Shown here in pieces: positions 1 through 64,000 of a DNA stretch of 64,000 nucleotides. Position numbers and translations under genes: made by a program. Positions within the stretch are counted from its first letter, which is position 1; every line of letters starts with the position of its first letter. The DNA is from Naegleria gruberi (taxonomy: Eukaryota), in the NCBI GenBank assembly GCA_000004985.1, contig GG738850.1, one strand, 5' to 3'. The notes beneath the pieces are model-generated. The model ran no database searches. It was not told the DNA's origin and saw only the letters and a program-made list of their open reading frames with translations.

Positions 1-18
1 TATTAAATTAGTATTATT

Positions 19-561
19 TTATTCCTTTTTTTCCTTGTTCATCAAATCAGATTGTTTCACTACCTTTCCATAAATTTCATCCAAATTCTTCTTATCGCCT
101 ATCCACCCAAGATTATCTGCTATTAAATGAAGTTGTTGACAATTTTTGCATCTAGTAATTACAACACCTTTATGATAGGAATGCTTAGAAAATTCAATAT
201 AATGTCTTTGTTTACAAGGTTTGCATGTATAGAACATTCCCATCTTTTCGGACTTTTGTCTCTTTTCTTCACTCACTTCGTATTCCTCGTTTGTACTATT
301 TGGATTGTTATTCATTTCATAAACTTCTCTATTTACAAGACTATGTGAAAATTTCCTAGAAACTTCCTGTTGCATTTTCATCATATTTGATTTTCCGTTA
401 CAACATGAACAATTATGTTGATGATGCACGGAATGAATATTCCTAATTCCTATCATGGTGGACAACATTTGTCTCTTTATCACAACAGTGTTTGAAACCT
501 TGTTGCAGGTTGTTTTAATGACTTGTTTCAACATTTTTTTTATTTTTATCTTTTCAATCAA
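19..561 (-). CDS. DNL-type zinc finger protein (Zim17/Tim15/Hep1-like mtHsp70 escort protein)
   Basis: The C-terminal region FYTCKPCKQRHYIEFSKHSYHKGVVITRCKNCQQLHLIADNLGW matches the zf-DNL signature (CxxC...ISK..Y..GvV...C..C...HLIADxLG). The true start is probably an internal Met. Confidence 0.7.
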   Translation of the reverse strand: MIEKIKIKKMLKQVIKTTCNKVSNTVVIKRQMLSTMIGIRNIHSVHHQHNCSCCNGKSNMMKMQQEVSRKFSHSLVNREVYEMNNNPNSTNEEYEVSEEKRQKSEKMGMFYTCKPCKQRHYIEFSKHSYHKGVVITRCKNCQQLHLIADNLGWIGDKKNLDEIYGKVVKQSDLMNKEKKE

Positions 562-569
562 AATCTGTA

Positions 570-3545
570 TTAAGAACGAATCTTGATGGTTTTCTTTGTG
601 TCGGTAACGAGTGTGTAAATTGGTGAGATGAATTTTGGCAGATTTGAAATGTAAGATCCAAACTCTGATTTGAAGAGCTTTTTGGTGTTTTCACTGTGAG
701 TGTAGTGAGAAATGACTTGAATGGTGAATTGTCTTGGAGCATTATCATTGAGATGAATGAAGAATTTCAAAATCTTGGAGAAATCTCCTCTACTGCTTGC
801 ATACAGGTGGAAGAAGGTCAGATAGTCTCCTTGTTGCATATTTTCAATACTAGAATCGAGGATGTGTTCTGGTTTGAGGTAGATTCGTATTTCTTGGGAG
901 AGTACGAGAATGTCAGATTCTAATATTATGGTAATATTATTCCTACTTCCAAAGGTTAACATTTTGACTGGATTATTTCTAAAGTAGTTGTTTTCTGAGT
1001 TTTCCTCATTCAAAGTGACACAACTGAAGCTGTTATAGTCGAGTGAAGTTACTTGTTGAATAGCTAGAGCTGGTATCAAATATATTTCATTCTTTTCCGA
1101 GTTGGTAATGGTAACATTATCATTTTTGAAGAGGTCATTCATTACATAGGTTACAGGAACACTATCAGTATGCAGGAATGATATGTAGGTCCTTTGAGTG
1201 TCTGAAAATTGAGTAGAATGGTCCGATTCAGTTGTTTCCTCTATGTCTGAAAGTTGAAGGTTAGAACTTCCCTTCCTCACTCCAAAAGAAAATGATTCCT
1301 CAAAATGATCTTCTGGAAGTACTACAACCTTCTGTATGAGTACTCTCTTTGGAGCAGATTCAGAGTAAGCTGACAAGAAAATACCAGCCACAAACATCAA
1401 CAATAAACTAGCTCCCAAGAATATGAAAAGTGGAAGTTTGGTAGAGTCTGCTATTTGAGCTTTTCTTTGATTTTCTGACACAATATAAGGATATAAAAGG
1501 TTAGTTCCAAGGAATGCAATAAATCCAATCAAACAAGCAATTGTAACATCACATTTCCAAATCTCATTCACAAAACCACTTCTAGACATGATTGGCACGA
1601 AAATATTTACAGCAATAAGAATATGTTCCAATACAAATATCAAATATCCGGCCATCATTATAGTTATGTGGATCCACCATTTGGTATATTTCTGAATAGT
1701 ATGTGAAGAGGCAATAACAAGTGCCAAAACAACTACAACTGGTAAAAAGGTGGAAACAATATTAAAATAATTGAAAACCAAAGTGACAAGAACCCAGAAT
1801 AGCCAAACAGCTACATAAATATAGAAGGAACTGGTATATCTACTAAATACTGACAAGACGAAGGCCATTCCTAAAATTGATGGTAAAGCAAAAAGGAATA
1901 GAGTGAATACAGGGCCAGTAGCATACCAAGACATTGGATTTTTGAAAAGATAGGTCAAAGTAAGAGCAACCAGTGAAGGAAAGACCAAACTTGAAATAAG
2001 GGAAAGCAAAACAATTCCAAAAGCTTTGGAAAGAGAGTACAAATACCTTTCATTTTCCTCAACGTGAGGTTCTTCCTCAACATTCTCTACCTTTTCATTG
2101 GAGAGAGATTGCTTCCTTCTTCTCTTTTTCTTATTTTCAAGCTTTTCAGCTTCTTTGACATAGATTTTTCTAACCATGAAAGTGAAAGCTATCAAAATGA
2201 TTACATAATGTACTGGACTTGCAGATATTGATGAGTAGCAATAAATATAAAGGGATAATACATCAAAGTATACTGCTGGGGCGGTAATTTCCTCGTAAAC
2301 AGGATCTTCTGGAGAAGTATTATTCACATTTGGGAAATATGAATTAAAACTTGCTAGTTTCTTGATGAAAGGAGTCAAATTTTCACCCATATGTTGAAGG
2401 GTGTTACTATTAAGCTTATCAAAGGTATCTCTGTTGGTATGATGTACATAGCCATTTCTATAAAAGACAGAATCAATTCCACCAATTGTTAAATTGAGAT
2501 AGGATTGATAGACATTGAAATCGCTCTGTGAAGGAATCAATCCCAAACTGAAAAAATCTTGAGCCACTGAGGTTGCTTTAGGATATTTACAAACACTGGC
2601 AAACTGTTTCATAATCCAAGTATTGGATGATTGGAAGGTTAGATCCCTACTTGCACCTGAGCCAATTGATTCCATATTGATGACAGACCGAACTGATGAA
2701 GCCCAAGGATGACGTGTTGCAAATATTTTAGATCCAATCATGCCAATTTCCTTTGCACTGTTAAACATGAAAATAACAGGGTGGTGAATAGAGACAGGAT
2801 CATGAATCAAATTGCTAATCATTTCTAAAGCAATAAATGTAGGAATTGTTCCAGAAACTGATTGAGTTGATGGAACACTATCAAAGTGAGAACTCACAAG
2901 TATTGATTCATTCAAAAAGTGTACATGTTTCTTTGAATGTAATCTAACCAAAATATTAGTCACATTAGAATAGGACAAGATAATTTTCTTACTTGAATCC
3001 AAATGTTTCCTCGAGAAGATTGCTTGTCCATCTTTAACATAGTGAAAATCAATACTCATTTCAATTCCTGGATTTGATTTATCATTCTTTGCTTTCAATG
3101 TTGATAATTTCTTTCCCAGAAATTGTAAGCTCTTCCTATATTCATCACTTCCAACAATTCTTCCAAAACACTCACCATCACGAGGAGTAGCATAGAATTG
3201 TTTAGCTTCATCAATACATCTCCTTGATGAAAATTCCGATAGTGGTAAATTATTATCTATTGAAAAATTAGGAACCTGCTGTCTGATATAAACAACAGAT
3301 AGTACAATCAAATGTATACCAATCAACACAATCCAAAATATCAAACTCCTAATTTGTTTATCATAAATAACAATTTGTTGATTTTGGTAGGTGAATACAA
3401 ATTTTAGTTGCGTACTAGTAGTACCATGTGAATGATGTTGCTGATCCGATGATGTAGATGCCGTAGAGGATTTAGATGCACTCGATTGTTGATTATGATG
3501 ATGATTACTGCTAGCTTTTGAATGATGATGGTGGTGTTGACTCAT
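570..3545 (-). CDS. ERMP1/FXNA-like M28-family peptidase membrane protein
   Basis: An N-terminal His-rich tail and one TM are followed by an M28 peptidase-like domain (HFDS..., NSAKEIGMIGS, INMESIGSG) and then about 9 TM helices, as in ERMP1. The start is set at the Met of MSQHHHHH (atg 3545..3543); the ORF track runs upstream to 3602. Confidence 0.7.
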   Translation of the reverse strand: MSQHHHHHSKASSNHHHNQQSSASKSSTASTSSDQQHHSHGTTSTQLKFVFTYQNQQIVIYDKQIRSLIFWIVLIGIHLIVLSVVYIRQQVPNFSIDNNLPLSEFSSRRCIDEAKQFYATPRDGECFGRIVGSDEYRKSLQFLGKKLSTLKAKNDKSNPGIEMSIDFHYVKDGQAIFSRKHLDSSKKIILSYSNVTNILVRLHSKKHVHFLNESILVSSHFDSVPSTQSVSGTIPTFIALEMISNLIHDPVSIHHPVIFMFNSAKEIGMIGSKIFATRHPWASSVRSVINMESIGSGASRDLTFQSSNTWIMKQFASVCKYPKATSVAQDFFSLGLIPSQSDFNVYQSYLNLTIGGIDSVFYRNGYVHHTNRDTFDKLNSNTLQHMGENLTPFIKKLASFNSYFPNVNNTSPEDPVYEEITAPAVYFDVLSLYIYCYSSISASPVHYVIILIAFTFMVRKIYVKEAEKLENKKKRRRKQSLSNEKVENVEEEPHVEENERYLYSLSKAFGIVLLSLISSLVFPSLVALTLTYLFKNPMSWYATGPVFTLFLFALPSILGMAFVLSVFSRYTSSFYIYVAVWLFWVLVTLVFNYFNIVSTFLPVVVVLALVIASSHTIQKYTKWWIHITIMMAGYLIFVLEHILIAVNIFVPIMSRSGFVNEIWKCDVTIACLIGFIAFLGTNLLYPYIVSENQRKAQIADSTKLPLFIFLGASLLLMFVAGIFLSAYSESAPKRVLIQKVVVLPEDHFEESFSFGVRKGSSNLQLSDIEETTESDHSTQFSDTQRTYISFLHTDSVPVTYVMNDLFKNDNVTITNSEKNEIYLIPALAIQQVTSLDYNSFSCVTLNEENSENNYFRNNPVKMLTFGSRNNITIILESDILVLSQEIRIYLKPEHILDSSIENMQQGDYLTFFHLYASSRGDFSKILKFFIHLNDNAPRQFTIQVISHYTHSENTKKLFKSEFGSYISNLPKFISPIYTLVTDTKKTIKIRS

Positions 3546-3778
3546 TTCTTTCTTTATGGAAAAATCAAAGAGGAAAATTGGCCACGTGGTCGGTCTTTGC
3601 AAGAGGACTTTGGTTGCAAATTGTTACTTCACACAGGATCCCTAAATCTATCAAGAAAGTACTGATAACATACGTAGTGGTGTGTTCTTCTTTTTTTAAT
3701 TGCAAAAGAACAATTGAATGGATTCATGGCTTATCAAGTGATTTTCCCGCCAAATGTAGTTTGTTCAAAATTAAAAAA

Positions 3779-5788
3779 ATGAAAAGAATACCCTCAAATA
3801 CATCCACAAAGAGTTCCTCATCATCGACAACCAGTAATAGTAGTGTAGGAGGAGGTTCATCATCATCGGCTCAAACCAATGGGAAGGGATCTGCAACATT
3901 ATCAAAGATTGCCTCGGTTAAGCAAAGCGGAACATCCTCAACAACATCTTCAGCTGGATCAACAACGAGTAGGAAAAGTAGCGCCTCGTCTGTTGAGAGT
4001 GGCACCTCTTCAAAATCAACTTCGAGTTCAAAAGTCAAATCCACTCAATCAACACCAAGAGCCACTGCAACAGCGATAGAATCAAAACCATTTAAGTTTA
4101 CTTCATCAACTAAAAAGAATGACCAATCTCCATCAACACCTACAACATCAGAAAAGAAACCATCTAAAGAAGATCCTAAAACTGCAAAACCTAAAGTAGT
4201 AGAGGAAGAGGAAATTGTTCAAGTTTTGGAATTACGTCATCAGAATATTTCTGAGATACCCAGAGCTCACACCTCTAAAATTGAATTGCTCAAGTTGGAT
4301 ATTTCATTTAACAAATTTACAGAAGTTCAACAATTGGAAAGGTACACTAAATTGACTTCTTTAAAAGCGATGTATAATAAGGTAGCTTCACTCAATGGTA
4401 TTGAAACGTAAGTTTAAATTCATATTGCACTCAATTAATCATGAAATAGACTGGAAAATTTAAGGGATTGTACCATGGTTGGAAATATGATTACAGATGT
4501 TTCTAAACTTGCTTTTTGCAAAAAGTTAGAAACTCTTGCCCTTGATAATAACATGATTCAATCTTTCCCAAGCTTAGTTTCTTTGAAAAACCTGACGCAT
4601 CTATCAGTTGAGAATAATTGCCTAATCAACTTTGAAGGACTTAGTGGATTGGAAAATTTGAAATCTCTTTCTGTTTCTAGGAATAGTATTGAAAAATTGA
4701 CTGGTCTTGGAAAGTGCAGATTTAGAACTAGCTTGATCGAGTTGGATTTATCTAATAATAAGATTGATAAGGCTGATTTTGCATTTCTTCCAACTTTTGA
4801 AAAGTTGGAGGTGTTAAGAATGAAAAGTTGTAACTTTAGGACAATTGAAAACTTCCCTTCTTGCCAACAAATTAGAGATCTTTCACTATCAGGAAACATG
4901 TTGGAATCTGTGCTGTGGATTGAAACAAAATTTCCAAACCTCGAGTCCTTAACCATGAAAGACAATTACATTCCTCATGTAAAGCAATTACAAGAGGAAC
5001 TTTCGAGGCTAACGAGTTTGGAGATGGTTGCTGTTGCAGGTAACCCTATGTGTGATATTAATTCAAATTATGTAAAAATTCTATCGACCCACTTGAAAAA
5101 TCTTAGAATGATTGATGAGGTCACTGCTAACGAGTTCATTACACCTGAAGTAGATACTTCTGATCCATTACTTTCAACTATTGGATATGTTGAGCCTAAT
5201 TTTGATGACGATGAAGTTCTCAGAAATGTTCTCAAAAGGGAGGCTACCAGCATTAAGGAAGCCGACGAGGTTAAAGACCTCTTTTTAAACTTACAACAGC
5301 AGACCAAACGACTAGAAAAAACATTCGAAAATTCATTGGCTAACTTGGATTTTGGAATCCGAGAAATGAAAAGAGGATTGGATGTTGATCTTGGAAGTGG
5401 ACTCAGAAAGCTGGAAACAACAGGTTCAGAGGATACATATGATATCACTCCAACAACTATGGATGTACGGTCGTCTCAAACGTTAGACATGTCAGAGATA
5501 AGAAAGGCGCTGCATTCACAAGCCAAAAGGGAGACAACAAGCAAGAAGGAAGAGCAAATGGTTGCCAATGTGAGAAGGTCCTTAAACAATATGGAACGAA
5601 TCAAAGCAGCTCAACAATACTCAAAACAGAAAGAGAATACTGACCTAGAACTTGGAACGCTGAATACAGAACAACACGAAGCAGAGGTTGAACAATTTTT
5701 ACATATGATCAACTCGGCCAGAAGCGCAGAAAAGAGAAGACCTCCATCGGCTGTGGGAGGTTCAACACTTAAAGTTAAGAGAAAGTAA
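3779..5788 (+). CDS. Leucine-rich repeat (SDS22-like LRR) protein with Ser/Thr-rich N-terminus and coiled-coil C-terminus
   Basis: Two ORFs (3518..4411 and 4475..5788) are joined by a 42-nt intron at 4408..4449 (gtaagt...aatag) and the reading frame is restored exactly. There are multiple LxxLxLxxNxI repeats. The start is chosen at Met 3779 to avoid overlap with the divergent upstream gene. Confidence 0.6.
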
Positions 5789-5814
5789 TGATAGATCTAC
5801 AATAAATAAAAGAT

Positions 5815-8800
5815 TTATAAAAACAAATCATCCACATTGGTATTTGATGATGGTACAGAAGTTGTTTCTGGTTGGACTACAGTGATGAGGTATTGTTCTT
5901 CTACAAAACTGTGAGGAATAACTCTAGCAATATTACTTTGATCCATAAACTTCCATGAAATTCTGAATTGATTCAAATTGTACACGCCAGGGGAGAAGAA
6001 AGTAGCTTGCACCGTTACCTTAACCTCACCAGAGTTTGGTTTCAAATCTTTCATGAAAAATCTAGTTGGGCCAGACCATAAGTAAAAGTTTTGAGGTCCT
6101 GTGGAGGTTGTAGCAACAGTTGTTGGAAGAACTGATTGAGCTCTCAGTTTTGAAGTTCCTGAGGTGGCGAAAGGTGGTAAAAGTTCGAGAGTGATATCAG
6201 TATGCAAGTCAGGAGAAACGTTGCTAATTTTAACATCAAATGCTACAGAGCATGAAGGTTGAGATGATGTAAACTGGTGAATGATTTCTCTTTCGTATTC
6301 TAAATTAACTTCTATTGGACAAATAAGATTTTCTTTGGAAGGGAATTTAGCAGCCATGTGAATTCTCTTTGGTTTTTTAGCATGAGGTAAGAAAGAAACC
6401 TTGCTGTGATAAGTGATACCTAACTCACAAGGACCTCCCCTCCAAATGGCTTGTAAACTTAAACTATTCAATTGTTCTTCAATATCTACAAGTGTGTCAC
6501 CAGAACCTGTAGTGACTGTTTTACCAAAGAATGTCAACTCGTGCTTCTTGGATTCACTAAACAAAAATTCAAGATATGGTCTCTTGGTAGTATCAATTAA
6601 TCTGTCACTATTTCCAGTAGAGAATGATCTGTGGATAAGTTCAACATCAGGTAACTTTTCCTTGGTTGAAATTATTCCAGCCATCTTTTTCTCTTGTTCA
6701 GTATTCTTGAAAATCTTAAGGTACAATGTGTAGGATTCTTTTGGCAAGATTATTATTGATTGACTAGCAACTGGAATAACAGGTGTAATCTCCCAAAGTG
6801 GAGAAACGCTGACTAATTGATCAAGTTGAATGAATTGATCTGGTCTAAGATTGTGAAGCTTTACACCACAAATAAAACTGCCAAGCTCGCAGTAGCTAGA
6901 GTCACAGAAAGTTGTTACTCTTAGTGAGTCCATAACCTTGAGCGTGGTGTGGAAACGATGTAATCTATACTTGAGATCCTCCACTGGTTCAACTGGTTCA
7001 TAATAGAACAAGAACTTGGCATCATGTACACCAGAATAAGATCCTCTCACAAAAACTGGAATTTCAATCTTGCTGCCAGTACTAAGACTCTCAGAAATAT
7101 CATAGTATGTAAAATCACGTTCAATACCATAGGTATTAGAAATGAAGGTACTGTCTCTTTGGGGTGTGTTTGTATCCATAAATTGGAAATTGTTCATATT
7201 TGGATCATCTGATAGGAAATAAATAGATGGGTGGTTAATTTTGAGTTTCAAATTTTTCAAATCTGCTTTTCCAATATTAGTAACAATCATGGTAGTCTTC
7301 TTAAGCTCTCCATTCCACAAGTGATCAATTGATTCAGTAAATTGAACATCCAAAAGTGGAGTAGGATTAATAACCTTAAGAATCAATCTATTATCTTGTT
7401 CGTACTGAACTGATGTTCTGTGTTGTTTGTTTTCATTCAATCTTCTACCCTTAACACTAAAATGCTTGAAGCCTTGAATGTTATTCAAAATCTTCCATCT
7501 CACTCCTCTGATGGAAAGGTCACCAACTTCTGTTGGTGTAATCTTTAATCTTACAATAATAGTATCATTTCCTTGAATAGATACATTAACAGCTTCTGAA
7601 ATAAATCCCTTTTCGTTTTCAGGCAAATTTGGAGACTTGAGAATGGCGTCAAGAGAAATATCTCTCACTTGGATAGGGACAATCAAACTGTTGGAAATCT
7701 TAACATCGACATGAATTGGTTCACCAACAATAGTGGATTCAATCTTTTTCATGTCATTGATTCCCTTCTCCCACTTGAAAAATACAATTGGACCTCTGAC
7801 CTTTCTTACTAAAGTTTCTTCAAGTTTAGCCCATTCTTCATCAGGTATCACATCAGTATAAACTGGTTCTCCATAATAAGAGTTTAATAAAACTCTAACA
7901 TTGGATTGATCTACCTTTGGCATTTCCAAAAAGTCAAACTTTACATCCATCACACCTTTTTGCTTTTGCTCGTTAATGTAGGAAGAAACGGTTTGAGAAA
8001 ATACTTCCATAAACTTGAACTGTTGATCTGGACCTTGCTTACAAACAGTCAAAAATTCATGATAGAACTCAACGCTGGACTTTAAATCCTTCATATCATT
8101 TGTGAGTTTACCCATAGTATAACTCAAATGTTCATAAATTTGAAGCCATTCCCTATTGTTATAAATTCTAAAGGATGTTCTATAGCATCTGAATGAGTGT
8201 TTCATTTGGTCGGTATGACTATATCTGTATCCAGCCAAAATTAAAAATAAGGCAGACTTTCTAGTTAATCTATCCATAGATCCTCTGTAACAAAGTGCTG
8301 TTTGTTCGAAAAAGAGAGCAGCTTGTAAAAAGTTATTTTCATCCACATTTGAAGCTCTAGTGAATAATTCTCCAGCCTTCTTAAATAATGTTTTAGACCT
8401 ATAGTAACAAGCCTGAATTAACAAGAGTCTGAGTGTATAATTTGGTTGATTGGCAGTCTTGTATGCTGTTAGGGCATTATCCATATTACTTTCAATTTCC
8501 TTCTTATTACTGGTTTGAGCTGTTGGACTCAAAAGAGTACAAATGGCCATCATCTCAAGACAACCAGCATAATTCTTAGGTTCCTTCTTGAAATCACCAC
8601 TGATTAGCTTGTAAACTGAATAAGCTTCATCGTATTCACGTAAAAGGAACAACAAGTCAGCTAATCTTCTTAACTGCATTTCTGGTGTAATACCTTCTTC
8701 CTCTGCCTTTGTCTTTTTCGTAAACCAAGATTTAATGGTATTTTTAATACCCTTCTTGTTAGCTAAAACAGTGTTAGAAACTGTTTTAATTTTTGCATCC

Positions 8801-9900
8801 ATTGATGCTACTACTTGATTCACTATAAAATCTACATTATTTGCAATATATTGTACATCTTGTTTGGATAAATAAAATCCATTTGGTTGCATATTGTCCA
8901 AAACATACTTTTGGTATAAGTGACGTCTTGGTAAAACAGGAGACCAAATATCACCAACTAGATTTTCAACTAAATGATCTCTTGAATTGACAATGAGCAT
9001 TCTACATGAAGAGGCTGTATACTTCTCTTTAATCTTGTTGAAAATAGAATTGGCTTTTTCGGAATTTGTTGTTGGTGATGATTGATCGTGAATCATGATT
9101 ACTAAATTCAAAATATCAGGATCCATTGTGAAATCTTTAAACATTTTAGGTGGATTATCAGGATCAAACAATCCTTTCAAAATTTGAATTGGATCTCCAA
9201 CTTCTTCACTTGAAATCACTGATACCACTGCAACTGGATGTAAAAATGTTTCATGTTCCGAAATATTTAAATTTTTGATGAATTCATCCCTGAAAATATC
9301 AAACCATGGCGTATGATCCACTAAATCTTGATTAAGAGCTGACTGGTTTGTTTTTCTCAAGTATTGATCATAGGAATGTTTAATTATATGTCCAATAAAA
9401 TCAGAATGATGTTTTTCTCTGAGATGTACTTCAGTCCTATTAGCAATTCTGTTTCCGTTTTCACCATATTCTTTATGAAGATCCCCAAGAGTAACAAAAT
9501 TAACTGAAAAGTTTTGGAGTGAGATTGCTGAATAATTTACTATTAATTCCACACGTATAAATTGATCATCATTTTATCACACCATCATCAAATAATATTA
9601 TTTAATATTATTATTCTATCATAATGTTGCAAACTTACGCTGTTTGAAAAATTGATATGGACGCAAAAGATCAATAAACTTTAAACCATTCTTTGCACAT
9701 GAAGCCTCCACAGAAGGTGTTGTTCTCACCAAAACTGTTGGTGAAAACATGCTCTCAAACCATCCACTCAATTCATTAGCATTCCGAATAGGAAACGAGT
9801 CCGGAATGTTGAATTTATCTGATGTTTCTCCCAAGTCTGACGATGAGGAATTGGTAATGTTATTTCCCAATGTCATTGTTCTGGTGGGTGCATCAGTCAT
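5815..9900 (-). CDS. TRAPPC8: TRAPP complex subunit 8 (TRAPPC8/Trs85-like)
   Basis: RLADLLFLLREYDEAYSVY and RKSALFLILAGYRYSHTDQMKHSFRCYRTSFRIYNNREW align to conserved TRAPPC8 blocks (KMADLCFLVQHYDLAYSCY and RKYAFHMILAGHRFSKAGQKKHALRCY). The 93-aa ORF 9619..9900 (IPDSF..., LKFIDLLRPY) matches the TRAPPC8 N-terminus and joins in frame through a 99-nt intron at 9540..9638 (gtaagt...aattaatag). Confidence 0.8.
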
Positions 9901-10141
9901 TTTTTTTATTAATAATAATAATAAATAACTTGGAATCTTTTATGAAGGGATGATAATTTGATTTATTGTAGCCTGATTTCACAATAGCAACCATTCTTTG
10001 AGAATGAATTCTTTCTCGTATTTGCTAGTATTTTGCTACAAATTGCAGAAACAAAGAATCATCGTTTCTACTAGAGCTAACGGCTTTTGAAAGATGGTTG
10101 TCCGAAATCAAATTTCAGACGCTGCCTATTTCTCATAAAAA

Positions 10142-11902
10142 ATGTTTAAACAACCCAAAACCAAATCATCTTCATTTTCTCCTTCCAATTATTGTGTTCT
10201 ATTCAGCGAGGTCATGGAAGTCGACGAGTCGAGAGAAAACTTCTTCAAATATCTGGGAGAGGAAGCACTATGTGGTGAGTGCGTTGATTTTTTAAATGAT
10301 TTTTCCAGTTTTTCCCACGAATTTCAAAAAGTAAAAAATTTGGTGGGAAAAAAACCTACAACACGTGCTGATAATGAGGAAAATGAGCATGGTAGTATTA
10401 TTTCATCATCGTCATCATTGGCATCATCATCGGGTGTATGTTTGGAATTAAATGATGAAAGCAAAGATGAAAATTCTCTTACACTGATTACTGGTAATAA
10501 GATGATTTTGGAAAAGATTGAAAATTTGGGTGTAATGGTCAGTGCTATTAAAAAGCTATTTGTGATGGCTGATAGAATGATTTTTGAGCATGTTCAATCT
10601 GGAGTATTGAATGTTCCTAGTTGGATTATTAAGGAAACGAAAAATTATTGGACTGTTGGAGTTTTGGAAAAGATTAGAGAAATGATTCTATTGAGATCGT
10701 CTACCTTGTTGGAAAGTGATGCTTTTGAATTGAATATAAATTCATTATTGGAGAATGTGAATGAGGATAATATTGATCCTTGGTTCATGATCAGATTAGT
10801 GACACCTTCCAAGTTGCTGCTCAGATTGTATGAAAATATACTCATTGACTTGAAATTGGACACTTTTTCAAGATATTCCAGAAGTGAATACTTGTATCAG
10901 TTCTTAGAAAAGATGGGTGAGACATTCACAACAAGAATTGCCATTCATGTGGATGAATTGAGTGATGATTATTCTTCAAACAGAGTCTCAACAACTAATT
11001 CTTCTTCTGAAATAATTGCAAAACCAAAAAAGATTAGGCTGAGATCTGACGATTGGAATTCAAATACCTTCTCCAAGGAATTTATTTTCAGTTGTTTATA
11101 TTATGCAGAAGATTCACCAAGATGGAAGCAAACAATACAAGCAAAACAAAAACCATTCCCTCAGACTTGTTACATTACTGAAAATGATTTTGTTATGGGC
11201 AAAAACTCAACAGGTCAAAAATGTACAAAAGTAGTTATGGACATTCCTTACAATAGAGATTTTGTCTATGCTCTATATTCGTCGAGTTTACAGAGAATTG
11301 AATTGGATCCATGGATGAAAGGCTTTAATTACTTTGGTATGACAACGAATGAGCACTCTATGACCACAACAGCTTTGGAAGTTATCTTTTCCTTTGGGCC
11401 ACTCCAAAAACGAAGTTCCACTATACTTGCAACAAATATCTATGATCCAGATGCTGATTGTTTCATGTTCTTCTTCAAAACCAAAGAATTTGAGGAGTAT
11501 CAGAGGACTCCAAACACTGTTCCTTCAGATGGTTTTATGGTTTTCCTATTCTACAAACATACTGACAACTCAACTAGATTTGTCAATGTATTCTTTGGAG
11601 ATTTGAAATTGCCCTTCTCAAATGATTTCACATTTAATTTTGCTACAAGTTTTGGACTCAAGAAGATTAACAAATTATTGGAAAAGGTAGCTAAGAAATA
11701 TCTTCCCCAATACGAGGAATTTGAACGACTAAATGGAATACCATCTTATTATGATTACAATAATCCAGAAGATTACGTTGATAGTATTTTCAAATTTAAA
11801 GATGATTTGAAATTCTATGAATCCGTCAAGCAAAACCTTATTCATTTTCCAGTGAAAAGTTGGCACAGAGAATTCTACAAAGAAATGAAAGAATCTAGAT
11901 GA
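10142..11902 (+). CDS. Hypothetical protein with N-terminal RGS-like domain
   Basis: The N-terminus FSEVMEVDESRENFFKYLGEEALCGECVDFLNDFSSF resembles the start of an RGS box. The remaining 500 aa are unrecognised. The ORF is a single 586-codon stretch. Confidence 0.45.
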   Translation: MFKQPKTKSSSFSPSNYCVLFSEVMEVDESRENFFKYLGEEALCGECVDFLNDFSSFSHEFQKVKNLVGKKPTTRADNEENEHGSIISSSSSLASSSGVCLELNDESKDENSLTLITGNKMILEKIENLGVMVSAIKKLFVMADRMIFEHVQSGVLNVPSWIIKETKNYWTVGVLEKIREMILLRSSTLLESDAFELNINSLLENVNEDNIDPWFMIRLVTPSKLLLRLYENILIDLKLDTFSRYSRSEYLYQFLEKMGETFTTRIAIHVDELSDDYSSNRVSTTNSSSEIIAKPKKIRLRSDDWNSNTFSKEFIFSCLYYAEDSPRWKQTIQAKQKPFPQTCYITENDFVMGKNSTGQKCTKVVMDIPYNRDFVYALYSSSLQRIELDPWMKGFNYFGMTTNEHSMTTTALEVIFSFGPLQKRSSTILATNIYDPDADCFMFFFKTKEFEEYQRTPNTVPSDGFMVFLFYKHTDNSTRFVNVFFGDLKLPFSNDFTFNFATSFGLKKINKLLEKVAKKYLPQYEEFERLNGIPSYYDYNNPEDYVDSIFKFKDDLKFYESVKQNLIHFPVKSWHREFYKEMKESR

Positions 11903-12071
11903 ATTTATTGAAACATCAAATGGAGATTAATCCTGGGAGTGTTTGTAAATGGATTTTGCTTCCATTTTGGAATGTGTGTTAAATTGATTGGAAATGTGTT
12001 GGGTATACCTGTAGTTTTTGAGTTTAATTTTGGTTTTTATTACTCGTCAATAGAGAAAATAAAAAAAGTGC

Positions 12072-12110
12072 CTGACGGTGGAGGGAACTAGCCACTGAGC
12101 TACACCGTCA
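12072..12110 (-). other. Degenerate tRNA-like remnant (acceptor stem plus D-arm fragment, no anticodon arm)
   Basis: The minus-strand sequence is gacggtgTAgctcagtggctag...ttccctcc-caccgtc-a. It has a perfect 7-bp acceptor pairing (GACGGTG/CACCGTC), a canonical D-arm start and a TTC-like motif, but the anticodon and variable arms are missing. Confidence 0.35.
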
Positions 12111-12156
12111 TTGGAGTTTATTATCATTGCTTGTTAGTTAAATTCAAAAGTGCATT

Positions 12157-14090
12157 TTAGAGATCCAAGCTGACTTCTGAAATTGCATCTTGGATTTCAA
12201 TTTGTTGAATATTCTTTCTACTGGATGGAAAGAAAGAGGGATAATGCTCTTTAAAGATAATGTTTGGGTTTAGCTCCTTTAGTTTATCCCAACTCAGTAC
12301 TTTTGAAGCGTTTTGTCCTTTAGCCAATCTCCTCATATCATCTGAAGTTAGTGGACGATACTCTACAATTTTCAAACTTGGATTCTTTTCAAAAGGATTG
12401 CTTGTGAAAAATACCTTTGGTAGAATAATGTGCTCCAATGAAGGTAGCTTTACAATTTTTGTAAAATAATCCAAAACCAATTGATGCTTTTCAATGTGAA
12501 TAAACGAAAGATTTGGAGAGTTTTCTGAAATGAGCTTTTAACAGTATGTATATCAAGTATATCATAAACAGTCAATCGTTTCAAGTTCTTGAATGATTCC
12601 AGAGCTTGGTGAAGGATTTCCAAATTAGTAACATAGGAATCATAAGGGACATTAATATTTCTAGAATTTTCAACAAGGAATGGATTTTTCATTACCTCTG
12701 TCAGGATATCTCTAACTGGTGGGATTGTATCCTTTGGTAAGAAGAGTTTACTCACCAGCGATCTATTATTATTAATTTCCTTATTATAGAGTGAGTCACT
12801 ACTAATTTCAATGTCGAATTCTTGTAAAAACTGTTTGACCAAGTTTCTGGAGTACCTATTGAGCGAGCTCATTACTAATAGTTGCTTTGTTTGGAGGAAT
12901 GACATGATGAGGCACAAATTATCATCATTTAGTAAACGTAAATGGAATAGAGGAAGAGATTTGGAGAATGGATTAACTAATTTGGCTTTGGCAACATCCA
13001 AATCTTTCTCTTTGATCATTCCCAACCTACCATAAGTTGCTGCTCTCATCAAGTAAGGTTGTTCTCTCTGTTTCAATAGTGGCATTAATGAAATGGATTT
13101 GGAAAAGTCTTCTACAGCTTTTTTCAATTCACCAAGATAATAATAACAGAGTCCTCTATTGTAATATGAGGATTCTACCAATTCTGATGAGTATTCCTCT
13201 CCAAGTTTGATTGCCTTGCTCAGATATGGTACAGCATCTGAATAAAATGTTCCAGAATAATACGAAATACCAGCCCTAATATACAGCAATTCAAGATTGA
13301 AGAAAGTTGTTGGTTTTGATTTGAGAACTGGTTGATCAGATCCCATCATTAAATTGTGGTTATAGAAATTCTTGGCCATATTTGAGAAATTGGAAACACC
13401 AGTTGAATATTGATTAAATCCTTTCGTCCACGAAGTTAACACCTTCTCAACAGGTTTCTTTGCCTCCAATTGCATGGCAAAGAATTGTTCCTCCAAACGA
13501 GTCAAACTCTTCTCCAAATCTTCCCTCCCACTTGTACTATTCTCAGCCAACAGCTGTTCAACATGTTCCCTGTGCTTAATGGCATTCATAAAGTGATGAG
13601 CTGCCTCTTCAAACTCACCCAATCCATCACAACAAACACCCATCAGATATTCAGCCAAATAGAAATGTGAGCTAAACACTTGATCTTGCAATTGTTGAAT
13701 GGATTGACCTGATTGGTAAACAACCTGATCTTTCATAAACGAAAAGGCTTCCATCAAGTCTTGTTTAGCCAACAGAAATTCCTTCATCTCCAACCTAGCA
13801 CAACATCTCTGAATCAACAATTTGTCCAATTCTTCCCTTTCGGATACATTCAACGAATTCAAATCAACAGATTCTTGAATTTCCTTGATAGAAAGTGTTG
13901 ATTTTCCTTCAAGTTTACTCGAAGCAGTCTTGTCAAACTTTTTCCTTGTCAAAACTTCATAAATCTTTAAATTATTGGCACGGATAGATTCGTCCACTGA
14001 TCGAAGATTCTTTCCAAGACCACCAACGGCTTCAATTGCAATTAGGAATGGCAATAGATAGAGAGGTGGACAGTAACAGCCGTGACACAT
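12157..14090 (-). CDS. TPR-repeat protein, possibly with a 3' exon
   Basis: The 546-aa ORF 12450..14090 contains TPR-like repeats (YYNRGLCYYYLGELKKAVEDFSKSISLMP...). The adjacent ORF 12157..12480 joins in frame if a 53-nt intron at 12401..12453 (gtaaag...cacaag) is removed. That splice is unconfirmed. Confidence 0.45.
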
Positions 14091-14984
14091 TTTTTTATGG
14101 TTGGAAAATTGAAAAAGTTCATCAATAGGAACGAAATCAAAAATTTATCAAGAGATAACTAAGATATATGATCTCACACAGATATTCAAATTGTATCAAA
14201 ATAATTCACAATAGAACTCAGCATGCATCTTGTAATAAACAAGATAACACTTTTGCTTGCGAAATCATCTCTTAATTTGCTGTCGTACTTGTTAGAAATT
14301 GGTGACATTATAACTATTACAAAATAAATATATTACCCATTCACTTTCATCATCAAACTAATTTGAAAAACGAGTGAAGTTTTTGATGCTTACAGTTCCA
14401 CCAATAAGAGCAATAAAGGAAGGTTAATTTGTCAATCTAAACATGTTGTTTAAATTCCAAATTGAATTCTTGATATTTTCAATAATTGAGATTTAGATTG
14501 TATTAGTTTGCATGTAAACTCGTATTTCAAATCATACATGATAATTGTACATGTGTACATGTCCACAATGTGTGGTAATTTTTTAGGTTATCAATTTGGT
14601 GATTAGACAAGTTTCAATGAGTTCCCAAATAATGGTTTAAAGCTTTGCGATCATTACGGTTAAATGAGAATATTGTAAACTAAATATCCTCCCTTTTTCA
14701 ATAATCCTATTTTTACTGTATCCTATTCGATAGTAAGACGCATTCGAAAGAAACTGAGGTGTTACCATTCCTCTTACTGACTTCTCAATAAGGTTGTTCC
14801 ACAAATGTTCAACCAATTCAATTCTCAGAAAACCATTGAACTCTAATAAACTCCATTGTAACTATTGTAATCTTATTCATTAAAAACTGCTATAAATTCA
14901 ATTTACCATTCATTGGATGATTAAACAAATCAAAAAACAAATTCAATATTTGAAAAAACTCAAAAGCTATTAAAATCTTAAGAA

Positions 14985-15521
14985 ATGACTGAACAAACTC
15001 ACGAAGAATTATTCAACCAAAACGTATGTGGAAATGGTTTGGCATTCAAGAAGGTAGTTCGTGAATTATTCAACAATCGTATTGTTCCTGCCACCAAGAA
15101 TCTTCAACAAGTCAATCCAAAGATGATCATCTTGTTGGATTGGGCTTCTCTTGCTGCATTGCCAACTGAAACCAAGTACAAGTATGGTGATAGATTTGCT
15201 GAAGATACCTTGTTGAATAATTGCATCAAATTCTTAACCGAATGTCCAAGATTGAGCAATATGAGTGAAATTGCCAAGGTTTTCATCAAGGATCCTGATT
15301 GTAAGGATGCTTTCATGGGATTGGAAAAATTGATTTTCAGAGTTGTTCACAATGCTGAAAGTAAGGAATCTTCTGGTTTCCTTGGATATTCTTACAAGAT
15401 TAATGGAGTTGATTTGGTTGTCACTTTAGAATGTAATTTGACTCTTGTTATGAAGGTTGCCAATGAAAGACAAAGTCCATCTGCTGATTCTGAAGCTAAA
15501 AAGTTGATTAATGCTTTCTAA
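14985..15521 (+). CDS. Hypothetical protein (178 aa)
   Basis: A clean ORF with ordinary composition and an A-rich context before the ATG. No family was recognised. Confidence 0.45.
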   Translation: MTEQTHEELFNQNVCGNGLAFKKVVRELFNNRIVPATKNLQQVNPKMIILLDWASLAALPTETKYKYGDRFAEDTLLNNCIKFLTECPRLSNMSEIAKVFIKDPDCKDAFMGLEKLIFRVVHNAESKESSGFLGYSYKINGVDLVVTLECNLTLVMKVANERQSPSADSEAKKLINAF

Positions 15522-15665
15522 TTCAAAAGGTAGTCCAATGTATTGTTTTCCAATAAAAAGTTTTTTAATGGAACTAAATAATAAATAAATTAGATTTGTG
15601 ATGAGGAGATTACCGCTTTAGCTAAATAATAAATAAATCTTTGCTGACTGAAATCCAATAAAAAA

Positions 15666-15756
15666 GACTACAGCACCACAGGTTCCCAAGTTGTCTCCAA
15701 CCTCAGTACTGATGTGGCTCGACTATGCTTAACTTCTCAAATCAAACGGGATCAGC
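15666..15756 (-). rRNA. 5S rRNA, 5'-truncated copy (probable pseudogene)
   Basis: Read on the minus strand it matches the 3' ~90 nt of the 5S gene at 28330..28448 with 3-4 substitutions and ends in the same T-run. The first ~28 nt of 5S are absent. The 3' flank (ttttttattgg...atttatttattatttagc...gcggtaat) is also shared. Confidence 0.6.
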
Positions 15757-15870
15757 TATTTTGACAAGTCATTATTCGAAAACAGAGAATTTTTATTAGC
15801 ACTACTTAAAAAATATTCCTATAATTGGGTTTTCATTAACACATTTGATGATGAGCTATACGAATGTGGA

Positions 15871-16536
15871 GTGGTAGATTCTTCATATTATTTTGGAAAA
15901 TATTTGGAAAAATATTGTAATAATAAGGAATATTTAATAAGGGCCATCAAGAGGAACTCTAATTTATTTGAAATTCTTTCTCATAAGTTAGATGAAGAGG
16001 ATCGTATGCAACTGACAAAAAACAACTCAAAAGAGGTCAAAGCTACGAATTATTTGACAGATAGAATTGAGAGACTTTCTGATGAAGAAAAGAAAGATAA
16101 AGAGCTAATTATTGGCCACCTCAAAATATCACCCATGTCCTTCCCATTCATTGATCCATCCTTAAAGAACGATATAGATGTGGTAATGGCAACCGTCACC
16201 AAGCATGGAGGTGTTCTGAAGCTTCTCTCTCCAGAAATGAAAAAGAATAAGGAAGTTGTAATGGCTAGCAAACATCAAGGTTTTGCCTATGCAGATAAGA
16301 CACTTCAGAGAGATATACAAGTCATTCTTAATGCAGCACAATATTTTGGAGGAATTTTAGAGCTATTAGATAAGGATTTGAGAAATGATGAGGAAATTGT
16401 TCTTCAATGCATCAAGACAACACCCATGGCATTAGAATTTGCAAGTGAAACTCTGAGAAATAATCCAGAAATTGTGAGAGTAGCTTACAATTTAGATCCA
16501 AAAGTTTTGGAATTTACTGATCTTGGTTCTTTTTAA
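15871..16536 (+). CDS. DUF4116-repeat protein
   Basis: Repeats of the form NDIDVVMATVTKHGGVLKLLSPEMKKNKEVVMASKHQGFAYA..., QRDIQVILNAAQYFGGILELL... and NDEEIVLQCIKTTPMALEFASETLRNNPEIV match the DUF4116 repeat (...ALqyAs.eLrnDkeiVl.Av.qnG.aL...). Confidence 0.6.
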   Translation: MVDSSYYFGKYLEKYCNNKEYLIRAIKRNSNLFEILSHKLDEEDRMQLTKNNSKEVKATNYLTDRIERLSDEEKKDKELIIGHLKISPMSFPFIDPSLKNDIDVVMATVTKHGGVLKLLSPEMKKNKEVVMASKHQGFAYADKTLQRDIQVILNAAQYFGGILELLDKDLRNDEEIVLQCIKTTPMALEFASETLRNNPEIVRVAYNLDPKVLEFTDLGSF

Positions 16537-16707
16537 AGTATTTCCATAACACTCAAAATAACTCAAACAATGAACCATATCCACAAAAGATAAAACAGCC
16601 GAGCAAGGTTTCTTTACTTGCAGCTTCTCCACAAATAGTTATAGTACATCCTTTCATTTCTGGACAGCTTTTTCAGATTACTTTATGTCTGAAAACTAAA
16701 AATCAGA

Positions 16708-16781
16708 TACCGACAATGGGGCTCGAACCCACGACCCCAGGATTAGAAGTCCTGTGCTCTATCCAACTGAGCTATGACGGC
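16708..16781 (-). tRNA. tRNA-Arg (anticodon UCU)
   Basis: The minus strand reads gccgtca-ta-gctc-agttggata-gagc-a-cagga-cTTCTAa-tcctg-gggtc-gtggg-ttcgagc-cccat-tgtcggt-a. It forms a cloverleaf with a GTTCGAG T-loop and anticodon TCT, with one T-T mismatch in the acceptor stem. Confidence 0.75.
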
Positions 16782-17403
16782 TTTACATCATCTTATATTG
16801 AGGCACTAGGTCAGACAACAATCAAGTTAACAATAATGATTATTGGTTCGTTCGTGTTCAATTGTTAAAATTCTAGAAACTGCAGCAACTCATTTCTTTA
16901 TATTAATTTCATACTATTTTCGGAAATTGTTTAATGCATTGAACAATTTTAAACAATCAATACTTGAAAAGATACAGTTGCTGCAACAAGCTCATAAAAC
17001 TTCATGACTATGTTGATAACAATTTGGCAACAAATAATATCACCAAATTAAGATTAAAACGTTATCCATGAAAAACCGTTACCCAATCTATTTCACTGTT
17101 ATCGCTGCAAGAATGGCAGTTATTGTATTATGTTAAACAATTTAATCAAGTAATGAATGCTCACAAATGGAATCTTCTTGAATCCTTAATGATTCATGGC
17201 AAGAAATTCAATTCATGATTCGAATATTTTGAATCGTCACAGCAACCGACACTGATTGGTTTTAGATAATTTAATGGTTGGTTCTACTATTTGGGTGTTT
17301 CATTCTCAATTGTATTTAAGTGTATCATCCAATTCTTAATTTTTCAAAAAGAAAAAAACAAAGAGCCTTCTCTATTCGATTCTAACTAAATAACCCATTC
17401 ACA

Positions 17404-17949
17404 ATGTCCTCAATTTTCAGTAGATCTGCTAGTTTGGCACACCTTGACTCTCAAACCGTGACCTCACTTAATGAACTCAAATTGGAAACAAGAAAAAATT
17501 ACCGAAAAACCACAACAGAAAATGTGTTTAGTCATCCTTCGTATAGAGAAATGATAGCAGATATCGTTAGAGCCAAAGAAGAAGTAACCGAAAGAAAACT
17601 TGCCCAACGACGTGCACAAGAAGAAGAAATCAGACGAAAAGAAGAAGAGGAACGAATTCAAGCAGAAGAATTAAGGAAAGAATTAGCAAAAGTCAAAGTT
17701 CCAGTGAATAATAGAAAAAATCTATTTTCAAACAGAATGCAATCGAGAAAAGATAGTCAGGATTTCACTCCTCTCATCATTTCTAAAAATGTTGAATCTC
17801 TTGATTTGATAAAAGTTTCGTCCAATTCAAGTAAGATTATTCTCAGAGAAAGACCAAGAAGAAACACAACACCTGTACCCTTACAATCGAATACAGAGAA
17901 TGAATCAGCAGCGCCAATAACTCCTCCATCTCCAGGTGATTTCAAATAA
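17404..17949 (+). CDS. Hypothetical charged coiled-coil protein
   Basis: An ORF with an Arg/Glu-rich heptad-like region (RRAQEEEIRRKEEEERIQAEELRKELAK). No family was recognised. Confidence 0.35.
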   Translation: MSSIFSRSASLAHLDSQTVTSLNELKLETRKNYRKTTTENVFSHPSYREMIADIVRAKEEVTERKLAQRRAQEEEIRRKEEEERIQAEELRKELAKVKVPVNNRKNLFSNRMQSRKDSQDFTPLIISKNVESLDLIKVSSNSSKIILRERPRRNTTPVPLQSNTENESAAPITPPSPGDFK

Positions 17950-18147
17950 CCGAATGCACTGTCAGATCATCTAATATTAGTTTCCTGACTCTATAAGAAA
18001 CTTCATTTCAAGACTTTGTGATCTTTCAATAGTCCAATTTTGTAATATTTTATCACAGATCTCGAAAAGCTTGAAAAGAGATGTTATTGAATAAGTTTCT
18101 TTAATGTCACTTTCTCCACAACTTTCCAATAAACAAAATCTTTAAAA

Positions 18148-19788
18148 ATGTCTGCAATTCAATTCATTTCTTTAAACTCATCAAGTTGCCATCCACTCCT
18201 CCTCAATCTATCCATCTCAAATCCATTCCTATTCAGAGAACCACTCACTGAATCATCGCTTCAATATGGCCTGTGTCCAGAAACTTATATTGCATTTAGT
18301 TTGGCCACAGTTGTCCTCCTGCTCTATATTGCAACCATGATCATTGCCATGATTGGATTAGTTTGGCAGAGGAAGAAAACTCACATTCAAGCCAGGAGTT
18401 TACCTCTGATTATTGCCAATATGGTGGCTAATTTGACACTAGTTCTATTGGTGACATTGAGAGTGATTGTGAGTAAGAAATTGTATCCGTGTTTCTTACT
18501 TTCATTGACATTCATGTTGTATCCACCATTGTTGACCTTGCCATCGATATTGAGAGGTCTTCGTTTGTATTCGCTTTTTAAGCTCAATTTGAAAAAGAAG
18601 AGAATATTTGGTTCGAAACATGATGAAAGTCTTGAAATGCAACAATTGAATGAATCAAGGAGATCAATAGTGGACGAAAGCTCAACCTCATTGGAAAGCA
18701 TGTCATCCCAACAAACAAATACCAGTTGTATTCTTTCCATATCAGAACCACAATCACTACCTGCAAACACATTCGATCAAATATCGAATAGAAACCAAAC
18801 TATTCAATGCTCTTCCGATGAAGCTCAAAAACCATCCAATCAAATTTCAACTCGAGATAGAGTCCTTATGAGGATGTTTGAATTTCTATCTAGTTACAAA
18901 TTCTTCATTACTGTATATTTAGTTTCGTTTCTAATACATCTGGGATTATGGGCAATTGTTGGTGGAATTGAGATTGGGGTTTACAAGTCAAGTGGTTCTT
19001 GGGTTTTTGTGGAAAGTGGATTCTTTGAAGCATCACATGGTTGCAACATTACTCCAAAGATTCTAATTGTTTTGGGAATTCAAGCAGCTTTCTACATTGC
19101 ATTAGTTGTCATTGTTAATATTTTGTGTTTAGTTTCAGATAGAGACACCTTCAACATCAAATTGGAAGAATTAACTCTCACTGCAGTGTTTGCTGTCATT
19201 ATTATCCTATACACAATTTTTGGGTCAATTCCTGTAATCACAACTCTGGTTGATTATTTTGTGCCATATGTTTTGATATTTGTTGTTTACACATGGTTGG
19301 AAACAGTTATTGGTGTCATTCTACCAGTTTATTATTCAATTAGAGATTCGTCAATTTCTACTCCCAATCAAAACAATTCCACATCTGAAAAAGACCATTC
19401 GCTCAATAACACCATAACCTCCCTCCTACATGATAAGAAAGCATTCGAAATCATTTCAGATTTTGCTAGACGAAGCTATTGTTTGGAAGATGTTTTAGCG
19501 TGGAAAGAAATTCAAAATTTCAAAAAGATGAAAAAACGAAGAATTGCAGCTTTTGAATTTTTGAAAACTTTTCTAGTTTCTGGTTCACCACTCGAGTTGA
19601 ATATTCCAAACGGATATAAAACTCTAAATAGTCTTCAGGAGAGTTTAGATTCGAATATGGAAGAACCACCTGCCAATTTATTTGCTGATATTGAGTTTAA
19701 TTGTTTGTTTAACATGGTTGACTTGTTACAACGTCTCAAAGTTAGGAATGATTACATTGCCAACAAACTTTCTAATATCACTCAATAG
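18148..19788 (+). CDS. Seven-transmembrane protein with C-terminal RGS domain (7TM-RGS)
   Basis: Seven hydrophobic helices by eye (3 + long Ser-rich loop + 4), then an RGS box: FEIISDFARRSYCLEDVLAWKEIQNFKKMKKRRIAAFEFLKTFLVSGSPLELNIP... Confidence 0.7.
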   Translation: MSAIQFISLNSSSCHPLLLNLSISNPFLFREPLTESSLQYGLCPETYIAFSLATVVLLLYIATMIIAMIGLVWQRKKTHIQARSLPLIIANMVANLTLVLLVTLRVIVSKKLYPCFLLSLTFMLYPPLLTLPSILRGLRLYSLFKLNLKKKRIFGSKHDESLEMQQLNESRRSIVDESSTSLESMSSQQTNTSCILSISEPQSLPANTFDQISNRNQTIQCSSDEAQKPSNQISTRDRVLMRMFEFLSSYKFFITVYLVSFLIHLGLWAIVGGIEIGVYKSSGSWVFVESGFFEASHGCNITPKILIVLGIQAAFYIALVVIVNILCLVSDRDTFNIKLEELTLTAVFAVIIILYTIFGSIPVITTLVDYFVPYVLIFVVYTWLETVIGVILPVYYSIRDSSISTPNQNNSTSEKDHSLNNTITSLLHDKKAFEIISDFARRSYCLEDVLAWKEIQNFKKMKKRRIAAFEFLKTFLVSGSPLELNIPNGYKTLNSLQESLDSNMEEPPANLFADIEFNCLFNMVDLLQRLKVRNDYIANKLSNITQ

Positions 19789-20087
19789 ACATCTATTGAC
19801 ACTTCGAATACGCTGTTCGAATACATTTGTATTATTGAAAATATTAAATTGTCTATTCATGTTTTAAATCATTGAAAGAGTCCAGTATTGTAATTAATAT
19901 TTTTAAATTAGATGAAAGATTGTTATTTAACATGATATCCTTAACAAGACTTTTGACATAATAAAGCCACATGCTCAATATTTTTGACAGCCACTAATTC
20001 GAATTTGCTCCAAATAAAATATTGACATTTGACCTCTGCCAATACTGTGTGCCTCTAAACATCGCCACTGCGAAAACAACAAACAAA

Positions 20088-21737
20088 ATGTCTCTAAACA
20101 GCACGTTTCCACTCGCTTCCACATTCAACTCTACAAGTTGTCATCCTCTCCTGTTAAACATGTCCATAACAAATCCTATGATATTTCGTGAGGAATTTTC
20201 ACAGTCTTCACTTCAGTATGGATTGTGTCCGGAAACTTATATTGCCCTATCGATTGCATCCTTTGTCCTTTTCGTTTATTTAGTCACGACATGTATTGCC
20301 ATGATTGGATTAGTTTGGCAGAGGAAGAAAACTCACATTCAAGCCAGAAGTTTACCTCTAATTATTGCCAATACGGTGGCCAACTTGACACTGGTTCTGT
20401 TGGTGGCTCTGAGAGTGATTGTGAGTAAGAAATATTATCCATGTTTCTTACTTTCATTGACTTTCATGTTGTATCCACCATTGTTGACCTTGCCATCGAT
20501 ATTGAGAGGATCACGGCATTACTTTTTATTTAGACTAAACTTGATGAAGAAGAAGGTTTTTGGAACGAGTGTTGATGAATTGTCAGAGTTGCAATCTATT
20601 TCTTCGATGAGTGTTTCTGGAAAGTTGGAACATAGGAGGTCAAATTCTAGCTCATCACTTGGTCAACTCTTTTCCAGAACTAATAGTTTTAGTACAACAA
20701 CATCTGGGCCAACAAGTAGTACAACAGCTGGTCAAGATAATAACAATGCTTCATCACAAGAATTTCTTCAAATTGATGAAAAACAAACTAATTTGGAAGA
20801 TATCTTATCGAGAAGGGATCAATTATTGATGAGATTTTATGAATTTATGGCCAGTTACAAGTTTTTCATCACTGTGTATGTGGTATCATTTCTAATACAT
20901 CTTGGATTATGGGCAATTGTTGGTGGAATTGAGATTGGAGTTTACAATTCAAGTGGTTCTTGGGTTTTTGTGGAAAGTGGATTCTTTGAAGCATCACATG
21001 GTTGCAATATTACTCCAAAGATTCTAATTGTTTTGGGAATTCAAGCAGCTTTCTATTTGGTTTGGATGTTTGTTATTAATATTTTGTGTATTCTTTCAGA
21101 TAGAGATACATTTAACATCAAATTGGAAGAATTGATTTTGACTGTGATTTTAATAGTAGCTTTGATTTTGTACACGATTTTTGGTTCAATTCCTGTAATC
21201 ACAACTCTGGTTGATTATTTTGTACCTTACGTTTTGATATTTGTTGTTTATTCATTGTTGGAAACAATTATTGGAGTCATTCTTCCAGTTTATTACTCAA
21301 TTAGAGATACAATGAATGAAACAAATCATGATTCGGATAAATCCGCCAGTCATATGGTCAAAGCTCTTCTCAAGGAAAAGAAATCTCTTGATAAGATTTC
21401 AGATTTTGCTAGACGAAGCTATTGTTTGGAAGATGTATTGGCCTGGAAAGAAATTCAAAACTATAAGAAAATGAAAAAACGAAAGCAAGCTGCTCTGGAC
21501 TTTATCAAAACCTATTTACTTCCTGGAGCTCCTCTCGAGTTGAATATTCCAAAGAGTGCCGCAACATTGGCAAATTTGAGGGAACAAATGGATAGCTCCA
21601 CTGATGAACCTCCTGTTAATTTGTTTGATGTTGTGGAACATCAATGTTTATTTAACATGACTGATTTGTTAAATAGATTGGTGGTTAAGGATGAATATAT
21701 TGCTCAAAAGATTGCTGAGTGTACTGGTAATAAGTAG
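20088..21737 (+). CDS. 7TM-RGS protein, tandem paralogue of 18148..19788
   Basis: Same architecture and collinear sequence as the upstream gene. Some nucleotide blocks are identical (e.g. gattggattagtttggcagaggaagaaaactcacattcaagccag). The RGS box is FARRSYCLEDVLAWKEIQNYKKMKKRKQAALDFIKTYLLPGAPLELNIP. The start is taken at ATG 20088. Confidence 0.7.
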   Translation: MSLNSTFPLASTFNSTSCHPLLLNMSITNPMIFREEFSQSSLQYGLCPETYIALSIASFVLFVYLVTTCIAMIGLVWQRKKTHIQARSLPLIIANTVANLTLVLLVALRVIVSKKYYPCFLLSLTFMLYPPLLTLPSILRGSRHYFLFRLNLMKKKVFGTSVDELSELQSISSMSVSGKLEHRRSNSSSSLGQLFSRTNSFSTTTSGPTSSTTAGQDNNNASSQEFLQIDEKQTNLEDILSRRDQLLMRFYEFMASYKFFITVYVVSFLIHLGLWAIVGGIEIGVYNSSGSWVFVESGFFEASHGCNITPKILIVLGIQAAFYLVWMFVINILCILSDRDTFNIKLEELILTVILIVALILYTIFGSIPVITTLVDYFVPYVLIFVVYSLLETIIGVILPVYYSIRDTMNETNHDSDKSASHMVKALLKEKKSLDKISDFARRSYCLEDVLAWKEIQNYKKMKKRKQAALDFIKTYLLPGAPLELNIPKSAATLANLREQMDSSTDEPPVNLFDVVEHQCLFNMTDLLNRLVVKDEYIAQKIAECTGNK

Positions 21738-21839
21738 AATTCGGAACTATTGTCACTTTTCAATAATTGAAGAGTGCCATGAAAATTCTACATCATTTGA
21801 CTGTTCAATGAAAGTCAATTACTTTCATGAAATGGAGGA

Positions 21840-22870
21840 TTATTCAAGACGAGATTTGACATCCTTTTCCAATGCTAACAGATACTGATCGACATGTTCC
21901 TCTCCAAATACTTCTCTCATCTTGTCGACTAACTGAAATAAATACTCAGAGTTTTTACCACTTGGCCCAATAGCAACTGAGATAATTTTACCATCGTCAC
22001 TCAATCCATGAATTGTAGGACCCAAAAATTCGGTATTATCATCATGATTGGTAGAACCCACATATACAATTACATTCTTAATTTCACTCTCTCCATTTTC
22101 ATGAATTAAATTACAAGGAATAAACTTTCTATAATATCCTCCCTTTTCTCTATAATCCAAATCCTTGAAAATCTCAATTGCTTCCTCATTTGAAATCAGA
22201 TAACACATTCCATATAGATCTGTATCTTTTCTTTCAAATTCAGCCTCTTCTCTTGCAACATGTGTATCAGATCCAAACTTGGTCACTTGCTCTCTATAAT
22301 CTGAATCATTCATTATTGTCAAAACTCTGCCAGGAAATTCAAATGATCCTCTGTGATCTCTACTCTGCTGCCAAAATCTTCTCTAATTCTCATATTTGAA
22401 TATAATTCATAAATTCTCGAACCTACCTTGTATCCTTTAATAAATCCCTTACATTTATGTTTATAAGACCATCCAACTTTCCAAATCAAACTTCCATAAC
22501 CAAACAAATAAATTCCTCCATCCTTCTTAACCTGTTCATCATGATTAATCAATTGTTCAATATCCACTTCATGATCCTTTGCTTTTAAATGTAATTTGTA
22601 CATTTCCTCGAGTGATAATTCAGAATTCAATGATGCTTGTTGAACATTAACATCATCAGCTTCCGAAAGTGGTGCAAGTTCTTCCGAATTGTTTAATAAC
22701 ATTTTTTTGAAAGATTCTTGTTTGTGATGATTACTTGTAGAAAGTAACTTGAAGAATCTGGTTTGATGATATTGTTGTTTGGAAGTGGTAATTTGATTTC
22801 TCAGATTGAGTAAATTGTGCTGACGAGTTGTTAATAATGAAATGAAGAGAATCTTTCTGCTGCAATTCAT
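21840..22870 (-). CDS. CHAC: ChaC-family gamma-glutamylcyclotransferase
   Basis: Exon 1 carries FGYGSLIWK...KGYK. A 44-nt intron at 22383..22426 (gtaggt...aattag) joins it to exon 2, which carries RRFWQQSRDHRGSFEFPGRVLT, matching the ChaC motifs YGSL and RRFWQGS.DHRGTPE.PGRVVTL. Confidence 0.8.
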
Positions 22871-23216
22871 TGTTTTTTTACAATATTAATAATAATACCA
22901 AGCCAATAATTCCCAATATGATACCAACAATCATTCTTCTTATTATCCAGCAATTCATATCATCATCAATTAACAATTTCCTTCTAGCTACAGCACATCA
23001 CTCCCTTATCATCATCATGTCTTGTTTATTGTAATCGATTTTCTCTAGAAGCAATGCTAACAAAGAGTGACCTGTCGCTTTATGAAGGACCAAAACAAGA
23101 CCAATTTTGTTGCAGCGAGTTTTTGTGGTGATGACGCAACGAGGAAATTCAAGCCAAGTTGCTACTTGAAAAGCACGGAGAGCAAAATATTATTACAAAA
23201 TTAACAGATAAAAAAA

Positions 23217-24653
23217 ATGGCCAAAGGTTCTAGATTGTTGGACTTGCTCCGACCAGCCATGGCAATTTTGCCAGAAGTTGCAAAGCCATCCAAGACTGTT
23301 AAATTCCAAGAAAAGGTCTTGTGGACTGCTGTTGCTCTCTTTATTTATTTAGTCTGTTGCCAAATTCCAGTATATGGAATTCGTAATGCTTCATCAAGCG
23401 ATCCATTGTATTGGATGAGAGTTATTTTGGCTTCTAACAGAGGTACTTTGATGGAACTCGGTATTTCACCAGTCATCACTGCTGGTTTGATTATTCAATT
23501 GCTCAGTGGTGCTAGATTAATTGATGTCGATGAAAATAGTCAAGAAGATCAAATTTTGCTTAACGGTGCTCAAAAGTTCTTCGGTCTCATCATGACCATT
23601 GTTGAAGCTGTTGCTTATGTTGCTTCAGGAATGTACGGTGATGTCAGAGATCTTGGTTTGGTTACTGCTTTGTTGATTGTCTTGCAATTGTTCGTTGCTG
23701 GTATTGTCTGTTTGCTCCTCGATGAATTGTTGCAAAAGGGTTATGGTTTGGGAAGTGGTATTTCCTTGTTCATTGCTACTAACATTTGTGAAACTATTAT
23801 TTGGAAGTCATTCTCACCATCCACCATTAACACTGGTAGAGGTACTGAATTTGAAGGTGCTATCATTGCTCTTTTCCACATGTTGATTACTCGTAGTGAT
23901 AAGGTTAGAGCTTTGAAGGAAGCTTTCTATCGTCCAAATCTTCCAAATATTACCAACTTGTTGGCTACCATCTTGGTCTTCTTGATTGTCATTTACTTCC
24001 AAGGATTCCGTGTTGAATTGCCATTGAGATCCTCCAGACAATCCGGTAGTGCTGGTGCTTATCCAATTCGTTTGTTCTACACTAGTAACATGCCTATCAT
24101 TTTGCAAACTGCTTTGGTTTCTCAAATGTTCTTGTTCTCTCAAGTATTATACAAGAGATTTGGAGACAATATTCTTATAGCCTTGTTGGGTAGATGGGAA
24201 ACTCCACAATATGGTCAATCTGTTCCAGTTGGTGGTTTGATCTATTACATTTCTCCTCCAGGTAACTTGAATGAAATGTTGGTCGATCCAATTCACGCCA
24301 TCTTGTACATTGCTTTCATGCTTGGTTCATGTGCTTTGTTCTCTAGAATTTGGATTAACGTTTCTGGTTCTTCTCCAAAGGATGTTGCCAGACAACTTAA
24401 GGAACAAGGTTTGAACATTGCTGGTCACAGAGACGATCCTAAGGAAATGATTAACACTTTGAACAAGTACATTCCAACTGCTGCTGCTGTCGGTGGTATG
24501 TGTATTGGTGCTCTCACTGTCATTGCTGACTTCTTGGGTGCTATTGGTTCTGGTACTGGTATTCTCTTGGCTGTTGGTATCATTTATCAATACTTTGAAA
24601 TGTTCGCTAAGCAACAAGATGAATTGGATATTCCTTTCTTGAGTGGACAATAA
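23217..24653 (+). CDS. SEC61A: Sec61 alpha protein translocon subunit
   Basis: Full-length 478 aa, intronless. It shows strong Sec61alpha/SecY homology throughout ([37 protein letters not shown]..., [16 protein letters not shown], 10 TM). Confidence 0.95.
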
Positions 24654-24769
24654 TTTAATTTGTAAACATATAAAAAATTTAATAATTATTTAATAATTTT
24701 AATTTTTTCTAACTTCAAAAATAATACGGAAATGCATTCAGTTTTTAAAAAAGGTCTGCAAGCCAAAAG

Positions 24770-24805
24770 TGGAGTCATAGGGAATCGAACCCTAGACCTT
24801 CTGCA

Positions 24806-24836
<31 letters not shown>

Positions 24837-24842
24837 AACCCC
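24770..24842 (-). tRNA. tRNA-Ala (anticodon UGC)
   Basis: The minus strand reads ggggtta-ta-gctc-agttggta-gagc-g-tctgc-tTTGCAt-gcaga-aggtc-taggg-ttcgatt-cccta-tgactcc-a. It has a G3:U70 pair, a GTTCGAT T-loop and anticodon TGC. Confidence 0.85.
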
Positions 24843-24969
24843 TTCTCTTCAAAATTACAAAAATATTGATATTATACATATTTTAAACTCTTCCTAGAGT
24901 TAAATTTATGTAAACACTGTACCAAGAATCATTTCACAAGCTTTTGGTATCGGGAAATAAGGGATTGTG

Positions 24970-26112
24970 CTAATTGAAATTAAAATCCACATCACTAAAG
25001 CTTAATATATTTTTCAATAAAGACACATTTCTTGCTGAATTATACAGTATCAAATCTCCATCCAATACTAACTCCAGTTCGTAAACATTCCCATCTCGTC
25101 CAATTATAAATTTGTAATACTGTTCAGGGATATGGTCTATCATTTGGAAGGAGCAATGCCCATCAAACTTATTCATAACTTCAGGTGGTAAATTGAAAAT
25201 CTTCCACTCTAATTCTTCCACAACATCCAATTTATCCAGTGGCAAAACTAAGATTCCCACTTGCTCAACCTTATTCTGATCACTATCCAAACCACCAAAT
25301 ATTACTCCTGCAATATCTTTACCATATGGTACATAACTTGTTGCAAATGGTGAAACTTCAATGCCAAAACAGCCATATTTTACTGTTCTAATTCTCTTAT
25401 GTCCTTCTTTAGAAAAAATCCATACATCTTTATCTAGCACTCCATCTGAAAAAGCTTGGTATGAAAAACATGTTGTACCAATTGCAATGACCCTATCGTT
25501 CCACATTGTAAGAAAATTAGGATCTGGATATTCATAATTAAAACTATTCTCACTAACATCAGTAAACATGTACTCAGTATCCAATGTATCCATTGTTGTA
25601 TCATATTTCACTAGATATGAGGTCTGTGATTTGAATTTATTCCCATAAAAGAATACATCCTCATTATGATTCAACATGTCCATATAGAAATATCTCAAAA
25701 CATCATGGTCCTTATTAATAATTTTCAATTCACTTGTATAAATATTATATTTGTAAAATCTTGATAAATAATAGGAAACAATGCAGAAATACATATTTCC
25801 TGTATGTGTTATATATTTACAGAATTTACAATTATCATAGATATTAATATCAAGTTCATCCAATTTAAATTGTTTAACCAATTTCTTTGTTTCATAATTA
25901 AAAACAATAAAAGTTCCGGGATAAGAGATGAAATACACGTGATGATTAATTGTATCCATACAGGCTATTCTATCAATTTTACATGGAGAGGAATTGAGAG
26001 GATCAATAATTGATAATTCATGAAGATTAGCTTGAAAATAATCATCATGTTGTTTCTTATCATCTTCCCGATTTTGATCGTCATCATTATTGTGATTTGT
26101 ATTTGAAAACAT
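24970..26112 (-). CDS. Hypothetical protein (380 aa), possibly beta-propeller-like
   Basis: A long clean ORF rich in aromatic residues. No family was recognised. Confidence 0.4.
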   Translation of the reverse strand: MFSNTNHNNDDDQNREDDKKQHDDYFQANLHELSIIDPLNSSPCKIDRIACMDTINHHVYFISYPGTFIVFNYETKKLVKQFKLDELDINIYDNCKFCKYITHTGNMYFCIVSYYLSRFYKYNIYTSELKIINKDHDVLRYFYMDMLNHNEDVFFYGNKFKSQTSYLVKYDTTMDTLDTEYMFTDVSENSFNYEYPDPNFLTMWNDRVIAIGTTCFSYQAFSDGVLDKDVWIFSKEGHKRIRTVKYGCFGIEVSPFATSYVPYGKDIAGVIFGGLDSDQNKVEQVGILVLPLDKLDVVEELEWKIFNLPPEVMNKFDGHCSFQMIDHIPEQYYKFIIGRDGNVYELELVLDGDLILYNSARNVSLLKNILSFSDVDFNFN

Positions 26113-26788
26113 TTTTTAAAATTTAAATTAACAACAGATTGTGCTATTAATGTTTTGAAACAATTCATGTTCATTGGATTGTTGGATTAAATCATTAAAA
26201 AACGGATTTGGGATGGATGTTATTATACTCTAGTAATATTTGCAGATTAATTGAGAGAGTCAATTCTCTTATTCATTCACCCTTAAAACCAAGTACACAA
26301 GGAATCATGTCAAGTTTAAGAAATTGATTCATCAAGATCAATTTTTTTGTTGCTCAGTAATGGAATTGAGAGACACAAACAACACTTGCTCAATAATTTA
26401 GAAAATTTACAGGAAATTGACGCAATCGTTGATTATTTATGGTTAAATTGCATCCAATCTAATTCAAATAGGGAAGTCAATATTCCATCTAAAATTAAAC
26501 TGCAATTTTCAAACTTGAGAAATTCGTTGAGAGAGCAAAAAGCAAGTTTCAAAAGATTTAATTAATCAAGTATTTTCTATTTTATAGGATCAGATCATGT
26601 TCAATTTGGGTGACAATTTTTCAAGATTTAGTTTCATTGATGAGTATTTAAACTGTTCGATTGTAATGGAAAGGCAACACGAGTTGATGGATCAATCAAA
26701 GTTGATATAACATCTTATTTGTGTGTAGAGTTACAAACAATAAAATATTTAAATCATCGTTTAATGAGATATCCTAAAATTAATAACA

Positions 26789-27730
26789 TTAGGATAATTG
26801 TTCTTCTAATTTACAATTGAAAATTCTTACAACTCCATATTGAGCATCACAAACAAGTAATTCACCATTTTTGGAATTGAAACACATTCCACCAATATTT
26901 GCTCCATGTTGTCTATTTTCAAACGAATCAACAATGTGACCATTTTGTAAACTAATTAATAATAAACCATGACCTTCCTTGTTTAGAATAATGTATTCAT
27001 TTGTTTCGTCTAGAAGAAAGGAAAAGGATATATCTTCATCTTGAGGCAATGAGAATATTTCTTCCTTTGGGATAGAATCATGAATGCACCAATCGCCTCT
27101 TTCATTTTGTGAATAAATTTCGAATAAATTTAATGTCGTATTGTTTCGAATACCAACAATCATTGAATTATCTTCTGAATTAATTACTGGTTGAAACCCA
27201 TCAAATACAGTGAACGAATCATCCTCATCCATAACTCCTCTCAAACTGTCAATCTTTGCAATACTATTCTTTGGTGAACCACAAACATAAATCGAATTTC
27301 TATCCTTTTCTTTGACAAGTGTCATTCCCATAAATTCACTAGTTGCGTATATTCTCCATAAACAATCAGAATATCTTTTCTGAATTGATGATTCTATTAA
27401 ATGACCGAGATCATATTTGAGCATTTCATCGTTCGACGAAACTATTAAGGCGTCTCTATTCGAAATGTAATTTTCTTCAACTAGGATTCTTAAAAGTGGG
27501 CTTATTGGAATGAGTATTGAAAGCTTGAAGGCTTTCGTATCAATATCAAGAAGGTGAACACAATTATTGTAAAAGTCAGCAATCAGAATGCAAGAATGAT
27601 TATACGAAAGTTTGACATCAACTGGAAAACCTGGAACTCTTCCCCTGAATTGAAACTCATCATCAATATTTGTAACCATCTTTCCAATAGTTTGTACACA
27701 TTGAAGTTTAGGATGTTTATGTGGAGCCAT
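26789..27730 (-). CDS. NHL-repeat beta-propeller protein
   Basis: Recurrent NHL-like segments (FRGRVPGFPVDVKLSYNHSCILIADFYNNCVHLLD; NSKNGELLVCDAQYGVVRIFN). Confidence 0.45.
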   Translation of the reverse strand: MAPHKHPKLQCVQTIGKMVTNIDDEFQFRGRVPGFPVDVKLSYNHSCILIADFYNNCVHLLDIDTKAFKLSILIPISPLLRILVEENYISNRDALIVSSNDEMLKYDLGHLIESSIQKRYSDCLWRIYATSEFMGMTLVKEKDRNSIYVCGSPKNSIAKIDSLRGVMDEDDSFTVFDGFQPVINSEDNSMIVGIRNNTTLNLFEIYSQNERGDWCIHDSIPKEEIFSLPQDEDISFSFLLDETNEYIILNKEGHGLLLISLQNGHIVDSFENRQHGANIGGMCFNSKNGELLVCDAQYGVVRIFNCKLEEQLS

Positions 27731-28329
27731 TTTGTTTCGCTTTGTTTCGACAAGTTTCGAACGCTGACACTGTTTAAATCAGGTGCTTTTTCTTATCTCC
27801 ATTACTTTAGGTAAACAATGAATCATCTTTGAATTCTTTACAGTTGTTGAAGTATTGCCCTATTTTGGGTATTTGTGATTCGTTTTGAAAGGTCTTTACA
27901 ATTAATGTTCATCTGTTTAATTAACCTTACAAAACGAATAACATTAATACCCTACAGATGGGGTACTTTCTTGACTTGTCCTAATAAGAAAGAGACCAAA
28001 AAAACAATTAGTGAGTTTAGGCAGATGATGGATAACAGATTCAGATGCATTGCCAATAATGACAGACCTTTTAATCATTCCATTCATTCAACAAAATGGT
28101 AATATTATTACAGTTGCTGGAAGTGGACAACAAGGATACAATGGAGATGCACCGTTTGATATTTTGGAATATCCTCATATTGGTTCTTTATTTAAAACAC
28201 TATTCACCAATTTTACCAATCTCAATAGACTGGTTGATGTTAGTGTAACATGTCATGATCATTCAAAGGAATTTAGGAAAGCTATATTCAGGTGACAACT
28301 TTAATATTCCAGAAATTAAGAAAGCGAAT

Positions 28330-28448
28330 GGCTACGGCCATATCACGATGAATGCACCTCATCCCGTCCGATTTGAGAAGTTAAGCATCGTCGAGCCACA
28401 TCAGTACTGAGGTTGGAGACAACTTGGGAACCTGTGGTGCTGTAGTCT
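28330..28448 (+). rRNA. 5S ribosomal RNA
   Basis: GGCTACGGCCATATCACGATGAATGCACCTCATCCCGTCCGATTTGAGAAGTTAAGCATCGTCGAGCC...GGGAACCTGTGGTGCTGTAGTC aligns to eukaryotic 5S rRNA (GCCTACGGCCATACC...CCGTCCGATCTG..AAGTTAAGC...GGGA..ACCAGGTGCTGTAGGC). It is followed by a T6 run typical of Pol III termination. Confidence 0.85.
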
Positions 28449-28818
28449 TTTTTATTGGCTTTCTCCACAAGAATCTTTCTAACCACAAATCAATTTATTT
28501 ATTATTTAGCTTTTGCGGTAATTCTCCACATCATGCAAAAACAGCAGCACCTCCAATTGCAGCAACAACTGCAACAATCATTGGATACTGAATCAATAGC
28601 ATGAAAAGAGAGCGAACACAATCTTGAAAATCTGAGGACTGGTTTTTAGTTGAAGTGAATGAGCTGTTTCAGTTTCAACTTTGTATGAAATGAGTGTCGA
28701 TTTGAAGGAAGTCCATTGTAATATTCACATTGATTCACATAAAGGCATCTTCCTCTTCCATACAGAGCTTGAACTTTCCAATATTCCATAGCTTTGGATA
28801 CGAAAAGAAATTTAAAAA

Positions 28819-29428
28819 AATGCCACAACCAATCACCAAAAGGCCAAACCTTATTGCCGTTTTGCTGTTTGAGGTATTGGTTGAAATATTCAAAAATTTA
28901 CATTTCCTTAACGCTTCTCCACTTAAATCTGTTTGCAGAGAATGGCAAGATGTTATTGAGGAACTATTCATCTTTTACCCTACCGGTCCGAGTCCTTTCA
29001 GATTATCCGTAAAGAAGTATTATGTTAGAAAACATTTCTGTTGGAACAAGATGATACTCAACTTTTTACAATATGTTGTTCCAAAAGATTGTGGTGTAAT
29101 ACCATTGGTCATCAGAGTGATGGAACATGAACAATGTTTCTCCGATTGTGAAAATAATCAAAAAGGGTTTCAAAGTAAGGTAGCTCAAATAGCGAACACA
29201 ATGGATGTAAAAGGGTACATACAAACCCAATCATCGTATGAAGATAATTTGGAAAATATGACCATCAAAAGAGTTCTTGATATTTGTTGTCAAGAAAAAC
29301 CTTCAAAGTTAAGGGATTTCTTAGAACAAGTTTCTGACATTGTTAACGAAGATGGCGCTTCTTCATTCATAATCAGAACCACAGATATCGTGAATCCTGT
29401 AACACAAAGCCCTCATTTCATTCAATAA
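28819..29428 (+). CDS. F-box domain protein
   Basis: An N-terminal F-box-like motif LIAVLLFEVLVEIFKNLHFLNASPLKSVCREWQDVI. The start is taken at ATG 28819 inside the longer ORF. Confidence 0.45.
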
Positions 29429-30629
29429 GTGATGAAGGCGAACCCCCTGTTTCATCTGGAGAATCAGTTTTCACGTTGAATACACATACATTCACCAAAG
29501 ACAATATTGCCAAGATCAAGCCCAGTTCGATGATTGACCAGATTTTTTTGGTTCTTGTTTACGTAATGACTGTCCACCAACAGTTTTGGCTGTTCTTTCT
29601 TTGCATTCTTTTGAAGATTTCAAACAACAGATATTGGATCTCATTTCAGGGATGACTAGCCATGTGTTGCAAGTTATGCAAAAACTGACTAGAGATGAAG
29701 AACAAGTAAAACAATTATTGATTCCATATTGGATTGAACTAAAGAAGGTTTGTAGTGAGTTTTTGGAGCAAAATACAAAAGTAAGACATATCCTTGCTTG
29801 TTCCTCAATAAAGCTATGGTAATGCAACACTATACAACAGCATGACATGATTCTATTTATTGGAATCTGTAATAAAACAACATAAAACACAGCTATTTAT
29901 GTTTGGTTTCTTTTCTATTTGAATCCCAATTCAATGTACAACTGAGTGTCGTTAATTGAAGTAATTTTCCATTACTGAAACAATTTGCGCACAGACTATT
30001 GAATAAAATTAAATCCATTTAATTTTCATCAATTTTCTATCAGCCCTTGAATTCAATTTCCTTTTTTTTTGGAATTGATAGCTTATCAATAGGAGATCAT
30101 CTATGAAATATCTTCTTTTATCATTCATTATGGGAACATGGTTAGCTTCAGGTAGATCAGGATTCGTTATTGAATTTGTATTCTGCTTGAAGAAAGTTAA
30201 TTGAAAGTGGACTTGAGCACAGCTAATTACAATTTGTTGACACCTTCAGAAACTGCACCACCAATGACTACATATATAATAAACCAAAGAATAAACTTGA
30301 CGATGAACCAGAGTACGCCCCACATTTTTTTGAATGTTGTGTCAAGTGGATTGGTAGACTTGTCACGTTTCAACAGGTAAAATGTTCAATATGAACTAAC
30401 TAGCTATGAACTATTGCAAAAATATTCAAATTCTGTTGATTACAATCTCATTTTGTATAATCATGACAAAGAACCATTCTTCCAGTAAATTGTCAATACA
30501 GCAAAATGTGCGTGAGGACTATTTTCGCTCGGAAATCCTTGGATCCAAGGTACCACTGTTGTATGCCTTATGGCTCCTTAAATACTCAGTAGTTGCCTAT
30601 CTCCACCACAAACAATCAAAAAAAATAAA

Positions 30630-31598
30630 ATGTTAAAAAGAGTTGGTTTAGCTTGGACACAAGCACTTGTACCTGAAAATTTACTACAAGTTGACTTGAA
30701 AGGAAAGATTTGTTTAGTAACAGGTTCAACTGTTGGTGGAATTGGTTATGAAACTGCCAAGAAAATGTATGAATTGGGGTGTAATGTTATTTTAGTTTGT
30801 AGAAGTGAAAAGAATGGAAAGGAGGCAAGGGATTTAATTCAACAAGAGTGCTCAGCAAGAATGAAGCAAATAGGAACTATTGATTATATTTTGATGGATT
30901 TGGATGATTTAGAGAGTGTTAACAAGGTAGCAAAACAATTCAAAGAGAAATTTACTCAATTGGATTTCTTGTTCAACAATGCAGGAGTAATGTTTTGTCC
31001 ACACAGTACAACTACTCAAGGAGTGGAAATACAGTTCGGAACCAATTATCTTGGCCACTTTCTTCTAACTCTTTCCTTGATGGATTTGATTAAGAAGGTT
31101 AATGGAAGAATCATTAATGTTTCCTCAATTGGTTCAAAGGCATTTGTAAAATCTGAAAAGGATATTACCAACTTTTGCTCCTTCTCTAAGGAAAGTGTAA
31201 TGGGAGACTGTGAAAATGTAGCTTCAAAACAGCAACTTTATGGTCGTTCCAAATTAGCCCAAGTTTTATTCTCAAGAAAGTTGGCAAGGGAATTCAAATC
31301 GTCCTATTGTAAAGTTACATCTTATTCTCTCCATCCAGGAGCTGTCAAGACAAATTTAGAAAGACACACCAGTTTTCTCTTTGATCTTGCTACCATAATT
31401 GTAAAACCATTATACAAAACTCCATACGAAGGTGCCCAAACAAGTCTATATGTTGCATTGGCTCCAATTTCTGAACTTGAAAATGGTGGCTACTATTCTG
31501 AATGCTCAATTGATGAAGCTAGCCAATTTGCAGATAGGATTGAATTGCAGGATACATTGTGGGATACTAGTATGAAACTTGTTGAGGATTATTTGTAA
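30630..31598 (+). CDS. Short-chain dehydrogenase/reductase (retinol dehydrogenase-like SDR)
   Basis: TGSTVGGIGYETAK (the TGxxxGxG motif), NNAGVM, and the catalytic YGRSKLAQVLF (YxxxK). Confidence 0.85.
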   Translation: MLKRVGLAWTQALVPENLLQVDLKGKICLVTGSTVGGIGYETAKKMYELGCNVILVCRSEKNGKEARDLIQQECSARMKQIGTIDYILMDLDDLESVNKVAKQFKEKFTQLDFLFNNAGVMFCPHSTTTQGVEIQFGTNYLGHFLLTLSLMDLIKKVNGRIINVSSIGSKAFVKSEKDITNFCSFSKESVMGDCENVASKQQLYGRSKLAQVLFSRKLAREFKSSYCKVTSYSLHPGAVKTNLERHTSFLFDLATIIVKPLYKTPYEGAQTSLYVALAPISELENGGYYSECSIDEASQFADRIELQDTLWDTSMKLVEDYL

Positions 31599-32343
31599 AT
31601 ATTTCTGTATTGTATAAATCTGCACTTGATGATCGACTTCAACTTTAAACATATAAATGGGAATGTTTACTTGGTGTTTTCGAAATATTATTGTTTATAA
31701 TTGATATACACGATGCCCTCTCTCGTTTGGATAATTATCATTGTCTGATTTTTTGTAATATTTGAGAAAACACTTGAACTAGTCAAACTTACAAAAAAGC
31801 CCTTGACTACTTTTCTTAATAAGGATATATGTTGACAAGTTGAAATTGCTCCTGTATGGTACTACTACCCTATAATATCACCGAATACATTTGTTTTGTG
31901 TGGAATATCGTCCTTCTTGAGTAAAGTTGGAGTGATAATGTTGATTTTCTAGGTTGAAATAGAATCCAATTCGACAGTTAATGGTATGTTTTAAAATAAT
32001 TTTAATAAAAGTCTGAATCACCTCTTTCAGTACTTACTTCGAAGCATTATATAATAGGTTGAGTGAAATGGATGAATATGGAGAAGAAACTTTGTACATT
32101 ATCAAATATTGTTATGAAATGATTGATACAATCCCACCAGGCTTAATTATTAGAGTAATGAATGAGGCACATAAACATGAAATTAAGGAATTGAATGATA
32201 TTGCTTGTGATCAAGTGGAAATTACAGAAATTAATTTTGAAGAGTTCATTAATAGTCTTTACGACCATGTAGAAGATGGCTTTGAAATACTGTCTCATTT
32301 GCAAACATTGAAGTGCTACTTAGAACTACGTTTAAATAAAAAA

Positions 32344-33445
32344 ATGACAACAAATCCATTGCCAATTCTTGTGCTTGATAATGGTTCAGGATTGAGCAAA
32401 GCAGGCTTTTCGGGAGAAGATGCTCCTCGTTCTGTGTTTCCAACAGTGATAGGAAGACAACTTCTCAACAAAAAGAACGTTAGATGTATTGATGCCTTTG
32501 TTGGAGAGGAGGCAATAAAGAGAGATCTCTCCTCTGTAAAAAAGTATCCGATTGAGAGAGGAATTATAAAGAATTTTGATGATATGGAAGTGATTTGGAA
32601 TCATACATTTTGTAATGAATTGAAGGTTAATTCGGAAAATTGTTGTGTAATGTTGAGTGAAGTTTGTTTGAATCCAAAGGAGAAGCGTGAAAAGATGACT
32701 GAAATATTGTTCGAAACTTTTAATGTTTCCGCTCTTTATTGTTTAATGCAGTCAGTTTTGTCTCTGTATGCGTCTGGAAGAGTTACTGGACTAGTGATTG
32801 ATTTAGGTGATGGTGTTTCACATACTGTCCCAGTTTATGAGGGATATGCTTTTTTATTATCAAGTTCAAGATTGGATTTAGCTGGAAGAAATTTGACAGA
32901 TTACTTAACTACATTATTATTGGAATCAGGGCATAATTTTAGTTCTTCAATTGGAAATTCTAATATTTCAGGACATGAAATTGTAAGGAATATTAAGGAA
33001 AAGTTATGTTATATTGCTTTGGATTTCGATGAAGAATCAAAGAAATCAATTTCATATGAATTACCAGATGGCAGCAAAATAACAGTTGGAAATGAGCGGT
33101 TCAGATGTCCAGAAATATTATTCGAGCCAAATTATTTAGGAATTGAGCGAGATGGAATTCATAAGCTGGCTGCTAGACATTGATTTGAGAGGAGAATTAT
33201 ATTCGAATATTTTACTTTCGGGGGGATCATTCATGCTCGAAGGATTATCTGAAAGACTACACAAAGAACTGACAACCTTAGTACCCATCTCTACCAACAT
33301 TAATATTATTTCTCCTCCAGAGAGAAAGCATTCAGCATGGATTGGTGGAAGCTTACTCTTCCTTTCCAACATTTCAGAGTATGTGGATAAGAAAATACGA
33401 CTATGAAGAGAGTGGCCCTTCAATAATACATAGGAAATCATTGTA
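32344..33445 (+). pseudogene. Actin-like gene with two reading-frame disruptions (pseudogene or assembly error)
   Basis: Roughly 55-60% identity to actin by eye across [32 protein letters not shown]..., [12 protein letters not shown]..., [12 protein letters not shown]..., LSGGSFM..., [16 protein letters not shown]... and [12 protein letters not shown]. The conserved blocks lie in three frames. One frame change near 33160-33180 is accompanied by loss of about 4-5 codons. A second (+1) lies in an A-run at 33393..33396. Confidence 0.55.
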
Positions 33446-33492
33446 GGCAGGCTATCCAATAATCAATTTGTAAATTTTGAAATTGAAAAAAA

Positions 33493-34779
33493 ATGTCTCA
33501 AGATGTTCTCTGCCACGCCTTCAGTTTTCTTGATTATTCCTACACAACGACACTCTCACTAGTTTGCAAGGAGTGGTATCAGATTGCCAACTCAAATGCA
33601 CTGTGGGAATTTTACTTTCATTTATTAACGAATAATAAGAAGGGTAAAACAAGGGTTTCGTCTTGTTCAGTTTCCGTAGATGATTTATTCTGGAAAAACA
33701 AGATTCGGGATAATTTTTCGCAATATGCCTGCAGAATTTCAAAGAAATTGTCATTGGAATCAAAGTGCTATTTGAATTTGAAGTATAAATTTCCTGATAA
33801 TTTCTCATCTCAAGTGGTAAAGATGATTTTATCGAGAATTTTATTGGAAAGTTTGGAATCAACTGACAACTTTGATTTTCCATTCAAAACTCATAAGTTA
33901 TCAGATGATTATGAGGACGGACCACTACATTTCAAAATGAAGTTTAAAATTAGTGGAATTGATGAGCCATTGATCGTGAGATGGTTTGGAATTGTTCAAA
34001 ATGGTTTTTTCTTATTTGGATATTATTACACAAATGGATATTATATATATTTTGCTACAGAGAGTGATGATAAACTTAATGCTAAATATTTTGCAGGATC
34101 TTCTGTTGATCTAAATGGAATAGCTCAACAAGGTCGAGCATTTATTTACCATTTCAACTCGAAAAATATGCCAGCCGATGTTTGGGGAAGACAATATTTG
34201 TGTAGTACTATTCTATCTCACATTGTTCCAACCGTTAAGCAATATGAATTATCCCCAATTGAGTTTGTTCCGTATTGGTGTTTTTTATTTCCATTAATCA
34301 TTCACTCCATGTCAGATAATGCAGTAACTTTTTCAAAAGAATTTGTTAAACACTATCCTAATATCATTTCCAATCGATTAATGTATCATTACATGGCTAA
34401 TTATTATAAGAATAGATACACATTTGATAAGAAAATTGCTTTGATTTTTGAAAATTACCGTCCAAACACTGAAATTCAGAAAAAACTCTGCAAGTGCATT
34501 ATCAAAAACAAAAAGTTGCCTCCTTTCAATCCAAGAAAGAAGCAAGAATCAACTCTAATGCAAGAAACAGTGACTTTGTTGAGAGAAATTATTCCCAGCC
34601 GTACTTTGAAATTTATTTGTGGACAAGCGCCTCTCAATCTAAAACCTGAAGAAGAATTTATTCGAAATGCACAAACATTAGCAACATTTTACAAATTGTT
34701 AAAAAATCCAGAAGAAATGAAGGAAGTATTTCTTAATTACAAGTTTAAAAGACCACACCAGCTCGAACAATTTCCTTAA
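33493..34779 (+). CDS. F-box domain protein
   Basis: N-terminal F-box motif VLCHAFSFLDYSYTTTLSLVCKEWYQIANSNALW. The C-terminal 350 aa are unrecognised. Confidence 0.5.
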   Translation: MSQDVLCHAFSFLDYSYTTTLSLVCKEWYQIANSNALWEFYFHLLTNNKKGKTRVSSCSVSVDDLFWKNKIRDNFSQYACRISKKLSLESKCYLNLKYKFPDNFSSQVVKMILSRILLESLESTDNFDFPFKTHKLSDDYEDGPLHFKMKFKISGIDEPLIVRWFGIVQNGFFLFGYYYTNGYYIYFATESDDKLNAKYFAGSSVDLNGIAQQGRAFIYHFNSKNMPADVWGRQYLCSTILSHIVPTVKQYELSPIEFVPYWCFLFPLIIHSMSDNAVTFSKEFVKHYPNIISNRLMYHYMANYYKNRYTFDKKIALIFENYRPNTEIQKKLCKCIIKNKKLPPFNPRKKQESTLMQETVTLLREIIPSRTLKFICGQAPLNLKPEEEFIRNAQTLATFYKLLKNPEEMKEVFLNYKFKRPHQLEQFP

Positions 34780-34899
34780 GGTGGCGGTTCGCCTATTTTA
34801 ATTGGAAGTGCAAATGTTGGTTTACAAATATTCGAATATCTATTTTTGGCAAAATGGTAAATTTAGTAATTTTAATAAAAAATCATTTATGAACACAAT

Positions 34900-36849
34900 T
34901 CAAACTTTCTTGTTATTAGTACACTTATTGGGAGAACAAGAACATTTTGATGTACAAGGCTTTCCAGCTTTCTTACATGGACACGCTTTCTTACAGGTGG
35001 AACTCTTGGAACAAGTGCATTTTCCGATCATTCCTTTGCTTGGTGGTGGTGGCTTGGTTTCTTTGTTAGCCTTTCGCAACTCTACTCGCCTAACTTTGTA
35101 CGTTTTAGATTGTTTTCTGATTTTATCTTGTTCATATTTTGCATCCAATTTACGAGCATCAATTTTGGACATTATGAATGGAGCTTCGGTAAATTTTTGA
35201 ATTTTCCTTAATTGACAAAATTTTCCCATTAAGCGTTGCCCTATTGCTAAATCAGCTCTTCCACAATAATTATGACTAAAGTCCAATGTTTTTGGCGTGG
35301 TGTGACAAATGGTACTATGTAATGATTCATTGGTTTGGCTGTTATATTCAGAGTTACAAAATTTGTGACAATATTTGATCCTCTTGTCAAATATTTCTTG
35401 CACTATGATTGCTTCTTCTTTTGTAATTAATTTTTGACTTTTTGTTGTTCCAGGACAACCTTCATCGCATTTTGAGTGATCATTTTGTAAATGATATGGA
35501 TATGCTGTTAATAATTTTTTCAACTTCTTCTCAGCTTCTGAATCAGAGAGAGAACTTGTCATTTTGATACATTTTCTGAATGATTCAACCACAATGACTG
35601 CAACACGAGGAATTCTCTCTTTAGCTTCTTTTCTAACGTTTCTGACAACGTGATTGGGATCTAATTTTTCTTCGGCTGTTGGTTCAAGTTTCTTGATTAT
35701 GGTGGAAACAGTCGAGTCCTTATCATGCACATATGAATTGATCTTGAAATGCAAAAGTCCATGACCTGTTAGTGGAAAAGATTTATGTTGCAATGATGTG
35801 ATAGCCATTTTGCATGCCTCTGGTTCCATTAATTTGGAAGCGCCAACAAATATATCTAGACAACCTTTTAAGGCAATGCTACGCTTCTTTAAAGTTCTCT
35901 TCTTAATCACATGTGATCTTTCAATAATTTTTTTGAATTTAGTTTCGAACACAATTAATGTACATTCGTGAGCATTTCGTCTTGAAGAATATCTTGCATC
36001 AACAGAAATATCCAAAGGGATAGCAAAACCACAGACGTACAAATAAATTATTGCCACAACTTCATTCCCTAAATAATAAGACTTTCCACAAATCTTAATT
36101 TCACAAAGCATGAACAAGGAAACAGCTGCCTTCATTCTCTGATATGCCACAGAAAACAATTCCTCGTTCATTTCTTGATTTAACAATCTACTCATATTGT
36201 TCCATAACTTGTTAGCATATTGATAATAAACTCCTTTGCTAACTAACGGTAATTCCACAACCTTTGAAAATGTTGACAATGATTCATAAGTACCTGATGA
36301 CAGTTCGTACGACTGAATGATATGTTTGTTCAGTTTAAGATCTTTTGGACACGTTCTGAAAGTGTACGTCTTCTTACAATTGCTGCAAGAAAAAATCAAC
36401 GTCTGCTCAAAGCCATACTTGGTAATACTTTTAAAAGGTACATCACTATTATGGCAACAAGTGCAATGCTTTGGTTTAATACATTGAATGAGGTACTCTG
36501 TTGGTATGATGGATAGATTGGAATCTATTTTCTCAATGATTTCATTTCTGTCAAGTGGTGCTATAGTTCCAATAGTGGTTTCAGAATGTAAATGAAATTG
36601 ATAAGATTGATTTTGAGTAGAGGTATCGTGTTGCACTGTTTGAATTGTCCTCAAGTTTGAGTTTGTGAATTTTTTCTCCATTTCATGATATTTGTCAAGA
36701 AATTGCTTATAATGTCGACAACAAATAGTGCCATTCAGTTCCTTGTGGTGAATAGGAACTTTGCCAACAAATCCATTCTTTACATTATAGAATCTTGGTG
36801 ACAAAACACCTGATTTTACTACGCACACAAAACACAACTCTCTTTTCAT
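34900..36849 (-). CDS. Cys-rich protein with THAP-like N-terminal zinc finger and CXC-like C-terminus (possibly transposon-derived)
   Basis: The N-terminus has CFVC...(about 33 aa)...CCRH, a C-x2-C...C-x2-H spacing like a THAP finger. Further Cys/His clusters follow. The C-terminal tail is CTCSKSSTCKKACPCKKAGKPCTSKCSCSPNKC. The intronless 649-aa ORF sits in an otherwise empty 2.5-kb interval. Confidence 0.3.
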   Translation of the reverse strand: MKRELCFVCVVKSGVLSPRFYNVKNGFVGKVPIHHKELNGTICCRHYKQFLDKYHEMEKKFTNSNLRTIQTVQHDTSTQNQSYQFHLHSETTIGTIAPLDRNEIIEKIDSNLSIIPTEYLIQCIKPKHCTCCHNSDVPFKSITKYGFEQTLIFSCSNCKKTYTFRTCPKDLKLNKHIIQSYELSSGTYESLSTFSKVVELPLVSKGVYYQYANKLWNNMSRLLNQEMNEELFSVAYQRMKAAVSLFMLCEIKICGKSYYLGNEVVAIIYLYVCGFAIPLDISVDARYSSRRNAHECTLIVFETKFKKIIERSHVIKKRTLKKRSIALKGCLDIFVGASKLMEPEACKMAITSLQHKSFPLTGHGLLHFKINSYVHDKDSTVSTIIKKLEPTAEEKLDPNHVVRNVRKEAKERIPRVAVIVVESFRKCIKMTSSLSDSEAEKKLKKLLTAYPYHLQNDHSKCDEGCPGTTKSQKLITKEEAIIVQEIFDKRIKYCHKFCNSEYNSQTNESLHSTICHTTPKTLDFSHNYCGRADLAIGQRLMGKFCQLRKIQKFTEAPFIMSKIDARKLDAKYEQDKIRKQSKTYKVRRVELRKANKETKPPPPSKGMIGKCTCSKSSTCKKACPCKKAGKPCTSKCSCSPNKCTNNKKV

Positions 36850-37323
36850 TTTTTTGTGATTATTTTGTTGTTTGATTATTTTGTGTGTATTTCAAAACAG
36901 CCAAACTTTGCTTAAAATCACAATCAAAGCATTAGCAAACATCTCGGAAACAATTCATTAGATAGACAACTTGTAGTTGGATCGTGTGTATTCTCTGATG
37001 AGTGAAACTAGGTGAAACTGGCACAGTAACATTCAAATTATAAATAACAAAAATTAAATATTTGTGATGACGATAGAAAATTGATGATTAAAAACTTGAA
37101 GAGTATTAGACATCAAACAGGCAAGCAGAATAAAAGATGAATTGAAGATGGTTTATAATAGCTTGTCCAATGCGAGTGTAAAGGAGCAAAATTGTATTTC
37201 ATTGCAAACATTTTTTTTTTCATTGAAGGAATATTTTTGGAAGACCCACCTTAACAAACTTTACAAAACCTTGTAAGTGAATTTAACTGTTGATTAAAAA
37301 TAGCTGGAAAAAATTTAAAAAAA

Positions 37324-38064
37324 ATGAGAACAAGGATTGTGATTGGAAAGCATTCATTTCAATCCATTGAAGATGAACAACACAAATCGGACAAGAAACA
37401 ATTAAAAAGTAAACTAACAAAAGAGTTTGAATCTTCCGAAGATATTTTGAAAAGCTTTGATGACTTGAAGGGAGTTATTGAAAACTATTTGAAAGAATTT
37501 GATGATCAAATAGAAATAGCTACTTTTAGAATTACTGCTAGAATAAAAACCACAACTACGAGACAAAAACCAATTGGTTTGAGAGATGAAGGTGATTTCA
37601 GCAAATTAGTTGAGTTGGTGAAAATGTTGAATGATCAAGAAGAAGAGGCCATGTTGACCATCAAGTTGGATAGTAAGGAAAAGAAACATCATAAAAAACA
37701 TAAGAAGGAGAAGAGAAAACGAAATGAAGTGGCAGACGAAGATGATGGTAGTGATGAAGAAATTGATAACAAGAAGAAGCAAATTAAAACACTAACAGAA
37801 ATGATTGAAAATAGCAAGCAACAGTTGAAGGGTTTGCAATCTGAATTGAGTGAGCTTAAGGTGATGAAATCTAATGAAAATCAAATAACTGGTATGATGA
37901 ATAGTGTATCACTTGATTCTCAACCAAAGGAAGAGAATACTTCATCTTCTAAAACAATTGAAGAGCGTCAGCAAATCAAAAGAGAAAGAAAGAATAAGAA
38001 AGAAAGAAAACATGACAAACATGGTAAAGATAAATATGAGAAAAAGAAGAAACATCTCAAGTAA
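37324..38064 (+). CDS. Hypothetical Lys/Glu-rich protein (nucleolar-type low complexity)
   Basis: An ORF with KKHHKKHKKEKRKRNE and an acidic DEDDGSDEE stretch. No family was recognised. Confidence 0.35.
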   Translation: MRTRIVIGKHSFQSIEDEQHKSDKKQLKSKLTKEFESSEDILKSFDDLKGVIENYLKEFDDQIEIATFRITARIKTTTTRQKPIGLRDEGDFSKLVELVKMLNDQEEEAMLTIKLDSKEKKHHKKHKKEKRKRNEVADEDDGSDEEIDNKKKQIKTLTEMIENSKQQLKGLQSELSELKVMKSNENQITGMMNSVSLDSQPKEENTSSSKTIEERQQIKRERKNKKERKHDKHGKDKYEKKKKHLK

Positions 38065-38186
38065 TAGTTGGTACTCACACATTTGTTGTGTTGAGAAAAT
38101 GCATTTATAGCTGGATTCTGGAATGTAACTATATGCCAACAATAAACATCTCAAATTACTCAAATTCTAATGTGCTAGTGTACCAT

Positions 38187-40029
38187 TTAAATATTTCGAA
38201 ATGATGAATAGTCATTATTGAGCTCAAGCTCTTCTCCTCCGAGCTTGGATGGAAGACGCACTTTTTCCAGCCTTCTCTTGGAGGTTGTCAAATCCATCCA
38301 TGAATTTGAATATCTTAATGTGTTGACCATATTCTTTCTCATCTTCCATTTCTTCCTTCTAACATAAATCTTTCTACATAGCCAAAAACTTGTCAACAAC
38401 AGTAAGAATGACACTAATAACAACACCCCAGTAGAGGTTCCAATTGTAATCCACATACTTGTGCTGGATTCTTCATCCATACAATATCCACAATAATTAC
38501 AACTCTTTCCTTCTTCAATTCTCAACATTTGAAGATATTCGTCTGGAATTTTCTTTGGACAAGTAAATCTTTGGGCTCTTTCTTTGAATTCTGTTGAATT
38601 TTCAATAAATCTGGCCGAAATGGCAGCTAATGCAACTCCCAAAAACCTTCCCTTAGAAGTTGAGCATGAAGTTGAAACAGTGACTACATTTCCCAACCCT
38701 GTTACATCACCAAAAGGACCTATCCAAGTTGCATCTCTTTCTTCATATCTTGCACTGAGATATTCATAGTACGATCCCATACTCGTGGTTAAATCTTGAA
38801 TTCTTTTATCTTCAATTACACTCCAAAGCCCACGATTCTCACAAGCAATTCTCTTTGGTATTTCTGTGTCTGCCACTGATCCCAAACTAAAGCCAAATAT
38901 TTTTGCTTGATATTCAATGTTTCTTTTACGTATAAGTGGAATGGGATTAGCTCCTTTTGTAATTGTGCCATCAGTAAGGAACAACACCACCCTGTCACAT
39001 GTAGAGCTGGCTATTTCCTCAGATCTATCAAACAAATTAAAAGTTTCATTGAATGCTGCTTCAAAATTAGTTGAACCAAAGGGCATCATATTCTCAATAC
39101 AGTCTATCAAAGTTTTCTTATTCTGTGCTGTTGCCTTCAGGAGGAACTCTGTTTGTTTTTTGCAAGTAAAAGCGCCAGCATTAAACAGTACTATTCCAAC
39201 ATAATCCTTCTCTGTCAGATAATTGATAACTGAACGAGTTGCATAAATTGCATTCTCCAGTCTATGGTAAGCACCCATTGATGATGAAACATCCAAGATA
39301 ATTATAATTGATTTGGATGTTGAGGCTGTGCCCATAAACCATCCTCTTAACCTTGGATCAAATCCTGGACAATCCTTTGGAGGATCTCCCAATTTGCATG
39401 CTGTTGGAGTTTCTGGTTCAGCAAATCTCCATTTATAACCAGGATATATTTGTGAAACACCTTTTGGTGATGTGAATATTTGTCTCTTAATAAATGGAAA
39501 CTTCTGCATGTTCGAGATGAATGTTGGACGGATTGAGCCTGCCATACATTCAACTGATTTGAGTTGTGGCTGCTTTCTATTAATGTGTGGTGAGTATAAG
39601 ACCTTTCATTTCACTATTTAACATTTCCCTCAATTGAATTTAACATACCACTGGATATTTGAGAGAAAGCTTCTCTCCTTGACATCGACATTCTCCACCT
39701 GTTCCAAATCCTTGAACACAATCAAAAAAAGGTATTCTCCTTTCAAGTTGTGGGTCACATGTATCAAAATAGACACATTCACGTTGATCAAAGGAAGAGA
39801 ATTTAGAGTAAAAATCTTCTGCAGTTCTGCACAAATCAAAAACAGCTTTTTCCAATTGATCCAATAACTGTTTATCCTCCTCACTTCCGACAATTAAATG
39901 TACTCCAATAGATATAATAACGAGTAATATTAATATTTTGTATTGTGTTCGGTGGCTGTTCCATAACCTTAATAATTGTTTGGATGGATAATTTTTCAGC
40001 TTGACTTTTCCTCTGTCCAATTTGCGCAT
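38187..40029 (-). CDS. Secreted or membrane protein with von Willebrand factor type A (VWA) domain
   Basis: The VWA domain has the DxSxS motif (IIILDVSSSMGAYHRLENAIYATRS...VLFLTDGTITKG). A C-terminal TM is present. The upstream ORF 39640..40029 encodes a signal-anchor plus a Cys-rich segment and joins in frame through a putative 76-nt intron at 39573..39648. That splice is unconfirmed. Confidence 0.5.
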
Positions 40030-40236
40030 TTTGTTTTATTAAATTAAATCACTAAGGATTACATTCGTAATAATTCTTCATCATTGACATTGCTTTCCAC
40101 ATCTCATTGAAACTAACTTTATAATTTGTATTGTACTTGTTATTGAAAAGTAATTTCCCGCCAAAATATTTACAAGTTCAAAACCGCTTTAACACTTGAA
40201 ATAACATCAAACCGCCTCATCAAAACAACAAATAAA

Positions 40237-42699
40237 ATGAGTTACATGGACCATGGAGGTTATCACCAACAAGAAGAGGATTTGTATAGCTTTGGAGATG
40301 ATGGTATGGAAGATGATATGATGCAAGGAAATGCATTCTTTGGAGGAAATCCATTTTCAAATTACGGGTTTAATTCTACTGAAACATTGATGAACGATTT
40401 TGGAGAATCTAATATGGCACCAGGTACAAGAGGTGGACCAACAAGACCACTTGTTTCTGGAAATCCTTGGGGAGGCGTTCCTGGAACTGCTTCTAGAGGT
40501 GCTTTCGGAACAGCCTCGGCAGTAGGTGCTGGAGAAGAAGTACAACAAAGACCAATGACTTCTATTAATGCTGCTGGTTTTTCTTCCAAAAAGAAGGATC
40601 CACTTTCTGAAAATTTTGTTGGTGGGAGAGGAAGAGCTCCTGCCCTTCAAAAGAAGAGTGAAATCAGTGATGAGGATGCTGCAGCAGAAATGGAATTGGG
40701 GGTTCATAGATCAGTCGAAGAAAGTGCTCTTTTGTGCCAGAATAAGGATTTTGCTTTGGCTTTAGATAAAGCTAAGGAAGCAGAAAAGAGAGAAAAAGCA
40801 CTTTTAAGATTTAGAGAGGAGAAACAGATAAATCAAGAACAAAATGTGGAACTTTCATATGTAGTACAATTCAACTTAGCCCGAGTATACCAATTAAACG
40901 GAATGTATACAGAGTCTTTGGAAACTTATGAGGCTATTGTTAGGAATAAGGCCACATTTGAACATGCAGGAAGACTTAGAGTGAACATGGGTAATATTTA
41001 TTTTGAAAAAGGAGATTACCCTCTCGCGATCAAAATGTACAGAATGGCTCTGGATCAAATTACAAACGATTACAAGACCATCAGAAATAAGATTAGAAAA
41101 AATATTGGAGTTTCCTTAATTAAATTGGGACAATACTCTGATGCTATCAGCAACTTTGAGGAAGTTATCGAAAATAATAATAACGATATTGATGCTGCAT
41201 TCAATCTTGTGGTTTGCCATTTCAGTACTGGTAATAAGAAGGAAATGAGAAAGGCTTTCCTCAGATTGTTGAATGTTAATATTCCTGGTTTGCCAGCTGA
41301 TGAAGATTTGGATGATGAACATAATTCCCTGATTAATGATGCATTAAGAGATTATTTAAAGGATCACCAAAGAAAGCAATTCGATTTCATTCTTAAGAGT
41401 GCTAAACTTATTGCTGAACTAATTGAAGACGACTGGGAGAAGGGTTATGATTTCGTTATTGAACAACTCAAATCTTATGAATTGAAGAGAGAAAAGTGTA
41501 ATATTGTGAGTGAAGTTGAAATGACAAAGGCCTTAACATACATGAAACACAAGCAATTCTCCAAGGCTATTGAAGCCCTCAAGTCATTCGAAAAGAAGGA
41601 TAGAAAACTTCAAGCTAGATCAGCAACCAATCTCTCATTCTTATATCTTCTTGAAGGAGATATGAAGAATGCTGAAAAATATGCTTCAACAGCTGTAGAA
41701 TCTGACAAATACAATGCCAACGCCTTGGTTAACAGAGGTAACTGTCACTACTTAAACAAGGAATTGAGAGAAGCCAAAGAATACTATCAAAGAGCTCTTG
41801 AATGTGAATCTGACTGTGTCCAAGCAATCTACAATCTTGGTATTGTAACTAGAGATTTGAGGGAATATGAGGAATCATTGGCTTGTTTCAGAAAAGTACA
41901 TTCTATGATTCCTGAAAATATTGAAGTCATTTATCAACTTGCAAGTGTACATTCAAAGATGGGAGACAATATCACAGCAATTGAATGGTTTAATGTGCTG
42001 ATAACTCTTGTTCCAACAGATCCAGGAGTTTTATATGATTTGGGTACAATTTATGCCAAAGAAAATGATGAAAGTCAATCATTCAATTATTATTTGGAAT
42101 CTTACAAGAATTACCCAATTAACCTTGATGTTATCTCATGGCTGGGCTTCTACTTTGTCAAAAATGATATTTATGAGAAGGCTTTGGCATATTTCGAAAG
42201 AGCTTCTGAAATTCAACCAAATAAGTCTGATTGGCAGTTGATGGTAGCCAGTTGTCATAGAAGAATTGGTAATTTACAACAGGCCAAGAAATGCTATGAA
42301 AGAATTCATAATAAGGATCCTGAAAATTATGAATGTGTACAATATTTAGAACAAATCTGTAGAGATCTCAATTTAAGAAAGGAGGAAAGAATGTATGCTG
42401 AGAAGAAGGCAAAATTAAAGAATAGAATGAAGGAAAAGCAAGAAGAGCAAGAAAGGCTTAAAGAGGAATCAAAGGAAAATACTAAGGAAGAGCATGACAA
42501 ATTGCATCAAGAGCTTAAAAACCATGAAAAGACAATTGACATGGTGATTGCTGCCAACAAATCACCAACAGCTAAATCTAAACCTCAACCAACATTTGAT
42601 ATTGAAAATGATACAAATGTAAATGATCGTAAAATTGAGAATGAGGATGACATGCTTAATGTTGATGCTGATGATTACATAGATAGTCTCTATAATTAA
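40237..42699 (+). CDS. IFT88: Intraflagellar transport protein 88 (TPR-repeat IFT-B subunit)
   Basis: 820 aa, intronless. TPR arrays with IFT88-characteristic blocks (NLARVYQLNGMYTESLETYEAIV, RLRVNMGNIYFEKGDYPLAIKMYRMALDQI, IRKNIGVSLIKLGQYSDAISNFE) and a Gly-rich N-terminus. Confidence 0.85.
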   Translation: MSYMDHGGYHQQEEDLYSFGDDGMEDDMMQGNAFFGGNPFSNYGFNSTETLMNDFGESNMAPGTRGGPTRPLVSGNPWGGVPGTASRGAFGTASAVGAGEEVQQRPMTSINAAGFSSKKKDPLSENFVGGRGRAPALQKKSEISDEDAAAEMELGVHRSVEESALLCQNKDFALALDKAKEAEKREKALLRFREEKQINQEQNVELSYVVQFNLARVYQLNGMYTESLETYEAIVRNKATFEHAGRLRVNMGNIYFEKGDYPLAIKMYRMALDQITNDYKTIRNKIRKNIGVSLIKLGQYSDAISNFEEVIENNNNDIDAAFNLVVCHFSTGNKKEMRKAFLRLLNVNIPGLPADEDLDDEHNSLINDALRDYLKDHQRKQFDFILKSAKLIAELIEDDWEKGYDFVIEQLKSYELKREKCNIVSEVEMTKALTYMKHKQFSKAIEALKSFEKKDRKLQARSATNLSFLYLLEGDMKNAEKYASTAVESDKYNANALVNRGNCHYLNKELREAKEYYQRALECESDCVQAIYNLGIVTRDLREYEESLACFRKVHSMIPENIEVIYQLASVHSKMGDNITAIEWFNVLITLVPTDPGVLYDLGTIYAKENDESQSFNYYLESYKNYPINLDVISWLGFYFVKNDIYEKALAYFERASEIQPNKSDWQLMVASCHRRIGNLQQAKKCYERIHNKDPENYECVQYLEQICRDLNLRKEERMYAEKKAKLKNRMKEKQEEQERLKEESKENTKEEHDKLHQELKNHEKTIDMVIAANKSPTAKSKPQPTFDIENDTNVNDRKIENEDDMLNVDADDYIDSLYN

Positions 42700-42704
42700 A
42701 TAAA

Positions 42705-43100
42705 TTAATTATCAAAGTAAAAGTTAAATCTAGGAAATTGAATCTTTTCCAAAATAATAGGTTCAATCCACAAAATAAAGGAGCAAATAACAAAGAAGAT
42801 GAAGAAGAATGTAGCTAATCCCAAGCAAAGAACTGTTCCTCCTGTACCTCCTTGTTTGTTCTTTCTTTTTCCGTGATGAGTTTTAAATTGATTTTGAACT
42901 TGTTGTTGTACAAAAGGTGATGTTTTTAAACTTTTAGTTGGTGTAAATAAATCTATTATAGAAATATCATTGAATTCAGTAAATTGATCATCGGCATCAT
43001 CAACGTTCATGTATTGCCGTCTTCTTCGGGAGGTTCGAAGGTTTCGTGATGAAATGGAAATAGATGAAGGTGATGCTGGTAACGGCATTTTTAATGTCAA
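42705..43100 (-). CDS. Hypothetical small tail-anchored membrane protein
   Basis: A 131-aa ORF with a single C-terminal hydrophobic helix (VLCLGLATFFFIFFVICSFILWI). Weak support. Confidence 0.3.
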   Translation of the reverse strand: MTLKMPLPASPSSISISSRNLRTSRRRRQYMNVDDADDQFTEFNDISIIDLFTPTKSLKTSPFVQQQVQNQFKTHHGKRKNKQGGTGGTVLCLGLATFFFIFFVICSFILWIEPIILEKIQFPRFNFYFDN

Positions 43101-43216
43101 TAATTATAATCAGTTCTATCACAATGTTTTGATTTTCATAAATAAACAATTTTATTGTACACATCATTCAGATGATGAAAGATTTTGAGAATAGTTCTTA
43201 TACTTCCCTAAAATCT

Positions 43217-43825
43217 CTAATCCTTGTATGAAACGAGAGTATCAACCTTGTGAACACTTGTAGAGAAGGATCTCAATCTAACTTCTGATGATTGAGTAAT
43301 GTATTTTGGGTCTGATTCTTCCCAAGCAAAAGGAGTACAAATATCCTTTGAAGTATAAACCAACAAATCGAATGTGCATGGCTCATTCAACAATGGAAGG
43401 AAGGTAACACTGGCAGTGATTTGACGAATTACAGCTTGAATTTCACTTGTAATTTGCTTCAAATCCTTCGTGTTGTGTCCTTCGTTTTCAGTGATGTTAT
43501 CATCAACCTCCAAATCAAATTGCCATCTTTCTAAAACCTCGGAACTATTAACACTTGTAATGACAAGAACAAGCTTTTGTACTTGCTTTTGAAGAAGCCA
43601 GTTTGAAAGTTGGTTGAGCACTTGACTCAAGTACTTTCTCAGCTGTTCATCAGTTGTTACCATCATTGGCAAGCCATATTTTGATACTTTGGTGAATGTT
43701 TCTGGTGGATAAATTCCTCTCTGATAAAGAATACTATTGATACTATATCCGAAAAATTCAGCAACAATTTCAGTGGAACCCTTCAGGGTGATGGTGTTTT
43801 TTGTGGCTTGAGCAGTTGAAGACAT
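43217..43825 (-). CDS. MAD2: Mitotic spindle assembly checkpoint protein MAD2 (HORMA domain)
   Basis: ITLKGSTEIVAEFFGYSINSILYQRGIYPPETFTKVSKYGL...VQKLVLVITS...EVLERWQFDLE...VIRQITASVTFLPLL...CTFDLLVYT...WEESDPKYITQSSEVRLRSFSTSVHKV is collinear with MAD2 over the full length. Confidence 0.95.
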   Translation of the reverse strand: MSSTAQATKNTITLKGSTEIVAEFFGYSINSILYQRGIYPPETFTKVSKYGLPMMVTTDEQLRKYLSQVLNQLSNWLLQKQVQKLVLVITSVNSSEVLERWQFDLEVDDNITENEGHNTKDLKQITSEIQAVIRQITASVTFLPLLNEPCTFDLLVYTSKDICTPFAWEESDPKYITQSSEVRLRSFSTSVHKVDTLVSYKD

Positions 43826-43873
43826 GCTGTGGTGATGATTTTTTTAAATTTTTGTTTATAACGGTTATATTGG

Positions 43874-43882
43874 TTTGGCGCC
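43874..43882. promoter_or_regulatory. E2F-like site TTTGGCGCC in MAD2 divergent promoter
   Basis: The motif lies 48 nt upstream of the MAD2 start and 33 nt before the divergent gene starting at 43915. It matches the E2F consensus TTTSSCGC. Confidence 0.45.
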
Positions 43883-43914
43883 TGATGGAATAACTTTTTG
43901 AATTTTTAAAAAAA

Positions 43915-45173
43915 ATGTGGGATGCATTCGACTTGGATCAACAGCAACAATTATCACAACAAGAAGCTGGTGATGAGCATTCAATGATGGATCACACTCT
44001 TTCGGAAAATCCAAATGATGATGATTATGTATTTTCAATGCAAACAGATGATGAATCAGAGGAGAGGTATTCCGAATCACATAAAATGGATATTAAAGAA
44101 AATCAAGCCATTTCCTTGTTTCATATTCCACAGGAAGTTCTAAATGAAAATCCTGATTTTTCCAGGTTATTACAAACAATTTCTAATCATATATCTCCGG
44201 ACAGTGGAATTGGAAAAGATGAGGAATACGAATTAGAACATTTGGAAAGACAATTCGAGAAGGAGAAGGAAAGATATTTCAAAAACACAATCATAATAGA
44301 TACAATCAAGGAAATGATAGACGATAGTCATCATTATTCTGAGCCGATTCAATCAACACTTTCTCATATAGACAAACTGCTGATAAAATCAGAAATTGAG
44401 ATTGGTATCAATATTTCAGATACTCTCGACTGTGTAAATTTATATGGACTTGATTCTCAAATTTTATCAGACACTATTAATGAGAAGGGGGTTGAAAATT
44501 TGCAAAATAATTTAAGAGAATATATTTACCCTGAATTAATACAGAAATGGGAAGGGTTATATGAAGATTTGCTCACCTTTTATCAACCTTTTCCTGAAGA
44601 GGCAACAAATCTGTTTGCTGACGATTCAAAGAATAGCAAACATTTTTCTCAAATCATTTCAAAACATCTTTCATCTATTAAGAAGGAGAAACACCTCATT
44701 TTGGAACAAAAGCAAAAACTTCAAGAGTATACCTTTACATACTTTAGCAAACTTTCTCAATGTGTACAAATACTCTGTACATTAATTAATCATTACAAGT
44801 GTGGGGAATTCAGACAATACGATGAATCTACCTTGTCTTGGTTAATAGAAAGAACTGAGGCCATGAAACTCAAGTTATGGTATGTATTGATTTTTATTCT
44901 ATTTGTTAACAATTTAATAGTTCAATCAAATATGAGTATCTTGTATCTATTTATGACAAGAATACAGTACCAATCTATTACAAAATGCACAAAATACTTG
45001 CTTCAAATTATAATAATCTAGAAAGTCAAAATAATCAACTGAATGCTGAAATTAAAAAGTATTCAACCTTAGGAGAGGATTTCGAAAAGCTTGTCGAGGA
45101 ATTTTCTATTATTCAGAAAAAGATTAATGAAAAGAAATGGGAAATTGAACAGCTCCACAATCCTAATGACTAG
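43915..45173 (+). CDS. Hypothetical acidic coiled-coil protein
   Basis: ORFs 43915..45021 and 44985..45173 are joined in frame by a 41-nt intron at 44880..44920 (gtatgt...aatttaatag). Confidence 0.5.
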
Positions 45174-45985
45174 TTACTAATATTTTTGGATATTTCTTCA
45201 ATGATACTGTCTGCTCTGGCTATTACTTTTCTGCACTCAGTTTCTGTTTTTTTGAACTCATTGCTATTCAATTTGAATGTATCATTTACAAATGTTTTTA
45301 CATCAGGAAAATCATCAAAACTGAATATTGACTTTTGATTACTATCTACTGTCCATGATTTGATAGGTGGAACTTCAAAATTATCCTCTTTTTCATCAAA
45401 CATTATTGAAGAAAACCTAAGGGCAATATGTTCTCCATTGATAAACTGAAGCTTTTTACATAATTGCTTTAATGTTTCATCAAAGCCTTCCTTTTCACAA
45501 ACTGGGTTTCCCTTTAGATTGATTGATTTCAAGTTTGGAACGTATTGTAATTCTTGTATATCTGTCAAGTTTTCAATATTATTCTTCTCCAGATTGAGGT
45601 GCTGTAAGTGTTTGAGAGAGGAAATACATTCAAGTTTCTTAATTTTGTTATTTGAAAGATTTAATCTTTTTAATTTTGTAATATTTTCCAATCCTTCCAT
45701 AGTTTCAATATCATTATGACTAAGATCAAGGTATTCCAATCTAATACATCTTCCTAAATTTTTAATTTTACTAATTCCTATTGAATTCAAGTCCAATTTA
45801 GCAACACTTCCCAAGTCAAATTGACCCGAGACAGTGCTAATTAAGTTATAATCAATTTCAATTTGTTCATGATAGCCATCCGATATTGAATCACTATCAT
45901 AAGAGATGGCAATACTAGGACTTCCCTCATCCTCACCTGTAGTCAACAAATAGGGTGAGATACTTATTGTAGGGAGAGCAGTCAT
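45170..45985 (-). CDS. Leucine-rich repeat protein (SDS22-like LRRs)
   Basis: LEYLDLSHNDIETMEGLENITKLKRLNLSNNKIKKLECISSLKHLQHLNLEKNNIENLTDIQ... followed by an LRRcap-like region. Confidence 0.6.
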   Translation of the reverse strand: MTALPTISISPYLLTTGEDEGSPSIAISYDSDSISDGYHEQIEIDYNLISTVSGQFDLGSVAKLDLNSIGISKIKNLGRCIRLEYLDLSHNDIETMEGLENITKLKRLNLSNNKIKKLECISSLKHLQHLNLEKNNIENLTDIQELQYVPNLKSINLKGNPVCEKEGFDETLKQLCKKLQFINGEHIALRFSSIMFDEKEDNFEVPPIKSWTVDSNQKSIFSFDDFPDVKTFVNDTFKLNSNEFKKTETECRKVIARADSIIEEISKNISN

Positions 45986-45994
45986 TTTTTTCTA

Positions 45995-46004
45995 TTTTGG
46001 CGCC
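45995..46004. promoter_or_regulatory. E2F-like site TTTTGGCGCC in a divergent promoter
   Basis: The site lies between the LRR gene (minus strand, start 45985) and the gene at 46162 (plus strand). A second GC-rich box, GGCGCGAG, is at 46023..46030. Confidence 0.4.
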
Positions 46005-46161
46005 CAATCACACTACATTAAAGGCGCGAGAACCTCATTGTGTGTAGTTATTGTTCACCACCAACAAACAAACGAAGATAAGTCCAGTTAGCTGAATATG
46101 ATTGTCTGCTGAAAATACCTGTTGTAGTGAGAGTGGATTTGCTGTTCGTAAATTTAAAAAA

Positions 46162-48278
46162 ATGAGCCAAAACAACCCAGAGAGACTCAACCAGCTCATT
46201 CTAGCCTGTTATGACACTAAGAATAATTCCATGAAGAAGCATCAGATGCTTCAAACAAGTGGGCGAGAATCTCCTCTCAGTTTTTCAATGCCATCAGTTC
46301 TTCCAAAAAGTACGAAACAAGCAATGGATAGATCTAAGGTGAAAAAAGATAGCGAAATCAGAGAACGAACAATAACACCCTTACCTGTAAATATAAACGG
46401 AAAGTATAATCCAAAGATTAATAATCCACTTCGAGATAATATTGGATTTAATTCTGTAAAAGTTCCTTCGGAAAAACAAGACTCTGGATTAAAACATTTA
46501 GGAATAACAAACTCTTTAATCAAGGTATGTAATGAAATAATGTGAGCACTAACAAAAATTAGAAATTATGGGAATCAGTTTTGCAATATGTAGAAGAGGA
46601 ATTAATAGAGGGAAATCCTGTAGAGATTCCTAATTTTTGTATTATTTCATTCAACACTGAAACTCAAGATTGTGGTAGCTACACAAAGAAACACCGTAAG
46701 CCTGTGTTTGTTCTTCTGGATAAGTTTGAACAAAAATATGGAGTATCCTCTCTTAAAGTGCCATTGAATGAGGGAAAAAGAAAAATGGATTTAGGAAGAA
46801 TAACATCAAACCTTAAAATATCAAAATCAGTTGCTAAATCAATTTTGGATTCAATAATTAAAAATATTGGAGAGAATGCAAGGGAATCAACAAGGAAAGA
46901 ATATACTGTGAATCTTAGAGTATGCAAATTGAAATTCAAAGGAAAGAGCTGCTTCTCTAAATGGGATGAAAAATTCCTTGAAAATGTGGAGGATAGGCTC
47001 ACAAAGACATCTCTGTCACTTTCATTTGATTCTGAAAAAGTTCCAAGAGGTCAATACGAGAATGCCAAAAGAAATAAGCAGATAATGAGGGACTTGGGAA
47101 TGTCCAAGAGATCACCATCCCCAATTATTTTGGAAAGCAATAGAAACAGGTCCTCTAATTTCAGTACTATGTCTACTCAATCAACAGTTACACTTGGACC
47201 ACCATATGATGTCGACAAGATTACATCCATTTCATCACTAGATATTAATCCAGAGGTTTCGACTCATAGCGCCAAAGAACTTCAAACAAGAAAGAAAAAT
47301 ATGAAAGATTCACTTACAACTAAGGTTGGTCAAGGAATTGCTGATAATTACAATCCAGGGCAGTTTTCCTTGTTTCACAATAGACCAACAACTCCGTTTG
47401 AGTATGATAAAGAGAAGGCAGAGGATTTAAGAGAGGGGTTACAAAACTTGGACATTGATAAGCATAACAGGAAAGAAGTTCAAAAATATGATAACGAGAA
47501 GGAAAGATTCTATAATGATTGGGTAGTAAAGCAAGAAGAGGAAAATGATACAGATTTCAAACGAGAGAGAGCAGCAAATTACCAACATGCTCACAAATTT
47601 AATATTGACCTTTCCAATAACAAGAAGCAACATAAGGATGAGCATGTTCCTAATATGAATGAAAGCTTCAAGAAAATGCACAACTCATTAGTTGAATCAT
47701 TTATTCAAGAAAAGGAAAAGAAAGAAGCATTTGTTAAGGGTTTAAAGGAGCAACAAAGACTCCAAAAGAAATATGAAGAGTCTACCTCTGATTTTGACAA
47801 CTCATTATTTATGAAAAATTCCTATAACCATGATTCAAAGCCCAATTATGCCCAACAAAGAAAAGAGAAACAAGTTGAGTTTTTTAAATCCCTTTCAGAA
47901 CAAGTTAATCAAAGACAAGAAGAAGAGAAAAGACAAGAAACGGAAAGAAAACGAGATATAAACATGTTAATAGTTAAAGGAAATGATGACGAATATAAGA
48001 AAAGGCAAGAAGATAAAAGAAAACAAACTAGGGAGGAGTTCAAGTCCTTTATATCAACTAAAGAAAAAGAAATTAGTGAATTAAGAGAGTTAGGATTCGA
48101 AAGAAACAAAGAAGGAGCAAAAAAACAAGCAGAACTCATTCAATCAATGATTCAAAGTGACTTTGATAAGAAACGTAGACAAAACGAACACCAAAAATCT
48201 TATCTCGACAAGCAAGTTTATCAAAAGGAGGTAGAAACCTCAATCAATAGAAAGATTGAAAACTCTTTCATGTTTTAA
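46162..48278 (+). CDS. Hypothetical Lys/Glu-rich coiled-coil protein
   Basis: ORFs 46102..46545 and 46581..48278 are joined in frame by a 38-nt intron at 46525..46562 (gtatgt...aaaaattag). The C-terminal third is a K/E/R-rich coiled coil. Confidence 0.5.
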
Positions 48279-48487
48279 TGAACATTGAATAACAAACTTA
48301 ATAAATACCGCCATTTTTACTTTTCCGCCAAAACTAACAGACAATTCAAGAGTTGTTGCCAGTATTGTTGAATTCTGAGGGACAAACCGTTGAATTCTCC
48401 ATGTTCACCAATCTCCTCTTGATTTGGTTTACCAACAGTTAACGCTAATTCAAACCTTAAAAAAAGTTACCAAAATCCCACACTACA

Positions 48488-50926
48488 ATGGTGACTCATG
48501 TACAGAAGAATAAGATATTAACTGAGGCGCAAGTCCTTAATACCTCCTTGACACAATCAAAGGAAAATGTAGTAATAAGCAAGATGCTCGAAGAACACAA
48601 ACAAAATAATGAAGCAAAACTGTTACAACTAGAGACGGGTAAAAAGAAGAGTATCATCAAGTCATTCATCTCACGTGTATTCTCTATCAAACTTTGTCTT
48701 TCTCTGATTATTATGTTATTGATTATTATTTCCACAATATCAATTTTTGTTGCTACGATTGTTTTGCAAGGTAAGATAACTTCATCATTTTTATCCTTAA
48801 TAATAATAATTATTATTATTAATACTATGCAGGCGCATCCATTGATGAATCAACACAAAAACTAGGAAATCAAATCAAGCTTAGAGCTGCTGAATATTTA
48901 AATAACTTTATTAGATATCCATTCCAAATTACGGAGGGTATTGTCAGAAGAATATCAAAATTAGATAATTTGAGCCCTGATATGGATGACTGGGGAAGGA
49001 GAATTGAAGAATTAATTTCTAGTGTTGCAAGCTTTGAAATCAGCTATGCTTCTTTCTTAGCAGATGATTATTTCTTTGGTGTTTCAAGAAACACTGATTC
49101 CCCAACACTTACCTATCAACTGGAATACTATTCGAATGGCATGTATTATAAGCCAATATATTTGGATAAGAACTTTGACTATACACTGACTAAAGAACAA
49201 AAAGGAACAATGTCGATGGACATATTTGAATGGTGGACAACTGCAAAACAAACCAAGAAGAAGAGTTTTAGCAAATTGTATGCCACAAACAAGAGCTCTG
49301 TTTGGCTTACTGCCTCTCATCCTGTCGTTAATGCAACCACAGGAGAGCTTGCATATTTAATTACAACAGATCTTACAATGCTCGACCTTAGTTCATATTT
49401 GGAAAGTATTGTAATCAGTCCTAATTCATATATTTATGTCATTTCAGCAGCAACATCTGAAATGATTGCATGTTCTAAATCATCAAACGAAACATTATAT
49501 GTTTACAATACTCTTGCTCCACAACATCTTGAAAGAAAGAGGTTGTATGAAAGTTCAAATCATATAGTTAAAGCTGTTGGTGAAACTTTACGTAAAAAGT
49601 ATAATAACAATCTTCAAAATTTTACAGGTACTGAAAGAGTAGTGGTGGATGGAAATACGTATCTTCTTAACATGGTAGCTGTTGAAGACAAGCTCAATTT
49701 AGGGTTGAATTGGAATGTTCTTGTTATCATGTCAGTAGATGACTTTATGAGTTCTGTCTATCTAATCAGAAATATTGTGCTGATAGCTGATGGTGTTATT
49801 TTGTGTTTGTCTTTAGTTATTGCAATTGTTGTCAGTATGTTGATCACAAATCCTCTTGTTTCTCTTGGAAATGATATGGATGCTCTTGGTAAAGGCGAGT
49901 TCAAGGTAATGAAAAAGAAAAAATTGATTCTTTTCCATGAAGTCAAAAAGCTCAGAAACCACTTCTCTAAAATGTCATCTGCAGTTGATGGTTTCATGAA
50001 GTATGTTCCAAGAGAAATTGTCTCCTCTTTCATTGGAAGTGATGCAAAAACTTTCAAATTGGGTGTTGAATCAAAGCACATTGCTATTCTCTTTTCAGAT
50101 ATCAAGAACTTTACAACTATTTGTGAAGCAACAGAACCAACTGTTTTGATTACTATTCTTGGAAAATATTTTGAATTGACTTCAGAAGTTGTATATAGAA
50201 ATAGGGGAGTTTTAGACAAGTATATTGGTGACTCTTTGGTAAGTTTGACTAATTTGATTTAAATCTAATAAGAGTTTGTAGATGGCACTCTTTGGTGCTC
50301 CAGATACCTATGAAAATTATGTCTTTCATGGTTGTAATGCAGCTTTTGAAATGCAAACAGCTCTTCAACCATACAATGATCAATTACATAAGGAGGGAAG
50401 AGATACATTGTACACTAGAGTTGGAGTTAGTTGTGGAGATGTTTTGGTTGGTAACATTGGTTCATCATTTCGTTTGTCCTATACTTGTTTGGGAGACTCT
50501 GTCAATCTTTCTTCGAGATTGGAAGGTTTGAACAAGGTATATGGAACAAATATCATGGTTTCTGAATTCTGCTATGAAATTGTTAAAGACCTCTTCCTGT
50601 TCAGAACTCTGGATGTGGTTGCTGTCAAGGGTAAAGTGAATGGTGTTAAGGTGTATGAAATTGTTGGTAGAAAGTGGTCTCCCTTCCAAGGTGATTCTGT
50701 CACTGTTTCTCAAGAAAGGGTTGAATATTGTAGAACATACAATACTATTATTGAAGATTTGTACTTTAAGAAAAAGTTTGGTGTGGCTGAAAAAGCATTC
50801 AGAGATTTTGCTGATAGGTATGAGCAAGATTCAGCAGCTCTTGAAATGGCTTACAGATGCAGAAGCTATGTAAATAATCCTCCTCCAGATTCTTGGAATG
50901 GTGTATATTTTGCAAAAGACAAGTAA
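48488..50926 (+). CDS. Receptor-type class III adenylyl/guanylyl cyclase
   Basis: Three exons: 48488..48770, 48833..50238 and 50282..50926. The introns are 62 nt (gtaaga...tatgcag) and 43 nt (gtaagt...tttgtag). Architecture is a signal-anchor, a roughly 350-aa extracellular region, a TM, then a cyclase domain. Splicing restores the catalytic motif across exons (KYIGDSL|MALFGAP), with FSDIKNFT upstream. Confidence 0.8.
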
Positions 50927-51062
50927 ATAAATTAACTTGCCACAGTAAATTGAAATTTATATCATTCCTAAATAATACTTCAATAATATAAATAGTATAT
51001 AGATTGCAACGGTAACAGTTATTTGTTCGATACAAAATTCGAATTGTTAACTTGTTAAAAAA

Positions 51063-53682
51063 ATGCTAAATCAATTTCAACAGATTTTTCCGACCAATAC
51101 ACCTCGTTTTCATCCACATATTCATCCACAACATCGAAATGATCCACCAGAGGGTACAATAGAATTTTCCAAACTCATCCAATCCGTTGGCAATCACTTT
51201 ACATTCAACTCGGAGTATTGCAGTGTAGAGCAAATAATTTCACATCATCATGATGAGTCTACCGATTCGACTATTATCGTTTCACAATGTAGGAGACCGT
51301 TTTCATGTTCATGTGTATTTAAAGTGATTCGACGAAGGGTAACAAATGGTCAGGATGAAAATTCAGATATTTCAAAATATAATTCTGCAAAATTTAATGC
51401 CGTGGATAATAATCAAAATCCTAATTATGTAATAAGGGAATTTGAATATAGGAGTGAAGATGGAATGGAGCTATGGAAGGAATATGTCATTGTTTCTAAA
51501 TATTATGGAGAATCTCTGTTTAGAATGATGAGGAGTCGTCGTGCTGGAATTGCTGAGGATATTTCTGTAATTTTCATGTTGAAAGTAATTTGTTCATGTT
51601 TGGAAAAGTTGGAAAATTTTCATTTGAATGGAATAGTTCATTGTAATGTGGAACCTTCGAATATTTTTAAAGGTGATGATTTAAATATCGAGTTGGGCGG
51701 TTTGGGTTGTGTTCAATTATCAACTAGAAATCCAGGAGTATTGGTTGATTGTAAAGGATTTTTGAAATGGATGCCTAAAGCATTTGTTGCACCTGAAGTT
51801 CAAACTAAACAATTGATTGGGCTTAAAAGTGACATTTGGAGTTTGGGAATGGTCTTGTTAAGGTTCTTATTTCCAAATCTAGTAAATCTTGTAGTCAGTG
51901 ATTCCAATATTGATGAGATATTTAAAGGTCTATCCAATGTAGAAAGAGATGATGCTTGTTGGAATGAAATTAAGAATTTAATCAAATCAATGCTAACAAT
52001 TGATGTGAACAAAAGACCAACCAGTGGACAATTATTGAATACCATAACTAATGGTAGTCGTTTTAGAGATTCTGCTGAAACATTGACGAAATGCTTTAAA
52101 GAAAATCGAGGTGTTGCTCTTCACCTTTGTAAATTTAATTATGGCTCTTTCAAATACCTGGAATCATTTCATAGTGATAGAGAGATGGCCCTCAAGTATA
52201 ACGATTCTTTCCAGTATATGGATGAGGCTTTTCTAGATGATAGGGATTTCATATTGGAAGCGGTAAGAATAAATCCCTACCTGGTGGACGAATTGGAAGG
52301 AATGGATTTGCTAGATAGAGAGATACTTGAGGAGGCTATCAAGGCAGATGGAGAAGTAATGAGTGGACTAGATGAAAAATATCTATTAGATAGAGAGCTA
52401 GCTCTTTTGGCTGTCAGACAAAATGGCCTAGCTCTAGAACATATTGCTAATTATTTTGGTGATGATGAAGAGGTAAGAAGTGTAAACATTCATTATTTCT
52501 AATGTCAAACTTAAGGTTGTTTTGGAGGCTATTAAGAACGAAGGACGTGCCATTGAATTTGCCTCAGCGAGATTGAAGCGTAACAAGAAACTTGTTTCAA
52601 TGGCCCTTAAAGATAATCCAATGGCATTAAATAATATTGATCAAGAGGAATTCGGGTTGGAAAGTGATGATGAAAGTATTTTTCATTCTGGTGGTGAGGA
52701 AGATAAGGGCAATGAATTTCTAAATCCACAAATTATATGTATTAGTGGAGGTTTCATGAGCAACCAATACGGTAATATGGAGTTTTCCCCTCAATTACCA
52801 CGTTTCAATAATTCTCCTCAAAATATTGGCCTATTGCAAAATAAGCATGAGATTATTAATGCAGTAACAATGGATGGTTTACTATTGCAACACATTCCAG
52901 AAGTATTTAAAAACGATGAACACGTGGTAATTAATGCAGTTCTAGGGAATGCAATGGCTCTTCAGTATGCCTCCCCTATTTGGCGAGATAATGAAACTGT
53001 TGTTCTGACAGCTATTAGAAAAAATGAATCTGCCCTTCAATTTGCCTCTCCCAGGTTGAGAAATTGTAAAAAGTTTTTAACTTGTGCCCTTAGTATTAAT
53101 GGATTGACTTTGCAATATATTGATCCATTACTTATAGATGAGGAATTAATTGTGGTTGCTGTAACTCAGAATGCACGTGCACTTTTATACACTCCCAACC
53201 AATTGAAAACTAAACATGTTGTCATGCAAGCTGTATCTCAAAATGGACTGGCTCTTGAGATGGTTCCATCAATGAACAATGATAGAGAGATTGTTGGACA
53301 AGCAATCTGTCAAAATGGATTGGCCTATAGGATGGCTTCTGATACTTTGAAACAGGACCAGTCATTATTTGCTCTTGCATTGAAAGGAAGAGGTGATAAT
53401 TTGGCAGCAATTTACTCCAAGACAACCCATAACCACCAACAGGACAGTTTATCAGTCTTTATTCAATTTCTAGATATTATCAGAGAGGCACCAATTGAAC
53501 TATTGAGTGATACTCGATTTGTTAAGGAAAGTGTGAAAAATGCAGCATTTCCATTCTACCCAAATTTCAACCTTGATGACCAGATAGTTATGAATATCTG
53601 TAGAAATAATCAAGTTAATATTAAGAGGAAACATTATGGTGAGGAAGGTGTAGTAGAAAATCCAACCAAACGAAAAAAGTAA
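51063..53682 (+). CDS. Pseudokinase domain fused to DUF4116 repeat array
   Basis: Exons 51063..52472 and 52516..53682, with a 43-nt intron (gtaaga...acttaag). The kinase-like domain has subdomain IX DIWSLGMVL and APE (VAPEV). HCNVEPSNIF replaces HRDLKPxN and there is no DFG, so catalysis is likely lost. At least 8 DUF4116 repeats follow (NGLALEHIANYFGDDEE, NAMALQYASPIWRDNETVVLTAIRKNESALQFASPRLRN, ...). Confidence 0.7.
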
Positions 53683-53996
53683 ATGTTGCATGTGTATTTT
53701 CAACTATTAAAAAATTGGTTCTCTATTTAAATCCAGATAATTGGTATTAGAAAACATGACTCATTCCTCACCAAACGAAATTTTGACTATTTGTAAGAGT
53801 TTATTTTGTTATTTACAAGTGTTTGTTTAGATAGTTGATATCATGATCCTTAAATCCAGCTATATCATGATTGACTGGTACATTTTCAACTATGAAGATT
53901 GATTCTCTTTCTCTGTCTTGACGCTACACAACAAATGTGTAGGGAGAATGTGAGATGTTCTTCTTAATAGTTGTTATAAATTATTCTAAACGAGTA

Positions 53997-55139
53997 TTAA
54001 TTTTGAGCAGGAGTGGAAACTTGTTGCTTTTCTAACAATTTTCTTTCCTTTCTCTCTTGCTTTTGACTTTGTCTTTCCAATTTTCTTTGAGCTTTGACCA
54101 TTTGCTTTTCAAGCTTCTTTTCCATTTTCAAGGCAATCTTTTGTTCTTTCTTTTGGAGTTTCAACAAAAGGTTTTCATCAGAAATTGGAGCACTCTCCTG
54201 GGTAATTGTAACTTCAGCAACTTGAACTTGTTCAGTAATAACTGGCTCAACAGTTACGCTAACTGGAGCTGATGGTTCAGTAACTTGAGTTGTGACAGTT
54301 GCAGTATCAACAGGTGGTTGAATGGTGATTTCTTGCTCTTTTTGCTTTTTGAAGACAATCTTTTCGAGCTTTCTTTGACCCTTGAGCATTTTCTTTTCTA
54401 ATTTGAATGCCTTCTTTTCTTCCTTCTTTTGAAGTCTGAGTTGGAGCTTTTCCTCTTTGGTTGGTGTTGGCTCAATTGTAGTTTGAACAGTGTTAGCATT
54501 TTCAGTTGGAGAATTGAGATCTTTGGATGACTTTCTAATAGATTTCATTTCAAATTTGATAGATTTCAATTGTTCCTTCTTCAGCTTGATTTCATCGTTC
54601 AAAGTTTCAACTTGTTGCTTCTTTTCTGAAAGAATTTGAGTTTGTTCTTCACTCAATTTAGGTCTTTCCTTGATGTATTTTTGTCTCTTTTCCTTCTTTT
54701 CAAGATTCAACTTGTTCTTATTTACTAATCTAAGGAGAATTGGCTTATCCAATAATTGTTGATTGCTAACTAATTTCATCAATTCGGAAAAATCATTTTC
54801 ATCATTAATAATAATTGTTTTTCTCTTCTTTTCACCAGATGATGGAACCATTGCCTTGACTTTAAAGCTGGTTGCTTCTTCACCTTGAACAAATTCTCTA
54901 ATAGAATTGGACAAGTCTCCGAAACTCATCAAATTAATAAGTTTTTCCATCCTATTTTCTTCCTTGTTTCTCATCATTAATTTACCAGAAATTTGAGCGT
55001 TGGTAGCAGTAGTAATAGCAGACATTTTGTTAATTGTTGAATTATCAAAACAAATCAATTGGGTTGTTTTTAATCTCAAAAAGAACCAAGCAATGTTCAC
55101 CACCAGAATCCAATAATAGTTTTGTAAGGTTCCAAACAA
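53997..55139 (-). CDS. Hypothetical Lys-rich coiled-coil protein with internal repeats
   Basis: Two repeated blocks (LQKKEEKKAFKLEKKMLKGQRKLE and LQKKEQKIALKMEKKLEKQMVKAQRKLE) flank TTQVTEP-type Thr/Val-rich linkers. Confidence 0.35.
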   Translation of the reverse strand: MFGTLQNYYWILVVNIAWFFLRLKTTQLICFDNSTINKMSAITTATNAQISGKLMMRNKEENRMEKLINLMSFGDLSNSIREFVQGEEATSFKVKAMVPSSGEKKRKTIIINDENDFSELMKLVSNQQLLDKPILLRLVNKNKLNLEKKEKRQKYIKERPKLSEEQTQILSEKKQQVETLNDEIKLKKEQLKSIKFEMKSIRKSSKDLNSPTENANTVQTTIEPTPTKEEKLQLRLQKKEEKKAFKLEKKMLKGQRKLEKIVFKKQKEQEITIQPPVDTATVTTQVTEPSAPVSVTVEPVITEQVQVAEVTITQESAPISDENLLLKLQKKEQKIALKMEKKLEKQMVKAQRKLERQSQKQERKERKLLEKQQVSTPAQN

Positions 55140-55286
55140 TTTTGCAATTTACAAAGAGACGATAACGATTTATTTACGTATTTACAAGTCAAAGAAGAAG
55201 CATTTCTCAACATTACATTTCTTTCTATCTTAATGTTTAGCAGCCAAACCCAATTGTAAAATTCTGAATTGGCAATGAACAGTGGA

Positions 55287-55297
55287 TTTTTGGCGCC
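55287..55297. promoter_or_regulatory. E2F-like site TTTTGGCGCC in a divergent promoter
   Basis: The site lies 31 nt upstream of ATG 55328 and 148 nt upstream of the minus-strand gene starting at 55139. Confidence 0.4.
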
Positions 55298-55327
55298 AGA
55301 ATTCAAATTCAACAAACTTTGAAAAAA

Positions 55328-55690
55328 ATGGATTCAAATTATCATAACGTTTGCCACAGAGGATGTATGATTGATATTATTGATCGGGAGTGGATGATGG
55401 ATGTACTTCCAAATGATGATATTACTATTATTTTACCAAATGATAATTCATCTAAAAATCCAATTCAAAATACATTGTCTCAACTCACGAATAACCATCC
55501 GAGCCTGGCAACTCATCCTCTCTTTGTTGAAGATGGAGTGGCTATTGCTGATATGAAGGATAATTCAATACTCGGAGATAATCACTTGCAAGGAATTGAT
55601 AGACCACCAAGTGAATTTGTTCATCATGTAAATGAATGGAATGATTTAAATCTTTTCAGTTTACTGGAGAGACAAGACGAAACGGATTAA
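55328..55690 (+). CDS. Hypothetical small protein
   Basis: An ORF immediately downstream of an E2F-like motif. No family was recognised. Confidence 0.3.
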   Translation: MDSNYHNVCHRGCMIDIIDREWMMDVLPNDDITIILPNDNSSKNPIQNTLSQLTNNHPSLATHPLFVEDGVAIADMKDNSILGDNHLQGIDRPPSEFVHHVNEWNDLNLFSLLERQDETD

Positions 55691-55778
55691 TTTACAAATA
55701 TTTACATAATATATTAGATTATACATTATACAGAGGAACCTCTGACATCATTCCTAAATACTTTCAATATTATTAATA

Positions 55779-56264
55779 TTATTGATTGTAGCGACAAAAC
55801 AAATTCTTCTCGGTGGCATAAAGTTTTGTGTACATTTTAGCCATTGAATTGAATCCTCTATCATCATTATTTCTAATTAAATTTCCAGCATCACAATTTA
55901 ATGGTGAATCGGAACCTTCCTTTGGATTAGACATCATTGATACAATAGCCCTACAAACATTTAATAAAGTCCAAACAGGGCTCCACTTATCCTTCAAAAT
56001 ATCCATACATATTTCTCCACTTTCAAAATGTACATTTGGGTGAAAGATTTTAGTAATAAATTCAACTTTTGGTGCAGAAATTGGATATTCTTTCGGAACT
56101 TGAATTTTTAATTCGAAAACACCATCCTCATAACAAGTTCCCTTTGGTCCAATGCATTTTGCATACCACAAATAAATATTATTTTCATCGGGTTGAAGAA
56201 CAAGATCAGCCTGATTGGCTTTTTGGATCTCGTTATATTCCTTCATGATTCGTTTGCTTGCCAT
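55779..56264 (-). CDS. Ubiquitin-conjugating enzyme E2
   Basis: UBC fold with HPNVHFESGEICMDILKDKWSP (HPN...G.IC.DIL, active-site Cys) and the C-terminal WSP...L.S...LL motif. Confidence 0.9.
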   Translation of the reverse strand: MASKRIMKEYNEIQKANQADLVLQPDENNIYLWYAKCIGPKGTCYEDGVFELKIQVPKEYPISAPKVEFITKIFHPNVHFESGEICMDILKDKWSPVWTLLNVCRAIVSMMSNPKEGSDSPLNCDAGNLIRNNDDRGFNSMAKMYTKLYATEKNLFCRYNQ

Positions 56265-56636
56265 TTTTTTTTGATTTTGCTTTCCGATGATGATGTTTCC
56301 ATATCATTCCTCAAATATAAAAATAGCAAGTAGTCTTATTAGCAGAAAACAAGTTGAAAAAAGCATTCTTTGCTTCTTTACTGTTATTAATCAAACTCCT
56401 CATTGAAATACAGTAACTCCCTCAAACACTCATAAGGAAGGAGCCTCAAACAACAATGCTGTGTCCACCACTCGATTTTCCAAGGTTGCAAAAAAATATG
56501 ACGACCACGAATCGACCTTCTCGTGGGCGGAAGAAGATTCCAAGGTATGTGCTCGGGCATTTATTAATTTTTTCATCTTCATTATCTATTGTGTGATGAT
56601 ATCATTCTGTATTATTAAAATAGTGCATCCTATTAT

Positions 56637-58179
56637 TTGGGCTATGTTGAAGATGATGAATCAATAGAGTCAATTATGCAAAAGTTCGACGAATTGGAAA
56701 AATTAAAATCATCAAATCTTTCGGAATGTGCTGCTTCTTCATCGTCATCTAAAAGTATGGTGAATGGAAAAGGGAAAGAACCAGCAGAAACAACATTGGA
56801 TGGAGGAGCAATTACACCACTTGAAGAAGATTCCTATCTCAATGAAGAATTGCAAGAGGAATTGTTTAAAAGAACTTCACATCATTCCATTCAATCAAAT
56901 ATTTACTCAGAAATTATGTCAAACTATAATACTGAACAAGGTGAATTGGATGAGATGGATGATGGTGATGGACAGGAGGCTTCTGATTATTCTTCTGATG
57001 AGGATTATGTTGATAATTTTCAAGATGGAGAATCTGATGGATCAACTGAGGAGAATTTGAATATTTGTGTGAGTGACAGTGAAATTGTCAATGAGGAATC
57101 CTTTGACGAAGAAGAAGAGGAGGAAATCATTGATGATGAAGAATCTAGTAGAGCTAAAAAGAAGAGAAAATCCAATCAGACCAATGGAAGGAAACGAAAC
57201 ACTCAGAAAAAGGGTGATAATACTATCAAGGATTTAGTCACACTCGATCCAAATATGAACTTTTTGAATTCATTTGAAGGAAATTCGACGACCAACTCAA
57301 AGAAATCCAGAGCTACCAGCAATATAGAAATTGTAAATATTCCAACAGCAGAGAAAATACTCAATTCCTGGGCTAAACATATACAAAGAGTAACACCAAA
57401 GGAATGTAAAAAATATAAGGCATACAGTGAATGTCAAACAATTGATTTGACCAATTTTGAAGAAGATTTATCAGGAAAATTAATGTTTAATAGAACTAAC
57501 TCAAAGAAATCATCAACCTTTGTATCAAGTGTATACACATTCGATACTGAAGAGGATGTAATCATAACGAACCGAGTTTTAGATTATAATTTTAAATCGA
57601 TATGTAAAAATCAGCCGTTTGAGGGGATTTTAATTGATCCACCCTATCACTCAATACAAGTGAAAGATCTGGTATGTAATCTCAGTAATCTCAACATTGT
57701 AATCTTAACAATTGTAATTTCGGATAATTAAGAAAAAATTACCACTCGATAAGAAATGGTTCATAGAGAGAGGTTACTGTTTTGTATGGATTGAAAAGGA
57801 ATTTACAGTTGAAGTTGTTAAAATAATGAAAGGATTTGATTTTGAATATGTAGATAGTTTAACTTGGGTTAAAGAAACCATTCATCAACATTCCTCAACA
57901 CTCCCATCTCAATTATTTCCCAGAGGCAAGTTGAATCTATTCATCTTTAGAAAGATGAATGATCTCACTAAAACCATGCACATTAAACACCAGAGAAATG
58001 CAGATGTGGTTCTTGATTTTGAAAAGGACAACCCACGACACAGACCACCAGTCATATTTCACATGATTGAAACTCTATTATCATCTTCTGATAGATTTTT
58101 GGAATTGTGGGGAGAAGGTTGTTATCAACATTGTAAATTCAAAACATCCTCTAAATGGACTATCATAAAGGAAGAATAG
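56637..58179 (+). CDS. MT-A70-family (METTL4/Ime4-like) adenine methyltransferase-like protein
   Basis: Exons 56637..57671 and 57733..58179, with a 61-nt intron (gtatgt...aattaag). It has an acidic N-terminal half. The catalytic-motif region is LIDPPYHSIQVKDL|KKLPLDKKWFIERGYCFVWIEKEF...KIMKGFDFEYVDSLTWVKE. It matches MT-A70 DPPW....LP...l.d.g.lFlWv....l..WGf....e.vWvK, with DPPY in place of DPPW. Confidence 0.65.
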
Positions 58180-58597
58180 AATATAGATATAGATTCATAT
58201 TGTAACAAAGGGAGTTGTTTTTGAACATTCCAGTGTTGCATCTTTAATTGATAAACATGTAAAGTTTGTCTAGGTTTGACTCCGGAAGAATAGGATATCA
58301 TACATTTTTAACTCACGCACTTTTTCGTTTTGTCATTTATCAGCATTACTCCTCAAACCACACTGCCATTTTCAATTCTCACCTCCAATACCGTAGTAAA
58401 CGAATCATTACGAAAATCGAGTCATCATTTTCAGAAAAAAAAACAAGAAGAACATCAACTGGTGGCACACACTAAAGCTGCTGCACTTGCAAAAAACATC
58501 TACAAAGGCTTTCAACAAGTCGCACTCGAATCTTCCGCTTCTTTAGAAAACAACACAAAACCTTCACATTCAAATATTATTTGAAAACAATATCGAT

Positions 58598-59350
58598 ATG
58601 AAAAAGTATACAGTTTCAGCATCACTGAGTAGAGAAGATGAAAAGGATTTCTTTACTACTAAGAAAGTCAATTCAACCACTGATGATTTTCCAGAGTCAA
58701 CTACAACATCATCAATTTATAATAACAAACAGAGGAGAGGAATTGTTCATCGATCACAAACTCAATTACAGGCCAACAAGCAAGTACAAATAATAGAGGA
58801 ATTAAAAGAAGAAGAAGAAGAACCAGCAGAAGAAGAAACTGTACAGAACAAACAAACTACAAGACCAATAGGTATTAAAACAACAACTATAATAGAACCT
58901 TCATCTGTCAATGATAGTGCAGAGAATAGTATTTCAGATGCGAGCGTTGTTTCCTCAGTTGCTGCTAGCAGTTTATCATCTAACACATCTTCATCTGTTG
59001 CCTCATCTGTGGAATCAAATCCAAGTTCTTCACCAATTATTAAAAAGAAAAAATTCACATTTGGAGGATTAATCAAGAGAAAACAAAATGCTGATAGTGA
59101 TGCATCTAGTCCAAATGCCAATGGTTCAGCCTCTCCTAACCTCAATGATTCCCCTAATTCTACATCTACCACTAATTTTGAATCCAATTCCCTTCCAAAA
59201 CGACCTCAAGTCATCAGTGTAAATGATGGCAGTGATTTTAGGAAAAAGTTACAAGATAGAAAGAGAAATGCAGGTGGAACTGGTATGAAAATTGTCAAAC
59301 AAAATGATCAACTTATCGTATCTCAAAACAATTCAACTCTAGAAGAATAA
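58598..59350 (+). CDS. Hypothetical Ser/Thr-rich protein
   Basis: A 250-aa ORF of low complexity (SS/T/N-rich). Weak support. Confidence 0.3.
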   Translation: MKKYTVSASLSREDEKDFFTTKKVNSTTDDFPESTTTSSIYNNKQRRGIVHRSQTQLQANKQVQIIEELKEEEEEPAEEETVQNKQTTRPIGIKTTTIIEPSSVNDSAENSISDASVVSSVAASSLSSNTSSSVASSVESNPSSSPIIKKKKFTFGGLIKRKQNADSDASSPNANGSASPNLNDSPNSTSTTNFESNSLPKRPQVISVNDGSDFRKKLQDRKRNAGGTGMKIVKQNDQLIVSQNNSTLEE

Positions 59351-59607
59351 GAATTACTTTTTCCTTTTTAGTTTTTTTTCGAGAAATGGTTGGTTGTTAA
59401 AACAAACTAACTAAATAAATTTTGCAATTAATTTTAAAAACCTCATTACAATTAAAATATGGAAAGCAATTTAACATTTTGCACTTTCTTATCTATTTTT
59501 ATTAATAAAACCTCAGAGCGAACAATAATTAAGGTTGCAACCTGATCTTTTCGAGAAATAGAGGAAAAAAAATAATTTAAGGAGTGCACAACCTTAACGT
59601 GACCAAG

Positions 59608-59617
59608 TTTTGGCGCC
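59608..59617. promoter_or_regulatory. E2F-like site TTTTGGCGCC
   Basis: The site sits in a relatively GC-rich intergenic segment (59560..59900), about 340 nt upstream of the SDR gene ATG at 59957. Confidence 0.3.
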
Positions 59618-59956
59618 ATTAGTCTAAGAAGGAACTACGGAATATTTTCGAAAACCGACTAATTAGGGAGAACCTGTTGACATTAAATATTCCGTGCTGG
59701 TACTTAAAAGGTGTGGTGTGAAATAATATTAGCATTAGCTTTGGGAAGTGTGGATTACGTAGCCATTGTAAAGCGAAAGTGGAAAAGAAACCTATTGTCC
59801 TATTACAAATAGCATAGCCATGAATTTTCCTCTTCTAACAACTTGCTAGGCAAAGTTTCGTCAAGCTACCCGCCTCACCGATCACATCCTCCATTCTTCC
59901 GAGCACAGTTTAAATACAAACGATTCTTCCAGGCCAGTCAAAACACAACCAAAAAA

Positions 59957-61009
59957 ATGTTCACCATCTCTACTATTATTTTCTTAACGATTGTGTATAA
60001 TATCTATTGGCATTACTACAGAAAGGAACTCTCCTTGAAGGGTAAAACTGCATTGATTACAGGTTAGTATTTTTTGTATTTTTAAATGATAATAATGCAT
60101 TCATTTTACAATTTTAATGATGATCATCATTTATCGGATCATGTAATAATCTAATTATTTTGATCAAAGGTGGAAGTAGAGGTATTGGTAGATTATGTGC
60201 TGAAAAGTTATTGGAAAATGAACAAGTTAAATGTGTAATTATTTGGGATGTTGATGAAAAATCACTTGCCGAATGTCAACAAACATTGAGTGATAAGTAT
60301 GGCAAAGATCGTATTGTTACTCGTCAAGTTGATATCACGAACAGGGAAAAGGTTTATGAAGAAAGAGATTTAATCTTCCAAAATCATGCTTCTGTTGACA
60401 TTTTGCTCAACAATGCTGGTATTGTCAATGGTAAGAAATTGTTGGACACTCCAGATGATGCCATTGAAAGAGTTTTCAAAGTCAATACTGTTTCTCACTG
60501 TTATACAGTTAAGGCCTTCTTACCTAAAATGATTGAGACCAAGAGAGAATCTCATATTGTAACTATTGCCTCTGCAGCTGGTATTTGTGCCACTTCTGGA
60601 CTTTCTGTAAGTTTTTAATAATTATTGAACTGTTTTAACTTTTTCTATACAGGATTATAGTGCTTCCAAGTTTGGAGCTTTCGGATTTAATGAAGCTTTG
60701 AGAATGGAATTAAAGTATCAAAAGTTGGATCATATTCACACTACTTGTGTTTGTCCATTCTACATCAAGACTGATTTATTTGCTGGTATTAAAGATGTAA
60801 TCCCTTATGTCTTCCCAGTTTTGGATCCTAATTGGGTTGCTCAGAGAATTATCAAGGCATTGAAGAAGAATGAAGAAGTTGTTATTTTGCCAGAGACTTT
60901 GAGATTAGTGTTTTTATTCAGATTCTTGTTACCTGTTTCAATTTGTGATAAACTCATTCAATTGATGGGCATTAGTAGCAGTATGGAAACTTTCACTGGT
61001 AGAAAATAA
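59957..61009 (+). CDS. Short-chain dehydrogenase/reductase (17beta-HSD/retinol-DH-like)
   Basis: Three exons: 59957..60062, 60170..60606 and 60653..61009. The introns are 107 nt (gttagt...caaag) and 46 nt (gtaagt...atacag). Splicing restores KTALITG|GGSRGIGR (TGxxxGxG). NNAG and SAAGI...DYSASK (catalytic YxxxK) are present. Confidence 0.8.
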
Positions 61010-61052
61010 TTTTTAATATAATTTATTAAAATTTAAAATTTATTAGAAAAAA

Positions 61053-62490
61053 ATGATTGAAGCGATACTGTACTGTGAATTTGATAATGCTAAGGGTTCA
61101 ATGATCATGTTCCAATACCCACGTATGAAAATATCGAACGATTTATTTGAAACCTATTCGGAATTTGTTATTACCAAGACAAAATTATGTGGGAAGTGTG
61201 TTTCTTTCCGACATGAAAATTTAATATTTATCGGAGTGCCACAATGTATAGAAGGATCGAAATATGAGAGAAATGCTCTCTTGTTTAATTTAGTTTTTGT
61301 TGTTGATATTACAAAATTAAAACCTCACTATCCACCAGAAGCCTTTAAACCAATTGCTTCAAAATTATCATACTACTTGAGAAATTTGGAATTGGAATCG
61401 GAATACTTATTTAAACAGGAGTCTAAGCAAAATCTGCAATATATATTGGAGAAGATTTATGTGGATTTATCAACGAAACAAGAATGTTCAATTTACATTG
61501 ATTCAGCACATTCACTTCATTTGAAATTAATTCCCTATTTACAGAAACCACCAATTGTTCATGCTCATGATGTACCAATACCTATTCGAAATTTACATGC
61601 TCTAATATTTCAACAAAAGGATGTGTGGGATATTACATTCTCCCAAATTATTCCACACATTGATGGTGTTTCATTTGTGAAGCAAATTGCCATTCAAAGT
61701 AATGTACACGTAGAATTTGTGAAAAAAAGTTTACAGCACTTATTGTAAGTGAAATATTTAAAAATTTGGTTATTAATAACTGAGAATTTAGGTATTTTCA
61801 GTGTATTAAATTGATTGACATATTTCAATATAGCAACATGTATGCTTTGAAAAATAAGAAAGTTGTGATGCAACTCTTTTCTAGAAGAGACCTCGAGGAA
61901 GAAATGATACATTACATATGCCCTGGTATTGACAAGGGAAATATGCCTGATTCCTCTCAAATTCTTCATCATATTTTGCAAATTTATTGTAAATTCAAAC
62001 CTGGTCTAAGATTACAAGAAATTGTGGAAAAACATCACCACCTCTGTCAATATATTAATCCAAAGTAAGTTACTACTCAAAATTATTGCTTACTTAATCA
62101 ACAAAATCAAAAAGATGCTTAATTACATATGGTCTATTGAAGGGATTTATCAAACGAGTTCACGAATATCCATTCCTTCTCAAAGATGAACCTCCAACAT
62201 TTGTACCATCAAATGATGAGCTGACTAGTTCTCAGAGTTCTGAAAATCTCGATCAAAGTGGTTCTCCAATGTCTGGATCTTTTGAATCCTCTCCATCCAA
62301 AACATTTACCGTCATTACAAAACAAAAGAAACTCAATCCAAATTTCCACATTGTCAATAGAGAAACACTGAGGCCCTACATTACTGGAAAATATTGTATC
62401 GATGAAATATGTTGTGAATTGGAAATAACGAGAACAGAACTCATGAAGTCCTTAGAACAATTCGAAAATGTACAAATTCTTTTCAGATAA
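61053..62490 (+). CDS. NPRL2: Nitrogen permease regulator-like 2 (GATOR1 subunit NPRL2)
   Basis: Three exons: 61053..61744, 61792..62064 and 62115..62490. The introns are 47 nt and 50 nt, both with gtaagt donors. It is collinear with NPRL2 in ERNALLFNLVFVVD (vs YSRNALLFNLGFVCD), LELESEYLF..ESKQNL, HLKLI, QIIPHIDGVSFVKQIA, LL|YFQ...IFQYSNMY (vs ILQYSNVY) and EICCELEITRTELMKSLEQ (vs EICCKTGMSYHELDERLE). Confidence 0.85.
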
Positions 62491-62559
62491 AAACTAATAT
62501 TTAATAGATAATAATATGTAATATTATATTTAATAAATTTTTAAATTAAATTAAAAAAA

Positions 62560-63897
62560 ATGACAAAACTTGAAACCACACTACGATCACTATTCAAATC
62601 CCTGATTTGTCATATTTTACTTTCATCAATATTATTTATTCTAGTATTGGATATAAACCGATCAACGTTCGGAATCAATGCGGAAACAACAACAATACAT
62701 CAGACGGATTTTTCAAATCCAAAACTACAACAAGTCTTGGAAAAATTCTTCTCTAAATCATCGGATGGAAATGTAAAACATTCTAACAATTGGGTTGTAT
62801 TATTAAATACTAGTAGATTTTGGTTTAATTACAGACACATTGCTAATACATTATCATTCTATCATATTGTGAAGAATCTTGGTATTCCTGATTCACAGAT
62901 TTTACTCATGTTAGCTGATGATGTTGCTTGTAATCCTAGAAATAGATATCCTGGTGAGGTTTTTAATAATAGAAATAGACAAAAGAATATCTATGGAGAA
63001 AATGTTGAAGTTGACTATAGAGGATATGAAGTGACTGTGGAACAATTTTTGAGAGTTTTAACTGGAAGACATCATGACTCTGTACCAAGAAGCAAGAGAT
63101 TAATGAGTGATGAGCATAGTAATGTATTAATATTTATGACAGGCCATGGTGGTGACGAATTTTTCAAATTCCAAGATCAAGAAGAAATTAACAGTGCAGA
63201 TATTGCTGATGCTGTTCAACAAATGGCTGAAAGAAAGAGATTTAAAGAATTATTAATGATTGTAGATACCTGTCAAGCAGGCTCTTTATTTGACAAACTT
63301 TATACTCCAAACGTTTTGGCAGTAGGAAGTAGTTTGAGAGGACAAAATTCTTATTCAGTAAGTATTTTAGCATTATTTGATTGGAATTGAAATTAACATG
63401 TTTAGCATCATTCTGATCCTGATATTGGAGTTGCTGTTATTGATAGATTTACTTATTACACTCTTGAATTTTTCGAAAATCGTAATTTCAGACAAAATCC
63501 ACCATCCATTGAAAAATGGGTAAGTTCTAACTTGAAAATAATGAATTCACACAAATAGTTCCGAACATACACTTCTGAAAACTTGATTTCAACTCCTAAC
63601 ATGAGAAGAGATTTATTTGAAAGAAATACAAATAGTGTTCCACTCACAGACTTCTTTGGTTCGGATATTAAGATTGAATTCCAAGAGGATTTATTTAAAC
63701 GTGAAAATATGACCCGCTTTAACAAGTACACCCCAAAACATTCTAATAACGACTACAATCAACAATTCTCCAATGAGAAACTTACTGAAAATGAAAATGC
63801 TGTTGAAATAACCTTCCAAAAATCAGTTTCATTCCTAGATATTAAGGTTATTTCTATTGTTGCAATTGGATTATTGATTTTCTTAATATTTAAATAA
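62560..63897 (+). CDS. PIGK: GPI-anchor transamidase catalytic subunit (PIGK/GPI8, C13 peptidase)
   Basis: Three exons: 62560..63357, 63406..63519 and 63559..63897. The introns are 48 nt and 39 nt (gtaagt donors). It is near-collinear with GPI8: [75 protein letters not shown] and [11 protein letters not shown] (catalytic His and Cys motifs). It has an N-terminal signal and a C-terminal TM. Confidence 0.9.
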
Positions 63898-64000
63898 TTA
63901 ATTTATAAATTTATTAATTTCTTCCCAACAACTTTTAGAAAACTTTCAGAAACGAGGTATTGCAAGCAATTTGCAAGTTATTAGATTTTATGTCTATGAA

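What the first reader, a model, noticed from the sequence alone, without database searches (positions are those of the whole stretch)
18148..21737. Tandem pair of 7TM proteins with C-terminal RGS boxes (GPCR-like G-protein regulators)
Two adjacent same-strand genes each encode seven predicted transmembrane helices followed by a canonical RGS domain. This architecture is best known from plant AtRGS1-type proteins, which combine receptor and GAP in one polypeptide. The paralogues keep stretches of 100% nucleotide identity across the TM1-TM3 region but diverge in the intracellular Ser-rich loop. That pattern suggests recent duplication and/or gene conversion. In a protist, a 7TM-RGS points to a self-activating G-alpha cycle regulated by these proteins, as in plants.
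Basis: partly seen in the sequence, partly recalled or inferred. Interest (0 to 1): 0.6.

Follow-up and report, generated by a model that had tools for sequence, protein, structure and literature searches.

The report
Tandem Naegleria 7TM-RGS receptor genes

Summary

Synonymous divergence between the two copies is mosaic. dS is 0.06-0.3 in the helix cores and above 1 (saturated) elsewhere. That fits an old duplication with segmental gene conversion, not a recent duplication.

The kind is already known. Bosch et al. 2022 described 28 7TM-RGS proteins in N. fowleri, showed GAP activity for some, and found self-activating G-alpha subunits. These two genes belong to a short (~550 aa) subfamily that has not been assayed. 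It is found in Naegleria, other Heterolobosea, Anaeramoeba and a cercozoan.

Most likely function: a membrane receptor whose cytosolic RGS domain accelerates GTP hydrolysis on G-alpha. The ligand, the G-alpha partner and the regulation are inferred, not shown. Homology of the 7TM part to AtRGS1 was not tested. Interest is low to moderate.

The parts
18148..19788 (+). Gene A: 7TM-RGS protein, 546 aa, single exon (= P0002, N. gruberi predicted protein)
20088..21737 (+). Gene B: 7TM-RGS protein, 549 aa, single exon, ATG at 20088 (= P0001, 100% identity)
20238..21320 (+). Gene B seven-helix bundle (aa 51-411). N-terminus is outside, with N-glycosylation sequons. Conserved Cys119 (top of TM3) and Cys306 (ECL2). 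PxxY motif in TM7 (Pro400).
18286..19359 (+). Gene A seven-helix bundle (aa ~47-404), by alignment to gene B
20574..20795 (+). Gene B intracellular loop 2 core (aa 163-236): Ser/Thr-rich, predicted disordered, divergent between the paralogues and across the family
   Evidence: pLDDT below 50
18613..18846 (+). Gene A intracellular loop 2 (aa ~156-233): Ser/Thr-rich and divergent
21336..21728 (+). Gene B RGS domain (aa 417-547). Glu448, Asn486, Asp526 and Arg530 align to RGS4 Glu87, Asn128, Asp163 and Arg167.
19393..19782 (+). Gene A RGS domain (aa ~416-545; Pfam match 424-518)
18343..18563 (+). High-identity tracts 1a and 1b against gene B 20295-20515 (end of TM1, ICL1, TM2, TM3). 92-95% nt identity, dS ~0.33.
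18920..19099 (+). High-identity tract 2 against gene B 20881-21060 (TM4, ECL2, TM5). 94% overall, with perfect runs of 35, 59 and 47 nt. dS 0.06 over A codons 266-315.
19208..19347 (+). High-identity tract 3 against gene B 21169-21308 (end of TM6, ECL3, TM7). ~92% identity, dS ~0.33.
19445..19519 (+). High-identity tract 4 against gene B 21388-21462 (first RGS helices, FARRSYCLEDVLAWKEIQ). 89% identity with a 41-nt perfect run.

Best explanation
These are two tandem, lineage-specific paralogues of the Naegleria and heterolobosean 7TM-RGS family. Each is a plasma-membrane receptor-like protein. It has a short glycosylated extracellular N-terminus and a GPCR-fold seven-helix bundle that is closest in shape to class C GPCRs and lacks a Venus-flytrap domain. 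It also has a long disordered Ser/Thr-rich second intracellular loop and a cytosolic C-terminal RGS domain.

The RGS domain most likely binds the switch regions of GTP-bound G-alpha subunits and accelerates GTP hydrolysis. The protein would therefore hold membrane G-alpha in the off state. An extracellular or membrane cue sensed by the helix bundle, and/or phosphorylation of the Ser/Thr-rich loop, would then modulate or remove that GAP activity.

Shown here: the architecture, the fold, conservation of the G-alpha contact residues, and purifying selection. Shown in the literature for other Naegleria family members only: GAP activity and self-activating G-alpha partners. Inferred: the ligand, the G-alpha partner, regulation through the loop, and the direction of regulation.

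The two copies come from an old duplication in the N. gruberi lineage. They are kept similar in the helix cores and the first RGS helices by segmental gene conversion. The N-terminus, ICL2, TM5-TM6 and most of the RGS domain have diverged freely.
For: Identity and organism.

RGS domain:
- Pfam RGS is above the gathering score in both genes and matches in 26 of 26 aligned family members.
- The residues aligned to RGS4 Glu87, Asn128 and Arg167 are invariant, and the one aligned to Asp163 is more than 90% conserved, across 26 family members. The mapping to RGS residues comes from the HMMER alignment to RGS10.
- Foldseek matches RGS16, RGS1, RGS8 and RGS4 at target TM-scores of 0.67-0.77.

Seven-helix bundle:
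- The AF2 model has pLDDT 78.5.
- One family member hits Pfam 7tm_3 co-linearly at E = 1.2e-6.
- Lys/Arg are enriched in the predicted cytosolic loops, and N-glycosylation sequons lie in the predicted extracellular parts.

Selection and history:
- dN/dS is 0.32 overall.
- dS is mosaic, 0.06-0.33 against 1.0-3.3. SSCF P = 0.00055 and Fisher P = 1e-9.
- In TM5-TM6, gene B is closer to the third paralogue P0003 than to gene A.
- In a neighbour-joining tree, A, B and P0003 form an N. gruberi clade sister to one N. lovaniensis protein.

Family and literature:
- The family has 258 cluster representatives at 50% identity. Named members come from N. fowleri, N. lovaniensis, Acrasis, Pharyngomonas, Anaeramoeba and Euglypha.
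- N. fowleri has 28 7TM-RGS proteins, with GAP activity and selective G-alpha binding shown for some, and G-alpha5 and G-alpha7 are self-activating (PMC9283941).
- N. gruberi has 229 RGS proteins (PMC3971589) and 44 G-alpha subunits (PMC8584482).
Against: No member of this short (~550 aa) subfamily has been assayed. The tested Nf 7TM RGS1-4 are much longer, with RGS boxes at residues ~1036-1678 and EGF, lectin or GPS ectodomains.

The Pfam RGS scores are only 4-7 bits above threshold. The position aligned to RGS4 Asn88 is Asp in both genes and varies across the family.

No expression or localisation data were examined. No ligand-binding domain is evident. The gene-conversion inference rests on two sequences, because DNA of the third paralogue could not be retrieved.
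Confidence: 0.8

Rival explanations
1. Bifunctional receptor. The class C-like helix bundle is a true ligand-activated GPCR (a GEF) for slow-exchanging G-alpha subunits. The tethered RGS box then sharpens the kinetics or spatially focuses the signal, rather than acting as a constitutive brake on self-activating G-alpha.
For: The bundle has a genuine GPCR fold, closest to G-protein-coupling class C receptors. It keeps a TM7 PxxY motif (Pro400 invariant) and near-invariant charged residues at the cytosolic ends of TM3 (Arg140) and TM6 (Glu347). N. fowleri has slow-exchanging G-alpha subunits that also engage 7TM-RGS proteins, and very few conventional GPCR candidates.
Against: No GEF activity has been reported for any 7TM-RGS protein in the papers read here. 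The resemblance of Arg140 and Glu347 to the class C ionic lock comes from memory and was not checked in coordinates. Fold similarity does not demonstrate coupling.
Confidence: 0.15
2. The RGS box is a non-catalytic scaffold or docking module, as in GRKs, axin or sorting nexins, and the proteins do not act as GAPs.
For: The RGS domain is divergent (Pfam 28-31 bits, 18-21% identity to R4 RGS domains). Six of 26 family members also touch the RGS-like profile weakly. Many RGS domains in expanded families have lost GAP function (stated in PMC3971589).
Against: The residues that contact the G-alpha switch regions are invariant or nearly so across 26 diverse members. These are the residues aligned to RGS4 Glu87, Asn128, Asp163 and Arg167. 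That conservation would not be expected for a scaffold-only domain. The nearest folds are GAP-active R4, RZ and R7 RGS domains.
Confidence: 0.05
3. About the mosaic only. The near-identical tracts reflect stronger purifying selection, including on codons or the mRNA, in the helix cores of a uniformly aged duplicate, with no gene conversion.
For: The low-dS tracts coincide with the most conserved protein segments. Only two sequences could be compared at the DNA level. The longest-run permutation test alone is marginal (P = 0.047).
Against: Selection on the protein does not lower synonymous divergence 10- to 50-fold (dS 0.06-0.33 against 1-3.3). The first RGS helices are 80% identical in protein yet have dS ~1, so conservation and dS are not simply coupled. 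Clustering of synonymous identity is significant (SSCF P = 0.00055). The TM5-TM6 segment groups B with P0003 rather than with A.
Confidence: 0.2

Closest known systems
Naegleria fowleri 7TM RGS proteins (Bosch, Jeck & Siderovski 2022, PMC9283941)
   Same: Same genus and same architecture: seven helices followed by a C-terminal RGS box. The closest named N. fowleri relative is P0007 (FDP41_012977, 559 aa, 35% identity, co-linear over the whole length). Family members are GAPs for Naegleria G-alpha subunits, including self-activating ones.
   Different: The four cloned Nf proteins are more than 1200 aa long and carry EGF, lectin or GPS ectodomains. Genes A and B have only a ~45-aa N-terminus and a long Ser/Thr-rich ICL2. 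Their subfamily has not been tested biochemically. The tandem arrangement and conversion mosaic are specific to N. gruberi.
Arabidopsis AtRGS1 (plant 7TM-RGS)
   Same: Domain order is the same (7TM then RGS) and the RGS is cytosolic. The presumed logic is also the same: a receptor-GAP restraining G-alpha, with Ser phosphorylation as a plausible regulatory handle.
   Different: Homology of the 7TM parts was not established here, because no AtRGS1 sequence was at hand and the AFDB fold library was unavailable. No plant protein was seen among the 20 family representatives whose sources were looked up. From my own knowledge, AtRGS1's regulatory phosphosites are C-terminal to the RGS box; here the Ser/Thr-rich region is ICL2. 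Plants usually have a single copy, whereas Naegleria has dozens.
Class C GPCR 7TM domains without a Venus-flytrap domain (GPR156, GPR158, GPRC5D) and the GPR158-RGS7-Gbeta5 complex
   Different: Sequence identity is only 7-12%. The family profile finds no class C protein in the PDB by sequence, and the single Pfam 7tm_3 hit is below the gathering score. In GPR158 the RGS is a separate polypeptide.
Trichomonas vaginalis 7TM-RGS / 5TM-RGS (Bradford et al. 2013; PMC3865004)
   Same: A protist membrane RGS that accelerates GTP hydrolysis on self-activating G-alpha.
   Different: Trichomonas lacks G-beta-gamma and GPCRs. Naegleria has G-beta, G-gamma and both kinetic classes of G-alpha. The sequence relationship was not examined.

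Membership tests
RGS domain (Pfam PF00615) | Profile match above the curated gathering score | tested here: met
   28.1 and 31.0 bits against a cut-off of 23.9. All 26 aligned relatives match.
RGS domain (Pfam PF00615) | All-helical RGS fold | tested here: met
   In the AF2 model, aa 417-547 are helical. Foldseek matches RGS16, RGS1, RGS8 and RGS4 at target TM-scores of 0.67-0.77 with probability 1.00.
RGS domain (GAP-competent subclass) | G-alpha switch-contact residues equivalent to RGS4 Glu87, Asn128, Asp163 and Arg167 | tested here: met
   Glu448, Asn486 and Arg530 are invariant and Asp526 is more than 90% conserved in 26 sequences. Positions were mapped through the HMMER alignment to RGS10. 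RGS4 numbering is from my own knowledge of the RGS4-Gi-alpha1 structure. The Asn88 position is Asp.
RGS domain (GAP-competent subclass) | Measured GAP activity or AlF4-dependent G-alpha binding | not testable with these tools
   Shown only for other, longer N. fowleri 7TM-RGS proteins (PMC9283941).
7TM-RGS architecture (Naegleria / protist family) | Seven transmembrane helices N-terminal to the RGS box, with the RGS cytosolic | tested here: met
7TM-RGS architecture (Naegleria / protist family) | Full-length co-linear homology to named Naegleria 7TM-RGS proteins | tested here: met
   P0006 (N. lovaniensis) E = 1.6e-107 and P0007 (N. fowleri) E = 3.5e-93, each covering query residues ~5-542.
AtRGS1-type plant 7TM-RGS | Homology of the 7TM region to AtRGS1 | not tested
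   The AFDB library was unavailable and no AtRGS1 sequence was at hand. None of the 20 hits whose sources were looked up was a plant protein. I file these genes under 'works like', not 'member of'.
Class C (glutamate-type) GPCR 7TM, Pfam 7tm_3 | Profile match above gathering score | tested here: not met
   No hit for genes A or B at E up to 1. One relative (P0073) scores 28.8 against a cut-off of 33.5. The family profile finds no class C chain in the PDB.
Class C (glutamate-type) GPCR 7TM, Pfam 7tm_3 | Fold closest to class C 7TM bundles | tested here: met

The most novel reading that the evidence does not exclude
The short heterolobosean 7TM-RGS subfamily is an ancient class C-like GPCR bundle fused in cis to an RGS domain. 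It would be a single-chain counterpart of the animal GPR158-RGS7 arrangement, shared by Heterolobosea, Anaeramoeba and Cercozoa. In N. gruberi, tandem copies are held together by segmental gene conversion in the helix core. The disordered ICL2 and the G-alpha-facing RGS surface diverge, giving paralogues with the same sensor but different G-alpha specificity or regulation.
Probability: 0.3. Interest if true: 0.4.

Novelty: new member of a known kind. Interest (0 to 1): 0.2.

Why it matters
The finding adds little that is conceptually new. 7TM-RGS receptor-GAPs are established in plants, Trichomonas and Naegleria.

Three modest points may be useful:
- It defines a compact ~550-aa subfamily that would be easier to express than the >1200-aa proteins studied so far.
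- It gives structural evidence that the helix bundle is class C-like, which bears on how receptor-GAPs and GPCRs are related.
- It offers a clean example of segmental gene conversion between tandem receptor genes. Such conversion can mislead duplication dating and phylogenies of these large families.

Tried and rejected
- I tried to fetch the DNA of the third paralogue P0003 for a three-sequence conversion test; it is not on record.
- I searched the word-indexed protein collection with the 26-sequence alignment. It returned only the four N. gruberi proteins already known.
- I tried the AFDB fold library in order to compare with AtRGS1; it was not available.
- A sequence profile of the 7TM part against PDB sequences gave no meaningful hit, only YidC at E = 0.34. 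The class C link therefore rests on fold, not sequence.
- Bradford 2013 and Anantharaman 2011 are not held in the paper library.
- I checked the neighbouring genes for a functional link. They are TRAPPC8, a TPR protein, a DUF4116 protein, ChaC and Sec61-alpha, none related.
- I considered that the 546-aa ORF at 12450-14090 might be a third copy. It is a TPR protein.
- I considered recent duplication as the reason for the identity tracts. I rejected it because dS is saturated outside them.
Full report
**What is there.** The window is AT-rich eukaryotic DNA (GC ~33%) from Naegleria gruberi. Gene B translated from the ATG at 20088 is 100% identical to an N. gruberi 'predicted protein' of 549 aa. 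Gene A (18148-19788) is identical to another of 546 aa on the same 707,703-bp scaffold. The ORF finder's start at 20022 is a TTG artefact. Both genes are single uninterrupted ORFs on the + strand, separated by 300 bp. Their flanks do not align. Independent repeat finding recovers five co-linear blocks of 71-91% identity with 1943-1961 bp spacing.

**Checking the architecture: RGS domain.**
- Pfam RGS (PF00615) matches the C-terminal ~100 residues of both proteins above the curated cut-off, at 28.1 and 31.0 bits against 23.9.
- A single-sequence search of PDB sequences finds RGS10, RGS2, RGS5 and RGS18 weakly (E from 0.009). The alignment places Glu448, Asn486, Asp526 and Arg530 of gene B on the RGS residues that, in RGS4 numbering, are Glu87, Asn128, Asp163 and Arg167 (residue roles from the RGS4-Gi-alpha1 structure, my own knowledge).
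- In an alignment of 26 full-length relatives, Glu448, Asn486 and Arg530 are invariant and Asp526 is more than 90% conserved.
- In the AlphaFold2 model built from that alignment, aa 417-547 form an RGS-type helical bundle. Foldseek matches that part to RGS16, RGS1, RGS8 and RGS4 at target TM-scores of 0.67-0.77.

**Checking the architecture: seven-helix bundle.**
- Hydropathy gives seven peaks in each protein.
- The AlphaFold2 model has mean pLDDT 78.5 and pTM 0.73. It has seven long helices (51-77, 89-112, 119-~150, 257-289, 310-336, 342-367, 383-411) and a disordered stretch at 163-236.
- At the sequence level this link is weak. Genes A and B hit no 7TM Pfam family. One relative hits 7tm_3 co-linearly at E = 1.2e-6 but below the gathering score. 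The family profile finds no GPCR among PDB sequences.
- The topology is N-terminus outside and RGS inside. Lys/Arg are concentrated in ICL1 and ICL2. N-glycosylation sequons lie in the N-terminus and ECL2. A Cys at the top of TM3 and a Gly-Cys in ECL2 are invariant, in the position of the usual GPCR disulfide.

**The duplicates.**
- The proteins are 65% identical, and overall dN/dS is 0.32, so both are under purifying selection.
- Divergence is strongly mosaic. Nei-Gojobori dS is 0.06 over A codons 266-315 (TM4-ECL2-TM5). It is about 0.3 over TM1end-TM3, TM4-TM5 and TM6end-TM7. It is 1.0-3.3, effectively saturated, in the N-terminus, ICL2, TM5end-TM6 and the RGS domain.
- Perfect nucleotide runs of 59, 53, 47, 47, 41, 38 and 35 nt occur inside the low-dS tracts. 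Tract coordinates are listed in the parts.
- Among codons for identical amino acids, 29 of 173 differ in the cores against 59 of 116 elsewhere (Fisher P = 1e-9). A Sawyer-type sum-of-squared-fragments permutation gives P = 0.00055. The longest-run test alone is marginal (P = 0.047).
- At the protein level, in TM5end-TM6 gene B is closer to a third N. gruberi paralogue on another scaffold (P0003, 68%) than to gene A (60%). In the cores A and B are 91-93% identical, against 61-76% for either to P0003.
- A neighbour-joining tree puts A, B and P0003 in one clade, sister to a single N. lovaniensis protein.
- The simplest reading is an old duplication in the N. gruberi lineage, followed by repeated short-tract gene conversion between the tandem neighbours. 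'Recent duplication' is not supported. Purifying selation alone is a weaker alternative, because it should not depress synonymous divergence this much.

**The family.**
- An exhaustive phmmer search of 1.84 billion cluster representatives gives 258 hits at E up to 1e-3, and 63 at E up to 1e-30. Most are co-linear across 7TM and RGS.
- Named members are from N. gruberi, N. lovaniensis and N. fowleri, the heteroloboseans Acrasis kona and Pharyngomonas kirbyi, the metamonad Anaeramoeba flamelloides, and the cercozoan Euglypha rotunda.
- Conserved features are: a Cys and a 'G-x-C-P-[DE]-T' motif before TM1; 'H-I-x-A-R' in ICL1; 'F-P-C' at TM3; 'L-P-T-x-x-R' at the cytosolic end of TM3; a hypervariable ICL2; 'G-C' in ECL2; 'D-R-D-T-W-x-I-K-x-E' in ICL3/TM6; 'L-P-V-x-Y' in TM7; and 'A-R-R-S-Y-C-P-E', 'P-L-E-L-N' and 'D-M-T-D-x-F-x-R' in the RGS box.

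**What is known.**
- 7TM-RGS proteins as receptor-GAPs are established for Arabidopsis AtRGS1 and Trichomonas (PMC3386157, listed; PMC3865004). They are reported in many 'bikonts' and some opisthokonts (PMC3971589).
- For Naegleria specifically, Bosch, Jeck and Siderovski (2022, PMC9283941) reported 28 7TM-RGS proteins in N. fowleri. They showed GAP activity and AlF4-selective binding of three RGS domains to particular G-alpha subunits, self-activating behaviour of G-alpha5 and G-alpha7, and slow-exchanging G-alpha subunits that also engage these RGS domains.
- The four proteins they cloned have RGS boxes at residues ~1036-1678 and large ectodomains. The short subfamily found here has therefore not been assayed.
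- N. gruberi is credited with 229 RGS-domain proteins (PMC3971589) and 44 G-alpha subunits (PMC8584482).

**Mechanism.** Best supported (confidence ~0.8): a membrane receptor-GAP whose cytosolic RGS domain accelerates GTP hydrolysis on membrane G-alpha. The helix bundle would serve as sensor and the disordered Ser/Thr-rich ICL2 as a likely phosphoregulatory or adaptor-binding element. The architecture, fold, contact residues and selective constraint are shown here. GAP activity is shown only for other family members. The ligand, the partner and the regulation are inferred. Rivals are a bifunctional GPCR-plus-RGS (~0.15) and a scaffold-only RGS (~0.05).

**Verdict.** I class the genes as new members of a known kind, interest ~0.2. 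The small additions are the class C-like fold of the bundle, the definition of a compact subfamily, and the conversion mosaic.

Noticed in passing
window 34900-36849 (-): A 649-aa ORF with a Mutator-like transposase domain (PF20700, E = 1.3e-18). It may be a MULE-type transposon or a domesticated copy in N. gruberi.
   Followed up: no
window 15871-16536 (+), 51063-52502 (+), 52522-53682 (+): Three proteins carry DUF4116 repeats. One is fused to a protein kinase domain, and the last two are adjacent. The first lies 1.6 kb upstream of gene A.
   Followed up: no
window 48970-50262 (+), perhaps continuing in 50282-50926: An ORF ends in the start of an adenylate/guanylate cyclase catalytic domain (PF00211, E = 2.9e-5). 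It is probably one exon of a member of the very large Naegleria cyclase family, which is another possible output of G-protein signalling.
   Followed up: no
window 21840-22870 (-): A ChaC-like gamma-glutamylcyclotransferase is split over two overlapping ORFs (21840-22322 and 22319-22870). This implies a short intron or a frameshift, immediately downstream of gene B and convergent with it.
   Followed up: partly
P0003 (N. gruberi, another scaffold of 309,005 bp): The third close paralogue (54% identity to gene B) is annotated as 416 aa and stops exactly where the RGS box begins. It is either a truncated gene model or an RGS-less 7TM copy. Its DNA could not be retrieved.
   Followed up: partly
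window 18120-18147 and 20065-20087: Both genes have a similar A-rich 'CAA[TC]AAACAAAAT' string just upstream of or overlapping the start codon, although the rest of the 5' flanks does not align. It may be a shared leader or initiation context, or just an AT-rich coincidence.
   Followed up: no
window 23217-24653 (+), 5815-9552 (-), 32059-33183 (+): Housekeeping neighbours: Sec61-alpha (recognised from its translation, not profile-checked), TRAPPC8/Trs85 and an actin-family protein. None has an evident link to the 7TM-RGS pair.
   Followed up: no

Follow-up and report, generated by a model that had tools for sequence, protein, structure and literature searches.

The E2F/DP sites of animals and plants, including that of human MAD2L1, share with the Naegleria elements described here the consensus TTTSSCGC, including its GGCGCC and TTGGCGGGAA forms. 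In human cells, MAD2 is reportedly controlled by E2F directly, a result ascribed to work by Hernando and colleagues in 2004. The likeness extends to the position of the Naegleria sites near gene starts, to the presence of MAD2 and mitotic genes among the putative targets, and to the cognate proteins (E2F, DP, an atypical E2F and Rb), all of which are encoded by Naegleria. Unlike the animal and plant sites, those of Naegleria flank genes for mitosis, the spindle and the cilium rather than S-phase genes, and these putative binding sites lie mostly in very short bidirectional promoters. A protist precedent is provided by Dictyostelium discoideum, where RblA (the Rb orthologue) represses Mad2, cdc20, ube2c and spindle components, and where both mitotic and S-phase genes are under the Rb-E2F axis (Strasser et al., 2012; PMC3386910). 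The evidence from Dictyostelium consists of expression in an rblA mutant (PMC3386910), whereas that from Naegleria consists of the conservation of cis-elements, and the two organisms (Amoebozoa and Discoba, respectively) belong to very distant lineages. In fungi, the G1/S elements of SBF and MBF (SCB, CGCGAAA; MCB, ACGCGT) overlap the E2F motif (Medina et al., 2016; PMC4862756), but SBF/MBF are derived from KilA-N and limited to fungi, and Naegleria has E2F/DP instead. The CDE/CHR (DREAM/MuvB) elements of animal G2/M genes likewise consist of a G/C-rich E2F-like box followed by TTYGAA in mitotic promoters; the Naegleria elements differ from them in having a spacing of 12–14 nt, apart from the Apc13 site, and in the poor conservation of the hexamer. 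For Naegleria itself, a strong mitotic transcription programme has been published without a named regulator and RNA-seq data from mitotic synchrony exist, but no transcription factor-target pair was found described in the literature on heteroloboseans (Discoba), nor did that literature yield any binding data for Naegleria.

Occurrence and location of the element

The window analyzed here is a 64-kb stretch of DNA from Naegleria gruberi NEG-M. The E2F-type sites in it are as follows:

43874–43882, + strand: site 1, TTTGGCGCC, within the 89-nt head-to-head MAD2/HAUS4 promoter
45996–46004, + strand: site 2, (T)TTTGGCGCC, within the head-to-head LRR/CCDC81 promoter
55289–55297, + strand: site 3, (TT)TTTGGCGCC, with the Apc13 ATG 30 nt downstream
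59609–59617, + strand: site 4, (T)TTTGGCGCC, an orphan within a 607-nt intergenic stretch
3743–3754, + strand: extra site, TTTCCCGCCAAA, 27 nt upstream of an LRR gene at 3779
40154–40165, + strand: extra site, TTTCCCGCCAAA, with the IFT88 ATG 74 nt downstream

The four exact copies of TTTGGCGCC, all on the + strand, compare with 0.06 expected from dinucleotide shuffles, and none of 100 dinucleotide-shuffled windows contained four or more. The excess and the repeated element itself, for which the original prediction had assumed about 0.1 expected copies, are thus confirmed. Three of the predicted positions were exact, whereas the remaining one (55288) is the first base of a 10-mer, the 9-mer itself starting at 55289. 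This 10-mer, TTTTGGCGCC, is present three times, as anticipated, at 45995, 55288 and 59608, and since base 43873 is a G, site 1 is not extended in this manner. Every GGCGCC hexamer of the 64 kb sits inside the four TTTGGCGCC sites (0.48 expected), the 12-mer TTTCCCGCCAAA is found twice (0.01 expected), and TTTSSCGCC occurs six times versus 0.20 expected, with all six occurrences outside ORFs and no shuffle of 100 matching this count. In an unbiased k-mer scan, the top-ranked 10-mer was GGCGCCAAAA, and GGCGCCAAA (expected 0.035, P=6e-8) came fourth among the 9-mers. The remaining top k-mers were coding triplet repeats and the start context AAAAAAATG, the E2F-type motif being the top non-coding k-mer, and based upon these ranks and probabilities the motif excess survives a look-elsewhere correction (roughly 0.01).

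The sequences of all four TTTGGCGCC and both TTTCCCGCCAAA sites fit the E2F consensus TTTSSCGC or SELEX cores, as had been proposed for the former. The GGCGCC core is the E2F SELEX site, which is bound by E2F homodimers, and both E2F-DP and E2F8 prefer TTGGCGGGAA, which reads TTCCCGCCAA on the opposite strand (Morgunova, 2015; PMC4686757).

Although ORFs make up 76% of the window and are GC-richer than the remainder, all four TTTGGCGCC sites lie outside them, in agreement with their predicted intergenic location. Five of the six E2F-type sites, the exception being that at 59609, are found 10–74 nt from a start codon; five of the six are also in head-to-head intergenic regions, and 5 of the 13 such regions in the window carry the element. 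As predicted, three TTTGGCGCC copies are found in head-to-head promoters less than 50 nt away from a start codon (distances of 32/48, 10, and 30 nt); a promoter location is borne out for these three of the four copies, the site at 59609 not being beside any start codon. Comparison of the flanks of the window's sites revealed no similarity between sites outside the core, and the element is therefore not a dispersed repeat.

E2F, DP, DEL, and RB proteins of Naegleria

The original prediction could have been contradicted by a lack of E2F/DP family members, but E2F, DP, DEL and RB are all encoded by N. gruberi, and the sequences used for our protein analysis (NgruE2F, NgruDP, NgruDEL, and NgruRB) are part of the source data of an earlier study (Medina et al., 2016; PMC4862756). 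E2F_TDP, CC-MB and DP domains were detected by Pfam in the E2F-family proteins, NgruDEL containing two E2F_TDP domains as in the DEL/E2F7-8 type. The DNA-binding domains of NgruE2F and NgruDP align to chains A and B of 1CF7, the DNA-bound crystal of human E2F4/DP2, with E=3e-25 and 3e-28, respectively. Their recognition helices (RRxYD) are near-identical to the human ones, with helix stretches of 23 and 15 residues being identical in this alignment.

Promoters carrying the element and their conservation

For comparison, 84 kb of DNA from N. lovaniensis, Willaertia, Acrasis, and metagenomic Naegleria was used. Nine of the 12 E2F-type sites in this DNA fall within the orthologous MAD2/HAUS4, LRR/CCDC81, and Apc13 promoters, and 9 of the 10 that are not in ORFs lie in the 1.5 kb made up by these promoters (binomial P=2e-8), the sites persisting at these promoters despite diverged flanks. 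The genes adjoining sites 1–3 are the following:

43217–43825, − strand: MAD2, Pfam HORMA domain, NCBI name XP_002681479
43915–45021, + strand: HAUS4 (augmin subunit 4), NAEGRDRAFT_63282, Pfam PF14735 (E=1e-14)
45170–45985, − strand: 271-aa LRR protein, NAEGRDRAFT_63283, LRR similarity
46162–48278, + strand: CCDC81 homologue, Pfam HU-CCDC81, probably two exons (46162–46545 and about 46581–48278)
55328–55690, + strand: Apc13 (APC/C subunit 13), NAEGRDRAFT_63288, Pfam PF05839, orthologues found

Site 1 is 48 nt from the ATG of MAD2, both the distance and the identity of this gene being as claimed, and 32 nt from that of HAUS4. It is kept as an E2F-type site at five other heterolobosean MAD2 loci, where the footprint reads TTTGGCGCCAAA in L004, TTTTGGCGCC in L005, ATGGCGCCAT in N. 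lovaniensis (with the T-run missing), TTTTGCCGC in Willaertia and TTTGCCGCGC in Acrasis, and the invariant G/C columns of the alignment are those of the CGC core only. Site 2 is separated from the LRR ATG by 10 nt and from the next ATG by 157 nt. The same promoter contains a second box, which is weak evidence alone:

46023–46031, − strand: TCTCGCGCC, with one mismatch

Two boxes, TTTGGCGCT and TTTTGCCGCC, are also present in the N. lovaniensis LRR/CCDC81 promoter, and a single 717-aa gene model of that species spans both CCDC81 ORFs. At the Apc13 promoter, N. lovaniensis keeps the site in the form TTTGGCGCG and a Logan Naegleria contig (L008) in the form TTGGCGCCATTTTT, while in an ENA contig (L009) only the degenerate GTGCCAAA is present.

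Of the five partner genes proposed as cell-cycle or ciliary-assembly candidates, those at 43915, 46162, and 55328 are spindle, centrosome or APC/C genes, whereas no such role could be assigned to the other two. The top PDB matches of the LRR protein at 45170 are PPP1R7/SDS22 and axonemal LRR proteins, a likeness generic to LRRs, and 53997 is a K/E-rich ORF that is absent at that position in relatives.

Alternative readers and origins of the element

The TTTGGCGCC and TTTCCCGCCAAA elements are predicted to be cis-regulatory sites of the Naegleria E2F family (E2F, DP and/or DEL), a reading that we consider likely. It is possible, although rather unlikely, that they constitute a conserved functional promoter element with a non-E2F reader, such as another protein binding a G/C-box or palindrome, or a generic bidirectional or core-promoter element, the resemblance to E2F sites being coincidental. 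Such a reader would be consistent with the observation that within Naegleria the GGCGCC palindrome is conserved most strictly, while the T-run changes side or vanishes, and with the bidirectional nature of the promoters holding five of the six sites. However, outside Naegleria (in Willaertia and Acrasis) the core is GCCGC, which still fits TTTSSCGC, as expected of E2F and not of a strict GGCGCC reader; TTTCCCGCCAAA carries the full E2F-DP/E2F8 optimum TTGGCGGGAA (PMC4686757); and the recognition helices of Naegleria E2F and DP are conserved. With just 5 of the 13 head-to-head regions containing it, the element is not a generic feature of bidirectional promoters.

The E2F-type site could also represent half of a composite element, CDE-like plus CHR-like (TTYGAA), with a DREAM/MuvB-like reader. 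The CHR-like hexamers that bear on this are:

43897–43902, + strand: TTTGAA, 14 nt after site 1
3764–3769: TTCAAA, a comparable hexamer
40177–40182: TTCAAA, a comparable hexamer
55302–55307: TTCAAA, a comparable hexamer

TTCAAA or TTTGAA occurs at an offset of +21, +23, and +23 at three of the six sites, an alignment matched by only 13 of 5000 random site sets, although its significance is uncertain. The Apc13 site reads GGCGCC-4 nt-TTCAAA, the classical CDE-CHR spacing being 4 nt, and the genes near the sites are mitotic and not S-phase. We regard this composite as highly unlikely: TTYGAA is frequent in the AT-rich window (0.42 per 100 nt), the spacing at three sites is 12–14 nt and not 4 nt, the hexamer is inconsistently kept in orthologues, and the literature yielded no paper on MuvB/LIN54 in Naegleria.

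An origin by chance, as a by-product of composition or as a dispersed repeat, is extremely improbable, for although the motif was chosen after inspecting the sequence and site 4 has no evident function, the observed counts are not reached in 100 shuffles, the motif leads the non-coding k-mers, all sites avoid the GC-richer ORFs, their flanks share no similarity and orthologous promoters retain them in spite of sequence divergence (P=2e-8). Chance or by-product origin is effectively refuted for sites 1–3 and may still apply to site 4 alone.

Possible role in the expression of mitotic genes

Recognition by E2F proteins is thus the preferred reading: TTTGGCGCC is most likely an E2F binding site in mitosis-gene promoters, and the element is probably a functional E2F cis-element. 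From this we infer that the sites may be E2F-bound, that transcription from them may depend upon the cell cycle and that they may belong to a genome-wide regulon. Located tens of bases upstream of ATGs, mostly in short bidirectional promoters, the sites would tie transcription of MAD2 (spindle checkpoint) and HAUS4 (spindle nucleation) to the Rb-E2F switch, and likewise that of Apc13 (APC/C), CCDC81, and possibly IFT88 (the latter two centrosome/cilium-associated), and a single site could serve both partners of a head-to-head gene pair. No evident mitotic or microtubule genes were found among the roughly 40 other annotated genes of the window, and no classical S-phase E2F targets are present in its 64 kb, so that the putative regulon is based on a handful of promoters; the enrichment of gene functions near the sites was judged post hoc. 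Neighbours of the sites without a cell-cycle link are an M28 peptidase, an SDR and the K/E-rich ORF.

Sites at 3743 and 40154 and a possible link to the microtubule cytoskeleton

The pair of TTTCCCGCCAAA sites at 3743 and 40154 was absent from the original prediction. The second of these precedes the following gene:

40237–42699, + strand: IFT88 (intraflagellar transport), PDB 8bd7 (E=2e-168)

At the corresponding position of its IFT88 promoter, N. lovaniensis has only TTTGGGCGGCAA, a sequence that departs from TTTSSCGC, and the site is only loosely retained in this species.

Interphase amoebae of Naegleria have no microtubules, and their spindle and flagellar apparatus are built via bursts of transcription. 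In multiciliated cells of animals, E2F4/5 and multicilin link E2F to ciliogenesis. A speculative and rather unlikely extension of the E2F reading is that this family might control the whole inducible microtubule cytoskeleton of Naegleria by means of two motif sub-classes, one of GGCGCC-type at spindle and APC/C genes (MAD2, HAUS4, Apc13) and, for flagellar genes (IFT88), one of TTTCCCGCCAAA-type, which is the optimum of E2F-DP/E2F7-8. If this were true, the animal E2F-ciliogenesis link would be either ancestral or convergent, and a regulator of cilia genes would be supplied in an organism in which RFX, FOXJ1, and XAP5 are missing.

Site 4

The site at 59609 is without a clear target gene; it has no Rfam match, and no conservation of it was detectable in N. 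lovaniensis. It is located 258 nt past the stop at 59350 and 340 nt (349 nt from its first base) before the ATG of the SDR gene at 59958.

Distribution of the E2F-type motif

The 9-mer TTTGGCGCC, for which the original prediction had claimed four copies, occurs exactly four times in the window, all on the + strand, beginning at 43874, 45996, 55289 and 59609. The position of 55288 that had been given for the third copy is the start of the 10-mer TTTTGGCGCC, so that the 9-mer begins at 55289; the copy itself is genuine. This 10-mer is present at three of the four sites, and all four sites lie outside ORFs, as had been proposed. The expected number of copies is 0.06, none of 100 shuffles reached four, and the only GGCGCC hexamers in the 64-kb window are those within these sites. 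In an unbiased scan of all k-mers in the window, GGCGCCAAA ranked fourth among the 9-mers (P=6e-8) and GGCGCCAAAA first among the 10-mers, the other top-ranked k-mers being coding triplet repeats or the A-rich start-codon context. Based upon this ranking, the excess of the motif is not an artefact of picking the word post hoc.

The original observation holds, and it can be extended to six sites. The relaxed E2F consensus TTTSSCGCC detects six sites in the window (0.20 expected), all of which are intergenic; ORFs make up 76% of the window and have a GC content above that of the remainder. The two additional sites, which were not part of the original prediction, are identical 12-mers, TTTCCCGCCAAA, at 3743-3754 and 40154-40165 (2 copies vs. 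0.01 expected). Five of the six sites are found in head-to-head intergenic regions, of which the window contains 13. The T-run lies on the + strand in all six (P about 0.03), two of the sites being symmetric, and we regard this shared orientation as chance. A dispersed repeat is rejected because the six sites are alike in the core only, and chance occurrence is excluded for the sites at 43874, 45996 and 55289, whereas it is possible for that at 59609 alone.

Genes adjoining the sites

Genes flanking the six E2F-type sites (site; left gene, strand; right gene, strand)
3743; M28 peptidase, -; larger LRR protein, +
40154; 129-aa ORF, -; IFT88, + (PDB 8bd7, E=2e-168)
43874; MAD2 (HORMA domain), -; HAUS4 (augmin subunit 4), +
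45996; 271-aa LRR protein, -; CCDC81 homologue, +
55289; K/E-rich ORF, -; Apc13, +
59609; S/T-rich ORF, +, stop codon 258 nt upstream; membrane SDR, +, ATG at 59958

Exact protein matches, among them XP_002681479 (MAD2), NAEGRDRAFT_63282, 63283 and 63288, place the window in N. gruberi NEG-M. In N. lovaniensis, one 717-aa gene spans both ORFs of the CCDC81 homologue, and the K/E-rich ORF adjoining Apc13 is absent from that position in relatives. Searches of PDB provided no assignment for the two LRR proteins and a 380-aa ORF. Two further APC/C candidates were rejected: the TPR protein at 40237, which matched the ANAPC3 domain, is IFT88, and the UBC gene beside Apc13 is PEX4 and not an APC/C E2 enzyme.

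The remaining annotated genes of the window, which include RGS proteins, DUF4116 kinases, a cyclase, SecY, TRAPPC8, PEX4, an MT-A70-like gene, NPR2, an actin-related gene and a Mutator transposase, contain no evident mitotic or microtubule gene. Hence, of the genes in the window that can be recognised as spindle, checkpoint, APC/C or cilium genes, essentially all are marked by the motif, a grouping that was made post hoc. The presence of TTTCCCGCCAAA upstream of IFT88 raises the possibility of E2F-type control for a flagellar gene.

Conservation in other heteroloboseans

Through homologues of MAD2 and Apc13, loci were obtained from N. lovaniensis (L001, L007), Willaertia magna (L002) and Acrasis kona (L003), along with four Naegleria-like contigs from metagenomes or read archives (L004, L005, L008, L009); a metagenome scan for relatives of Apc13 gave no match. 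A locus from a near-identical N. gruberi strain (L010) was uninformative for footprinting and was left out of the statistics. N. lovaniensis, Willaertia and L004 retain the head-to-head order of HAUS4 and MAD2; L005 apparently does so too, its contig stopping just inside the HAUS4 start.

E2F-type sites in MAD2 promoters
L004: TTTGGCGCCAAA
L005: TTTTGGCGCC
N. lovaniensis: ATGGCGCCAT
Willaertia: TTTTGCCGC
Acrasis: TTTGCCGCGC, ~20 nt upstream of ATG

When aligned, these promoters average 33% identity per column, and G/C columns are invariant in the CGC core alone. Within Naegleria, GGCGCC is kept while the T-run switches side or disappears; in Willaertia and Acrasis the core is GCCGC and the fit to TTTSSCGC is maintained. 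The LRR/CCDC81 promoter of N. lovaniensis contains two sites, TTTGGCGCT and TTTTGCCGCC, and in N. gruberi this promoter likewise has a second box, with one mismatch. In the Apc13 promoter, N. lovaniensis has TTTGGCGCG, which touches the A-run upstream of the ATG, L008 has TTGGCGCCATTTTT, and L009 has only GTGCCAAA, a single CpG-to-TpG step off. In N. lovaniensis, the G/C box of the IFT88 promoter, TTTGGGCGGCAA, is only loosely similar. Overall, 12 E2F-type sites were found in 84 kb of DNA from other species, nine of them inside 1.5 kb of orthologous promoters; when only non-ORF DNA is considered, 9 of 10 sites are in orthologous promoters vs. 11% expected (P=2e-8).

E2F-family proteins and the probable reader of the motif

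The genome does not lack E2F/DP proteins, whose absence the original prediction had named as grounds for its refutation: Medina et al. 2016 (PMC4862756) give sequences of NgruE2F, NgruDP, NgruDEL and NgruRB in their source data. In Pfam scans, NgruE2F contains E2F_TDP and CC-MB domains, NgruDP contains E2F_TDP and DP domains, and NgruDEL has two E2F_TDP domains, as in E2F7/8. The DNA-binding domains of E2F and DP align to the two protein chains of the human E2F4-DP2-DNA crystal structure 1CF7 (E=3e-25 and 3e-28, respectively), and as their recognition helices are identical or nearly identical to those in 1CF7, an unchanged DNA specificity is a reasonable expectation. According to Morgunova et al. 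2015 (PMC4686757), E2F homodimers bind GGCGCC, and E2F-DP and E2F8 prefer TTGGCGGGAA. Read on the opposite strand, this sequence is TTCCCGCCAA. By their match to these sequences, both variants in the window, the GGCGCC type and the TTTCCCGCCAAA type, correspond to known E2F optima.

The conserved G/C box could alternatively be read by a factor outside the E2F family. This explanation is disfavoured by the perfect E2F-DP/E2F8 12-mers and by the manner in which the core varies between genera, a pattern that suits E2F more than it does a protein reading strictly GGCGCC. The data also suggest a composite element, in which an E2F-type site is combined with a CHR-like hexamer (TTCAAA or TTTGAA).

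CHR-like TTYGAA hexamers beside the E2F-type sites
3764-3769
40177-40182
43897-43902
55302-55307
55318-55323

Such hexamers lie at the near-constant offsets of +21, +23 and +23 from three of the sites, an alignment observed in just 13 of 5000 random site sets, and another lies 4 nt past the Apc13 site. However, TTYGAA is frequent in this AT-rich DNA and the conservation of the hexamer is inconsistent.

The best-supported reading is that of a predicted E2F-family cis-element in short, often bidirectional promoters, and all of the tests that were available support this E2F interpretation. Within these promoters the element would be located on or close to the transcription start, and through it an Rb-E2F switch would govern spindle-checkpoint, augmin, APC/C and centrosome/cilium genes. 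E2F binding, the cell-cycle dependence of these genes and the extension of a regulon across the genome are what we infer, and the term "regulon" is used here as a prediction.

MAD2 is an E2F target in human cells. The E2F, DP and Rb proteins probably date to the last eukaryotic common ancestor, and to our knowledge the evidence for an equally old cis-code and its targets comes almost wholly from animals, plants and Amoebozoa. A MAD2/augmin promoter that has kept its E2F-type site from Naegleria through to Acrasis would carry that evidence into Discoba and would suggest an ancient E2F control of the spindle checkpoint. A precedent for the Rb-E2F control of Mad2 and spindle genes proposed here is provided by the Dictyostelium Rb orthologue, which represses Mad2, cdc20, ube2c and many spindle genes together with S-phase genes (PMC3386910). 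Naegleria amoebae have no interphase microtubules, and recent RNA-seq work has described a strong transcription programme specific to their mitosis, in which mitotic tubulins, HAUS6 and TPX2 are induced together with 23 of 34 kinetochore genes; neither of the two papers named a regulator or analysed promoters, and our literature search found no paper linking an E2F motif to Naegleria promoters. The E2F family provides a testable candidate regulator, with a 9-12-nt handle, for the mitotic, and perhaps flagellar, transcription programme of Naegleria. E2F cis-elements are of a known kind; those proposed here belong to a heterolobosean and are conserved across this group.

The site at 59609

This site begins 349 nt upstream of the SDR ATG at 59958. 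No counterpart was found in N. lovaniensis by blastn or tblastx, and the region has no Rfam match at gathering or relaxed thresholds. An orphan TTTTGGCGC is present in N. lovaniensis (L007, 15664-15672, - strand) within a 665-nt tail-to-tail intergenic region; it is a possible analogue of the 59609 site, but the two share no sequence homology. An unannotated transcript could be hidden in either region.

Other features of the window

5S rRNA and tRNA genes, scattered among the protein genes
28330-28448 (+), 15665-15783 (-): 5S rRNA, one strong and one weak
16708-16781 (-), 24769-24842 (-): tRNA-Arg(TCT) and tRNA-Ala(TGC)

The perfect palindrome ATATTCGAATAT occurs twice (33199-33210 and 34828-34839), beginning 16-49 nt past the stop codons of an actin-like and an F-box ORF, with half copies at 17218 and 19649; its 10-mer is present in 6 copies vs. 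0.21 expected, and the palindrome could serve as a signal at 3' ends or elsewhere. At 34900-36849 (-), a 649-aa ORF encodes a Mutator-like transposase domain.

In NEG-M, ~4 kb between the cyclase gene and Apc13 (51063-55139) contain the K/E-rich ORF and a pair of DUF4116 genes, one of which has a kinase domain, whereas in L009, a related contig from ENA, the cyclase gene is directly upstream of Apc13; this region looks like a lineage-specific insertion or rearrangement. Further DUF4116 ORFs are present at 16006-16536.

The public gene model P0126 (646 aa, 56676-59350) joins the MT-A70-like gene (56676-57731, with its C-terminal exon at 57826-58179 skipped) to the S/T-rich ORF (58598-59350). 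These are two separate genes in N. lovaniensis, and the model is probably wrong. Lastly, the A-run start-codon context AAAAAAATG, with 22 copies vs. 4.8 expected in the whole window, helps in choosing true start codons in the N. gruberi genome.

What the first reader, a model, noticed from the sequence alone, without database searches (positions are those of the whole stretch)
56637..58179. MT-A70 family member with DPPY catalytic motif and long acidic N-terminus
The spliced product carries the MT-A70 signature region, but DPPY replaces the DPPW of METTL3/METTL4/Ime4, and it is preceded by a roughly 330-aa acidic, low-complexity N-terminal half. MT-A70 enzymes in protists have been linked to RNA m6A or DNA 6mA. 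The motif variant and the domain context may mark a distinct subfamily.
Basis: partly seen in the sequence, partly recalled or inferred. Interest (0 to 1): 0.5.

Follow-up and report, generated by a model that had tools for sequence, protein, structure and literature searches.

The report
Naegleria partner subunit of DNA-adenine methylase
This is the Naegleria gruberi copy of AMT6/7 (MTA9), the already-described helper subunit, most likely non-catalytic, of the AMT1 enzyme that puts methyl groups on adenines in DNA; the gene is ordinary for its family, but the public gene model for it is wrong.

Summary
The window is Naegleria gruberi. The same phase-0 intron sits between ..DL|KKLPLD.. in two other Naegleria genomes. 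The full model is 56456-56544, 56624-57671 and 57733-58179 (527 aa).

The protein is not a new subfamily. It belongs to the known AMT6/7 (MTA9) clade. A family profile scores 162 bits on Tetrahymena MTA9/AMT7, 105 on MTA1 and 59 on METTL3/14. Profiles built without Naegleria give 273 bits (AMT6/7) against 44-48 (AMT1).

The MTA9 residues that wedge into DNA (R366, H379-Q380-R381) are conserved here as R452 and H465-Q466-R467. HQR is kept in 194 of 196 relatives.

DPPY is a lineage variant of a motif that drifts freely in this family (DPPL 84, DPPW 23, DPPF 13, DPPY 6). Six of seven SAM-contacting side chains of MTA1 are replaced, and the gate loop after DPPY is deleted. The protein is therefore most likely non-catalytic.

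The "low-complexity" N-terminal half carries family-conserved motifs.

One useful by-product: the public model XP_002681350.1 skips the last exon and fuses to the next gene. This probably explains why a 2025 survey lists AMT6/7 as absent from N. gruberi.

The parts
56456..56544 (+). Exon 1. The public model starts at ATG 56456. The second in-frame ATG at 56498 gives MTTTNRPSRG.., which matches the N. lovaniensis start better.
   Evidence: Exon 1 is shared with public model P0001. It is homologous to the N. lovaniensis N-terminus MSSRPSRS..KKVPSS.
56545..56623 (+). Intron 1: 79 nt, GTATGT...TAG, phase 2. It is specific to N. gruberi.
   Evidence: N. lovaniensis and L002 have no intron here.
56624..57671 (+). 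Exon 2. It encodes the N-terminal half and the start of the MT-A70 domain up to ..DPPYHSIQVKDL.
56631..56705 (+). Conserved N-terminal helix motif YYLGYVEDDESIESIMQKFDELEKL (residues 33-57).
   Evidence: G36, Y37, E42, I47, M48, K50 and F51 are at least 90% conserved in A1. AF2 predicts a helix at 44-67 with pLDDT about 80.
56856..56894 (+). Second conserved motif EELFKRTSHHSIQ (residues 108-120).
   Evidence: T114 is invariant; F111 and S115 are at least 90% conserved. AF2 predicts a helix at 104-134.
56931..57149 (+). Acidic disordered tract (residues 133-205).
   Evidence: Residues 130-202 are 44% D/E with no K/R. pLDDT is below 50.
57150..57212 (+). Basic patch RAKKKRKSNQTNGRKRNTQKK (residues 206-226). 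I infer it is a nuclear-localisation signal.
   Evidence: A K/R-rich patch sits at the same place in relatives. The function is inferred only.
57333..57386 (+). Motif VNIPTAEKILNSWAKHIQ (residues 267-284), the family 'IPxxPIPRSW' motif. It probably corresponds to the MTA9 N-terminal loop, which crosses to the MTA1 domain.
   Evidence: P270 and W279 are at least 90% conserved. The profile aligns this region to Tetrahymena MTA9 within residues 32-212. The N-terminal loop is described in PMC9852454. The correspondence is inferred.
57636..57647 (+). Motif IV, DPPY (residues 368-371).
   Evidence: It is conserved as DPPY in all Naegleria orthologues.
57672..57732 (+). Intron 2: 61 nt, GTATGT...AAG, phase 0.
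   Evidence: The position is conserved in three Naegleria genomes.
57733..58179 (+). Exon 3. It encodes the rest of the MT-A70 domain and the TAG stop. The public model omits it.
   Evidence: It is 71% identical to N. lovaniensis.
57943..57954 (+). IFRK (residues 450-453). R452 is equivalent to the DNA-contacting R366 of Tetrahymena MTA9.
   Evidence: FR occurs in 156 of 198 family members.
57988..57996 (+). H465-Q466-R467, the beta5/beta6-loop 'HQR' DNA wedge. It is equivalent to MTA9 H379-Q380-R381.
   Evidence: It is invariant in A1 and present in 194 of 196 family members. Its role is shown in the DNA-bound MTA1c cryo-EM structure (PMC12485025).
58066..58080 (+). IETLL (residues 491-495), a family-invariant helix motif.

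Best explanation
The gene encodes the Naegleria gruberi orthologue of AMT6/7 (MTA9). This is the MT-A70 pseudo-enzyme that pairs with the catalytic subunit AMT1 (MTA1) to write symmetric N6-methyladenine at ApT sites in nuclear DNA.

By analogy with the solved Tetrahymena complex, its MT-A70 domain packs antiparallel against AMT1. Its beta5/beta6 loop (H465-Q466-R467, with R452) lies on the DNA. The glutamine wedges into the duplex opposite the target adenine, the histidine stacks on the displaced thymine, and the arginine holds the backbone. AMT1 alone binds SAM and transfers the methyl group.

DPPY is a retained relic or structural turn of motif IV, like EPPL in METTL14. It is not an active site.

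The N-terminal half consists of two conserved helices, an acidic linker, a basic probable NLS and an IPxxxxxxxSW loop. It is the standard non-ciliate AMT6/7 N-terminus, lengthened in Naegleria. It presumably mediates nuclear import and contacts within the complex.

Shown here: the gene structure, the family placement, and which residues are conserved or lost. Inferred: heterodimer formation, DNA wedging, lack of catalysis, and the NLS.
For: Organism: P0001 is 100% identical and comes from N. gruberi.

Family placement:
- The single sequence hits PDB MTA9 best (E=1.6e-10), then MTA1 (4.4e-5) and METTL3 (0.15).
- The family profile A1 scores MTA9/AMT7 at 2.6e-46 (162 bits), MTA1 at 3.8e-29 (105 bits), METTL14/METTL3 at about 2e-15 (59 bits) and a METTL4-like chain at 7e-4.
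- Profiles built without any Naegleria sequence give 273 bits on AMT6/7 for the full protein and 158 bits for the C-domain. The AMT1 profile gives 44 bits for the full protein and 48 for the C-domain.

Fold: the AF2 model has pLDDT about 90 over residues 340-527. Foldseek matches MTA1, METTL3 and MTA9 at about 1e-11.

DNA-contact residues: MTA9 R366, H379, Q380 and R381 (PMC12485025) align to R452 and H465-Q466-R467. HQR is present in 194 of 196 relatives.

Motif IV drifts across the family: DPPL 84, DPPW 23, DPPF 13, NPPW 9, SPPW 9, DPPY 6.

SAM contacts: MTA1 D182, S332, R357, N360, N370 and E371 (PMC9852454) map to R, R, E, K, E and E in N. gruberi. E371 is not kept in the other Naegleria species. 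Only D209 (D368 here) is retained.

Gate loop 1, which in MTA1 holds the flipped adenine (L214, R221, V223, I225, Y227), is deleted. It is 17 aa shorter than in AMT1. The spacing from motif IV to W398 is 26 residues, against a family mode of 33-34.

Context: the literature reports AMT1 and ApT 6mA on about 644 genes in N. gruberi, and co-occurrence of AMT1 with AMT6/7 across eukaryotes (PMC12695648).
Against: Motif IV is a fully canonical [DNSH]PP[YFW] motif. It is conserved as DPPY, with the preceding strand PFEGILIDPPY, in all three Naegleria orthologues. That shows some constraint at the motif.

The mapping of the C-terminal SAM contacts crosses a Naegleria-specific insertion (GCYQHC), so N360 and N370 are mapped with less certainty.

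I did not retrieve the N. gruberi AMT1 sequence myself, and I did not model the heterodimer. No expression or biochemical data were examined.

Foldseek does not separate MTA9 from MTA1 or METTL3.
Confidence: 0.85

Rival explanations
1. The Naegleria AMT6/7 protein is itself catalytically active and uses DPPY. This would give either a heterodimer with two active sites or an independent adenine methyltransferase acting on DNA 6mA or RNA m6A.
For: DPPY fits the catalytic consensus [DNSH]PP[YFW] (PMC7145601). It is conserved in all Naegleria orthologues. About 29% of family members keep a canonical motif. Naegleria lacks METTL3, METTL14 and METTL4 according to Supp Table 1 of PMC12695648, so no other RNA m6A writer is listed.
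Against: Six of the seven SAM-contacting side chains of MTA1 are replaced, including a charge reversal R357->E/E/D in all three Naegleria species. The gate loop that forms the adenine pocket is deleted. The most common family state is the non-canonical DPPL. In Tetrahymena, mutating the equivalent MTA9 motif has no effect and no SAM is bound (PMC9852454).
Confidence: 0.07
2. The public model is right. Exon 3 is skipped and the locus makes a 646-aa fusion protein (XP_002681350.1) that lacks most of the MT-A70 domain. Under this reading the MT-A70 similarity in 57733-58179 is a decaying remnant.
For: The public annotation P0001 uses donor 57672 and acceptor 58546. No RNA-seq was examined here.
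Against: Exon 3 is an intact ORF, 71% identical to N. lovaniensis, and it ends in a stop at the family's usual C-terminus. It carries the invariant HQR and IETLL motifs. The short intron is conserved in position in three species. N. lovaniensis annotates two separate genes in the same synteny. An 875-nt intron would be far longer than the 61-152-nt introns seen at this locus.
Confidence: 0.03
3. It represents a separate, previously unrecognised MT-A70 subfamily.
For: Its identity to any characterised member is low, 15-21% to PDB chains over the Foldseek alignments. It has a Naegleria-specific deletion after motif IV, an insertion before the domain and a C-terminal insertion.
Against: It scores 273 bits on an AMT6/7 profile built without Naegleria, and the match extends over the N-terminal half. 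It shares all family-invariant residues. The clade profile matches MTA9/AMT7 at 2.6e-46.
Confidence: 0.03

Closest known systems
Tetrahymena thermophila MTA9 / AMT7, and the paralogue MTA9-B / AMT6 (PDB 7yi8_A, 9o6k_A, 8xyl_B, 9u9e)
   Same: It has the MT-A70 fold. It is the best sequence and profile match. The beta5/beta6 loop R..HQR DNA-wedge residues are identical. The IETLL helix is shared. The SAM-pocket residues are not conserved.
   Different: Tetrahymena has an eroded motif IV (NALW, or IDNL in MTA9-B), whereas Naegleria keeps DPPY. Tetrahymena MTA9 lacks a detectable counterpart of the N-terminal GYVEDxE..MKKFEELE and LFKRTS motifs, since profile positions 1-140 are unaligned. It also has a roughly 90-aa insertion inside the domain that Naegleria lacks. 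Naegleria has a shortened loop after motif IV.
Mta9 of early-diverging fungi (for example Mucor lusitanicus P0016 and Rhizopus microsporus P0034; the MTA1c complex described in PMC11258239 and PMC12019607)
   Same: The full-length architecture is the same: N-terminal helix motif, LFKRTS motif, acidic then basic tract, IPxxPIPRSW motif and MT-A70 domain with HQR. Identity is 25-33% over up to 97% of the length. The literature describes it as the non-active partner of Mta1.
   Different: The fungal proteins carry DPPL or DPPF and an 11-aa loop after the motif. They are about 90 aa shorter. The Naegleria protein has an expanded acidic tract and a roughly 50-aa insert before the domain.
Human METTL14, the non-catalytic partner of METTL3
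   Same: The logic is the same: an MT-A70 pseudo-enzyme that keeps a PP-containing motif IV (EPPL), cannot bind SAM and supplies the nucleic-acid-binding surface in a heterodimer (PMC9852454).
   Different: It belongs to a different clade (59 bits against 162 bits). Its substrate is RNA. It has no HQR loop and different N- and C-terminal extensions.
AMT1 / MTA1, the catalytic subunit
   Same: It has the MT-A70 fold and a DPP-aromatic motif IV.
   Different: AMT1 is highly conserved and has DPPW followed by the QLxxxxPTRGVAIxY gate loop, GQSQKPEE and FGRxNNLR..GNEL. None of these is present here. The AMT1 profile scores only 44-48 bits.

Membership tests
MT-A70 superfamily (Pfam PF05063) | Significant match to the MT-A70 profile, and the Rossmann-like alpha/beta fold. 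| tested here: met
   The Pfam score is 35.5 bits against a cut-off of 23.9, E=1.2e-8. The AF2 domain has pLDDT about 90. Foldseek matches MTA1, METTL3 and MTA9 at about 1e-11 with probability 1.00.
AMT6/7 (MTA9) clade | Closer to AMT6/7 than to AMT1, AMT2/5, METTL3, METTL14 or METTL4. | tested here: met
   Profile against PDB: MTA9/AMT7 162 bits, MTA1 105, METTL3/14 59, METTL4-like 22. Leave-Naegleria-out profiles: 273 bits (158 for the C-domain) against 44-48 for AMT1. No full maximum-likelihood tree was built, and AMT2/5 was not sampled separately.
AMT6/7 (MTA9) clade | The beta5/beta6 loop DNA-contact residues (MTA9 R366, H379, Q380, R381). | tested here: met
   R452 and H465-Q466-R467 align to them. 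HQR is found in 194 of 196 family members and is absent from AMT1.
AMT6/7 (MTA9) clade | Non-catalytic: no SAM binding, and motif IV eroded in the ciliate type members. | tested here: inconclusive
   Motif IV is not eroded (DPPY). However, six of seven SAM-contact side chains are replaced and gate loop 1 is deleted. Actual SAM binding cannot be tested in silico here.
AMT6/7 (MTA9) clade | Co-occurs with AMT1 in the same genome, and the genome carries ApT 6mA. | not tested
   This is taken from the literature. Supp Table 1 of PMC12695648 lists N. gruberi AMT1=1, and 6mA is reported on about 644 genes. I did not retrieve AMT1 myself. None lies in the window.
AMT6/7 (MTA9) clade | Physical heterodimer with AMT1, within a complex that contains p1 (and p2 in some lineages). 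| not testable with these tools
   This needs co-purification or a complex structure prediction.
AMT1 / MTA1 catalytic clade | DPPW plus the conserved gate loop, GQSQKP, and the FGR..NN...GNE SAM-binding residues. | tested here: not met
   The alignment shows these residues are absent. The AMT1 profile scores 44-48 bits.
METTL3 / METTL14 / METTL4 | Best match to these clades, with accessory CCCH or RGG domains. | tested here: not met
   The single sequence gives METTL3 E=0.15, and METTL14 and METTL4 are not found. No CCCH or other Pfam domain is present.

The most novel reading that the evidence does not exclude
In Naegleria, and perhaps in the roughly 29% of AMT6/7 members that keep a canonical [DNS]PP[YFW] motif, the 'dead' partner is not dead. 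It would retain adenine-methyltransferase activity, so AMT1-AMT6/7 would be a two-headed enzyme, or AMT6/7 would moonlight as the missing RNA m6A writer in a lineage that lacks METTL3/14.
Probability: 0.06. Interest if true: 0.55.

Novelty: new member of a known kind. Interest (0 to 1): 0.25.

Why it matters
The biology is modest. The result confirms that Naegleria, a deep-branching heterolobosean, has the AMT6/7 partner of AMT1. That fits the published view that this DNA 6mA machinery dates to the last eukaryotic common ancestor.

Two small practical points follow. First, the public N. gruberi model (XP_002681350.1 / NAEGRDRAFT_46356 / D2V3A9) is a chimera that hides the MT-A70 domain. Proteome-based surveys therefore score AMT6/7 as absent from this species. 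Second, across the family the DNA-wedging HQR loop is essentially invariant while motif IV drifts. This shows which surface selection acts on in this pseudo-enzyme.

Tried and rejected
1. I looked for a second MT-A70 gene or partner in the 64-kb window by tblastn with AMT1 and AMT6/7 proteins. Only this locus was hit. The neighbours are Apc13, an E2 ubiquitin-conjugating enzyme and an unannotated Ser-rich protein.

2. I tried to recover N. gruberi AMT1 by searching with a Tetrahymena MTA1 fragment. The 120 listed hits were mostly metagenomic fragments with no named Naegleria entry. I used them only as an AMT1 reference set.

3. Foldseek against the PDB confirmed the fold, but it did not discriminate between MTA1, METTL3, MTA9 and METTL14.

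4. I tried to read the published MT-A70 tree to see where the re-annotated N. gruberi sequences fall. The stored tree string is truncated, and the subset tree has no Naegleria.

5. A literature search for the two N. gruberi accessions in that tree found nothing.

6. The first MAFFT run timed out. I repeated it with a faster mode.

7. I considered and rejected two ideas: that the TTG at 56637 is the start codon, and that the N-terminus is pure low complexity.

Full report
**Identity of the window and the gene model**

So the window is N. gruberi nuclear DNA, with 33.5% G+C.

That segment is 61 nt, begins GTATGT and ends AAG.

No RNA-seq was available, so I tested the intron by comparison.
- The N. 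lovaniensis orthologue (P0002, 517 aa) maps onto the window as exactly two HSPs, 56622-57671 and 57733-58173.
- In the N. lovaniensis genome (L001) and in a third Naegleria contig (L002), the coding sequence is interrupted at the same codon boundary, ..DL|KKLPLDK...
- Those introns are 94 and 152 nt. Both begin GTAAGT and end AAG. Their sequences are unrelated, while the flanking exons are conserved.

This is strong evidence that the intron is real.

The family-conserved motif YYLGYVEDD lies upstream of the first in-frame ATG of the long ORF. A short 5' exon (ATG 56456 or 56498, ending at 56544) joins through a 79-nt GTATGT..TAG intron (56545-56623). It gives an N-terminus, MTTTNRPSRGRKKIPS|ASYYLGYVEDD, that matches the N. 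lovaniensis N-terminus.

The full model is 56456-56544, 56624-57671 and 57733-58179, encoding 527 aa.

**The public model is a chimera**

The public model is XP_002681350.1 / EFC48606.1 / NAEGRDRAFT_46356 / D2V3A9 (646 aa). It shares exons 1 and 2 and the donor at 57672, but splices to an acceptor at 58546. That 875-nt "intron" skips exon 3 and its stop codon and reads into the next gene at 58547-59350. The model has no precomputed Pfam domain.

In N. lovaniensis the same synteny holds: Apc13, E2 ubiquitin-conjugating enzyme on the minus strand, MT-A70, an unknown gene, then a Ras/Roc gene. There the MT-A70 gene and its downstream neighbour are separate genes.

A 2025 survey based on the NCBI proteome lists N. 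gruberi as AMT1=1, AMT6/7=0, AMT2/5=1 (PMC12695648, Supp Table 1). The two NCBI N. gruberi accessions in its tree are not this gene. The same tree also holds three re-annotated N. gruberi entries and three N. fowleri entries. So the authors probably recovered the gene in their own annotation. I could not verify this, because the stored tree is truncated.

**Family placement**

- Pfam MT-A70 matches residues 370-506 above its gathering threshold (35.5 against 23.9 bits).
- Against PDB sequences, the single protein hits Tetrahymena MTA9 best (1.6e-10), then MTA9-B, then MTA1 (4.4e-5), then METTL3 (0.15).
- Its database relatives come from Mucoromycota, Zoopagomycota, chytrids, Planoprotostelium, Chlamydomonas eustigma and various protist transcriptomes. 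This is the known distribution of the AMT1/AMT6/7 system.
- A profile of 24 relatives (A1) scores MTA9/AMT7 at 2.6e-46 (162 bits), MTA1 at 3.8e-29 (105 bits), METTL14 and METTL3 at about 2e-15 (59 bits) and a METTL4-like chain at 7e-4.
- To avoid circularity I built profiles without any Naegleria sequence. The N. gruberi protein then scores 273 bits on AMT6/7 (158 for the C-terminal domain alone). On the AMT1 profile the C-terminal domain scores 48 bits and the full protein 44.
- An AlphaFold2 model is confident for residues 340-527 (pLDDT about 90). Foldseek matches all MT-A70 structures at about 1e-11 without separating the clades.

The protein is therefore the N. gruberi AMT6/7 (MTA9) orthologue, not a new subfamily.

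**What the conserved residues say about mechanism**

In the cryo-EM structure of DNA-bound Tetrahymena MTA1c, the beta5/beta6 loop of MTA9 contacts the substrate. H379 stacks on the displaced thymine. Q380 wedges into the duplex and anchors the methylated adenine of the complementary strand. R381 and R366 hold the backbone (PMC12485025).

Counting along the profile alignment of MTA9, these residues align to H465-Q466-R467 and R452 of the Naegleria protein. H465, Q466 and R467 are invariant in A1. In a census of about 200 family members from a 1.84-billion-protein library, HQR occurs in 194 of 196. AMT1 has no HQR at this position.

Motif IV behaves very differently in the same census:

| Motif IV | Count |
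|---|---|
| DPPL | 84 |
| DPPW | 23 |
| DPPF | 13 |
| NPPW | 9 |
| SPPW | 9 |
| DPPY | 6 (the Naegleria sequences plus two unnamed proteins) |
| eroded forms | many |

Tetrahymena has NALW, and mutating it has no effect (PMC9852454).

DPPY is itself a canonical [DNSH]PP[YFW] motif (PMC7145601), but the rest of the active site is gone. MTA1's SAM contacts D182, S332, R357, N360, N370 and E371 map to R347, R481, E507, K516, E526 and E527. The other two Naegleria orthologues do not keep an acidic residue at the E371 position. R357 is charge-reversed in all three.

Gate loop 1 follows DPPW in MTA1 and forms the pocket for the flipped adenine (L214, R221, V223, I225, Y227). It is deleted here. The protein is 17 residues shorter than AMT1 at this point. 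It has 26 residues between motif IV and W398, against a family mode of 33-34.

I therefore infer a non-catalytic, DNA-positioning role, like MTA9 and METTL14. The retained DPPY would be a structural relic. A caveat is that the mapping of N360 and N370 crosses a Naegleria-specific insertion.

**The N-terminal half**

It is acidic overall (pI 4.6). Residues 130-202 are 44% D/E with no K/R, and AlphaFold2 predicts most of it as disordered. It nevertheless contains the family's standard elements:
- GYVEDxExxExIMxKFxELE (residues 33-57, predicted helix, pLDDT about 80);
- LFKRTSxxxx (residues 108-120, predicted helix);
- a basic KKKRK patch (residues 206-226);
- an IPxxxxxxxSW motif (residues 267-284).

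All four are shared with fungal, amoebozoan and algal AMT6/7, and together they add about 115 bits to the profile score.

Tetrahymena MTA9 does not detectably share the first two motifs. The IP...SW motif probably corresponds to the MTA9 N-terminal loop that crosses to the MTA1 domain (PMC9852454). The basic patch is a plausible NLS. Both assignments are inferences.

The Naegleria protein is about 90 aa longer than typical relatives. The extra length comes from an expanded acidic tract and a roughly 50-aa insert before the domain.

**Partner and context**

No other MT-A70 gene lies in the window, and the neighbours are unrelated genes.

The literature reports one AMT1 in N. gruberi. It also reports ApT 6mA on about 644 genes (3%) that coincide with the strongest H3K4me3, and a p1 subunit without a PHD domain (PMC12695648). 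I did not retrieve AMT1 myself.

**Verdict**

The interpretation as a distinct subfamily is not supported. This is a new, mis-annotated member of the known AMT6/7 (MTA9) family.

Interest is low to moderate. The residual novel possibility is that the intact DPPY reflects retained catalysis. It is not excluded, but it is unlikely (about 6%).

Noticed in passing
window 56456-59350: The public N. gruberi model XP_002681350.1 / NAEGRDRAFT_46356 / D2V3A9 (646 aa) is a chimera. It uses donor 57672 but acceptor 58546, skips exon 3 (57733-58179) and fuses to the downstream gene. A published survey table accordingly lists AMT6/7 as absent from N. gruberi.
   Followed up: yes
window 56545-56623: The 79-nt phase-2 intron in the 5' end of the gene is specific to N. 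gruberi. N. lovaniensis (L001) and a third Naegleria contig (L002) have an uninterrupted N-terminal exon.
   Followed up: partly
window 58598-59350 (+): The downstream gene encodes a 250-aa Ser/Asn/Thr-rich protein with no Pfam match. N. lovaniensis has a separate 301-aa gene, also without a Pfam hit, in the same position. I did not check whether the two are homologous.
   Followed up: no
window 55319-55690 (+) and 55779-56264 (-): The upstream neighbours are an Apc13 (anaphase-promoting complex subunit 13) gene and a single-exon E2 ubiquitin-conjugating enzyme. The gene order Apc13 / E2 / MT-A70 is conserved in N. lovaniensis and in the L002 contig.
   Followed up: partly
P0018: A protein annotated as Zophobas morio (beetle) LOC135144525 falls inside the AMT6/7 family among Mucorales sequences. 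It probably reflects fungal contamination of that insect assembly.
   Followed up: no
P0029, P0038, P0054-P0057, P0062-P0064, P0067: Many Coemansia and Smittium AMT6/7 models carry additional cytidine-deaminase, lipase or peptidyl-tRNA-hydrolase domains. These are probably merged neighbouring genes rather than true fusions.
   Followed up: no
P0010, P0069 and others: Some AMT6/7 members, such as the Planoprotostelium fungivorum protein, keep both DPPW and the upstream D-I residues that contact the SAM adenine in METTL3 and MTA1. They would be better candidates than Naegleria for a still-active AMT6/7.
   Followed up: partly
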